From Schmidtea polychroa (lineage: Eukaryota), in NCBI GenBank assembly GCA_044892525.1, contig CM097885.1, positions 213,714,001 to 213,778,000 of the forward strand: a DNA stretch of 64,000 nucleotides, read 5' to 3'. This document shows positions 1 through 64,000 of the stretch, one piece after another (the stretch's first letter is position 1; the number at the start of each line of letters is the position of its first letter). The notes under the pieces were generated by a model, which saw nothing but the letters and a program-made list of their open reading frames with translations, was not told where the DNA came from and made no database searches. The position numbers and the translations under genes were made by a program.

Positions 1-169
1 ATATCTGTGTAACGGCTTTCTTATTGAATCATCTTATAAAAAAATTAATTGAGGTTTTTGATGATATGTATCTTAAATGCAAATTTAAAGATAAAATGTC
101 ATTTTTTTCGCGGAACACGGGTTGAGAACCACTGCAATAAATTAAAGAGCGTAATAACGCCAATTGTTA

Positions 170-360
170 TGACTATCAAAATAATTCATAGAACTTTCAA
201 CATTGGAGATAAAGTATTAGTTAAAATAGATTTACGAAAAAAGATGATAATCTATACAGAGGCCCCATTTGAATAACAAAGAAAATACATGAAAAGTTAT
301 GAAATGTTTGATAATTCAGGTTCTACGATCACTCGGAATATTGAACGGTTAAGTGGGGGA
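170..360 (+). mobile_element. Degenerate 3' end of a Ty3/gypsy pol (integrase C-terminal GPF module) followed by a polypurine tract
   Basis: Frameshifted translation HRTFNIGDKVLVK...(Y)RGPF.I...TITRNIERL resembles the C-terminus of the intact pol at 26118 (RCFTVGEKVLVR...YEGPFVI...RRIEWL). Purine run aagtggggga at ~351-360. Confidence 0.65.
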
Positions 361-2151
361 TATAAGTAATCTAATTATTAAATGACCTAATTAATAATTA
401 TCGTGAATGGTTTGATGCGTGTGTGTAATTTATTGTATTCCTGAAACATGTTTCATATTTCATGTTCATTATTACATTATAGTCTTCGACCATAACGATA
501 TAAATACTTGAACTGTTATGTCATAAAATAGATATTAGAAAATTCTAAGCTTTAATTTATTTAAAATACATTATGGTAATACTGAAATTCTTGATTCCAT
601 ACCTATGAGGTTAAAGTGTCCAACAAATACAAATCTATTATATTAAAATGCAGTCTTAGAACATATTTACATTGATGTAAATAAATTTCATCAGAGCCGC
701 AGCACCTTTGATCTGTTTTCTTTTTTTGATGATATTTCATTTATTTTTATTCTGACAGAAGATCAAAAAAAACATTCTACGCGATACAAATGTTCGGTTT
801 TGCCTCTATCAGATGTTATTAACTTGAAAAATTAACACTCGATAAAAGCAAACACAACAATTTGTTTTACACAGAATTAAAATTTCTATCTTTTGTAAAA
901 ATGAAAATAAATGAAATATTATCATAATTATTATACTAAAATATAATTTTATAAAATTATGTGAATTTAAACAATATTAATAAAATCTCTAAAAATACTG
1001 AACAGTTTACCAAATTTCCTCTATAAAGGTCGAATCAACAGAAAGGCTTGTAGAAGAAAAAATTAAAGAAGCCCAGGAAATAAATTTTATGACTGAAAAT
1101 GTAAATTAGACTTCCTTTCTTAGGGTATGAGTCCTATCAGATGTTTTGTCTTTGTTCTATAGATATAAACGTTCAAACAAATGAAATGATGTCAATTGGT
1201 TGGTCAACAAGAAAGGCTAAAAATTATGTAAATTCTAAAACTATAATTACTGACACAACTTATAATCATCTTTCCATACAGAATAATGTTAATTATGTTA
1301 TGCATGTGCAAGGAAATTTTGAGAATGCAGATTACAGATTAGTCTGATTTGATAATCGTTGCAAACCTTTCGATATAACATCGATAAATCACACAGATCA
1401 ATATCTGAAACCTGTCTATGATGTCACATCTTCAGTTCCTAAAAGGGATCTAAGTAGACAATCAGAGCAGAGTGATATGGTTGATGAATCTAAATTTAAA
1501 ATTACACTATATGGTGCTATATGACTTCGAAGAGACCAAAACTCAATCCGGGTTGATGAACGGATTGAACAATATGGTCAAAATTGTGAACCAACAATGT
1601 TTAATTTAATAAAGTTTATTAAGAGAGCAAACACATATTATACCTGATAATAATTAAACGGATAGTTTTACTAGTATAATTTATGAATAAATTATCAATT
1701 ATTTAACAAACTTAGTTTTTACTATAAGTCAAGAGGATTTTATTAAAAATATTCAACNNNNNNNNNNNNNNNNNNNNNNNNNNNNNNNNNNNNNNNNNNN
1801 NNNNNNNNNNNNNNNNNNNNNNNNNNNNNNNNNNNNNNNNNNNNNNNNNNNNNNNNNNNNNNNNNNNNNNNNNNNNNNNNNNNNNNNNNNNNNNNNNNNN
1901 NNNNNNNNNNNNNNNNNNNNNNNNNNNNNNNNNNNNNNNNNNNNNNNNNNNNNNNNNNNNNNNNNNNNNNNNNNNNNNNNNNNNNNNNNNNNNNNNNNNN
2001 NNNNNNNNNNNNNNNNNNNNNNNNNNNNGATTGGAAGTCAATAACAATAAAATATTAAAATATTACGTTTAATGGTTTTAAAATAAATATTATATTTGTA
2101 GATTATATGTTTCTCTCAATACAATGCGCATTAATGTTGTGTCTCTCATAG

Positions 2152-2211
2152 ATTCGCTGACTCCTGGCTATTTATTCAGTTTCCATCATCATCCTTATTG
2201 TACTCCTAAAG
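2152..2211 (+). CDS. Candidate 60-bp internal exon (DSLTPGYLFSFHHHPYCTPK), possibly an upstream TTC17-like exon
   Basis: Flanked by ctcatag| and |gtacaa, symmetric phase 1, open frame. The gene assignment is a guess. Confidence 0.3.
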
Positions 2212-2606
2212 GTACAAATTTCCTGCGACAAATAGTTGATAAATACAAAGTAAGAGAATAAATATATTTACTAACTTACTCTAAACAAGAATTACCAATA
2301 CAATTTATCATTTATTATTATTACGTTTATGGCAGCCATTTTGAATTTTTTTGAGTGAATTAAAGTTCAACTACAAAATGGTGTTTTTACTATACATATT
2401 TTATTTGAAATTATTTAATATATTCGGACCGAATTTTATCAATTTGGGTCGAATTGAAGATAAAATGGAAATTTTCACAGTAAATTTCTCTTAATTTCAA
2501 ATTATTGTTGTTACACTCCCGCCATTGATTATTGCACTGTTAATATTTCTGAATTTTAATCAAATTATTATTATTTATTAACTAGATTAAAAATTTGATA
2601 TATTAC

Positions 2607-3100
2607 TAGTGTATCCAAATACTCGATTATTTTGCTATCCGGGTAATCGAGTAGTTTTATTTTTTAATACCCGTGTATTAAGCAAAATAAAAAAACCACA
2701 TAGTATTTTTAGAAAAAAAGGATGCATTTAAATAGTTCATTTTTTATTTAAAAAAAATATCTAAGAAATACTAGTCTATCTAAGATTTCCACTTTTAATT
2801 GATTGCGAACCTTAGTTAAAAAGCTAGATGCTACTGAAAAAACTCTTTCACTCGATGTTGCGGTTGGTTGAATGGTAAGTAAAGCCTGGTATAATTTTTC
2901 TGTATGAAATCCCCTTTTCCCACGATTTAGTTCGATCAGCTTTAGTTCCTTTTCCAACTATGACATTCTGCTGCCCTCTTGTGGGACCGCCATAATCGAA
3001 TTGATGGTTTTTTGCATTTCATCCAAAGTAGACACTTCAGGTTCTGAATCAGCTTCTTCTCTGTTTTCAATTTCAACTTGATTATCAAATGCACAAAACA
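2607..3100 (-). mobile_element. hAT transposon 3' remnant (C-terminal dimerisation domain plus probable terminus)
   Basis: ORF 2748-2957 LYQALLTIQPTATSSERVFSVAS...RNQL matches the hAT C-terminal S/A-ERxFS motif. A TAGTG-type terminus (tagtgtatcc) lies at 2607. Confidence 0.8.
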
Positions 3101-3469
3101 ATCTTTCAATTGTCTCCTTTGCTAATGACTTTACTGAATACTTTGAAGAATACGTGAAATAGTTATTAGTCTGCGAATTACCAGCCTAATATTACCAGCC
3201 TAATTAATAAGTATCGTTGAAATTATTGATAATTTTTTTATAATATAAAAATTCCTTCTAAAATATTGTAAAATTTATTTAAATATTTTGAATATTTTAT
3301 TAGAAATTGAAATAGGAATTTAGGATTTGATTTAGAAATTGACCTCAATGTTTTATTTAAAATTTTTAACCTTTCGTTCATCTTTAAGAAAATAAATGGT
3401 TTCGAGTTTTTCAGGATATATACTAAATGTGATTATTTTTCAAAATACTTTTTCTGTATTAGAAATATA

Positions 3470-4420
3470 ACGGTCCACACACATTTGGTATAATAAAAAT
3501 TTGGTATAAAAAAATTTTGGTATAAAAAGTTTTCATATAAAAAAATTTCGTTTAAAAAAATAAATTTCATATCAAAATGTGTCAAATAAAAAAGTTTTAA
3601 TTTTCATATAAAATAATTTTAAACAAAACTACCCTATGTTGACTTTAACTAAAACCAATAAGAGTAATAAAAGGCTGTCTCAGCCCGTAGAACTAATAAT
3701 GTTGTCAAAAGGGTTTGCATACTAAATTCCAATCATTAATTTCAACCAAAAATGCAACGATTTGGAAATTTTTGGAGTTCATTAAAATGATGAGAAGGAT
3801 AACGAGATTATAATCGCGCAAATACTTGGTGGATATCGCAATATTCGCCATCTCATAAAAAAAGATTTCTAATCAAAAATCAAAGAATTTATTACTTTGT
3901 TATGACGTACGAAGAATAGAAAAGAAATTGGTAGGTGCCAGTTTATCTTCACATGATCGGGAGACTTTTGAAGAACAATTTCGCGTTTACACCCAAACCT
4001 GTAGAAGATATTTCGAATGTGAATTAAATTATAATTTTTTTTTAAACGAAATTTTTTTATACCAAATGTCTAGGTACCAATATAACATTACGTAATAAAA
4101 AACAATAAAAGCTTCTACGTCGTGGAAAAGTTAACGAAATTCTAACCGAAGCGAATATGGGAAATGAAGATCTACGTTTCTCATTTTTAAAATCCGTATG
4201 AATTTGACACAAGTGCAATAAGAATATATTTTGCACTGCGGCATAAATCAACAATTCAATTTGTAAATTCAAAGAAAGAAAACTCTATCTTATTTACAAT
4301 GAAGTAGTAGGCCACGCATTGATGATTTCACAATGTAGATAGCATTTGACGATGTTATACAGCTTAAAAATAAAACAGATTATGGTAAGAGCTTAATAAT
4401 GTAAATGTAATAGCAAGAAT
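3470..4420 (-). mobile_element. Decayed MULE/Mutator-like transposase fragment with a tandem-repeat subterminal region
   Basis: ORF 4057-4272 contains LIYAAVQNIF..LHLCQI, resembling the MULE A.IN.AV..VFP..C.FHLCQ motif. Short tandem aattt(t)ggtataaaaa repeats at 3480-3620. Confidence 0.45.
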
Positions 4421-7071
4421 TGTAATAAATACAGTATAATGAAATATTTATTGTCATTGAAGCGATACAAAATGCCCACGAATTATGAGCAGGGTAAACC
4501 GTTTTCATTGAGAGGTTGACGGGTAAGGGTTAGGGTCCTAATTTCACAAATAATAATTTTAACAATATCGTGTACTTAATATGTCATATTGTACCGACAA
4601 AAAAATTTAACATACCAAATGAAAAAATAAGTATTTTATTGAAAAAATGAATTTAAATATTAAGTTTCTCACAGTTAATAGAACATTCAAAAGTTAGTTT
4701 TCAACAAGCTAGTTCAAGTAACAGCTAAATACATGAGTTTTGTATCTGAAGCGCCACTGGAAGACCGATAAGTATCTGGGAAATATATTCTGACTTATTT
4801 AATTTTGGTATCTCAGTGTGTATTTCTGAATGATTATGATCTACAGCGTTGTGCGCATGAAAAACAACTTACTGAATACTTCCACATTCCAACCACCCAG
4901 GTACCCACCCTGAATCGACTTTGGTGAAGCTTGCAGTGGAACTGGTAGGACTCATCAATTTCAACGCAAGTCTCCTGATCATAGCGTCAAACCTAGCAAG
5001 TAGTGACATTAAATTTGAAAGTTTTTGTAATTCCCTATTGTGTACCAATTATCAAAGTTCTCAAACAGCATGACATTTATTGATACATTACCACAGTAAT
5101 ACATTACCACAAAAATTGTTTCAGTTTTTATACAGATGTTAGATGATGAGGGCAGGTCTATCACTACATTTACCCTAGATAAGTATTATAGAACGGGGCC
5201 AAACAAGTATAGGGTCAATGTGTTCGCCGAAGAACGAAATTAGATCTCTCGCAATCCAATGTAAATAAAACTATATATCTATCAATCCAATTCAACAATC
5301 CAATTTCACAAAGAATAACTTTCAACATCTACTGTGTATATATAATTCGAACTCTATTCTATTGACATTTATGTTATTATTGACTATTCTTGATATTTAA
5401 GTTGATCCTTTATATGTGACTATTCTTACTTATTTTATTCTTTTATTGGTGTATATATGGATTATTTTATTCTATTTTGTAGCTTGCTAATATATCTTTC
5501 CGTATACATATTTAATATTTATTTTACAAAGGGGTAAAATTAATGAGTATAAAAAAAATAATTCTAATAAAAATGGGGCTAAACAAATAAAAACAAATAT
5601 TAATTAAATATAATATTATAACTTATTAGTATAAGAAAATATTTTTAGTATATAACAGTATATTAATTAATATTATAAATCTTTTTAATATTATAAAACA
5701 TGTAAGTATATGAATAGCAGATGGTATCAAATAACAAAACAGATGGTAAAAATATTATAATAAAATATTAATATTATAAATATTATTCCGTGTGTATAAG
5801 CCGGAAATTAAAATATATTTTTTATTAACTTCAGAATAGTATAAATACTCCAGCAAAGTTTAGTTAGTTCGCCCAAAATTTCTTAATAAGCTCCTCAATC
5901 TTGAAGAGGTAATCTCTACGAGATTTTAAATTAAGACAGAACAAAAAAGTCTACCAGAAGATTTTTCGCATTTGATCATATAACACGCAACATAACATTC
6001 AAACAAAAAATATAACACGCATCTATTTCTTTTTGATCAGCGAATTTTGGAAAAGCTCGAAAGACAATTTGTGTATAATTAAAAGGTAAATTTTTATTAT
6101 TAATAAAACTTTATTAAATAGTCTTATAGTTATTTTTATATAAGAACCAGTAAGTTGGGGTTTTAAAAAGTGAGACCTCAACACATAGTTTATCACTATG
6201 TTTAATAACTTTGTCAAAATGTTTAATAAATTTATTATCATTTCTCGGGGCAAAAATTAATTAAAAATTTATAAAATGTATAAAAAATTGATATCAGTCG
6301 GGGGAATGGGTATGATTAAACGCCAAATCATAAGATGAATCTAAAAACAATAATAAAAATTTAGTGGAGGGTCCCTAGAAAACTTTATAATAAAATAACA
6401 AACTAATTAAAAAATTAAAAGAATTTACCTCATATTGGGTAAATGCCGATAATCTTCAAATGAATTAAAATAATGTTGATCCAATATAGGATAATGCTTT
6501 TCAGAAAAGTATAAAAGGAAAAACTGAAAAGAGACGAGAAGCCAGTTTGTCAAATAAACGAAATCAGAGGGTGTGAACTAAAATCCAAGATACCTAAAGA
6601 AAGAAAATAATTGAAGTAAGGCTAGAGAAAATTATAAATTATCGTATCAGAAAAGGTGATTACCCCTTGGACAACTTACCTTACGATAAGGATTGTCTAT
6701 GAAAGAAAGGTACAAGTTGAGTGACTAATTGTAATTGTGATAAAGTGGTTTTGTGTTGGGTTTTAGCTATTTGATTGGAAAAGGACACGAGGATTCAGAA
6801 ACTTACCGACTTGTTAAATAATAACCCAACAGATATTTTTAAATTATCATTCATGGTACATTCCCCCGAAATTCTCAAGAATCATCATTCCTAAGTCTTA
6901 TATCTGTTTTATTTTCAAAATGTACTTATTCCTTTTGTATGCATATTTTGTATGCACTTTTTCATGCTTAAATATGAATGTGACCTAGATATCAAAGTAT
7001 ATGTATGTTTTGTGTTTTATTTGTTTGTATTAGTCATAATTTAATTAACGGATAAACGGCGATTTCATCCA

Positions 7072-7550
7072 TCAGCAATGTCTTATATAAATTGATACTA
7101 AAGAGGACATATTGAAGATAACACATATAGCTCGAAATATCAGCTGCTCATCAGATAGGGTTGTGAAATTCTTAGTTCTAAGAGAAAGGTGATTTCTTGC
7201 CATAAAATCCGATATTAAATTGCCCGTTGCTTTTAAAACAATATTATTCTGCTCAGCCAAGGATATAGAGTACTATCAGATATTTAAACTTTATTTTCAT
7301 TATTCTTAGCTCAATTATTTCATTCACCGAAATCTCATCAAGAGAGCCAAGCGATGTCTTTCTCCCACAACCAATTACTCTTATCATCGATGAGGACTGT
7401 TTTTGAATATTTTTTCTATTCAAAATTCATTGTTGGAACATAGATTCACTTTAATCGTATCTATCTCTCTCACTGAAGAATTTTCTAGCCTTGTAACAAG
7501 AGTTTCCTTGTTCCATGTATTCAATGACTTCTTTTTTGAATGCTGTTTTT
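7072..7550 (-). mobile_element. pogo-type transposase N-terminal remnant (Brinker DBD-like plus CENP-B HTH)
   Basis: Decayed translation TAFKKEVIEYMEQGNS..ARKF...GCGRK...LKATGNLISDFMARNHLSLRT fits the pogo pattern YTAAFKLEVIE...GRK...FKAS.GW...FM.R..LSLR. Confidence 0.7.
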
Positions 7551-8102
7551 CCAAAATAAGACAAAATGGCTATTTTAATATAATCAAATTAAAAATTTTT
7601 AATCAATGGTCATACTATTTTGGTAGTCATACGATTTGCCGATATCCATTATTTGAAACACTTCTTTATAAGCTATTTATTATTATTATTGATTGTCAAT
7701 AGTTTTATGGCTCAAAACACGTTCTTCCTATAACGCTTTTAGATGAGAACCCATATAAAATGTCTTTTCTCTAAATAACAGTTAACACAGTTTTTTTTTG
7801 AAATGCAGTCACAATTTTCCTTATTAAAATAAAAATGATACCGACATTGTAACAATNNNNNNNNNNNNNNNNNNNNNNNNNNNNNNNNNNNNNNNNNNNN
7901 NNNNNNNNNNNNNNNNNNNNNNNNNNNNNNNNNNNNNNNNNNNNNNNNNNNNNNNNNNNNNNNNNNNNNNNNNNNNNNNNNNNNNNNNNNNNNNNNNNNN
8001 NNNNNNNNNNNNNNNNNNNNNNNNNNNNNNNNNNNNNNNNNNNNNNNNNNNNNNNNNNNNNNNNNNNNNNNNNNNNNNNTGATAGCAGCATTTATTATTA
8101 AA

Positions 8103-8252
8103 AACAATAAAGTGATAATATAAGCATTTTGCTGCGAATAATGTATTTAATGAAAACATTTTCGACTATAAGACAAAGACTATCTTATAGTCGAAAATCT
8201 TTTCATTAAATTCATTATTCGCAGCAAAGGCTTATATTATCACTTTATTGTT
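8103..8252. repeat. ~150-bp imperfect palindrome (~70-bp arms, 9-bp spacer)
   Basis: Arm 8103-8173 is the reverse complement of 8183-8252 with ~4 differences. A related copy lies at ~60788-60907. Confidence 0.85.
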
Positions 8253-8884
8253 ATTATTATTATTATGTGATGATTTCTTGGTATTATTATTATTAATTTT
8301 TTTACAATTGTACGTAACTTATGAAAATTTTGTTTTACTGTTCAAGTAGACATTATAATTTCATTGAAACTAACAATTAATTTGGAATTCCAATTTTTTT
8401 TGGAAATCGTCTAAAGTCATGTCTCTGTTTATTAGATCTCCCAGGAGTCCACGGCCATAAAATATGCGCTTTATGCTCAGGCATCATTGACTGTTTTAAT
8501 TTCTGTTTAATTCTGAGCTCATAGAGATAATTAAATGATAATGATAACATTTGATGTTAAAAGTTTCTATAATGATCGCTAAACTAAAATTTTTATTTGA
8601 CATAAACTTCAAATTTTACTTTATCTAATTGTAATTTATTTGTTTAAATATGTAAGTGGTTGAATAAAATTTTGAATTCTTAAATGTGTTAGTAAATTTA
8701 TCATAAGTCGTTTTTATAACCAGCTTAAACGGTACATGCTTATACTTACATGCAGGTACAACTTTGGTGTTGAAAACAATTTGCGAAGTAAAAAATGAAA
8801 AGGACTGTAAAGCAATACAAACACTGACAGAGAATGAGAAAAACGAACATGAAAACTTAATTTCACAAATACTAGTAAATATAG

Positions 8885-9790
8885 AGTTAGATATCTGAAT
8901 TTCTTTAAATAAGTGAGTTGGCACGTTTTTGTGGAAAATTAAAAACTTGTTGTATAATAATAAATTTATGTCAGATTTGAAGATTCTTAAAACCGAGTTG
9001 GATTTAACTGGCGACCACACCGAAAATCAGAACATCAATGCAATTTCGAAATCTACAAAATCGCTAATGGAATGCCTACTGAAATCATGCCAAGACATAC
9101 TCACACTAAATATTAGATGATATAATGGACGAAGTTTAAAAGAAGCCGAAGAATGGATCAGGGATATAGAAGAATGGCTGCTGACAAATGGACAGCGATT
9201 GACAAGCACTTTCGATGTGTTATTGGTGGCAGAAGCAAAGACATTGTGAGAAACGTCAGAGAAACAGACACAACAGATGTGAAAGCCAAAGCGTGGTTCT
9301 TACATACGTTCACAATTATAAAATCAATAACTGACAAAATCAGAGAATTGGCAGCTATGGAACAGGAAGATGATGAACTCTTTGCAGCTTTTTAGTTACG
9401 TATAAGGAAAGCTTTAGCTGAAGTTGTAAATTCAGGACGATCAGAAGAAGATATTCTTTAAGACCTCGTCGCAAATAAAGCACGCGATGCGAGACTGCGG
9501 GAGATACTATTGACGAAACCAGAAACAAAAATTGAAGAAACGAGATCATTGGCGAAAATTTTTGAAAGTAACAAAAATGGAAAGAATAAAATGGAATTTA
9601 TTAAAGCAACTGGTCAAAGAACATACGCTATCGTGACTGATGGAGGGAAGATGAGAATTCCAAAGAATACCCAAGATCCCATGTCTAAATCACCACAAAG
9701 AAGACTAATTAGGTATTTTAAATTAATATAAATAGCAGTACAAAGTTTAGCAAACGGAGGAACAATAGACTTATACGACATACCAGCTCG
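8885..9790 (+). mobile_element. Truncated Ty3/gypsy relative of the 25987-30562 element: ~125-bp 5' LTR, PBS and decayed gag
   Basis: AGTTAG...TTAACT (8885-9009) is followed by TGGCGACCAC. The reading MSDLKILKTELDLTGDHTENQNINAI...EAEEWI...TDKIRELA..EQ aligns with the intact gag MNLEVEDIITGDHAKEINAI...EAELWL...TNKIVELAQIQQ. Confidence 0.85.
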
Positions 9791-10474
9791 GTAAAAATTT
9801 CATATCGACAAGTAATTTCGATCACGAATTCACACAAGCTAGTTCAATCAGCGACAGATAAATCAATAACTGTGTAAAAAATATTCAAATTGATCTAAGT
9901 TTTGTTAAAATTGAGAAAGAGCAAACTTGGAATTTTTTCGCGAGATAATTGCATTTTCGATTTGACCATAACCATTTCTGGTTTTACAGAGGACATTTAG
10001 AAATCCGAATAGATAATTAGTTAGAAAATTTCTGTTTATATTTTATAAATTGAAAGGGTTAAGTCATCAGCAAACATTTTTGTAGCTGTTTTTGGATTGT
10101 GCAAATGAACTATCAACCAATTTTCTGGGTTGATAGCATCGCGTTTAAATCTCGGGAAAATCTCTTATCTTGTCCTGTCACCTGTATCGGGCTGTTGGCG
10201 CATTTAGGGCCAGCCTTGATTCTTAGAAGTAATCTTTAGGGCAGTTTGAATAACCGTTATCTTAACTTTAGCGTACAGCCAGTTTTGGGTTTTATTTATT
10301 TCGAATAGTTTTTGTAACATATATATCCATTTAGATTTAATAAATATTTAAAACCATATTTGTTATTTATTTATTTGCATAAAATCAATTACACGCTTTT
10401 CTACCAGTAAAATCTATTGGAGTCAGATTTAATACTGTGTTAGTTCGAGTAACTACCCATCGAAACTAACATTT

Positions 10475-12471
10475 TGGTGAGCCAGACGTGATAAAATTAT
10501 CAGCGGGTAGAATTTGAAATAAACAATATAGCGTTAGGAACTAGAGCTAGACTAAAACTTAATAATCAAATGACAGAAGAAGTTAATTTCAGTTAAATTC
10601 AGCGGCGATCCAAGAGAATTTCCAGAGTTTATGTCTGAGTATTAGCAGATGGCAATAGCATATGCCTATCCAGATAATATCATGATTCAAAGATTACCAA
10701 TATTTAATGATATAAAAATTTAATGATATAATAGCATTACAGTTGCTCAAGTACTGAAAACATGGGCCGAAATGAGAAAAGCAATGACTGCTCGAATATT
10801 GCCCGGAGATGCGGGAAGAATTTTTAAGCAACAATTTTATCATCGGAAACAGAATGCCAATGAACATGTGGGAGAATTTGCACACCAGCTATCATTAATT
10901 GCTGAAAGAGCATTTGGTCCAAAAGCCACATGGGCAAAGCCAACAGAATTGTTGGTCAAGGATCAGTTGAAAAACGCAATGAGAAACGCCTTGATACTGC
11001 ATACTAGTGATGATTTTGACGAATTGACCCGGAAAGCGGTCTTAATCGAAAGCAGCTTGGAAAAATCAACTATGTTCATAGTGAACAGCGAGAGGACACC
11101 TGTCGAGTGTTTCAATTGCCATAGAAAAGGTGATATAGCATAGGATTGTAGGAAAACGATGGACAATCGTAAACGTATTCAATGCACCAAGTGTGGACGG
11201 AAAAACCACAGTGCGGAAAATTGTAGAGTACAAAATTTGCAATGCGAAAAATGTAAGACTAGAAGTCCTCAAAACAGAAATAATTTTGGTACAATTAAAC
11301 GGGATGATATAAATTCACTCGGAAAAATAAAATGTCATGGATGTGGGAAATTTGGACATATGATGAGGTCATGTCCTCAAAATCTGAGTGGTAACACAGG
11401 CCAGTTCAATAAAAATACCGATAAGGGTAATGTGAACAAGTCTAAGACGATATTTATGGTTAACCAGGATCAAGGGTTAACTTAATTGCAACAACTAGAA
11501 ATGGAAATCCAAGAGGAAAAGAATAGGTTGGCTAGATTGACCGACCAAGAAGGTACCATCTTTATGGTACAAGTTGGAAGAGACGAAGTAAAATCTATTA
11601 GAAAAAAGGACTCTGTTAGAGAGGACCTTGAGGAAACGGGATCAGAGGATAGTTCCGATAATGAACCTAGTATGGCCATCATACTAAGCGAGTTCGACAT
11701 AACCTTGCCAGGGAAAGCAAAGGTAAAAGAAGGGTCAGATACCCTAACAAAATGTTTGTAACTGGTGGATTCCAGATATGAATACTAGCAGAAGCTGGCC
11801 AGACTATTAGAAAAATTGGGAGAAACAGAGATTAAAATTCATGAAATTGATACAGTAGTGAAACTGATATCGTAGGTTGAAGATGATTCAAAGTATCATA
11901 AAGACACATATAAAATCCTAAGGAAATTAGAAGAAATCATGGAGCATGAGTGGGATCTCCAAGATATATAAATATAAAACTCCCCCAGGATAAAGAGTAT
12001 AATCTCGATATAAATGTAAGATGTCGAGCCGATAAATTAACAGAGACATTGACAAGTACAAAGAATCAAGGATATGACTTGTACTTATGTGGAATAAAAT
12101 TAGAAGCAAACCAAACATTTCTACAGAACGGTATGCTCCCAGGCAGAGTGACAAAGCTCACAGCAAAGAGAGCACCGAAGCCAATTCTTGATTACTCAGA
12201 TGGAAATCGAGAGATTGGAGGAAACTCAACAATTAACCCAGCGGTTAGGGTTAGAATTACAAAAATCTCCACGAGACGGAGAAACCATAAAGGAAATACT
12301 AGACAAATACCAGTAGATTTGTTGGAAGCAATAAGTCCATATATACTACCAGTGGTAAAAGAAACAAGCCCATTCCAGACGCAAATCGAAGCGTTGATGA
12401 GAAGAAATTGGTCTGCATTTGTGAGATCCATAGGTGGTAATCCTGCTCACGCCGCCATTGGAGTGAATTGA
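10475..12471 (+). mobile_element. Decayed LTR-retrotransposon ORF1: PBS, gag capsid, 3-4 CCHC knuckles, acidic/helical region, ubiquitin-like domain; no pol seen
   Basis: ..AACA|ttt|TGGTGAGCCAG (tRNA-Arg-type PBS). KFSGDPREFPEF; FYHRKQNANEHVGEFAHQL; CFNCHRKGDIA*DC, CTKCGRKNHSAENC, CHGCGKFGHMMRSC. ORFs 10772, 11159 and 11486 share one frame. Confidence 0.8.
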
Positions 12472-13206
12472 ATAATAAGTCTATTTCAAAATTTTATATT
12501 TTTATTACATAAGTTTATTAAAACAATTTTCATAATATTAATTTCTTAATATTATTTCAACTTGCTTTTAAATGAATTAAAAAAATATTGATAAGCTTTA
12601 CCATCCAACTTTTGTGTGTTTTCTAGTTATAGATAATGTGAATTTAATTTCCAATAATATTTAACCTTTTAAGTGCGGTATTAAATTTCATAAAAAGTCA
12701 GGAAATGTGTCAATTATCCATAAAAAAAAGTTAAAGAAATAATTATGATTTGAAAATTTGAAACGAATAGAACGACCAAGTGAACATCATAGATTTCAGT
12801 ATATATTAAAAAATATTTCAACAAATAAAAAATTAGTTTGAACAAATAATTATACATTAATATGTTTTTATTTAATATTTTAAATCCTTTTATATATTTT
12901 GTGATAATAACTATTTGTTAAAAGGTTTTCATTTATTTTTTCGAATTTTTCCATTCATATTTTCATTTCTTCGGAAGTCTCTATATTATTCACTCTGGGG
13001 AGCAATGAAGACTTAATCAACTATTTTGTATTTTATTTTATTTTTATGATATTGTCTACTCATTTTTTATTTTAAAGCATTTTACTTTTACCAATTCTTG
13101 TTCCTTTAAATACTGATGGTTTATGAACATTCTTGTAATATCTCAGTTCTGGTTTCATTAATTGTTTTATTCAATGGCATTTACAAACCTATTGTATTAT
13201 GATCAT

Positions 13207-13765
13207 TAGGGTGGAGCTTAAAAAATAAAAAAAATAAAAAAATAATTTTTGAAAGTCTTACCCCCCTAATCTGTTCCTTATGGTATAGAAACACTGTATA
13301 AAAAGTTTAAGCAATAAATTTTTATGTTTAGAGGTAGCTCAAGTGCCTGAAATATGATAAAATTTTTGTAAATTCAACAAATTCTGATTCTATTTTATTT
13401 TTTTGCAAACTTCAGTGTTACACACATAGACATTAATAGTGAAATGTTTCTTTAGCTTCTGACACAAACAATCTGTAAATGTCCAGCAAACTTGAAATTA
13501 ACTGTTATTATGTAAACCCAGAGATGGCGGACAGAGTCTTTTTCCTGCTGTCGGGATACATTTTGCGATGGTCCTGGACAACTTGCAGCAAGAATTGAAG
13601 TTGTGTTTCATCACGGGTGATTAATTCCCTGTATTCCTGAATGAGGGCCACTCCACGCTCAGCATGGTCATTTACAACTTTTAGAGATGTAACTGTTTCT
13701 GCAGCTTGTTTGTAATCATCTCTGTCTCCCCACAAGTCTGGGTCAACTGCAAGAAATCCATCTGA
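13207..13765 (-). mobile_element. Inverted 559-bp 3'-end fragment of the hATm-like transposon
   Basis: Reverse complement of the 3' end of the 14877-17446 copy (from tcagatggatttc, ~16890), including the TIR TAGGGTGGAGCTTA. Encodes the transposase C-terminus (ORF 13508-13735). Confidence 0.97.
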
Positions 13766-13931
13766 TAATATCCCGGCTATCCCGCCTCACTTCGAGCACT
13801 GCATGCACATTTGATAAAGTAGCAATAGTAATACAGTACTAATATTTTATGAATGTAATCATAATTTTATTTATTTATTTTATTTTTATGTGAATCTGCA
13901 CTTTTCAATACGAAATGAAAGCATTAATTTG

Positions 13932-13996
13932 ATTGGTTAGCACTAAGTAAGAAAATGAAAGGTTAAGAAAATTTTGATAAGGGTATAAAAGGCGGG
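13932..13996 (+). promoter_or_regulatory. Pol II promoter-like cluster upstream of the exonuclease ORF
   Basis: ATTGG (reverse CCAAT) at 13932, TATAAAA at 13984 and GGCGGG at 13991, ~200 bp before the ATG at 14195. Confidence 0.45.
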
Positions 13997-14194
13997 TTTA
14001 AACTCATTAAACTTAATTAATTTAAAAATAAAACAAATATCAACACCCAAATAAATCGGTAATTATTATTATTATTATTATTATTATTTATACAGCTAGT
14101 AGCTGGGACAGTATCCTTCGGATACTTTATCTCAGCCCTAGTTTTAAAAGTAAATTAAAATTCAAACGTTAAATTATAACTATTTTTAGCAAAA

Positions 14195-14876
14195 ATGGAA
14201 CAAGTACAATGGGCAAGATCCACCTACGACAGTTACTTCAAGATGCAGAAAAATCATGCCAGCCAACAATTATACGAAATCAATGAAAATTTACAAATTC
14301 CAAATTATTTGCGGATAGATGACAGAAGAATGAAGATACGAATGTTTACAATAAGGAGAAATTCAGAATTGAAATTGAGTTGTCTCGGAAGGAAGAATAT
14401 CACATACACGTGATCAGAGGTACAGTGGAAGTGCTGAAGAACGATAATACAATATGGTGGCAACTCCGAAAATTCACATCGTGGAAGCTGCAGAAGGACT
14501 TCATGTGGAGAACACTACGAGCAGCGAATGAGGAGACAACGATGGTGGTGGAAATCAGAACTGTGAATGAAGCGGATGAGGTACCACAAATGCATCTAAT
14601 TGAAGGAGAAGATCCAATGTTATTGAAAATTTCAAAGGAAATGTTGAAAAAGAAAATGTCGTTTCTTAGAAAAGAAATGGATCTAGAAGAAATCCGCAAT
14701 AGAATATTGTTCATTGATGCTGAATATGGCACATCAGAGCAAGGAAAAATGGTCCCTTTAGCAATAGCAATTATGAATTATTATGGGAAAGTAGTAAAAG
14801 ATGTATACCTCACTCCAAGAGGAAAAATCCGACATTTCAATTCAAGGATCCATGGAATTACAGAAGTGGCCAGCAG
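14195..14876 (+). pseudogene. Frameshifted, truncated gene ending in the N-terminal half of a DEDDh (REX/RNase T-like) 3'-5' exonuclease domain
   Basis: ILFIDAEYG...PLAIAIMNYYGKVVKDVYLTP.GKIRHFNSRIHGITE matches the Exo I motif (D-x-E) and the following D.YVKP...GIT pattern. One frameshift near 14385; cut by the hAT TIR at 14877. Confidence 0.7.
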
Positions 14877-17446
14877 TAGGGTGGAGCTTATTTTTGAACT
14901 TTCAAAATATTACCTTCTTACCCTCCCATTCTGTTCCTATATATGAAAGAAAAATTCAGGCAAAATATGAACACAATTGAAGAATATTTAGGGGTAGCTC
15001 AAGGACAGAGAAGTTTCTGATACTCTTAAGCAGCGGCCGCCCATTTATTTACGGTACTTTACTATAGTAACTGAGAACTAAGTAAATTGAGACTTTCTCA
15101 GACTCTGATAATCATACAACATTTCAATCCTATTTTTACAATATACAATTAACACAAATTCTTCATAGTCCAGGCATGATCAGACTTGTTTAGTATGTTT
15201 ACTGTGTGGACTGGCTATTGCAGGAGTTTGACAAATGTGTTTATAAATTTAAATTGTAAACAGTTGATAACACTACTATTAAAGTGAGCATTAAATTGCC
15301 CAGAGAGAAAAAGGAAGAAGGAGGTCGATGACTGGTGCAGATGAAAAACTTGCTGCTAAGGAGAAAAGATCATTTGAACGAGATGAGCAAATGCTTGCGA
15401 GGCGACAGCAAATGGAGCAAGTGAAGCAGTTAGCAGCTTCTACCGCTGAACTGATATCGTCATCTTCTGAAACCAGCTTAGATGGTGGAAACATGAAAAG
15501 TGGAGAAAATCTGAGTGATGATGCTGCAGAAGGCAGCACATTTCGGACGCCAAAAAGAAAGAGGGGGCGAAAAACTGTTATTACTCCAGAACTTGCAGTA
15601 GCTTTAGATAGAACTAAAGTGTCAGATCGCAAGGCTGTTTTCGTTATTGCAGAAACTGCTAAAAGCCTGGGACAGAACATCGATGAACTTGCTCTAAACA
15701 GAGACTCGATTCGACGACTTAGGGTAGAACATCGAGTTCAGAGAGCTGCCAACATAAAAGCAAAGTTCCAGGATAATGTACCACTTGTAGTTCATTGGGA
15801 CGGCAAACTGATTCCTGATCTGATTGGAAAGGAGAAGGTTGATGGACTGCCGGTTTTGGTTTCTGGAAAAGGAGTATCTCAGCTACTTACAGTTGCTAAG
15901 CTTCCATCTGGAACAGGCGAAGCTCAGGCTGCTGCTGTATATGAAGCCATCAAAGACTGGGGCATAGCCAAGAGTATCCAAGCTATGTGTTTTGACACTA
16001 CTAGCTCAAACACTGGTCGGATTGCTGGTGCTTGTGTACTGTTAGAGCAGAAGCTTCAGAAGGAGTTGTTATCACTGGCTTGTAGGCACCACATTATGGA
16101 ACTGATAATTGGGGCAGTTTTCCAGGTCTGCATGGGAGCCTCATCCTCCCCAGAAGTTGCACTCTTCAAACGCTTTCAAGAGTTCTGGAGATTTATAGAT
16201 ACGGCTAAGTATGAAGCAGGCACTACAGCTGATGACGTAGCAAGTTTACTGGAGGATATAAAGCAAGACACCGTCGATTATGCCAACAAGTATCTTGAAC
16301 AGAGTCAGCCGAGAAATGACTATAAAGAATTCTTGGAACTTGTAATTGTCTTCCTCGGTGCTGCTCCTCCCAGAGGTGTACGGTTCATGGCACCTGGTGC
16401 AATGCACCATGCTCGTTGGATGTCCAAGGTGATATACAGCCTAAAAATTTGGATTTTCAAGGCGCAGTTCAAGCTGACTACTGCAGAAGAGCGAGGGTTG
16501 CGTGATGTTTGTGTATTTGCAGTACGAGTGTACCTGAAAGCTTGGATATCTGCACCTCAAGCAGCAGGTGCTCCATTCAGTGACTTGCTGCTGCTGAAGT
16601 CGCTGCTCGAGTACTCATCAATACATGCAGCCATTTCAAAGGCAACATCTCGCAAGTTTGCAAATCATTTGTGGTACTTATCTGAGAAACTGGTAAGCTT
16701 GGCTTTTTTCGACAGTCGGGTCAGTTCGTCAACCAAACGACTGATGGTGAGTGCCATGCAAAATGATGAAAACCAGGATTCTGATCATTGCAAACGTATC
16801 ACAGTTGCTCTTGGTTCATTCAAAGAGAAAAACTTGGAAGATTTTGTCACAGCTAAATCAATGATTCTGCTTCAACAGCTTGAACTGTCAGATGGATTTC
16901 TTGCAGTTGACCCAGACTTGTGGGGAGACAGAGATGATTACAAACAAGCTGCAGAAACAGTTACATCTCTAAAAGTTGTAAATGACCATGCTGAGCGTGG
17001 AGTGGCCCTCATTCAGGAATACAGGGAATTAATCACCCGTGATGAAACACAACTTCAATTCTTGCTGCAAGTTGTCCAGGACCATCGCAAAATGTATCCC
17101 GACAGCAGGAAAAAGACTCTGTCCGCCATCTCTGGGTTTACATAATAACAGTTAATTTCAAGTTTGCTGGATATTTACAGATTGTTTGTGTCAGAAGCTA
17201 AAGAAACATTACACTATTAATGTCTATGTGTGTAACACTGAAGTTTGCAAAAAAATAAAATAGAATCAGAATTTGTTGAATTTACAAAAATTTTATCATA
17301 TTTCAGGCACTTGAGCTACCTCTAAACATAAAAATTTATTGCTTAAACTTTTTATACAGTGTTTCTATACCATAAGGAACAGATTAGGGGGGTAAGACTT
17401 TCAAAAATTATTTTTTTATTTTTTTTATTTTTTAAGCTCCACCCTA
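14877..17446 (+). mobile_element. Internally deleted hATm-like DNA transposon (2570 bp), non-autonomous
   Basis: 14-bp TIRs TAGGGTGGAGCTTA at both ends. Near-identical to 57527-60768 except for a 671-bp deletion (junction aaattgc|ccagag at ~15299). ORF 15328-17145 has HWDGK, FDTT, CRHH and NDHAERGV motifs. Confidence 0.97.
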
Positions 17447-18307
17447 ATGATCATTGTTTTTGAAAACGCGTTTCAATAATGTCAATTTATTTCTTTTTGA
17501 ATCATTTTTACTTAAATGTTTTAACTTGGTAACACCATTCGTGATGGTGCTAATTGGGCCAGGAATTTATTTGTCTAGGAAAAATAAAAACCACGAAAGC
17601 CTCAAATTGAAATTTTAATTTGTTAGTATATTATGTGATAAGATTCAAATATATTTACTGAACTGTCAACACGTAGCAGTATCTCAAGTTGAATATAATA
17701 AATTGTTAAAATTAATATAAAGGAAAAAGAAAAAAATAATAGTGAATCTTCTCATTTTCAATTCTATCAATAAAGTATATAACTTAACTACTGTATATTA
17801 TTGTCTTTCAGGTGTACATTTTCNNNNNNNNNNNNNNNNNNNNNNNNNNNNNNNNNNNNNNNNNNNNNNNNNNNNNNNNNNNNNNNNNNNNNNNNNNNNN
17901 NNNNNNNNNNNNNNNNNNNNNNNNNNNNNNNNNNNNNNNNNNNNNNNNNNNNNNNNNNNNNNNNNNNNNNNNNTTGACACTAATTTGACATTAATTATTG
18001 TTAACTTACTGATTTTNNNNNNNNNNNNNNNNNNNNNNNNNNNNNNNNNNNNNNNNNNNNNNNNNNNNNNNNNNNNNNNNNNNNNNNNNNNNNNNNNNNN
18101 NNNNNNNNNNNNNNNNNNNNNNNNNNNNNNNNNNNNNNNNNNNNNNNNNNNNNNNNNNNNNNNNNNNNNNNNNNNNNNNNNNNNNNNNNNNNNNNNNNNN
18201 NNNNNNNNNNNNNNNNNNNNNNNNNNNNNNNNNNNNNNNNNNNNNNNNNNNNNNNNNNNNNNNNNNNNNNNNNNNNNNNNNNNNNNNNNNNNNNNNNNNN
18301 NNNNNAT

Positions 18308-18922
18308 ATTGAAACAAGTCAATACAGTAAAGTTCCCGAATACAACCTTCACACTTCCTTTTTGAAAACATTTGATGACAAATACAGTTTAGAAGACATT
18401 GGAAAACGACTTTATACTGGTATAGAACAAAATGCGACAGATTGGAAAATTGCGACCGTTAGTGTAAATTACTGGAGAGTTACTGGTGATGCTCAACAAG
18501 CTTTTAATTGTCTTGAGGTTAGCTCAACTGATGTATAATAATTCTCAATTTACGTTTAGTTGGCCATGGAAAATAGTCCAGAGTTCCATGAAAAAGTTAT
18601 TCTTGTAAATGCAGCCAACATTCTTTATCGAATCAACAAATTAGAAGCAGCTCTGGAAATAACGCACAAATCCTTACAATATCCTGACAGTCAAAATTGG
18701 ATAGTGATTCCTTTCCTTGTGGCCAACATATTTGCCACAATGGAGCAATGGAATAAAGCCACTCTATTTTATGAAGCATGTCTTTCTTTAAAAGTTTATG
18801 AATGTCCTTATATGAATTTTTATAACAATTAATTATCCTAGGCGGATTTCGAGGAGGCGATTTACAGAATCAAGTCCATCCAATGTCAACAAATGGTTAT
18901 GCAGAATTTAGAGCAACACTAA
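18308..18922 (+). CDS. TTC17: TTC17-like TPR protein, terminal exons (18308-18517, 18560-18793, 18842-18922); upstream part hidden in gaps
   Basis: Spliced translation EDIGKRLYTGIEQNATDWKI...YWRVTGDAQQAFNCLE|LAMENSP...VILVNAANILY...FYEACLSLK|ADFEEAIYRIKSIQCQQ* follows the TTC17 TPR-cluster pattern. GT-AG introns of 42 and 48 bp keep frame. Confidence 0.75.
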
Positions 18923-21900
18923 TGCCAAGAAAATGTTACGCAGTTAATTGTAATTTTATGTCAAGAAATATATAAAATTTCTATCAATAATTACTAAATT
19001 TATTCTTAATTAAATTTTAATTTGTTTTTCTACTATAAATATTAATTTCAATATTTTATAAATGGCTAAAATAAAATTGCTTTTATTTTGTATTTGTTAA
19101 TTGGAATTTTAGGGGTAGTTTTTATAGAAAGTAGAAAGGAATAATATATAGGAAAATAAATCATATAACAAAATATGATATACGTTCAGGTTGTTTTTGA
19201 ACTTGACCGCTATAACTTAAGAACATTCTAGTGAGGTTATTTTAAGTATAAAATGTCCTTATTCATTGTGTAGTCATGAACATCTAAATTAACATGTTAT
19301 GAGACAACCATTAAGACTCATATGGTATCATATAACATTTTTGTAACAAAATGAATTACGTTAAACTCCATTGTCTGGGGTGGCAGGAATAAGAAAAGAC
19401 TCCGATAAATCTTTTAAGTATTGGATAAAACGGATTTACGTTCGAGCAATACCTGCATAAATGCACGCAGTCTTATACGTCACACTTGCAAATTTATCTA
19501 AATCTAGGCATAAAATAGTGGATGTTACGTTCTAGGGATATAGTATGATATATTTCAGGTATCCACCAATAACGGCGCGGCAAAAACACTGCAGACAAAA
19601 ATGATGTGGATAAAATACGATGCGGACAATAAATGCGCAGATAAATCTAGATTGAATCGTGAAATGAGTATTTATAACTAGATTTTAAAAAAAGTATATA
19701 GTGATTAAAAGAATATANNNNNNNNNNNNNNNNNNNNNNNNNNNNNNNNNNNNNNNNNNNNNNNNNNNNNNNNNNNNNNNNNNNNNNNNNNNNNNNNNNN
19801 NNNNNNNNNNNNNNNNNNNNNNNNNNNNNNNNNNNNNNNNNNNNNNNNNNNNNNNNNNNNNNNNNNNNNNNNNNNNNNNNNNNNNNNNNNNNNNNNNNNN
19901 NNNNNNNNNNNNNNNNNNNNNNNNNNNNNNNGCGACATGTGAAACGGGGTTGGAACTAATGGACATGGGTCTAATAAATAGATAAATAGTAACTCCTAAA
20001 AATTGTACCTAGTGGCACAAAGTGCTTATTAGTGCAAGTACCTTAACGGACTCAGGATAAGAAGAGGGTCTTTTAAGGTACACTTAAAAACAACAAGAAA
20101 AAATGTAGTCAGTGGCATTAAAAACCAACTGACACATAACACACATATAAATTGTCTGAAAACTCGCCAATATCAAACCATTGAGCGGGTATATCTTTGA
20201 TATATCCGTGAAGCACTTTATAATAGTGCTCAAACCCTTGACCAAAGGTGTTGTGATGTCTGATGATCCCTCAGGGAACACAGAAGAAACCTAAGCATAT
20301 TAAAAACCAAACCAGATATGCTACGACTGCTTTTAGGTTAAAGTTCATTCAACAGGATCTGACCTTCTCTTTGGAGCGGCAGGTAAAAACATGCTTGATT
20401 ATTTTCTCTCACTTTTTAGATTCCTATAATAAATATGTTAACTTTCGCAGCATTAAATTTTTACACACAGGTAAGTTTGTGTGTTCCTATAATATATATT
20501 TATTGATTTTTTTTAGATTATAATCAATGTTAACTTTCACAGTTAGGTGTATAAGGTAACGCGAAGCGAAATTCCATTAGGTATAATAAATCGTAAGGGC
20601 GTATATAGATAAGGTGTACTATAGATATTAGCTTACCTATAATAGATAGGTGCATAAGTATATGGTGGTGTGTGTGTATAAGTGTAAATGTGTATGAGTA
20701 TGCCTGCGATTAATAAGAACACCGATAGAGTGATGTCGACATTACCCAAAATCGATAAGTAAGAGCAGGCAAATACGGTCACACACCAGTATGGACGTCG
20801 ACTATATAACGTATGGTAAGTGCATTATCACCAATTCTCTTAAGTTAGCAAATGTCGGTTTACAAGCAACACCATGATGATTCTGAAGTTGTCCCGTCCT
20901 GTGCAGGTCGGTATCGAGCAGTCCAGCTCAAACGAGGAGAATCTCGAGTGAATATGCCACAAGATCCGATCTTAGAATGGCAAATCAGAAAGACTACCAA
21001 ATCCAAAGGGTTTAAAGACAACAGATATTCTATGGTCGTGCTCAATTGAGAGGCCACCGTGAACCCAACCCGACTCGCACGATTACAGCCAGTAAACTAT
21101 GTGAAGTTTGCAATTGCTTAGTGGCGAAGAGTAGAGTTGGACATTTTCCCGCTCCCTTCCCAATGCACCCACTGCTACAGTCCCTTTGTATTCAAATACT
21201 AGGCATAACATACCTAATTAATTCGATTATGGTCTTTTGTATGTAAATATTCCTTCTTAAAATTTCTTTTATTATTATTAACTAATTTATTATCACTTAC
21301 TTTATCCACTATTATTTCATTCGCCCGCCGGCAGGTTATTTGAAAGCGATATTTCTCCTAACTGTGTTAGTGATTACAATATCCTGCGTCTCCTGATTTC
21401 ATGATTCATGTCTCATCTATTCTCAATGTGTTATGTACTTCACCACGCACCACTCGACGCATGACCATGGATTTTTGTGCGGTTTCTATGTTATGTATTT
21501 TCGATTTGTTAAAAGAAACTTCGGTTTGATCGAGGATGATTGTCGGTGCAAATAAATTGATATTAAGACTGATTGTGCTGAATTGAAAATGATGGGTAGT
21601 AAAATGAATGCGGATTACACGAAACGAAGTGACACCGAGGTACAAAACCATAGATAATTATAACTTAATATGTAGTGATAGTCTAAATGAGAGCGAATTA
21701 AAATAAAAGGTTAACAATAGATAATAAGAGTAAGTAAGATTGGCTAAAGCGCCTCATAGCGATAGTAAATTGAGATATCTAGAGTAAAGGGTCCGCAATG
21801 CTGGGATTATTTTCATTGACACGAGAATCTAATTAAACCTAAATAAAAATTTCTTTTAATTGAGAATTTACGAAGACAAAGAGGCAGCGCTAAAACAGGC

Positions 21901-22969
21901 AGAGGTAGGATCGACAAATTCAAGGGACGATGCATCAGAGCGCCGAGGATCAGATGGAAATCAAGGCCTTTCGGCTACAAGTTCGACACCTGGAAACACT
22001 ATTGAACGAGCGTTTCGTCAATCAGACCACAGCCGCTCCGATAAAGCCATTAACGGTAGAGCTTGCCTAGAACGCCAAACAACGGGCGATAATGCATATG
22101 AGAAAACACCCCGGTTCAGGACGTGTCGCAAACCTCTCCTACCCAGTGGACAGATTCAATTTATTACGTGATCTTTTTATTGTCACCAGAACAAATATAT
22201 CCTAATTTTGTTTATCGAGTGGAATAATTATAATTTTGATATTTTAGCTAATTCTCACTATCTACTTAGAGGCCATGATAGATTTCGCCATTTTTAAAGA
22301 ATATTCTAGTTTTCTATTCATTTCTACCGTAATTATTTAATCCCTACTTTTTTTGCTAATGTTATTTTGTGGAAATCTTTCAAATTTCCATTCCTCTCTC
22401 CTCATCTTCAATAATTCAAATTTGCCTACTTTTGTTATGTATCTATGTTGTGTTTTAAGTCTATTTCATGTAATACTTCTTGCATTTGTTTAATTTCATG
22501 TTGGGTGAATTCTATTTATTTGTTTAATTGATGTTTGGACGTGTTTGATTTTGACTCAGCTTGATGTTATGTTCCGACGTCTATCAGTCACGAATCAATC
22601 ATTTGGACTCAAAATCAGTCGTAGTAAACAGGTGTAAAGTAATTTCATTTAACTACAATACTTCAAAGAACTAGTTTACTTGGAGTTGAAATAAAAACTT
22701 TTAATGTACAAAATAGTTATTCACGGACTATTAATTTTGCTTACGAAGACATTTTTGAATTTTGACGAGGTGGTCAACAAGATGAAAAACTTGGTTTATG
22801 AGTCATGTTTAGTCGCACTATACTATTTTAGTTTCAAAATGAGAATACCAATATGAGATCTGATAAAATTAAAATGAGAAAATTAAGCCTGATTTTATAC
22901 AAATTGTTTAAATTAAACGGCAGAATTGCAATTGTTTGAGTTGTATAACAAAATTGAAAGACCCAAAAT

Positions 22970-23210
22970 ATGTCAGCGAAAATTAAGAATCTAAAAAACG
23001 GAATTACTCTCTGTTATTCGCTAAAATATTTCAGATATGAACCTGAAAAGGTAAACTCCCCCGAGAACAAACAAAAACGAAAGAAGTTTGTGGAATGTCT
23101 TTTGAAATTTCAGTCCCAAAATAAACCTTTTTTGTTTATGGATGAAACGAATTTAAACATTCATATTTCAAGAACACAGGGCATCAAAGAGCAAAGATTA
23201 ATAGCCTTAT
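22970..23210 (+). mobile_element. IS630/Tc1-like (DDE_3) transposase fragment
   Basis: PEKVNSPENKQKRKKFV...FLFMDETNLNIHISRTQG contains the first catalytic DET motif. Confidence 0.7.
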
Positions 23211-23726
23211 GGAAGAAGATCTGCAGACAATTACACCAACAATGTCCCAATTGCATCGCAAGCATTAACTTAGAAAATATTAATGTATCAAAATTAATAG
23301 TTTTAAATCAAAATAAAATTTCTTATTTTTATAATTGAAGTTCCACTTTGAAGTTTATTATTCTCTTTTTGAAACTAAAATGGTATAGTTTGAAGATGAC
23401 TGTGAAATTTGAAGATTTTCATTTGGTAACTGTTAGTCTTAAATGATCTTCATATTTGCCACAGAAAATATTTTCGTATATCTTCAAAATGGCGATAAAA
23501 ATCACGCTCCAAACTGAGTATCAGTTAAAATTTTCATGACATGCGTCCTACCCCTGTCTCGACTCTTGGGTCTATAAATACCATAAACTACTCAAATTAT
23601 AACCCGACAAACCTTGATCATACATCACTCCGCTCAGGAACTAGAGCTATTCAAGTTCACTCACATCAGACCAGATCAATGCTTCACTGGTGAGTCGTTT
23701 TTAAGTAATCCAATTTACTCACATTA

Positions 23727-24243
23727 TCTACTATAAAAAGATGAAAGTTTGTTTGTTTTCTATAGAATTCCCCACCGTTTGACCTAGAGTGCTGAAATTT
23801 TGAATGTGGCTCTCATTTGACTCGGGACAGGTCATAACCTATGTTTCACACCCAGTTGACTACCATAGGGTAACCTTAGTCGGTTTTTTTGTCTGTACGG
23901 TCAGCAGTAATTTATTATATGCTTGCTACTTGAAAGTAATATAATTTAGTCAAAAGTTTTCAAAGCAGAATACAAACATGGAGAATTTGAATTTTATTTG
24001 ATTAGTGAACCAGTTTGCAATTGGAAAGATATTGTCAGTTATTTTTCGATTTAAATTGGATTGCGTTTTCGATTTTACGAATTGAAATTTATTTTGAAAG
24101 CTTTTCTTATTGTGAATTAAACATGAAATTAAAGCTGTTATAAAATGAATACTGGAGCGTAATATCATCATTAAACAAAAAATTAATTTAAATGAATTAT
24201 TATAATAAATGTAAACTCGGGCGAAGCCTGGTACAACAGCTAG
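23727..24243 (+). mobile_element. Non-autonomous Helitron (~517 bp)
   Basis: 5' A|TCTACTATAAAAA..gtttgtttg; 3' hairpin cgggc-gaa-gcctg followed by ..cagCTAG|T; A|T insertion with no TSD. Confidence 0.75.
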
Positions 24244-24906
24244 TCTATCATAAAACAAATCTAGAAGCCATTGATCATCGCAAAATTGGACTATATTTTA
24301 CTATATAGTACTGAGTAGGTAGATGTGAGCCCCATGAAGCAGTATGAGTTATCGCACATATATACCTCTCCCCGGCTGATAAGTTATTGTGCATATATTG
24401 ATTTTTAAGTGCAAAGTGTGCAAAATTTAGTCAGAGGTGCTTTTCTTAGATTTAAAAATTTCACCCAGACATTATCCACGAAAAAGATTTGTTATTTGTC
24501 GACACAAATTATTTTATATGAAAATCAACGAAAAGATTTCTTTTCGATATAAATTTCGCGTTTTTAAGGAATAATTTTTGGAACATTGGGAACCGAGTAT
24601 ATTTAGTCGAGACATCCTTAACAAAAAAGTTGCGACTTGATTCAACTAAGATGATTCTTTAATAAAAATCTCGAAAAATTTCTGGGTTCTCCCAGGAATT
24701 AAAAAAAGGTAAAACCAATCGATAAATCTCAAAAATTCCGCTATGTCCGAATGTATTATGAATTATCACGGATTTTGATTGATGAGTTATTGCGCATTTG
24801 ATCAAAATTACTATATTTTGATAATTTCTCTTTTCAATCCTCTCGATAATGCCTAAATATTAAAACCAAATACATCTTTTATCATTCAAAAGCAAATTAT
24901 GAACAG

Positions 24907-25449
24907 TTATAATTCCGTGTTTGTTAATCTGTTGCGTACAGTCCGTTCTCTTCGCGTTACCGTTTCACTGTCCTGCAGCACCCGAGCATACTGTGAATTG
25001 CTCGTGTCCCTAAATTAATAAAGCATTTTAACATAAGGAAAATGTAAATATTGCACAAAATTTGTCAATTATCATTTAACATTTTTATTCAATTTAGATG
25101 AAAAATGATTTAAAAATAAATTTAAACAATAATACAATTATCAAAGATGGCGTCCTGAATATGTTAAACTATAAACATTTTTCATATATTTCATGATTTC
25201 GAAATAAAATTTTATATTAAACAATTTTAATATCCGTGATTTTTTCTAATTATTTTTTGACTTAATTAAATAAAATATAAATTGAAAAATTTTTAACCTC
25301 ATTCTTGATGCATTGTCACTATTCAGAGCACGCATATCATGTTTGCCATTGCTATTTGATTGGGCAATTGAATGCAAATTTTTAACGAGACTTATTAAAA
25401 TGAGAATTAAACACAACCAAATTGGACAGCACATCAACCAGAATCGCAT
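24907..25449 (-). CDS. Candidate two-exon small secreted protein (84 aa; exons 25449-25298, 25009-24907)
   Basis: Hydrophobic N-terminus MRFWLMCCPIWLCLILILISLVKNLHS. Donor gag|gttaaa and acceptor aatttag|g join in phase to RDTSNSQYARVLQDSETVTRRERTVRNRLTNTEL*. Confidence 0.35.
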
Positions 25450-26117
25450 ATTAAGATATATTTCAAATTTTATACATAGCACTAATTCTGCAATTATTTT
25501 CAAAACTATTGTAGAAAATGTGTAAGCTTTTTCTAATTGAGAATAGAATGGCATCGGACGTCTATATATCAAATTTATACTTACATGAACAGTCAGTTAT
25601 GATTAACCTTTTAATCTCCCATATACAGCCAACAATGTACAAAAAGTCCATAACCCATAATGGAATGAAAACGTAAAACCAGCTCCAATCAATAGATTTA
25701 TTAAGTTTAGAAACTACTAATATCAAAAATATGTTAAATAAAAATAATATGGTTATTATTTTAAATCCACTAGAAATCTAAAAAATATTAAATAAAATTA
25801 TGACTTTAACACTTAAAGAAACAAAATATTAAATTATGGAAAAAAAATTATAGAAAAAATTGATAAATGATGAATTCAGTAATTTTGATTTTATAAAATA
25901 TCTTAAATTATAATAATAATTAAAAAAGTCAATTTAAACAAATGACTTTCTAAAATGTCTTAATAAATTTTGGAAGTAGTTATTATAGTTATGATGTCTT
26001 CAACTTCTAAATTCATAAAATCAATAAATCAATAATAATGCAATAAAATATATTTTCCAAAAACACGCTAAAACCAATAATATTAAAACAAACAACTTTC
26101 CATAACTCTCCCCTTCT

Positions 26118-28676
26118 TTAAGGAACTGCCCATCTCTTAAGCCATTCAATTCGTCTGAGTTTCTTTGTCGTCCCGTTACTCAATTCCACCTGGTGTTCTG
26201 ACAAAAACTTTGATATGACAAAAGGACCTTCATACTGTAGTCCATCTTTGTCGCGATTTTGTGGTTCTTTCCGAACTAATACTTTCTCCCCCACCGTGAA
26301 ACATCGATTCGTTCTCTTCTCTGTTTCCATCTCTTTCATTCGTTTAGCTGCTTTCTCACTGTTCTCTCTTACCAATCTATGTATCTCCACTGTATCCAAT
26401 GTCGTCTGAGGCAATGTTGAATGAAGGTTAATCTTCCTCCCAAAAACAATTTCAAATGGAGAAAATCCCGTCGCGCTCTGTTGTGTCACGTTGATACAAA
26501 ATTCTACTCGAGGAAGTAACTCCGCCCAATTTCGCTCTCCTAGTCCACCTGCTAATGATGTTGCCAGCAAGTCTCTGACTGTCCGTATTGTTCTCTCAAC
26601 TAAACCGTTAGATTGATGCTGATATGGAGAACTGAACTGTTGCATAATACCCAGTCTTCCTAGATTTGTTTTCATAAAATCACTATCGAAGTTCTTCTCT
26701 CTGTCTGACAGAAAATTTCGCGGTTTTCCGAAACGGTATATCCACTTCTCCAATATGGCTTTGAAAATCGATCTCTCGTCTTGTCTCTCCAGTGCGGTCA
26801 GACTGACCATTTTGCTAAAACGATCAATGATAACTAGCATATACTTGTACACTCCACCATTCTTCATGTGTGCTATATCAATGACCAACTGCTCTAAAAA
26901 TTCTGAACTTATTATCGGCAACAATCGTTCCTTTGTCTTCTCCTGCACTATTTTTCTTCTGCAGCATATCTCACATACTCTCAAACAGTTTTGTATAGTT
27001 TCTTGCATATTTGGCCAAAAAAATATGTTGCTCATATAGCTAATTAATTTCTTTACTCCAATGTGACACATTTCAGTATGTATTCCTTTAACTAACGTAT
27101 TTGAGTAGTCTATCGGCACCAGGATGACATCTTTACCATTCTTCTCTAATAATAAAAACCCATCTTCTAATTTTATGTTGTTATGCAAATTGAAAGGAAA
27201 TTTCTTTTTATTCAAGTCATTTTTTTCCTCTTCTCCCTGTAAAACTCTTGTCATGTGAATGAAATCTACATCATCTTGTTGCTTTTCTAAGAGTTTTGTC
27301 ATCGACTCAGTCTTCTGTAATGAGCTGATATGTCTTACTCTGGCTTTTTCTTCTTTTGCGTTTTCATGTCTAGTCTGGCATTGTGCACATAACATCCCTT
27401 TAATCCTTGATATTCCGTCCGCATTTCCATGTTCCTCTCCTTTCCTATATTGAAGATCGAAATCATATCCGGAAAGGTTGGCTAGCCAGGTTTGAAATTG
27501 CGGGCTTATCGGTTTTTTTGTGTATCTCATGAAAACTAACGCCTTGTGATCCGTTCGTACTACAAATGACTTTCCGTATAGATATTGTTTAAAATACATT
27601 ACATATTCGTGTATAGCAAGTAACTCCTTCCTAGTCACACAATAACCTTTTTCATGCGCGGTCAAGTGTCTTGACCCATATGCAATTACCACTTCAGTAC
27701 CATCTTCTTTAGCTTGACATAAAACTGCTCCGATGGCCCCAAAACTAGCGTCTGTATCCAGAATAAAGTTTCTATCCATTCTTGGGAAATCTAGAATTGG
27801 AGCTTCACACAACTTTGTTTTAAGTAATTCAAAACTATTGTTGCAATCTTCTGACCAATTAATCTTTTTCTCACAGCCGGACGTAGCTGCATGTAGAGGT
27901 TCCGCAATTTTCGCATAGTCTTTTATAAACTTCCTATAGTAATTGGTCAAACCTAAAAAGGATCTTAATTGTTTGGCGCATACTGGTATTTCTGCATCTT
28001 GAATCTCTTTAATCTTCTTGTCGTTCGTTTTTATCCCACTTGCACTTACAGTGTGCCCTAGGAATGTCAATTCTTCTTTATATAGATTACATTTTTCTGG
28101 GTTAATTCTCAACCCCGCTAGTTGAATTCTTCTGAATATTTCTTCTAATCGGTTATTGTGTTCCTCTTTGTCTTTTCCATAGACAAGAATGTCGTCGAGG
28201 TAGACAACAACACCCTTAAATAATATTCCATCCAACATTGAGTGCATCATTCTTTGAAACGTCGCAGGGGCGGTTGCTAGTCCAAAAGGAAGTCGGTTAA
28301 AACAAAACTGTCCTTGCCTTGTACTGAAAGCCGTGACCTCTTGAATTTCCTTCGCCATTCCAACTTGATAATATGCTTGACCTAGATCGATTGATGTGAA
28401 ATATTTTGAATCTGCCAGACAATCCAGTAGAAATCGTGTATCTGGCATTGGAAAAGATATCTTTTCAGTGATCGCATTCAACCCTCTATAGTCGACACAC
28501 ATCCTTATTGATCCATCTTTCTTAGCCACAATCACTAGTGGCGCGTTCCATGCACTTTTGTATTTTCTAATAACTCTCGCTTCTAATAAGTTTGTGACAA
28601 GTTCGTCAAGCTTTTGTTCTAAATGCATTGGTTGTCTTCTTGGCTGTAACATTACAGACCCACCTACTATATTCAT
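26118..28676 (-). CDS. pol: Gypsy Pol: reverse transcriptase, RNase H, integrase
   Basis: 852-aa ORF with YLDD, FILDTDAS..AIGAVL, H..MCH..C..C, SNGLVER and the GPF module. Confidence 0.97.
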   Translation of the reverse strand: MNIVGGSVMLQPRRQPMHLEQKLDELVTNLLEARVIRKYKSAWNAPLVIVAKKDGSIRMCVDYRGLNAITEKISFPMPDTRFLLDCLADSKYFTSIDLGQAYYQVGMAKEIQEVTAFSTRQGQFCFNRLPFGLATAPATFQRMMHSMLDGILFKGVVVYLDDILVYGKDKEEHNNRLEEIFRRIQLAGLRINPEKCNLYKEELTFLGHTVSASGIKTNDKKIKEIQDAEIPVCAKQLRSFLGLTNYYRKFIKDYAKIAEPLHAATSGCEKKINWSEDCNNSFELLKTKLCEAPILDFPRMDRNFILDTDASFGAIGAVLCQAKEDGTEVVIAYGSRHLTAHEKGYCVTRKELLAIHEYVMYFKQYLYGKSFVVRTDHKALVFMRYTKKPISPQFQTWLANLSGYDFDLQYRKGEEHGNADGISRIKGMLCAQCQTRHENAKEEKARVRHISSLQKTESMTKLLEKQQDDVDFIHMTRVLQGEEEKNDLNKKKFPFNLHNNIKLEDGFLLLEKNGKDVILVPIDYSNTLVKGIHTEMCHIGVKKLISYMSNIFFWPNMQETIQNCLRVCEICCRRKIVQEKTKERLLPIISSEFLEQLVIDIAHMKNGGVYKYMLVIIDRFSKMVSLTALERQDERSIFKAILEKWIYRFGKPRNFLSDREKNFDSDFMKTNLGRLGIMQQFSSPYQHQSNGLVERTIRTVRDLLATSLAGGLGERNWAELLPRVEFCINVTQQSATGFSPFEIVFGRKINLHSTLPQTTLDTVEIHRLVRENSEKAAKRMKEMETEKRTNRCFTVGEKVLVRKEPQNRDKDGLQYEGPFVISKFLSEHQVELSNGTTKKLRRIEWLKRWAVP

Positions 28677-29280
28677 TTCATGTGAACAACTTTCGTAAAC
28701 CCTAGATCAAAAGTTGAAGCCATAAAAATACCTTTGAACTTCCGTAGCAATATGTCTAACTGCTCATTCTTCCTATCTCCAAGCATTAATAATGCTTTCT
28801 CTTCTCGTTGTGAGTCCACATATGTCCTCCCTATTTGTGACGCTTCAATATTGTCTACCTCTACCAGTCCAGTACCAAATCTCTCCATTGTATCTACACC
28901 CCCAGTGAAATCTGGACGTATATCTTTGACAACTATAACATTAATAATTCTTTTTTTCCCATTCCAATCAGCTTCTATCGTCATTGCTCCTAACGGTCTT
29001 TCCATTCCCGTCGAAAATACTCCACAAAGAGAAATTGTGCTCTGCTTCAACTTCGGTTTCCCAATCTTTGTCCAACTTTTTCACTCATAACTGATACTGA
29101 CGCTCCAGAGTCCCAAAGAATGTCAATCGCCGTCATGTTTATTACAATCTTACTCCACTTTCTTCTGTCTGTCGTCTCATACATCTTCTGCATCATGTCT
29201 TCATTTCGCTTCTTTCTACTGATTATTGTGTCGACCCCACTGACGAAATGAAAGCAATGGGATCGTCCTTGTTTTTTGGT
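28673..29280 (-). CDS. Gypsy aspartic protease region, broken by two 1-nt frameshifts
   Basis: ILWDSGASVSVMSEK (DSG at 29112-29104) continues only after a -1 shift (WTKIGKPKLKQSTISL). It joins the RT ORF only after a second -1 shift near 28690. Confidence 0.85.
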
Positions 29281-30471
29281 TTATCCATTGATTTTTTTTA
29301 TCGTTTGTTCGTAATTACTGTATAAATCTTCTGTGAAATCACCATTATTTCTTTCGTGATCTTTTTCGTAAATACATGCCACTCTCTTCTGATATCCATT
29401 TCTATTTTTAAGCAAAAAACAATCTCTGAATCCATGACCTTCTTTTCCACAGATTAGACATTTGTCTTTCATAGGACATTCAAAACGCCGGTGCCCTTTT
29501 TCTCCACAACAAAAACACTGACCTGGTGTCAGTTTCACTGGATGAGGCGAATCTCTTCCTTTGCTGTCATTAAATAACCTTCTTGCAATATCTTTAAGCG
29601 ATACTGTAGGTATTCTTCTCTCTGGTTCTCCTGTCTCATATCGTCCTCTATACCGCTCATTTTCATTCTTGTCTTCATTTACAATTGGTACAAACCGACC
29701 ATTACCAGGTCTATTCCTCTCATGGTTAATCTCTCGGTGTTCGTCGCGTTGATGTGCAGTTGTCTTCACAATTGTTCTTTGGTCTCGTCTACCCTCGAAT
29801 TTACCATTTTTCATCACTGATGCGTAAGAGTCTCTTCTTATGGCATCAATATTGAATTTATTGTCATTCGTCATCTCGATCTTCTCCTGAATTTTTGCCA
29901 TATCCCTGGCATCTTCAAAACTTGTCACTTTCCCTGATAAGAATATTTCTTTTACTCTATCGTCTTTCGCTCTGTTTGAAATAATGTCTCGAACAATCTG
30001 TTCATCAGACATTCCAGAGCTAAATACACTTTTAACTAAACTTCTTACTCGTATTTCGAAGACTTGGAATCTTTCATCTCTCTTTTGCTGAATTTGAGCT
30101 AGTTCCACAATCTTGTTAGTAATGGTTTTCCTTACTGTAAAAGTTTCTATAAACCACTCTTTTGCCATTTCATCGGTCATCTTCGCTATTTTCGCCGCTT
30201 CCCATAACATCGATGCCGCATCTGTCAACAAAAGATCCAATGCGTCTACTAAACTATGATCTTCTATTCTCAGCCATTCCATAATATCCTTTAGCCAAAG
30301 TTCGGCTTCAGATCCAACTTTTCCGTCAAACTTTCTTACATTAAAATTTAGCAATTCACGTGCTTGTTTTGACAAGGAATCTAACATATTCTTAGTTCCT
30401 TTCTTTTTTCCTATCGCATTGATTTCCTTGGCGTGGTCGCCAGTTATGATGTCTTCAACTTCTAAATTCAT
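29281..30471 (-). CDS. gag: Gypsy Gag with two CCHC knuckles; ATG lies inside the 5' LTR
   Basis: 396-aa ORF; RKFDG...WL motif; CFCCGEKGHRRFEC and CLICGKEGHGFRDC. Confidence 0.92.
   Translation of the reverse strand: MNLEVEDIITGDHAKEINAIGKKKGTKNMLDSLSKQARELLNFNVRKFDGKVGSEAELWLKDIMEWLRIEDHSLVDALDLLLTDAASMLWEAAKIAKMTDEMAKEWFIETFTVRKTITNKIVELAQIQQKRDERFQVFEIRVRSLVKSVFSSGMSDEQIVRDIISNRAKDDRVKEIFLSGKVTSFEDARDMAKIQEKIEMTNDNKFNIDAIRRDSYASVMKNGKFEGRRDQRTIVKTTAHQRDEHREINHERNRPGNGRFVPIVNEDKNENERYRGRYETGEPERRIPTVSLKDIARRLFNDSKGRDSPHPVKLTPGQCFCCGEKGHRRFECPMKDKCLICGKEGHGFRDCFLLKNRNGYQKRVACIYEKDHERNNGDFTEDLYSNYEQTIKKING
30432..30442 (-). promoter_or_regulatory. Primer-binding site, tRNA-Arg(UCG)-like
   Basis: TGGCGACCACG directly abuts the LTR end and is complementary to a ...GUGGUCG-CCA tRNA end. 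The same PBS start occurs at 9009. Confidence 0.8.
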
Positions 30472-30999
30472 AAAATCAATAAATCAATAATAATGCAATA
30501 AAATATATTTTCCAAAAACACGCTAAAACCAATAATATTAAAACAAACAACTTTCCATAACTATTATACAGTAAAATAATTGTGAACAAATTACATTTCT
30601 ATTAATATTTTATATTAATTACATAATAACAAACATAAACTAAATCACAGATGAGGAACCCGAAGACCGCCGTTTTTTTGTTTATATTAAAAAAAAGTGA
30701 TTATTTTTTCACAGATAAAATTTAATTGTAATTTTTTATAATTGGTTTATAATAAATACTTTAAAACTTGATTTTTTACTATCGTAAATTTTCAAAGAGT
30801 TTACTTTGTTTTTACCATTTAGTTATATGTAAACATATAAGCAGAATTTAAAAAACGAAAATCTATCAAATGACGTTCATTTTTTCTAAAATATCTTATA
30901 TAATGACTTTGTTTTTTTATTAAAAAAAAGAATGTCAAAATTTAAAAAAAATGTAAAATATTCAATATTATTAATTATTTTATGTATAAATAAATTTTA

Positions 31000-31325
31000 A
31001 AAAAATGACCACCGATCAAGACTGAGTGATGTACGATTAGAAAGCTGCGTGAGTGTAGCTACCTCATCAATTCCGGCTGATATTGATCAGCTTGTATCGA
31101 AAAAACAGTGCCAAATTTCTCATTAAAAATTTCAAATAAATTCGTTTTATTGTTCTTTTTTTGTTTGTTTTTATTTTTCATTAAAATTTGTATATGAAAT
31201 CTTTACTTTTTTATATATTTTATATTTTTTATTCTAATGTTTATTATAAATAAAGTTTTATAAATTATTAATAAGTGTTACTTTATGTGCGGCCCGCAAA
31301 AAATTTTAAAATTTAAATTGGCCCG
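31000..31325 (+). mobile_element. 3' end of a hAT-Buster/Charlie-like element
   Basis: RSRLSDVRLESC.SVATS.IPADIDQLVSKKQCQISH* followed by subterminal gcggcccgc/ggcccg motifs. Confidence 0.7.
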
Positions 31326-31960
31326 TTGATTAAAAAAATACAAACTGATGAAATTCATGATCACTACTTGGGAAAGCGAATTCAAAACGAGCTCATTTCG
31401 TTGATGGGAAATAAGGTAAGGGAAATTATTATAGGACGAGTAAAATTTGCAAAATACTTTTCAGTAATACTTGATTGCACATCAGACCAAAGTCACCAAG
31501 AACAGATATCAATGACAATTCGCTATATAAGCCCAGGAGTAGGATATTCTGAAGTAATTCACGAGCACTTCATTCGTTTTCTAGAAGTAGAAGAAAGTAC
31601 TCTACAATACCTGCTTGATGTCTTACTATTCGAACTGACAAGATTGGGCTTAGCTGTTTCTAATATCCGCGGTCAACGATACGGCAGCGGTTCGAACATG
31701 AAAGGGCATAAGTCAGGCATACAGGCTCGTATTTTACAATTAAATCCTAGAGCATTTTTTACCCCTTGTACCTGTCACAGGTACAACTTGCTACTATGTG
31801 ATATGGTAAAAACGTGTCCTGATGCAATGACGTTTTTTGGTATAATTCAACAAATCTATGTTTTATTTTCTGCTTCAACAAAACGACGGGCTATCTTTTC
31901 CAAGCATGTTCGAAATGTTTCAGTAAGACCAGTTTGTGAAAGTTTTGTACCATGGCGGCG
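31326..31960 (+). mobile_element. hAT-Tip100/ZMYM1-like transposase core fragment
   Basis: IQNELI...YFSVILDCTSDQSHQEQ...RGQRYGSGSNMKG..SGIQARI...PCTCHRYNL...FSASTKR. Confidence 0.9.
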
Positions 31961-34900
31961 AAATGGGATAAAACAGGTGAGCCCCTGCCTTAGAACTATT
32001 CTTCCACCCTGTTCCGACTAACTCTGACTGACTTGCAATAGAAGGACTTACGTCGCATTTCTGTTCTACATCCTCGATAGAGATTTTCTATCTGATGTCT
32101 TCGAAATATACTCTGGAATATTCGGAAAACAACGAAATCGACACGCTTGGCTACCATGAAATCGACTGCATCATACCTATTCATAAAATCTCACAAGTAC
32201 GTACTAACACGAAAAATTTTATTTAAGACTAAATTTTTACGTCACTACACTAACAACAAAGAAAAAGAATCACTGTACAAAAACTAATCTCATCATTTCG
32301 ACTTAGAAAAAGGCAGGTTGTGAAGAGAACATCTCATGCCCTGTCTGACGCTGTTTCAGCGAATAATGCCTCTGGTTCGAATAGTTCCGCAAAGTTGTCT
32401 TCCCATGCCGTATTAGTTGCTGTCACAACAAGAAATTCCATTGCTACATTGCTCGTCTGAAAAGTGTTGTCAGCTACCTTCCCATTATCGACTTTCAGTA
32501 TGGCTTCCTTTTCGACTCCTCGCATCTTCTGTTTCTTTTTACGCTTGACCCGAGATAATTGCCGGTGTTTTGGTTTCTCCCGCTGCACTGGATTTTTAGA
32601 TATGATTGGATGGCTGAGTTGGTTAAGGTATCACTCAGCTGGTGCCGGTAATAATTACTTCTGAAGTAGAATGTGATAGGTCAGCTTCTACGCACCCCTG
32701 GCACACTTTTCTCGATGATTGACGAGAAAGATCTTTATGATTGTGGTGAAGGGGGAAAATGTTATCTGCTTCAGCGATTGGGATGTCGACGATCTTTTCA
32801 TAATTGTAGCTTGTATATACATTTTATGCAAAGCTTCCGAAGGTTCCTTGATTAATAATCGTTGAGTTCGACTCTCTTAGATTAAACTGACCCGGCAATG
32901 CTCAATTCGGAACAGTTTCTTTTGTAATTCTTTCATGTTCCTTCAAGTGGATCGATTTTTCTTTTCAGGAGCCCTATCTGAGTTTGTTAATTAAATGCAT
33001 ATCTTTGTGAAATAGCTAGTGACATAATACAAATAATTATAATCTGATTTTGTCAATATGATTGTAGATGATTCGACAGAAAATTCCAATCACATAATCT
33101 TGAAAGTTTATCTGATTCTTCAAAATTCGTTTAGTGAAAAGATTCTTATCATAGAAGTTTGAAGTAGACTAAGACTACTAGGAAATTAAGTACATAGTAA
33201 AACGATGAAAGGACAAGAAACAACGAGCTATAATATCTTCTACGGTAGCCAATGAACCCAGCCACTCATCGGATCATTAACAGTTCTTAGTATAGAGGTC
33301 GCCTTTTGCAGACAGCCACCCGTTAAATCGCAGTACCAACGTTGCATGCAACGTGTGTTTAGTGGTTAATTAAAACAATTATGCGCGTTTGGAGAGGGGA
33401 ATGTGAAAACAAGGTAAGTGTTGATCGGATGAAAGTCTAGAGGTGAAAGATCTTCCCCATACATAACCCACGAACTTCAACAAATATATATTAAACTGTA
33501 ATAGTCAAATCAATTCAGAATTACATAAATCTGACAAACGTCATATTGATAATTGTGAATTGATAAATGTTGTATTGACTATCTCATCAATTTCTGTTTC
33601 TTTCCATGTACACTTTCATCTTCTTAAACAACTACTTATATTCATTGATAAGCTCTAAAAGAGGCTTGAGAATCTCAACGCGCACTAATTAGTATATAAA
33701 TAAATATATCAAAACAAAATCTGGTTTTCTGTAACTTTTATTCAAAACTTAAATTCTCAAAATTGGTAAGTGTAATAAGTACTCTAAATTTTCAATAAAG
33801 AAGTGTTGGCTATCGCATGTATATTAAATGAAAAAGTTTCCTCTATTAATTTTGAATAAAACTATGAATAAAACTTTTAGAAACTTTTGTAGTTGAGTAA
33901 AGTGATACTTTTCTCAATGCTGACTTATTTTATTGGACATATTTTCCGATTAGTGGGCATTATTTTACTAATTTGTTTAAACAGCGTTACAGGTTCTTGA
34001 AGATTCAATAACACTTAACGTACGTGCCCGTAACATAGACGGGTGAACATTATATTTCCTTACGTGGTTTTTCATGTTTGTTCAAGACGTGGGCGAGTTC
34101 TAATATTTGTATAGACACCTGTACTAAATACTTTCTATAACAAAATAGATGTCACAGTTATGAGTTACCGAAAAATAAATGTGTACATTAGGTGGTTAAT
34201 GTCGATAATATTTGTGCTTAAATTCTTACGTACTTATATTATTACTATTTTTGGGTTAAGAACTGAATTAGAATTTTTCTTTTGTTTGTGGATTTTGAGC
34301 ATAAGATTTTTTTTGTGTTTCATTAAATAAAATGAGGACTGTGAAGAGTCAACTGAGATACCAAAATAAGCATAGAAAAGGCATTAAGTTTAGTTAAATT
34401 ATAATATAACATCAATTAAAACAAATTAAAATAAACAGAATTAGAATAAATAAAAATAAAAGTAATTAAAATCAAAACTGGAAGAAGGGACATAAATGAG
34501 AAAGCATAGAAAAAATAAGTTATCGCAGAGAAAAGACACGAAGCAAAATTATCCCGAGGTGGATATATAAAGCGATATATAAAAGAAGCAAGATCGAGGA
34601 AAAATAATATAATTTAAATAAAATTGAGTAAATTAAATGAAAAAATAAGAAATTAAACCAATCAAAATGATTTGAAACGGAATCTAAAATAAACAAAAAT
34701 TGTAATAAATTAACATTTTTACTCGATCCTGATTGGTTGAAAAGTCATTAAAAATACTAAATAGCTCCCTCTCAATGGACACTTCACTGTTATTTTTCAA
34801 TGCTATTAAGTAAATCATTCAATACAATCCAAATTTTTATTCAACGACTAATTTCAATTTATTCAGCGATTTATTCATAGAAATTATCAAAATTCCACCT

Positions 34901-35968
34901 TTTGACACAGTAAAAGGCCAGAGATATCACCTAGAACATTTAAATGGAACGAGACGAGCCATCATGTGACCATCGAGATGATTATGTGAAAATAAATCTA
35001 ACCGATATGATAAGTGAGATCTTGACCACGATTATTTTTTCTACTCGTGAGGTATTAGTAAGATAAAGAGACCCAAGAGGACGTAAGCCCTTCTACCGGC
35101 AGTCATTAACCGGGAGAGAAAGGCCATAGAGTAGTAGTCCTAAGATAGGATCTCACCTGTCCTATGGATTTCACCGACTTGACGCATTGCCAACGTGGTG
35201 GCAGTGATGGGCGTCATGTCGTATCTGAAATAGTCGTGTGGAGTTTTATTGGAAATCTTGGCTAGTTAGGAGTAAAATTTACGGAACGATATACCATCTA
35301 TCTTGCAGGTAAGGACACTCACCCCTATAGTTTTGAAGTACTGCCAATTTTTGCGAACGAAACCCCAGCACCATGATTTATCTTCAAATTTTTATATAGT
35401 TTTTACATCGTTCAAACCTTTCTGGGCCTTTTCAAAGTAGAAAATGAAATTTAATTAGCAACAATTTATTTGTTAAAACAAGCACTACATTTCCGAGTGG
35501 TTTAAACAAATTTTGAATCTTACAAATAATTATAATTATTGACGTTAATCATATTTTCAAGATATAAATACCCAAATCATTTAGAAAAATGATAATTACC
35601 AAAAATTCAATGATATTTAATTAATAGGTTATTTGAATATAAAATAATCTAAGTATATTAAAAATTAGTAAATAATGAAACAATATTTTTAAATAATGCT
35701 ATTAATATTTTTTGATCATCGAATAAAATTAACACTTTGTTTATTAATAAATTAACTAATGAAAAATATTTATTAAATTCAAGCAATGATTATTCATAAC
35801 CAAAATTTTAATTTATCTTGTTATTTAATAATGGTCATTGCATTTGTTTGGCTATAACATTCAATGTAAATATTCGTTAACGATATTTTAATTTTAGATT
35901 TGTAGCTGTTAATTGTGACTTATCGTTAGTATTATTTTTGACAATTACAATTTAAGTTCAAATTGTAG

Positions 35969-36977
35969 ATGGCGGAAGAAAGCACTAATTCATTAGACCT
36001 ATTACCTACTTATGAAGATGCTCTCAAATCATCAAAAGAAGAATATTATAAAGCGGCGAAAGGCGTTTTTGAACATCGAAAAATTTGTCCAAGTTCTATT
36101 GCAGAGATGTATGAGAAATTCTATGAATGGTGCGTAGCTCTAAATTGTGTCAGCAGTATCGAAGATTGTAAAATTCCTCCTTATCCCGAAACTGGGATTC
36201 TTTCTACGCCAGCTTCGTTAATATCCACCATTTCAAATCAACCACGTACATTAGTAACTTCATCTTATAGTCAATTGATGAATGTAGTTGGCTACAATGG
36301 AACGTGTTATGATGATTATTATTGTAATCAACGTTCGGTTGCTCCTTACTTACATTACATTCTCGGAATCACATGCTTGATTATGTGTTTAATTGGCATA
36401 TTGACTACATCTCTGTTTTTGCCTGTTTTCAATGTTGCGAGTCATCGTACCGGTGTAACACTCTATCTCACAGCAATAGCAATTATAGACTGTATATATA
36501 TGATTTTGTTCACTGTCATAGTTGTTATTCAGTATATTCCATATGAATACACAGACCAATTGGACATGTATTCGCGCTTCACCGCTAATCTTATACCCCA
36601 TGGGTTACCAACATTGCAATTGATGGAAATTTTATCTGTAAGAAATAAAATTTTAAATATATAATAGTATTAATAATTATTAATAATGTTTCAATTCTGA
36701 TATATGATGTGTGAAAATTGCATATTACCGCCTTCGCATTCCATAATAAGAGTAAAAAAAACGATAAATGCATACAAAACAAAAATATTTTTCACAGATG
36801 GAACAATATTGTTCAAATTGGACTAGTTATTAAACAATAGAATGGAAATTGTTATGAAAATAACAAATTTCTGTACAATTTTGTCGCCTTCTGTATTTTT
36901 CCGCGGTGGCGCCTGCGTGAAAATCACGCATCGTACCCGCCTCACGCCGGGCCTATATATATATATATATATATTGA

Positions 36978-37009
<32 letters not shown>

Positions 37010-40000
37010 GAATTTGTCAATTTGAAAATCACTTAAAAGGTTTAGAAGTCCTCAACCATGCAAAAATTTCAATTTGTAAAGATTTAAAAATTCAAGAACG
37101 GTTTCCAAATTAAAAAGGAGAATAAAATGGAGTTTCCATTTATTAAATAATAAATTTTAGTTTTAAACTTTCACATTTCAAAACTAAATAATTAAACAAT
37201 TAAAAATTTGAAATTTAAATATACATCGTGTTTATCAGTGTATTTTTAAGCCTGGTTGAATTGTGTTCGGATCTAGTTTTTAAATTAAAATGTCATGGGT
37301 GCAATGCCACATACACTGGTCATCTCCATATTCAAGTTCTTGATCATTATAGAATGAAGGAATTGATTAATATTATAAGTAGTATTTATGCAAAGAATAC
37401 AAATTTCAAAAATTTATTAAAAACTATTATTTTAACATTATTAAACATTTTTTAAAAAATTGACTATGAATCAGTAAAAATATAAAAAACATTGATATCT
37501 TTACTGATTCATAGTGAATTTTTTAATAAATATGTAAATTGATAAGAAATCAGAAGTGAAAATCAATATTCTTTTAATATTTCATTTATTTTCATTACGG
37601 CTAAAATCAATTTTTGCTTATGTAACATGAATTAAATTTATAGTGGTATTGGAAATGAATGAATTGTTAAAAGAGGTAAAAAATGAATAATTTTACTGGA
37701 AGATTTATTCATTATTTAGAATAAAATTTATGAAACCTGAATGTTAATAGAATGGTTGTTTCTATGGTGGAGGTCTCGGAAGTAAAAAATTTTAAGTTTT
37801 AAATTCATCTTGCAGAAATTGCTACTTCAAAATTGTCTCGTGAATTTACAAAAATTTTGTTATTTAAATGAAAATTTTCTAAATAAATGAATTATACGTT
37901 TAAATTGAAATGAAAATAAATTAAATAATTAATTTTGGTATATATTTTTGGTATAATTTATAAATTTAACCATAAAATTACTCAGCATCATAAAGTTATG
38001 ATTTGAAATCTGACTCAAACACTATTAAGTTTAAACTAAGTCAACATGTTGTAAATATAACCGATAATATCTGAATGGGATTCAAAGATGATTTAATTAG
38101 TTTTAAACCTAAAACTTTTGACCTTTTTGAAATGAAAATGCATGGAATTGTAAAATATATTTATTTAAAAATATAGCATTATTAAAAAGTTATGGTTTTC
38201 TAGTTTTATTTATACATATTTACTTATGTATATGTAATATATATGTATTGTTGATTTTAATGGGCAATCATCGCTTTAAATATCAATAAATATCATCACT
38301 AAAAAATTTAGAAAAGCTCGCGGCACACCTGCCCAAAAATCAAATATTTTTACAAATTTTTTGACTTACCAATGATATATAAAAAACTACTTTTTAGTCT
38401 ATACTAATTAAATATAATTACGAGAGATTTTTATAAGATAATAAATTCTTTGTAATTTTGATCCACAGAAGCTACTTTTTCAAAGTAAAAAGCTTTTTGT
38501 AAATAGTTTTTGTAAATTTTTTTTATTACCAACTTTTTTGTGAAAAAAGTCTAGCGGCACACCGTTTGAGAAACACTGGTCTTACACTTAATGACCACAC
38601 CAAGTACAATGTACAAAGTATAATCTATCATAAAACAATTTTGTCAAAATAAAAAATAAAATTATTTAAACTAAATATTTTAATGTTTTTAAACCAAAAT
38701 GAAACAAATACAATTTTAAATATGTAAACAATTTTTTTATTTATTCATAGCACTTTTTTCAATATCAATTTGATTGCTGCAACTTTTAAAATTAATTTTT
38801 AAATTTAATTAATCTTTTTAAATTAATATAAATTATAAATAACAATTTTTTTTCTATTTTGTAATATATTTATGAAAGTTTTGATGAAAATTTAAAAAAA
38901 TTAAAAGTGGGATATATACGGGACTTTCAAGCTTGATGTCAGAACAGCGGGAATCAGGAATGGCTGGTAGTCCTTCCTAATAGCAAAAGCAAATATATCA
39001 GTGATTTGAATGAAATATTTCCTATAATTAATTTAACAGTAAAATCTATTTTTTCACACTCGAATTCGAAATCCCAAAAAAGAATGTTAATACCGATGTA
39101 CTACAATTGATTAAATCTCCCTATATTTGGTGAATAGCGGTGACACAAAAATTTAAGATGATAAGCAAGGTTTCACAAGGAAAGTAATTTAATAATTTAA
39201 TAGGATTCATAAAATATACATGAATTTAAACAATTATTAATTAAGTTATTTTTAAAGTTTTCGGGTATATTGTAGATGGTCGGTGTTATTAAACTATCAA
39301 TAACTGATCTGGCTCCAAGCGTGTTATTTAATAACGACAGTGACAAATCCCAGTGACGTAAAACTTTATTGATTATCGCAATTGATTAAAACGAATTCAA
39401 TGATACCAATTTTCAGCACACGTCAAATGTTTCAAATGATAATTACAACCCTTCGGGAAGAATAGCACAACAATGACAATACTCTAAACACACAACCACT
39501 TGACTACTGTCGGTAACGGGCGATTCGTAAAATTTATCTGGTTGCTTTTAACTTGATTTGAGTTTTTCAACTACCTCTGATTTACTAATTCAATACGCAA
39601 GTGTCTTCCAAATGTTTACTGATTCTCAACAATTTCAACAATTTCTTTCTATCAAATTTTCTCTTGTCCCAAATTAGTCTCGTCTCTGCTAATTCTTCAT
39701 TCATTCCTTTTTCCACATGTTTCATAGACATTCCCTAATCCCTGACAGATGTCGATATATATATATATATAGACTTTTTATCTCTTCGACATATCAAGAT
39801 AATCTAAATCTTGCTTTCCTTTTATTGATTTTCTTCTGTTCTCTTCTCATTTTTCAATATCTTTTTTCCACTCCTATTTTACTTTGAAAAATGCCCCATT
39901 CATTTATCATCATCCCCCAATCATTTTACGCCTTTAATGATTATTTTTATTTTAAAATTTAGGTATCCTCAACAAAGTTGTTTATTAAGTTATTTACAAA

Positions 40001-43000
40001 CTTTTCCATTGTAAAAATTTAATAAATGTATAAAATCAACCGTAACTGAATACAGAAATCGCGATCTTATAAAATTAATTATCATATGATCTGTACAACA
40101 ATGTGATTTATAAATACTCTCTATTTCTCTGTTGCCGACACTAGTCTGAGCTGGATCAATTTTCTGAGCTTTCATCAAATTTATTTATATTAATTTTATC
40201 TTAACAATGCTGGATTTATTTATTAATCACAACTAGTCTATTTATCCATCANNNNNNNNNNNNNNNNNNNNNNNNNNNNNNNNNNNNNNNNNNNNNNNNN
40301 NNNNNNNNNNNNNNNNNNNNNNNNNNNNNNNNNNNNNNNNNNNNNNNNNNNNNNNNNNNNNNNNNNNNNNNNNNNNNNNNNNNNNNNNNNNNNNNNNNNN
40401 NNNNNNNNNNNNNNNNNNNNNNNNNNNNNNNNNNNNNNNNNNNNNNNNNNNNNNNNNNNNNNNNNNNNNNNNNNNNNNNNNNCCATTATCATGGCGTGAT
40501 CAACAAATATTACTTTTATTATCGGAATGAATGTTGTTTAAGCGCTTTTTTTTAAATTTTGTTTTCATAATAATGACGTCTGTTGTTTCATATTCATCAC
40601 GTTTATTTATTTAATATTATACAATCATATTTTATTGATTATATTTATTAAAACTTTAAATATTACAATCAGTCGTTTGTTCATTGTGGTATAGTTATAT
40701 TCATAGTTCATATTATACATATACATATGATTTTATTGATTTAATTCATACAGGTGCTTCCTTCAATGTATGTATTAATAGAGTTTTAGTTACAAGTCTA
40801 TGCGATAAAATGTAAGGAGAATTTAGAAGTTACGGTTAAGAATACTGAAACAACAATATATACTAGTCGGAACTCATGCAATATCAAGGGTATTACACAA
40901 CTTAAAGCTGACTGTTGGTAAAACTTTTTATTTTAATGCATAGATCGCTTATATATATATATATATATATATATATTTACACTAAAACACAAAACTGTAA
41001 GGTAGAAATTTCTAATTAAAAATATCAAGTAGAATATTAAAAATTTTAATGATAATAAACAATGATAAATAAATAATGATAAATAAATAAACATAAAGTC
41101 ACTTATCAAAATCAACATTTAAAACCCTCTTTAAAGTCAATGTATTTATTGATCACTTCCTAATCTTATGAAAGTGCTTTCATTTCGTATTCCAGTGGCT
41201 TTAATTCTTCAACAATATCAAATACCGATTCGAAAAACCAAAAACAGGGCACATTCTGAATTGACATAAAATATCTTATTAATATTAAATATAACCTACA
41301 ATTCAGTGGATGAAAATTAATTCTGTTATAGAAAAAAGAATATCATTGAATTTCCAATTTTACGACGTAAATAATGGTTCATCTGGAATTTTCTAGCATT
41401 CAAGTTTAAGTTATATTTAAAGAAATAGTTCTAAAAAATTAAAATAAAAATGTTTATTTTATTCACTTGAATAATACTAATATTATGAATTTTTTTTCCT
41501 ATAGAAGTATCAATTAAAAAGAAATTTAAACTCCTATTTTAAATAAATTATTTAATAAAAGATTTAATCGTAATGAAATGATTTATTTGCATAGGTTTGG
41601 ATAACAGTCGCGGTTCTTATTGACCGATTTCTCTATCTGAAATTTGGATTCCATTCTAAAATAATCTGCTCCCGGAAAGCGAGTGCAAAAATAATTGCAT
41701 CCATTTTGATACTACTGTTAATTTATACTATACCAAAGTTTCTGGAATATCATGTTATTAATTATCCTAAAATAGTAGTATTACGGGTCATGTACACAGA
41801 GGTTGGGTTTAATGAATCATTTCAGTGAGTTATTTATTTATTATGGACTATTTTTATGATTGGATTGTTAAATAATTTTAAGAAACTTCATTTTATAATA
41901 CTAGAATTATTAATATTATCTAATAATTCTATTGATAGTTGAATTCTTTAATTCTTTATAATTTATAACATAAATTTATACTATATTTATCTTTTTAAAG
42001 TAGTCTTAGTTATATTTCCATTTTTTATTTGTTAATGCGAAAAATGAATTTTAGGTTCATAATTTTTTTATAATTTGGAGAACACTTGAAATTCAAGCCA
42101 ATTTTCTATACGAATATAAACCATCAAATCAGTGTTGCCACCTGTAATGGATTCAATCATGTGTTCATTGTGGTGAGATAAAAGGAACAGTTTAACGCAT
42201 GATCATATTAAAGCCGAATTATTAATTTGAAACAATTTAAAAATAAAATGCGACAAATTTCGGGCTATGGCAGCAGTAAATAAAAAGCTTTTAGAAGCAG
42301 CACGGAACAATATAAAATAGTTTTAAAAATAAATTTTACATTGTCTTTACAAAAAATTTTCCTGTTTTTTAAGAAGCAATCTATCCTGTATGTTATTTAA
42401 TTGTAATAATAAAAACTTATTTTCATGTTTCAAATGATTTTTTTCTCGAGTTCCAAAAAAAATTGTTTTACTCAAATGTCCGGGTCAAAAATTTTCCAAA
42501 GATGGCAACACTGTATTAAATTAACAAATTTTAATACACTTTTATTATACAAATTTATTTCATGTTCAATTTGCTCCATTATCATTTTACTTTTTCTTTT
42601 TTTAAATATTTCTAAAGAGTTCTGTAAAACAATTTCAATAGTAAACAAAAATCTAGATCCTCGTGTTGATTTTTATTGATATCACGCCAAAACTTTAATA
42701 GATTGAATCTTTCAAATAGGAAGGAGAGAGAGAAGGAAAACTTTTTGAATATTGTATTGGGGTGATTAGGACCTATTTTAGATAGAAATATTTCATTTTA
42801 TTAATAAATACTGTAATTTACATTTTTTTTGAAATATAGTTTAATAAATTATTCGGCTATCGACAAATTTATTTTAAACTTTAATAATAATGAAACAATA
42901 AAAGCTGCTNNNNNNNNNNNNNNNNNNNNNNNNNNNNNNNNNNNNNNNNNNNNNNNNNNNNNNNNNNNNNNNNNNNNNNNNNNNNNNNNNNNNNNNNNNN

Positions 43001-44616
43001 NNNNNNNNNNNNNNNNNNNNNNNNNNNNNNNNNNNNNNAACGAAAGCAAAGTTTTTATAATAGAATATTAAAATATAATATTGCTATATATTTCGACTGT
43101 TTAATAGTCTTCTTCAGGCTAAGCACCGTATTAATAACAACTAAATGAAAATAATAATATTCAAACAAATTAACAACTAATAATCGTTATCAAACTGTAT
43201 CAAACTAAAAGATATTTTAATAAAATTTTAAAAAACATAAAAATTATTTTAATTTTAAAAAACACATAAAATTGTTAACATTTTCATATAACAATTTTCT
43301 TTAAAAATTTATATAAAAAATATATTTAATTTAAATTTAAAAATTAAAAATTGTTTTCTTACAAAAAATTTAACAAACAATAACATCATCCCAAATATTA
43401 AATATACAAGTTAAATTATTTAAATACATTCAAAATCCCTGTAGACTGGGCACTTTGAATATTAATTATAGGATTTTAAGATCTAATTAACAACGTCTTG
43501 CACGTTACTCGTTTCCAGAAATTACTCAAACTCTTCGACAAGATCTTAAAATCAGCAATACTTACTTTTTTACGAGTATACTTCCTAAAATGTTCACTAA
43601 TGTAGGTCAATCCATTCCGTCGGCAATACTCAAAAACTCTTATTAATACGATTCTTAGTCCGAAGAAGGCTGTTAAACGGTCGAAATATATAGCAACGTT
43701 ATATTTTAATATANNNNNNNNNNNNNNNNNNNNNNNNNNNNNNNNNNNNNNNNNNNNNNNNNNNNNNNNNNNNNNNNNNNNNNNNNNNNNNNNNNNNNNN
43801 NNNNNNNNNNNNNNNNNNNNNNNNNNNNNNNNNNNNNNNNNNNNNNNNNNNNNNNNNNNNNNNNNNNAATTAATTAATTATTCATTTAGGAATATGCTTC
43901 TTCATTGGTTAAAAGTTCCTATTGAAATGTTTCTTCCGTATTTAGCTGATGCCATATTTTCTGTTATTAATTCAATAAAATTCTATGATCTTATGTATAA
44001 AAGAAAACTTTCAGAAGCTTCCAAAAATAAACGAAGAAATGCTGAACTAAATCCAACAGATGAGAATGATGTTAAATCAATGATGTTTACTGAAATTGAA
44101 AAAGATACTGTCAAGTTTCCATCTCTGACAGTAGATTCTAATATGCCAAAAGTCATAACGTCCAGTTTAAAAGATGCAGAAGATAAAGAAAATTCTATGG
44201 TGATAGTGTCTCTGATTTTGGGATTTCTATTAGTTGCCTTGAAAATCCCCAAATTCATTTTACATGCTCTCAAATCAGAGCAATATGTGAATTTGAAATC
44301 TACGAAATTTTTTCAGCCAGTTAATGATTTTCTTGACTTGAGTTGGGTCTTTTTGAAGCCGATTATATTCATTTGTGTTGCTAAACATTTTCGACAAGCT
44401 CTCAAATCAGTATTCTGTTGTACTGAATTTGACAATGACACCGTGATTAAAGTTTGTCCAGCTGTCAAAATGACTGAAATGGCCAGTTTGTATCTCCAAA
44501 ATGCGCCTGAGTTTAGCAGTAATACCAATAGTCACAGCGGGGGTGAAAATGATCATTCAAGATTTCTGGAAGATAAAGATGAAGGATTATTCATGAAAAC
44601 TAATGTAGATGTTTGA
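35969..44616 (+). CDS. Rhodopsin-class peptide-receptor-like GPCR (FMRFamide/sex-peptide receptor-like), 3 exons 35969-36637, 41595-41824, 43890-44616; 541 aa
   Basis: Exons join in frame at GT-AG sites. TM2 YLTAIAIIDC; TM3 end VLIDRF; TM4 YTIPKFLEY; TM7 KPIIFI..AKHFRQAL. Confidence 0.88.
37265..37350 (+). mobile_element. Penelope-like GIY-YIG endonuclease N-terminal fragment
   Basis: LVFKLKCHGCNATYTG resembles VYKI.C..C...YIG. Confidence 0.5.
38310..38578 (-). mobile_element. hAT-Charlie-like non-autonomous terminus
   Basis: The reverse complement begins CAGTGTTTCTCAAACGGTGTGCCGC; the gcggcacacc motif is repeated at ~38320 and ~38555. Confidence 0.55.
42130..42513. mobile_element. 384-bp hAT-type MITE
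   Basis: TIR CAGTGTTGCCA...TGGCAACACTG; decayed 8-bp TSD catcaaat/tattaaat. Confidence 0.75.
43083..43119 (-). ncRNA. Minimal type I hammerhead ribozyme motif (Penelope-type)
   Basis: gc-CTGAAGA-A-GACT(attaaac)AGTC-GAAA-TATAT-A-gc. Confidence 0.7.
43660..43696 (+). ncRNA. Degenerate hammerhead copy (core U4->C)
   Basis: CCGAAGA-A-GGCTG(ttaaa)CGGTC-GAAA-TATAT-A-gcaa. Confidence 0.55.
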
Positions 44617-45349
44617 AGTTTCGTACTGATGGAAATTAAATGGATTGAGATTAACTTAGTCCGCATTCTCAAAGATCTAGGTTTTTTATTTTATTACTTG
44701 TTCATTGGGTAATATTTGTACTTTGTCTTAATTTATTATTATTATCAATATTATTATTCTTGTCAAATAATAATTTTTCTCTATTTTTGATAAATCATGG
44801 TGGAATATCCAGCTTTTTCAAATGAAATAAATTTGAAAGTACAATTTTTTAATTTAATTTAAACAAATAAATTGGTTGATCAACAGTGACGCAATAACAT
44901 ATGATTTGACATATAAGACAGTGATTGTGAAGATTGTTATCATTACTATGTTAACCAGAATTCTTGTCATGGTAATCATTTGTTATTTCAAACGTGTTGA
45001 CAGATGAAATAAACGTTTTGGTCATGCAAGTGAGAAAAGACGGATTTTCTCACGATGCTTATGTTAAGTTGAATTTCATAAATAACAGCATATTCTTTAA
45101 TTATTTTAGAAAACAGATTAAGCCTCGAGCACAATCTTTTTTATTTTGTTATTATCATAATATAAATTAATTTTTAAAAAATGTTGCATTATTAAAAATA
45201 CAATGGGAAATTTTAAAGTGTAAAGGAAAAAGATTTCAAATGTTATGAAATTAAATTGTAAAATAATTTGAATTTTTATAAATATTTTCAATTCTAATGA
45301 TGTATGCGTGTTCTTTCAATGTACAGTCCTGTATTTTTCAAATTACCTT

Positions 45350-46935
45350 ATTGCAAACAAAAACCACAGTTTTTCATTATTTGATATTGTGAAAACTTTT
45401 GACATAACATTAAAATATATTTTTTAGCATATAATTCACAGAAGAGACGCAAGACTTCGTGGAATGATAAATATTCCCAAGAATTCGGATTCAATAAAAA
45501 GCTGATAATAATGAATGCAAGGAGTTTTGTACATTGTGCTCTACACAGCTTTCAATTGCTCATGGGGACACCGAGATATTATGCAACATATTTAAACAAA
45601 CCGACATCAAAATTGTATTAGAGTGAGATCATCAAATAAAAAGGCCTCGGATTTTTTAAACAGCTTGTAGACACTAAGAATTAACATTTGCATTCCATAC
45701 AGCATGCACGATTCATCATTCCGCTTAAATAACTGTACGGCAAGTCTAATTCGAAATTTTTTTGATTCAAAATTCTTCTTACCCCGGACTAAAAAGCTGC
45801 AGTTATTACAAATGTTATTGCACCCTTCATTGACACACTATGAAAAATGACGTTAAGAATAAACATATCATTACGATCATGACTGACACATCAAACCACA
45901 AAAATGTTAAGTTTTCATTAATGCAACAATGCAATAACACAATGCAATAACCGCTGGATTTGAAATTCTAGATGTTTATATAGAAGCAGTAATGGTATCT
46001 TTACAAGCATTTTAACATCTTTTCTGTGCGTACCGAAAGCTTCAAAAGTTTATTCGATGAGATGGAAGAACCCTACAAACTTTTATAAAAATCATACAAG
46101 CACTCGTTTTTGTCTCTTGGTCCAACTGTACGGCGTCTAATAGAACTATTTGAACCATTAAAGGAATATTTTTTTACTCTCAAGAATTGTTCACTATCAA
46201 TTCTTAAGTTTTTCAACAATCCGGATAGCAAGTTTTGGATTTTATTTGTATCGAATCTGCTTATGAATTTCAATACGGTTAATTAAATCTTCAAAAATCA
46301 CACTTTTTGAGATTGCTAATCAAACGAAGGTGTTAGAGGACAAGTTAATGAATCAATGAAGCGTCTGCTTTTTACCTCACTAATCTCAGCAAGAATTTCA
46401 ACAACTTGATAATCAAACTAAAAATGAAATGAAGGAAAAGGTTACTGATTTTTATGGCACTATTTTAAATTATTTGGATATCTGGAAGAGTGCTTTAGAT
46501 GGAGCAGAATAATCTACATATATGTTAATATATAAATCTCCATTTTCGATTGATATTAAACTCTCAGTTTCATTTGCAGCATGAAAATACGAAGAAAGTC
46601 TTTTTCAAATTATTAATCGCGACATACTTTTCAATAAGTTTTGTCTTTTGAGAAATTTTGTTGACGAAAAGATTCCAATTTGGTTGAATTCAAAGCTATC
46701 TCCAGAAAATATCTGGATAAAATTTTCACAACTTTTCGTAAAAATTCCACGGCTTTAATTAACATGGAGAAATTTGCGGAATTTGCATTTTGTCTAGCTG
46801 GTACATCGACAGAAGCAGAACGAATCTTTCCTCTGATAAATAATATTTGGGATGATAACAAAAGTCGTTTGGATGTTAGCACACTGAATGCTATATTCTC
46901 ATACCAATATTACTCGAAGATAACCTGTCTTGAAA
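45350..46935 (+). mobile_element. Decayed hAT-superfamily transposase
   Basis: IMTDTSNHKNVK (first catalytic D); HTSTRFLSLGP.VRRLIELFEPLKEYF (TRW-like); LAGTSTEAERIF..INNIWDDNKSRLDV. Confidence 0.8.
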
Positions 46936-48077
46936 CTCTCGAGGTGGCTAAATTGACGGAAAATACAGAGTTCAAATCAATGGACGAATTTTCATGGGGA
47001 GGATTATATACACCCAATGATATGGAAGAGGCTAGACAGGCATTGCTATTTCTTCACATTAGTGAGAGAAATATAACTGAAATTATGAGAACCATATACC
47101 AGGCCAACGATATGCAACCAGAACATAACCTGTTATTCGAACCACCAAATTACAAAGAAGCGGCGAAAAATATGATGATAAAGTTCTGTGGGCGATTTAC
47201 CAATTTCAGTTTCCTCACAGTATGCTCTGCAATATTTGCGGTATTTGTGATCCTGAAGTTAATCATCATTCAATTACTATTAACTTATAATATATTTAAA
47301 TTAGGAGGCTGGTCTTGGAAGCTACTTCTAGAATTATGACCTATGTGTGCAGAGTTTAAGGTTTTCAAGCATTATAGAAAAGAGATAAAGCAGATCATAC
47401 ATAAAAGCTTAGTGAAACATGAAGTTGTGGGAATCGAAAAGGAGGAGAATCCGAGTTATTTGGACGATAACAATTCGAATGGAGAGGGTAATGAAAGCTT
47501 AAATAATGCGTCAACTATAAAAAGTAGTGAACTAAAAAACCATCAATAAAAACCACATTCTCAGAAGAACAGAGCCCATATAAAGATTACCTACCACCTT
47601 ACGAATCTTCAAAACGAATTTTTGTCGGAGGTCAACTATCTGAAGGTGAATACGACGGTTCTGAAATAAAATGCGAGACAACATAACGCAAATTATAACG
47701 ATGTCCAAGGTATTTTCAACTACTAAACATAAGAACCTTGCCATCAGCTACTAGAGTGGATAAATTTATTTCAGTAACTCTACCAAGGTTAGAGGGGCTA
47801 CATTATCAAGTGGAAACTCTGGAGCCAATGAAACCTGAACAAATGAATTCATTTAAAGTTAAAAAGATATGACCCACAATGGATGGATACAAACCAATCA
47901 GATGTAGACAGAGCAAAAACCATCAGAATCTTTCACGGAACTCTGTTTATATTAGATAGAATACGGATTTCGTGAAAAAACTAATGATAAAGATAAGAGT
48001 TAACCGGAATAAGTAGGTAGTTAGTTGCACACTGCAGCACGACCATCTTCCAAAGAAAAGGCCGGGGGGAGGGGGTT
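46935..48077 (+). mobile_element. 3' end of an LTR retroelement carrying a chuvirus-glycoprotein-like env fragment, ending at a PPT
   Basis: GGLYTPNDMEEARQALLF...F..FSFL..CSAIFAVFVILKLIIIQLLLTYNIFKLGGWSWKLL. Purine tract aaggccgggggaggggg at ~48058-48075. Confidence 0.65.
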
Positions 48078-48159
48078 TAAGTTGCTGCAGTAATATTTTT
48101 TTGCTTTTTTGGTTACGTAACTGCTGCAGTATGCTACACTTATTTTTTCTGGAATTTTC

Positions 48160-48425
48160 AATAGAAAAAAGGTCCTATCGAAAAAAAACCAGGATTTCTC
48201 TGACTATAGTGAAGAAGTCTCGATGGAACCTGAGAATTTCAAGACAAAATGGTCCTATAGAAAAAAGCCAGGATTCCTCTGACTATAGTGAAGGGTCTCC
48301 TTGAACCTGAGAATTTCAAAAGAAAAAAAGGTCTACACTAAAAATTCAGGGATATTTCCAAGTACAATTAAGGTGGGTTTCCTTGGTCTTGAGAATTTCT
48401 ATATAAAAAGGTGGTCTTCACTAAA
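48160..48425. repeat. ~80-bp tandem repeat, ~3.3 diverging copies
   Basis: ggtcct/ggtct anchors at 48171, 48251, 48330 and 48413, with recurring tgagaatttc. Confidence 0.75.
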
Positions 48426-49001
48426 AAAGCATAGTAAATAAGTAAATTAAAGTAAATTATGGTCCAAAATTTAAAAGTAAAGTAAATTATGGGACTAAAA
48501 ATTGAATTACAGTAAATTATGTATTACAGTAAATTATTACAGATAAATTAAGTAAATTAAACCACCCATTTGATACAGTACCAATTTTGTTCACCCAAAA
48601 TGTATCAAAAAGTTAGACTCCTTATTTCCTGGTTTACTTTAGAAAAAAATCCAGAAGAGATATATTTTGCTTAACTTAATCACCACAGCTTATATATTTT
48701 TTTATTTTCATAAATTTAATTTTAAAATTTGCGTTTATTTATTAAAATGACAATAAGTTTCGACTAGAAACAGGATGGCGAAATGTTTGGGAAATTGTTT
48801 ATGAAAACTGTCAAATTATCTTAAAATGTGGAAATATAATAATTTAAAATGTTAAGAATCATTATTATTATTCTACATTTAAATTAAACTTAAAATAGAT
48901 CGTTTTAATTTATCAATGTAATTTTCTTAAATTCAAATTGTTTAAAGTTTAAATTAAATTCTGAAAGGAAGAAATCTTGGAATTATAGTATATAAATGCA
49001 A

Positions 49002-52000
49002 ATGGAATATTTGTATATTCTTTTAAATATACTTTTTATCACTTTAATCAATGGCCAAACTAATACACCAATGTGCTCATCAGATGATGCAGTTGCAACT
49101 GGTTTATAAAATTGATTCTTATCTATATTTAATATTTTTAAGGTTGCCCAACTGGATGGTACAGTTATCGAACTAATTGCTATAAATTAAACAATTCACC
49201 AGTATCGAATTTCATTCAAAGTCGAGATGCTTGCAATGTATGTATTGTTAATTTAAGTTCAATCTTAATCTCTGTATAGCTTCTTGGTGCTCGATTATTA
49301 AGAATAGAAAGTCTTATTCAGCATCAATTCTTTTCTGCATTGCTAGATAACAATGCCGTGAATCGATCGTAAGTACTAGTAGGAATGTTATTTTACTAAA
49401 CTTAAAATAATAGAATTCAGTGGTACACAGCAGGGGCAATGACTTCTAGTAAAATGGGTATATATATTTGGGATGGATTTCCACCTGATTTGCAAACATT
49501 CAACCCGGAACTTTTGCCACTATTAATCGATGTACCCGACTTGAATAATAAAAATGCATGGAACAGTGAACGTTTAAAAATCGTCTACATTTATTACAAC
49601 ATGAAATGGATGTTAAATATCACATCGTCTACCGATACCAATTATTTTATATGTGAAGCACCGAAATCTGTCATTGCCAAAACAATTTCAATGTCAAGAT
49701 CAGCCGATTTTGGCCAGGCTGATTTGACGGACATTAAACGTGGTCCCTGTATCCTCGATCAACCCACTGATCAGTTGTAAGTATTTACTAAAGTAAAAAT
49801 AAAAATAACATAATAAATGTATCCTGTTCATGTCATTGTTTAAATCATTACTCATTTCAATTCCACATAATTCTAAAATTTTAATCGTTAATCATAATTC
49901 ATTGTTTTTGGACAAGGCGCTTTTATACTAATCAACTTGAATTTTTTTTATTTAGATGTGATTTTCAATAAAAATTAGTTATTTATTTATAAATCTATTT
50001 AATTAATTTATTAGTTATTTGATTATTAATTTAATTTTTATAAACATGTTATCATAATTCAAAGATTCTAGGAATTGGTACTTAAAATATTACACAGCAT
50101 TGTATCCCGACAATACTTCCCTGCATTACACCCTGTCAATATCCGCTGCATTGCACTCGGTCAGTATTCCCATACATTACACCCGGACAATATCCACTGT
50201 ATTACACCCGGTCAATATCCCCTGCATTGCACTCAGCCAATATGTCCTGTATTATACCCTGTCAATATTCCCATGCATTACACCAAGCCAATATCCTCTT
50301 GCATTACACCCGGCCAATATCTTCTACATTACACCCGGTTAATATTCTCCCGCATTACACCCGGCCAATATTCCCCTACATTACACCCGGCCAATATTCC
50401 CCTACATTACAGCCGGCCAATATCTCCTACATTACACCCGGACAATATCGCCCTGCATTACACCCGACCAATGTCCCCCTGCATTACACCCGATCAATAT
50501 CCCCTGCATTACACCCGGTTAATATTCTCCCGCATTGCACTCGGCCAATATATCCTATATTATACCCTGTCAATATCCTCTGCATTGCACCCGACCAATA
50601 TCCCCCTGCATTACACCCGACCAATATCCCCCTGCATTACACCCGGTCAATATCCACTGTATTACACCCGGTCAATATCCCCTGCATTGCACTCAGCCAA
50701 TATATCTTGTATTATATCCTGTCAATATCCTCTGCATTGCACCCGACCAATATCCCCCTGTATTACACCCGGCCAATATTTCCCTGTATTGCGCTTGGAA
50801 AATTTTTTGATTGTCTTTAGGTTCATGAAAAATGCGATTAACTTGTCAAGCTTTTTCATTTTTCAAATTTACTTTAAACATTCAGAAATTGTAACAACAT
50901 CAACATCCGATTCATGTAAAATTTTCAGTACCATTTATTATGTATGTATTTTCCACTAAATATCACGTGAAAAAGTCTACTAAAAATTAAAAAAATGTAA
51001 AATAGAAAAATATTGTTCTATATTGGACAACTAAATTTTGTATATTTATAAAATTATAGCTACCTATCATAAATTTAATAAATATATTATAAAATGATTA
51101 ACATTTACTAATTGCGTATAATATCAACTTGTATTACCTTTATCAGGTATGTACCATCGGTTTCGAACTCCAAAGTTGTTACCTTTACCTGCAATGTTTA
51201 TGGAAATCCATTTCCAACTGTTTCTTGGTATTTCATAATGGACACAACTCAAGGATTACAAAGAATTTTAATAGACCCATTAAAATATAGTAGTGGCAAA
51301 GTTACACAAACCGGAGGTCTTTTAACGATAAATGAGCCCGACAATACCTTTGACAACAAAATAGAGTGTCAAGTTCAGAATGATTATGGAACTGTCATCT
51401 CAAGACAAGTTCAAATTATTCGAGGACGCCTGGAAATTTACAACAAGAATCCTCGTCAATTAATGCGTATCGGGGACAACGTGGGATTTATGCTTGATTG
51501 TGAACCTCCTGATCACGATCCAAAAGATAGTAAAATCTTCCAATAGTTACAATTTCATTTATATTTCACTAGGCATCGTTTATACATTTTATATAACTCG
51601 TAAAACTGATAAAGGAGAAATCGTCGATGACGTTATTCAAAGCCAATTGAGAAATAATATTTTCTTATCGTACAATCTTGGTTTAATAGGATTTTCTATT
51701 GGCAGTGTGAAAGTTGATCTATAATTTCCCTATGTTAGATTTATTGATGATCTAGGATTCTGGAATTTACAAATGTATGGTTGGATGGAGAGGCCTCACC
51801 GGAACATCATATAAATCACCCGATATCCCACTTGAAGTCTATGCCTCCAATACACTTTATCCAGTTCCAAATGTCCATGACAAATTCCCAAATTTTAAGC
51901 CTTCTAATCCGTTTCTCGGTGACACATTGACTTTTGAATGTTTTGGCTATGGAGAAATCAAGCAGAATCCACTGAAATATTTCTGGAAATGGGTAAGTTC

Positions 52001-52023
52001 GCTGAGAATTACACATTAAAAAT

Positions 52024-52060
<37 letters not shown>

Positions 52061-55000
52061 AGCTAAGGGTTCCCTTCATCCGAATTTTACTTTTTTTATT
52101 ATGTTTTTTTATTTATTTTTATTTTTTGCTTTTTTAATATTTTTTAATTTTTTTACTTTTTTTTATTATATTTATTTTTATTATTTTTTAAAATTTTTTT
52201 TTAATTATTTTTTTTAATATTTTATTTTTTTTTACTTTTGGTTTTTTTAATATTTTTTAATTTTTNNNNNNNNNNNNNNNNNNNNNNNNNNNNNNNNNNN
52301 NNNNNNNNNNNNNNNNNNNNNNNNNNNNNNNNNNNNNNNNNNNNNNNNNNNNNNNNNNNNNNNNNNNNNNNNNNNNNNNNNNNNNNNNNNNNNNNNNNNN
52401 NNNNNNNNNNNNNNNNNNNNNNNNNNNNNNNNNNNGACAAATTTCAGAACAACAAACCGTTGCCATCGAAATCTGTTATATCTGATTTTGAGAGAAGAGT
52501 GACATTGGAAAATATTCAATTCGAAGATGAAGGCGATTATCAGTGTTACATAGAGACAATGGACGGTAGGGTTTCTTTGCCCCGTAGTGTCAAGCTGGTT
52601 ATTAATGCCAAACCGACTTTCGTTGTCAAACCGAAAAATCAATATCCAGATATCGGTTCAACAGTAACCCTAACCTGCCAAGCCGTTGGTAAGCCACAAG
52701 TCAGCATGCAATGGTACAGAAATGGGCAACCAATCAGCAATTGGCTCACTAAAAATCCCGATCAACGCTACAATTTCACCGAAGGAAACGTTTCGCTCGC
52801 TTTGCTTGTAATCAACGGTGTTAAAACCTCAGACAACGCGATGATTGGCTGTTACATTTCCAACATGTTCGGCAAGGAGTCGGCATTTGTTGAATTGAAA
52901 ACGATATCAATAGTTCCAAACTTTGATAAATATCCCCTTCTTAACACGGAAGCCATTATCGGTATGAAAACAATAATTCCCTGCCAACCGGAAGGATCCC
53001 CGACACCAACGATCACATGGACTAAAGACGGTACAGCATTAACATTGGTACCGTCGGTTTTCAATCAAGTTATCGGTGAAATTGATGTTAGTTTTGTTCT
53101 TTATGATTAATTTAATGAATATCAATAATGCGGTTACCTATAGTCAGAAATTGCACTCTACACAACATACAAAGATATTCGATTCTTCAAATAAGATTTA
53201 CATCCATAAAAGAATTGATTAAATATATTTTTGTTAAGAATTTCCCATAAAATTTTGCAATAACTAACAAAAATATGAATATAAATAAACATAATCACAT
53301 CATTATTGTAATCCAATCGATTTTTTCATTGGCCGTTTAATAATTGGGCTTTCTTATTTTTGAATAAGCCAATTTTCATTGCACCATGCTTTTACATTTT
53401 GAATTTTTTACATTATAATGTGAGTCTCTTACGCCACCAATAGTTACCGCGCACTGGTTAGCAACAGAGGGCCCCTACCCCCTCTTTTTTTTCAAGGTCA
53501 AGCCGCGATTATTGATTTTTAAATTTTTAAAATTTTTATTGATTTTAAAGTGCAAAATTTTCAAATTAGAAATTCAAGTATTGATTTAAATGTGATTTAT
53601 AGATTAAAAAGTGAATGTTTACTTTTTTGTTTTATCTCACTGTAGCGCGGGAGTTTATACATTACACTTAGTACTATTATCAAACTTATAATTCAAATAA
53701 CTAATAGATCTAAAAATAACTGATTTTCTTATTAAAACATTCAACTTTACACTTTGCTTTTCGTTTATCTATTTGATTCGACTAAACAACCTCAAAATCG
53801 ATTAAAAGTGATAAAGTTGCATGTAAATGTCGACTTAAAACAGCAGTGGCCAACCCGACCGTTTGAAAATGCGGCACTCAAAATGATTTGAAATTTTACA
53901 CATGAAACATCAAATGCCTTTATCTTAGAATTAAAATTTAATTATATAAGCTAGTTTTTGTACAAATCATTTCATACATAAATAAATACTATGTTACAAT
54001 TTTATTTCCCGAATTTTTATTTACTAGTGCAATTCTCATTTATGTTCCCTACCGAACAATAATTTACTCATCAAAAGTGTTGTAGCATCTGACAAAGGTA
54101 CATATGGATGCATTGCCACCAATTCAATTGGAACGGCAAACAGTTCAGCATATTTGGACGTAATTAATCCGCTTACCGTTAACAATCGTCCTCTCAGTCG
54201 CCGAGTCCAATTAAATAGCAATGTTTATATGCCTTGTCAAGCTTCCGGCACTCCATATCTTGATATTGATTACGATTGGTACTTTGAGGTTGATTTCAAT
54301 ATTTTATCAAAATTTCATTGGCATTTTGAACCAAATTTCAGAATGTTCAACTGAAATTTGACAGAATGGACTTGGATGCCCGTAGATATGACAAATCGCA
54401 ATTTAGGAGACCATATTATCGATATTTTGGGACCCTGATAATATACAACATTCAATTCTACGATGAAGCAAATTATACATGTAAAGTCACCACGCCATTC
54501 AGTGTTAATGAATATTATGCACTTATTCAAGTTATTGGGCCACCTGGAGTCGGAGGAGGTGAGTTTCAATTTCAATTTGAGCATTTATTTATTTTTAACT
54601 TCTTGACTCGTTTCATTTTTATCATTAAATATTAACTTGAAACACGTATAGAAATAATTATTGATGATGTAAGTTTCATTATCGAAAAATTCGTGTTATT
54701 TTTACTAAAAATCAGACAACGTCATATTTTGTATTAAAATAAATTCATATCTTATTCTTAACATGGAACATAATTTCCATTATATAAATTAAATATGAAT
54801 CTGCAAAATTCTCGTTCAATAAAAATTTTATTATTGGTTCAAGTTCAGATTTGTATTTAAAATAAAAAAAAAATAAAAAATTCTGTAAGTTTTGTTGAAA
54901 AACATTCGTTTTATTTCAGGAAAAAGATATTTTATAGTGAACACTTTTTAAATTGAGTTCTAACTTGAGTGGTTAGAACATCTAGAACTTCATAAGGCAA

Positions 55001-58000
55001 TGATATCACATTTAATTTGTTCATAAAACTGTAAAACACTTGGTAAATTCTCATATAAATTTTAAATGGAATTGAGATGTGCATTGGAAAAGCAACTCCA
55101 GGATACATTCTCGAACCATTTGATAAACTGCCATAGTGTGTGATATAGGATCACTAGAGTTCAGAACGATATCCGAGGAACGACCTGAAGCGTACAAAGA
55201 ATTGCTTGAATTGAAATATACATCACGGTTATAGTCGTAAATATTTTGATTGTCATAATCGTCGGCATTTGAATTTACATACTCATCAAAATTTAATTAT
55301 CATTATCATCAAAACTTTTATTGATACATTAAATGTCTCCAATATAATTTGAGTCATGGATCCTCTGTCAGCTTTGGGAATATTGAAAAGAACTTCTCGA
55401 TCAGATGCGATAGATTTAACATGAACAAAGATATCCTTAGAGCTACTATCATTGTCAATACTTATGAATTCATATCCATTCTTTTAGTTACAACATTTCA
55501 TAATAAAAACGAAAGTTTTTAAGAATCTTTATTCTATCACAAAATCCGCGAAAACTCCTTTTAAAACAAGAATTCCCTTAGAACAAAAACTAAAAAATCA
55601 ATCAAAAACCAAAACATCTTGCCTCGCGTCTGTGCGCAACCCAACAGAAAACGTACATCAATACTCTGCGCACACAGACGCAATCCAGAATTAAACTCAG
55701 GATTGACCAAAACTTTTATTTTTTTTTATTTTACATTATGAATATGTTCTCAAATGGCTTCACTAAAATCTGAAGAACTAGTATTCAGTTGTTGAATCGT
55801 TAATCGGAATATACAAAGTTTTTAATATAATTTAATCATTAATTGTCAAATAATTTAATACATTTGTTGTATAAGTCAACTCATTTGCCATATACTTTAA
55901 TCATTATTATTTTCAAATAATTTAATCCATTTGTCATAGAATTTAATCAATATCATATAAAATAATTTATTAATTGGTTTATAATTTAATCCGTTTGCCA
56001 TATAATTTAATGCTAAATAATCCCAATTCTATTCTTATCCATCACATTATCATACAAATATATTCTACGAGTAAAGCACCTCATTAATGTAAAAATAAGT
56101 TTTACATTTCGCGACCTTTTAAGTTAATAAGGTTCTAGATTTCCTAGAAACATGTCAAGTATATAGAGTAGCACTTCCTCTAAAATTAGAGTTAGAAATT
56201 TAGATGCAATTCTTAGTTCCAATCCCTGCATTCCAAAAATGACAATTTTTTTATGTTTGTGCACATAATACCTCCAAAAAGCCTCTTTATTTTTTTCGTA
56301 AAATATCCGTTATGAATTTTGCTATTTTCTCGACCCAGTATTGGAGATCCACAACTTTATCCTATAATATCAGACCAAATTTGAATTTATCGGATCAAGA
56401 AGGGTGATATTTCATACATAATCTAAGCTTTCATACGATTTTTTTTAATTTCGTATTCCTAGTACTTTTTAGTGTTACTCTTTCCAAGGTATTTTTTTCC
56501 AAACCACATGATTTTAAAAATCTGGAGATTCCAACAAAAGTAATCGTGACCCATAGTTTGAATTTTAATAAATCTTTCTCAGATATTCAAAGCTGAAACT
56601 GAAACGTAAATCGTGCATTTTCAATTTTTCTTAACGGAACACTGATTCCTTTCCCGCATAACACAATTTTAGAAACACTGCTAAATGCCAATACATTCAT
56701 ATAATTTTTTATTCATTTATATGATGGAAATATATATTTACATTCTTTATAATTATAGGCATTACAGTGACACCTGTCGTAGGAAACGTCAGTAATGTTG
56801 TTGAATGGACTGATGGCTATGATCATGGCCACCCAATTCTCTGGTATCGATTAGAAGTTGCCAAAGAAGATGGAACGCAAAAATGGTATCCTCTGAAGGA
56901 AAGAATCAATAAAACAGATATNNNNNNNNNNNNNNNNNNNNNNNNNNNNNNNNNNNNNNNNNNNNNNNNNNNNNNNNNNNNNNNNNNNNNNNNNNNNNNN
57001 NNNNNNNNNNNNNNNNNNNNNNNNNNNNNNNNNNNNNNNNNNNNNNNNNNNNNNNNNNNNNNNNNNNNNNNNNNNNNNNNNNNNNNNNAACAAGAACTAC
57101 TATGAATTATCCTGCATTAGACTCAAATTGTCTATTGTATTAGGTTGAAAAAATTATTTATTTAATTATAATTATTTAAAAATAATTAAATGTTTTTATT
57201 AAATAAAAAAGTTTTTATATAATTAATAAATTTGTTTAAAATCCTTAATTTACATAGTTATTATATCCCACCTGATGATGACAGGAAAACTGTCGAAATA
57301 TATCGTGTAAAGAATGTTTGATTGGCGTTATCTTATAATTAAATCATTNNNNNNNNNNNNNNNNNNNNNNNNNNNNNNNNNNNNNNNNNNNNNNNNNNNN
57401 NNNNNNNNNNNNNNNNNNNNNNNNNNNNNNNNNNNNNNNNNNNNNNNNNNNNNNNNNNNNNNNNNNNNNNNNNNNNNNNNNNNNNNNNNNNNNNNNNNNN
57501 NNNNNNNNNNNTCTTGGTATCAGCATTAGGGTGGAGCTTATTTTTGAACTTTCAAAATATTACCTTCTTACCCTCCCATTCTGTTCCTATATATGAAAGA
57601 AAAATTCAGGCAAAATATGAACACAATTGAACAATATTTAGGGGTAGCTCAAGGACAGAGAAGTTTCTGATACTCTTAAGCAGCGGCCGCCCATTTATTT
57701 ACGGTACCTTACTATAGTAACTGAGAACTAAGTAAATTGAGACTTTCTCAGACTCTGATAATCATACAACATTTCAATCCTATTTTTACAATATACAATT
57801 AACACAAATTCTTCATAGTCCAGGCATGATCAGACTTGTTTAGCATGTTTACTGTGTGGACTGGCTATTGCAGGAGTTTGACAAATGTGTTTATAAATTT
57901 AAATTGATAACAGTTGATAACACTACTATTAAAGTGAGCATTAAATTGCTGGTAGGCCACTGAAGTGAAGCAAGCCTTCCTGAATCTATAGCTGCTGGTA

Positions 58001-61000
58001 AGTTAGTTGAATGTTATTTGAATATTGAATATTATTTTCAATGTTTAAGTGTGAATAGTAATTAAATGAAGATATAGATTAGTTAGATAAGTAAATGTGA
58101 ATTTTGTAATACAATTATTCAAATTAACATATCAATCCATGATTCCAAAGTCAATGCTATTTTTATAATATTCATTTCAGATTCATTTCTGTAATAAAAT
58201 GTCATGAGTTGCAAAAGCAACACGATCTCAAACTGAGTTATATCTTCTTGGCGATTCCGTGACTCAGTTACGTGGCAGCAAGCTGCCATCTTTACATATG
58301 GCTCTTGGACTCTTCCTACATCACCATCTGGAACTGAAAGAGACAATAAGACAATCATCGGCTGTTACCATTACAGAAGTATCGAAGTTTTGGCAGAAAG
58401 CGAGGATCCCGATGAGAGATCATCAAAACTGCCAAACCAAGGTTGAGCATCCATTTGAAGAATGGCGTCTTCTGAAAAAGAACAAGGCACGATTATCAGC
58501 AACTCAACTAGCGAGAGAATCAGCTTTTAGTTCCAAGCTCGAGGATCTCTTTGATCTTGCTCATGCTGATGCACTGACCAGCCCCTCGGTACTACAGGAA
58601 GATAAAAATTTCTTGTTAGCCCAGAGAGAAAAAGGAAGAAGGGGGTCGATGACTGGTGCAGATGAAAAACTTGCTGCTAAGGAGAAAAGATCATTTGAAC
58701 GAGATGAGCAAATGCTTTCGAGGCGACAGCGAATGGAGCAAGTGAAGCAGTTAGCAGCTTCTACCGCTGAACTGATATCGTCATCTTCTGAAACCAGCTT
58801 AGATGGTGGAAACATGAAAAGTGGAGAAAATCTGAGTGATGATGCTGCAGGAGGCAGCACATTTCGGACGCCAAAAAGAAAGAGGGGGCGAAAAACTGTT
58901 ATTACTCCAGAACTTGCAGTAGCTTTAGATAGAACTAAAATGTCAGATCGCAAGGCTGTTTTCGTTATTGCAGAAACTGCTAAAAGCCTGGGACAGAACA
59001 TCGATGAACTTGTTCTAAACAGAGACTCGATTCGACGACTTAGGGTAGAACATCGAGTTCAGAGAGCTGCCAACATAAAAGCAAAGTTCCAGGATAATGT
59101 ACCACTTGTAGTTCATTGGGACGGCAAACTGATTCCTGATCTGATTGGAAAGGAGAAGGTTGATCGACTGCCGGTTTTGGTTTCTGGAAAAGGAGTATCT
59201 CAGCTACTTACAGTTGCTAAGCTTCCATCTGGAACAGGCGAAGCTCAGGCTGCTGCTGTATATGAAGCCATCAAAGACTGGGGCATAGCCAAGAATATCC
59301 GAGCTATGTGTTTTGACACTACTAGCTCAAACACTGGTCGGATTGCTGGTGCTTGTGTACTGTTAGAGCAGAAGCTTCAGAAGGAGTTGTTATCACTGGC
59401 TTGTAGGCACCACATTATGGAACTGATAATTGGGGCAGTTTTCCAGGTCTGCATGGGAGCCTCATCCTCCCCAGAAGTTGCACTCTTCAAACGCTTTCAA
59501 GAGTTCTGGAGATTTATAGATACGGCTAAGTATGAAGCAGGCACTACAGCTGATGACGTAGCAAGTTTACTGGAGGATATAAAGCAAGACACCGTCGATT
59601 ATGCCAACAAGTATCTTGAACAGAGTCAGCCGAGAGATGACTATAAAGAATTCTTGGAACTTGTAATTGTCTTCCTCGGTGCTGCTCCTCCCAGAGGTGT
59701 ACGGTTCATGGCACCTGGTGCAATGCACCATGCTCGTTGGATGTCCAAGGTGATATACAGCCTAAAAATTTGGATGTTCAAGGCGCAGTTCAAGCTGACT
59801 ACTGCAGAAGAGCGAGGGTTGCGTGATGTTTGTGTATTTGCAGTACGAGTGTACCTGAAAGCTTGGATATCTGCACCTCAAGCAGCAGGTGCTCCATTCA
59901 GTGACTTGCTGCTGCTGAAGTCGCTGCTCGAGTACTCATCAATACATGCAGCCATTTCAAAGGCAACATCTCGCAAGTTTGCAAATCATTTGTGGTACTT
60001 ATCTGAGAAACTGGTAAGCTTGGCTTTTTTCGACAGTCGGGTCAGTTCGTCAACCAAACGACTGATGGTGAGTGCCATGCAAAATGATGAAAACCAGGAT
60101 TCTGATCATTGCAAACGTATCACAGTTGCTCTTGGTTCATTCAAAGAGAAAAACTTGGAAGATTTTGTCACAGCTAAATCAATGATTCTGCTTCAACAGC
60201 TTGAACTGCCAGATGGATTTCTTGCAGTTGACCCAGACTTGTGGGGAGACAGAGATGATTACAAACAAGCTGCAGAAACAGTTACATCTCTAAAAGTTGT
60301 AAATGACCATGCTGAGCGTGGAGTGGCCCTCATTCAGGAATACAGTGGATTAATCACCCGTGATGAAACACAACTACAATTCTTGCTGCAAGTTGTCCAG
60401 GACCATCGCAAAATGTATCCCGACAGCAGGAAAAAGACTCTGTCCGCCATCTCTGGGTTTACATAATAACAGTTAATTTCAAGTTTGCTGGACATTTACA
60501 GATTGTTTGTGTCAGAAGCTAAAGAAACATTTCACTATTAATGTCTATGTGTGTAACACTGAAGTTTGCAAAAAAATAAAATAGAATCAGAATTTGTTGA
60601 ATTTACAAAAATTTTATCATATTTCAGGCACTTGAGCTACCTCTAAACATAAAAATTTATTGCTTAAACTTTTTATACAGTGTTTCTATACCATAAGGAA
60701 CAGATTAGGGGGGTAAGACTTTCAAAAATTATTTTTTTATTTTTTTTTATTTTTTAAGCTCCACCCTAATCAGCATTAATAAAATGTTAAACAATAAATG
60801 ATAATTTAAGTCATTTGTTAAAAAATTGAAAAGGACTATTTTTATAGTTGAAAATTCTTTCATTTTATTAAATATATACTTCGCAACAAAAGGCTTAAAT
60901 TATCATTTAATTGTTTGATATTGTTATTTTCATTTATTATTAATATTATTAACATTATTGTTTACTTATTTATTTTTATAATTTATTATTATTATATTAT

Positions 61001-62701
61001 AGTTTGGTTTATGTTATTAAAATAATCAATAATCCTTCTTAGTTCTGGTATCCAATCTACGACCGACGTTATCAATGTTATTTTTTTGCACTATGAAAGT
61101 TCTCTTCGTTTTTTGAATAACCTTGTCGGCCTTCAATTTAGGTTGTCTCGAAAAATAATCGTTTTTATCATCTTTTACATTTTTTTAATTTATAATATGA
61201 AATTAAATTCTTTCAATAAATCCATCATAGAATGTAATATATTTCCCCTCTTCAAATGTTAATATTTCAATTTATGAATGTGACCACTTAACGGATTTGA
61301 AAATAATTAATTAATTCATTAATTAAATAAAATCCGTTAAAATCATATAATTCTTCATTTTAATTCAAACCTCTTTTAAAGATCTGAATCGATTAAACGA
61401 CATTTTTTCTTTTTTTTTCATCTCTACTAAAAATAATTCTTGGAAACTCTTCTGAATATTTACATAGCTTCCTATAGAAAATCACAATTCACTAGTTTAG
61501 TCATTATTTTGATAATATTACCTTTGTATTTTAAATTAATTTCACCAAAATTAATTAATCAATAATCAACGTTATGTTGTTTTTTAATGATATTCCATTT
61601 ATTTTTGCATTCTAATAAAAGATCAAAAATTTTAATTCTATACAACAAAATCTTTGGCTATGGCTTTATTCTGTCTTAAATAGAAAATATATGACTTGAT
61701 TTCAAGGTGATTGTTAAAAATGACCTTGACTTATTTGTGACTCACATTAAAGAATCAGTATTTGTGTCCTTTACTTGACGACTAATTTTCTTTTTTGATC
61801 TCCGTGACTCACATCGACCTACTTTAACTTGCGGTTTTTTTTGTAATCATTGACAACGAAATATAAGTCAAAATATGAAAACGAAATGAAAAATAGTAAT
61901 TCCATTATAACCAAAATGTTATGCTTCCTTATAAAGTCGTTTGTTATAAAAAAGGAATTTTTAATTTACTTGCACGAAACACGTCGAAAACTATTGATAA
62001 AAGATAGTTTTAAAAGGATTGTATTATACAAGTAATATATTTTACTTAGTTTCAATAATATTGACAATGTATCACTCATTTGTCATGTAAATGAATTATT
62101 CATTAGTTTTACTGTAAGAAAATTTTCTTATTTGGAGGTATAAAACTAATCCATTTCGAATTATTATAACAAGTCATTTTATTTCTAAACCTGTTCCAAT
62201 TTTAATTTACATATTTTTTCGGTTATTACCAAAAAGGTTACAATAACAACGGCATAGACCGGTTATCAATAATTTCCATTAATTGTAGATAATCTGATCA
62301 GAAATCAATTTGTATTTTCTGAATTGCCAGCCAATACTAATTTCCGATTGAGGCTTTTTGCAGCGAATAGCTTTGGATTAGGTGAACCTAGTGGTCCAAG
62401 TGAAATATTCAAGACTGCAGCTATTCCTCCACAAAAGGCACCGAAAAATGTTACCGGAGGCGGTGGTAAAGTTGGAACACTTGTCATTCGGTGGGAACCT
62501 TTATTACCTCTCGAAGAAAATGGTGATAATTTCGCGTATGAAATTAGATACAAAGAATCCAAAGAAATAGAATGGATTACTGCAAGCAACTTTATAAATA
62601 AATCTCTGGATAATGATAAATATCGTCAAGTAACACTGGATTTACCTGCTAACAAGGATTACATTGAATTTCAAGTGCAAGTTCGAGCGAAAAATATGAT
62701 G
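49002..62701 (+). CDS. Cont: Invertebrate-type contactin (signal peptide, C-type lectin, 6 Ig, at least 2 FN3), 3' end beyond the window. Approximate exons: 49002-49101, 49143-49237, 49280-49368, 49414-49776, 51147-~51530, ~51573-51712, 51756-51992, ~52436-53086, 54028-54288, 54342-54558, 56759-gap, 62289-62701
   Basis: MEYLYILLNILFITLINGQ signal; CPTGWYSYRTNCY..C..LGARL..WYTAG lectin; six Ig C...W...YxC sets; GPPG..EWTDG.DHG.PI and FRL..FAANSFGLGEPS.PS FN3 motifs. In-frame GT-AG introns. Confidence 0.9.
50089..50790. repeat. 25-bp minisatellite (~28 copies, consensus cattacacccggtcaatatcccctg) in a contactin intron
   Basis: Directly visible periodicity. Frame rotation every 25 nt explains the 25-aa periodic ORFs in all three + frames. 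Confidence 0.92.
55335..55501 (-). pseudogene. Degenerate cold-shock-domain fragment in a contactin intron
   Basis: MKCCN*KNGYEFISIDNDSSSKDIFVHVKSI..DREVLFNI.KADRG versus the CSD consensus VKWFN..KGYGFI..DD...DIFVH.SAI...EV.F.....KG. Confidence 0.55.
57269..57307 (+). ncRNA. Minimal type I hammerhead ribozyme motif with intact core
   Basis: cac-CTGATGA-T-GACAG(gaaaa)CTGTC-GAAA-TATAT-C-gtg: stem I cac/gtg, perfect 5-bp stem II, palindromic ATATAT stem III, AUC cleavage triplet. Confidence 0.75.
57527..60768 (+). mobile_element. Full-length hATm-like DNA transposon (3242 bp) in a contactin intron
   Basis: 14-bp TIRs TAGGGTGGAGCTTA; perfect 8-bp TSD ATCAGCAT (57519-57526, 60769-60776); 5'-UTR intron 57998-58180. 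Confidence 0.98.
58199..60466 (+). CDS. hATm-like transposase; ATG at 58199 is followed by TGA at codon 3, then 753 open codons
   Basis: MS*VAKATRSQTELYLLG...GSKLPS...HWDGK...FDTT...CRHH...NDHAERGV. Confidence 0.9.
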
Positions 62702-63169
62702 GTAAGCAGTATTATAAAAATATTATCATAATGAACAATATTGTGCAAGGAATTTAATGATATTGTTATTCTTTCTGTAAATTAAATGTTTTAATTTGTA
62801 AATGTTTCATTTTAAAAATTAGATTTCTCTTAATTTTATTGGCATAATATGTTATATAATTAGTTATAAACACGTGAAAAAGTAAAACACAAAAAAGTAA
62901 AATTACCTATAAATTTATCTATACAGTCTCTAGTTATCTAAATATTGAATGAACGAAATTTCCCTATAAATTGCATTATAAATTTTAACTTTTTATTAAA
63001 TTTTTTGATAATTATAAAATTGTAAATATTCTTATTATAGGAAAAAATATTTTCAATTTAATAATTTAGTTCTATTATTATAACTTGAAAACTCACCGTG
63101 GCAAAAAATGGTTCTAGTAACACATTATCATTTGGCACATGTCAATTCAGCTGTGCAAAAAAATTCAGT

Positions 63170-64000
63170 GATTACACATTAAAAATGGAGTAACAAATAC
63201 ATTGTTTAATTTACAAAAATACAACAGCTGATGCTCATAAAACTCTGTTGGAAATATATGGTAATCTTGCTCCACTTGATTGTACTTGTATAGAATGGTT
63301 TAAACGGTTCAAAAATGAGGATTTTGATGTCAAAGACAAAGGACGCCTAGGTCAACTGAAAGAGTTTGAAAATGACGAGTTTCAGGCATTATCGGATGAA
63401 GATGATACTCAAGTGTAAAAAACAATTGGCAATAGCATTGAATGTTACTCAAGCTACCGTTAACAAACGTTTACATACAATGATATAGATTCAAAAGGAA
63501 GGAAAATGGTTAACATGAATTAAAAGAAGACATCAACAAGTGCCTTTCATTGTTTTCTCAGTTACTGGTGATAAAAAGTCCATCTTTTCGATAATCCAAA
63601 ACACTAAAGATTGTTGGTAAATAATGGGAAACCATCAACATCATAGGCAAAACGAAATATTCATGGGAAGAATACTATACTGTGTATTTAGTGTCGTTTA
63701 TTATAAGCTCTTGAAACCAAGTGAAAAAGTTGACGTTAACCATTATAAACAAGAAATAATCGATTTAAACTGTGAATTGAACCAGAAATGACCAAAAATA
63801 CTAATAAACGATGCAGTGTAATTTTCTATCACGACAACGTTCGACCACATGCGGTGAAGGATTTTATAGAAACATTATTATCACTGAGTTGGGAAGTCCT
63901 AGTCAACCTCGTGTATTCATCAGACATTGCCATTTCTGAGTATTACTTGTTCCGATCAATGCAACATGGCTTAGTGGATGAGCACTTCAAAACATATGAT
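63170..64000 (+). mobile_element. Decayed mariner (DD34D) transposase
   Basis: ADAHKTLLEIYG...EWFKRFKNEDFDVKD.GR...IQKEGKW...YHDNVRPH...WEVL...YSSDIAISEYYLFRSMQHGL; multiple stops and frameshifts. Confidence 0.9.

Follow-up and report, generated by a model that had tools for sequence, protein, structure and literature searches.

A decayed gB/chuvirus-G-type env fragment in a triclad genome, probably an internal remnant of a GAG-ENV-POL Ty3/gypsy retrotransposon

Env-bearing LTR retroelements of the type discussed here have already been published for planarians. Burro and GYPSM1 are giant gypsy-like LTR retrotransposons of Dugesiidae; Burro exceeds 20 kb, with a single giant ORF, Bcl-2-like, ubiquitin-like, ankyrin or BIR domains and long LTRs. 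Its env lies in frame between the Bcl-2-like domain and the protease and gives matches to mononegavirus fusion glycoproteins, and decaying Burro fragments have been noted in Dugesia japonica (PMC6431247, in the sections consulted). For the errantiviruses of Platyhelminthes, of which nine elements are given, the accessible part of PMC13524379 reports env of the HSV/gB type only, in the order GAG-ENV-POL, and its section 10 favours an ancient env over recent capture from a virus. Anakin elements are mosquito Pao elements with a chuvirus-like glycoprotein (PMC7642597, in the part available).

We analysed a 64,000-nucleotide stretch of DNA (the window), in which a piece of an env gene of this kind is preserved (Table 1). 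The host is a flatworm, which the sequence-only reading of this DNA had thought probable: a contactin exon shares 69% identity with its counterpart in Dugesia japonica (E 1.3e-104), the next match being 36% identical. Contactin/TAG-1 exons extend over 49601-62698 (+), are 62-85% identical to D. japonica contactin and mark the host as a triclad, apparently one other than D. japonica; one contactin intron contains a tandem array of 25-26 base units at about 50040-50810.

Table 1. Features at and around the env piece (window coordinates)
Feature	Position	Strand	Basis or remark
Decayed hAT-like DNA transposase remnant, left edge approximate	45440..46931	+	PF05699, ESM Atlas, stops, depth
Env C-terminal piece (membrane-proximal region and transmembrane helix), HSV-gB/chuvirus-G type	46932..47336	+	PF24664, phmmer, tblastn; junction inferred
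Env transmembrane helix	47211..47285	+	Kyte-Doolittle 19-residue windows 2.7-2.8; aligned with hydrophobic stretch of relatives
In-frame stop inside homologous region, lesion rather than natural end	47337..47339	+	Homology runs on beyond
Decayed tail and linker after env	47340..48011	+	Stops, copies shared, no Pfam match
Possible first aspartic protease strand, ending at repeat boundary	47978..48010	+	Weak; spotted by eye, then tested
High-copy non-coding interspersed repeat (HINE- or MITE-like), truncating the retroelement piece	48012..48620		Depth, flanks, tandem arrays
Purine/G tract, internal copy-variable part of the repeat	48052..48075	+	Called PPT in the sequence-only reading

The window piece resembles Burro in its triclad host and in an env akin to mononegavirus-type fusion glycoproteins. 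Its relatives (labelled with P numbers) share an env placed in frame between Gag/Bcl-2-like domains and protease, and P0032, with ankyrin, has the Burro layout (PMC6431247, in part). Unlike Burro, the window copy is a 1.1-kb piece only, and its nearest clade is not that of the most Burro-like relative, P0032. Smed_errantivirus_1-6 agree with the relatives of the window piece in env type and in the order of genes, and the env rows given for Smed show a cysteine and motif pattern like that of P0005, P0009, P0013 and P0019, compared by eye over the N-terminal ectodomain, which lies outside the window piece. The Smed_errantivirus elements are intact and present in 1-215 copies, whereas the window piece is a low-copy fragment (PMC13524379, in part). 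With Anakin the piece shares a class III chuvirus-G-like env family within an LTR retroelement, but Anakin has a BEL/Pao backbone and belongs to mosquitoes, whereas in the relatives of the window piece env is followed by RT, RNase H and H2C2 integrase of gypsy type (PMC7642597, in part). The glycoproteins of Chuviridae/Monjiviricetes and herpesvirus gB have the Pfam family in common with the piece and match the modelled fold of P0019, and are distant in sequence.

An open frame of 224 codons at 46665-47339 (+) contains the motif string from which the sequence-only reading had recognized a chuvirus-G/gB-like env. The Pfam scan found PF24664 (Monjiviricetes_fusion) at 46926-47336 (+) with E 4e-10 and 38.7 bits against a cut-off of 27, covering profile positions 463-588 of 653, the membrane-proximal last fifth of the protein. 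The ESM Atlas returned the same family for the env piece (score 0.91, taken as a lead only), and tblastn matches of env relatives begin at 46914-46938. Judged by its sequence, the piece is the C-terminus of a class III gB/chuvirus-G-like retroelement env. The family assignment, the pre-transmembrane/transmembrane region with a tail segment and the attribution to a retroelement had all been proposed earlier and are borne out, respectively, by PF24664 with the gB and chu-like matches of the P0019 model described below, by the profile span, the helix and homology beyond 47337, and by near kin that are retroelement polyproteins. Given the PF24664 match, the gene order of the relatives, the triclad host, the boundaries on both sides and the low copy number, the piece is probably a dead internal scrap, about 1.1 kb long, of a planarian GAG-ENV-POL Ty3/gypsy retrotransposon of the Burro-like or flatworm errantivirus type.

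A phmmer search of the env piece against 1.84 billion representatives gave 25 matches (best E 2.4e-16), all of which were Pfam-scanned. PF24664 was present in 22 of them; one was a 61-residue fragment with no family assigned, and the other two, P0023 and P0024, are chance matches to repetitive proteins and were left out of the tree and the env counts. The nearest relatives by sequence, 25-52% identical, are either polyproteins of retroelements or fragments belonging to that family. Env is followed by an aspartic protease in 12 of the 25 (11 above a cut-off, P0017 below it); three reach RT-RNase H and two reach H2C2 integrase, all downstream of env, and neither RT nor integrase stands upstream of env in any of the 25 matches. 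Four further relatives (P0029, P0032, P0033 and P0034) also show env followed by protease, with the complete order in P0029 and P0033, and P0032 reads Ty3 capsid, CCHC, Bcl-2 (weak), env, protease and ankyrin. Peptidase_A17, DUF1759 and DUF5641 are markers of BEL/Pao elements; none of these families was found at E 0.01 in any scanned relative, and gypsy-type RT_RNaseH and Integrase_H2C2 occur instead. A word-indexed search for longer homologs of the env piece yielded 96 candidates, none at E 0.001.

Some features of the relatives were noted in passing. In P0003, P0005, P0009, P0010, P0013, P0025 and others, env is followed by two to four aspartic-protease-like domains in tandem. In 11 of 16 relatives the first protease is preceded, at a distance of 31-64 residues, by a hydrophobic-Tyr-Pro motif. 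P0006, P0013 and P0029 have a long extension after the integrase with a hydrophobic helix at its end (by eye). P0006 (HBK71150.1), an animal-type GAG-ENV-POL polyprotein, is filed as a hypothetical protein from a 9-kb contig of a Flavobacteriaceae MAG; this is probably mis-binned animal DNA.

From these relatives, the ancestor of the env copy would have had the order GAG-ENV-POL. The sequence-only reading had instead seen a 3'-terminal env in an LTR element, either a GAG-POL-ENV gypsy or a BEL/Pao element like Anakin, with an accessory region, a PPT and a 3' LTR behind it. We consider this arrangement unlikely. The visible pol domains of the relatives are always downstream of env, and the Anakin-like BEL/Pao model disagrees with their Ty3/gypsy order and with their gypsy-type RT, RNase H and H2C2 integrase. 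The reading was to be given up if intact copies lacked pol upstream of env, and pol is upstream in none of the 25 homologs. At the locus itself no pol was found upstream of the env piece, and a decayed hAT-like transposase stands there instead. What speaks for a 3' env is that the nearest relatives are fragments without context. In the env tree, computed also without P0011, P0021 and P0027 (too short) and P0035 (region absent), the nearest neighbours of the window piece (support 96/92) are P0031, P0004 and P0008, three short fragments in which the sequence beyond env is not seen. P0031 breaks off some 80 residues past its helix, and P0012, P0014 and P0016, too, stop soon after env.

Because the nearest tree neighbours lack context and P0031 ends so soon after the helix, there is a small chance of a different gene order. 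The piece might then belong, together with P0031, P0004 and P0008, to an undescribed flatworm sub-lineage whose gB-type env would be the last part of an ORF or would follow pol close to the 3' terminus, which we regard as quite improbable. Platyhelminthes would then have a first env element of the GAG-POL-ENV or BEL/Pao kind, none having been found in the accessible parts of the literature searched. Such a sub-lineage could have been missed, since PMC13524379, as far as its available text goes, retained Ty3/gypsy elements only and found only GAG-ENV-POL.

The fold of the part missing from the window copy was approached through P0019, whose model (mean pLDDT 66, pTM 0.40) matched HSV-1 gB in Foldseek with E 3.9e-14 and a TM-score of 0.28. 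Among chu-like viral glycoproteins the best match was that of Tacheng tick virus 4, which we take to be a chuvirus (E 3.7e-39, 22% identity). Sequence identity of P0019 is 16-22% to the ten best viral fold matches and 9-13% to gB. It is conceivable that the piece is a non-retroviral endogenous viral element, that is, a fragment of a glycoprotein gene of a chuvirus or other member of Monjiviricetes that integrated alone: PF24664 is named after those viruses, chu-like glycoproteins are among the fold neighbours, and a flatworm chuvirus appears in a table of PMC10084718 (seen in part). We hold this to be very unlikely, as the best sequence relatives are retroelement polyproteins or fragments, none of the 25 matches is a whole stand-alone glycoprotein, and the low identity to the viral fold matches applies even to a full-length relative. 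No confirmed relative was found in viral contigs (query P0002, in a scan for close relatives only), in prokaryote genome contigs (query P0006) or in metagenome contigs (six-row alignment).

As for the GAG-ENV-POL retrotransposon that we favour, the polyprotein of intact relatives starts with Gag (often with ubiquitin-like and Bcl-2-like domains), continues with a class III gB-like fusogen and goes on to protease-RT-RNase H-integrase. Env would presumably be cleaved out by the protease of the element and placed in the membrane, allowing spread from cell to cell. What appears to survive in the window copy is the C-terminus of env and about 225 codons of the stretch between env and protease. The complete ectodomain with its fusion loops and cysteine bridges is absent: about 460 of 653 profile positions are missing, and hAT-like sequence lies upstream. 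Env copies are few, with a contig depth of 34-39 over env in run X1 (contig depth not being copy number); a handful of copies, about 85% identical, can be seen among the contigs. Because the copy is low in number, ridden with stops and short of so much of the profile, it cannot, as it reads, serve as a fusogen; the earlier suggestion of a potentially infectious element does not apply to a copy that has lost most of its ectodomain and carries several stops. A copy as broken as this offers no better test of the formation of infectious particles by the intact env elements of planarians.

To the left, the first 89 codons of the 224-codon frame are the C-terminus of a hAT-like transposase, overlooked in the sequence-only reading. 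PF05699 (hAT dimerisation) was matched at 46737-46907 with E 0.0097, below the cut-off of the Pfam scan, which gave no hAT match for three further upstream pieces. The top ESM Atlas matches for the hAT-like part scored 0.92-0.93, with PF05699 on 14-56% of members. The stretch 45440-46930 is riddled with stops and is multi-copy in run X5, at a contig depth of 119-441 against about 50. We place the hAT/env junction at about 46931/46932 from contig ends, depth and the position where env relatives start to align: one contig record stops at 46961, and in run X4 depth goes from 27 at 46928 to 52 at 47123, a place covered by a second env copy. The decayed hAT-like transposon most likely replaced the left side of the env element through nested insertion combined with deletion.

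The hAT-like C-terminus is in frame with the env piece by chance. That the joined frame instead represents a functional or co-opted chimeric gene, with a hAT dimerisation domain fused to an env anchor, or a domesticated env fragment, strikes us as extremely improbable. A single open frame of 224 codons does cross the junction, and contigs from runs of two studies cover the junction area, but they reach fewer than 31 bases into the env side. One run, possibly of RNA, showed no coverage of 44952-48079, which says nothing for or against expression. Against a functional gene, the upstream transposase is full of stops, an in-frame joint is expected by chance in one of three cases, the frame has a long branch (1.23) relative to its relatives in the env tree, and another copy (run X5) has frameshifting deletions in the stretch. 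A joint skipping 44873-48697 was considered as an empty site and rejected, since it had only 25 AT-rich bases on one side.

On the other side of env, the stop at 47337 does not end the homology, which runs on in the env frame as far as 47430-47580 (P0003, P0011 and P0031), so this stop reflects decay. Further stops lie at 47547, 47684, 47696, 47870 and 47957, and the open frame switches between 47531 and 47667. Among the contig matches listed, diverged copies have 47222-47427, 47642-47773 and sequence from 47862 in common; the tail belongs to the element, because these copies contain segments of it too. The unknown decayed domain of the sequence-only reading, 47531-48010, gave no Pfam match when read with X at stops, and blastp of this linker against the relatives reached a best E of only 0.58. 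From env to the repeat there are 227 codons, a length inside the span of 83-343 residues that separates env from the first protease motif in 16 relatives.

A protease in the tail of the env copy is suggested by two weak sequence traces, which disagree on its position. One is at 47978-48010, which compared with the first protease strand of the relatives was the best of 336 tail positions, ranked third of 30,478 on the + strand and was equalled by 22 of 500 shuffled tails; the signal is weak, and it is not significant under a whole-domain protease profile. That profile gave the other trace, a weak match of 5.8 bits at 47508-47648, a score reached by 2 of 300 shuffles; it came second among 190 window tiles, the first being 15.7 bits at the gypsy protease of the window. 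A protease-like motif seen by eye near 47615-47670 was dropped, being without support from the protease profile. Programmed -1 frameshifting, for which an in-phase slippery heptamer at about 47533-47541 could be the site, likewise found no support, as no downstream structure was detected (z 0.14 and -0.05) and the similarity to P0031 seems to run past the heptamer in the env frame.

The retroelement piece is cut on its right side at 48012 by a high-copy non-coding repeat. In run X1 contig depth is 2,893-19,750 over 48080-48631 against 34-39 over env, where depth is that of contigs and not copy number. Unrelated AT-rich flanks precede 48012 in at least 28 contigs (X1) and at least 40 (X4), and unique sequence begins again near 48624; the contig loose ends behind these boundaries are the best-supported ones, with 827 further. 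The repeat contains a 79-base tandem unit (48156-48333) and 10-base arrays (48440-48550). Hairpins at its left end are no better than shuffles (z -0.1 to -1.4), and one lies near the right end (z -2.0 and -2.4). HINEs are non-autonomous Helentrons with a 5' subterminal repeat and a nearby inverted copy, central tandem repeats, and a 3' subterminal repeat with a palindrome (PMC7492417, in the part available). The repeat has in common with this description its tandem arrays, 16-base inverted pairs and right-end hairpin, but its 5' inverted pair is 82 bases apart as against 1-12, and 70 inverted pairs occur in the AT-rich 800 bases.

This repeat also bears on the strong PPT reported earlier, and with it on a 3'-terminal env. 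The G tract is real: the window has four purine runs that span 12 bases or more and include 8 or more G, 48064-48075 being one of them, and it lies 730 bases after the helix, as the 3'-env arrangement would have it. Its reading as a polypurine tract in front of an LTR is not supported, since it sits inside the high-copy repeat and no partner LTR for the tract or repeat was found within the 64-kb window. The repeat begins 50 bases earlier than the tract, which other copies of the repeat do not share. Among the best-supported loose ends, unrelated flanks start at 48012 and not after the G tract, and a C-rich segment replaces the window sequence after 48047 in at least 27 (X1), 40 (X4) and 67 (X5) contigs; other contigs join 48034 to 48130-48133. 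No purine tract was found before 48012. Like the LTRs of the window's other gypsy element, the repeat opens with AGT and shows ACT close to its right edge, which would suit a 3' LTR, although three bases may be chance; the window's own gypsy, unlike the G tract, has a PPT that directly abuts its LTR. Annotators could mistake a G tract within a nested repeat for a PPT, and flatworm PF24664 matches point to a gypsy env within a polyprotein rather than to chuvirus insertions. By itself the window piece adds little: another triclad joins those with decayed retroelements that carry a gB-type env, which PMC6431247 and PMC13524379 (both in part) lead one to expect.

The window holds several other mobile elements. 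A second decayed retroelement piece lies at 10580-12470 (+), with gag (PF03732, E 0.0014) resembling the N-termini of the env-bearing P0017 (E 1e-9), P0032 (4e-12) and P0034 (6e-8); 11950-12468 looks ubiquitin-like by eye and gave no Pfam or PDB match. This piece is possibly the 5' part of another Burro-like insertion, and host-like ORFs separate it from the env piece. The compact gypsy element at 25987-30562 (-), 4.6 kb long, has identical 121-base LTRs; the 5' one is followed by a primer-site-like sequence, and a PPT abuts the 3' one. It has an RT-RNase H-integrase ORF of 862 residues and no env that we could see, and is likely a recent insertion. A decayed gag piece at 9060-9760 (+) resembles the gag of this element by eye. 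Two copies of a DNA transposon, about 99% identical, lie at 13199-17454 and 57521-60777; their transposase-like ORFs are 616 and 752 codons long and their inverted repeats 567 bases. At 31317-32018 (+) a further fragment of a hAT-like transposase was recognized by eye.
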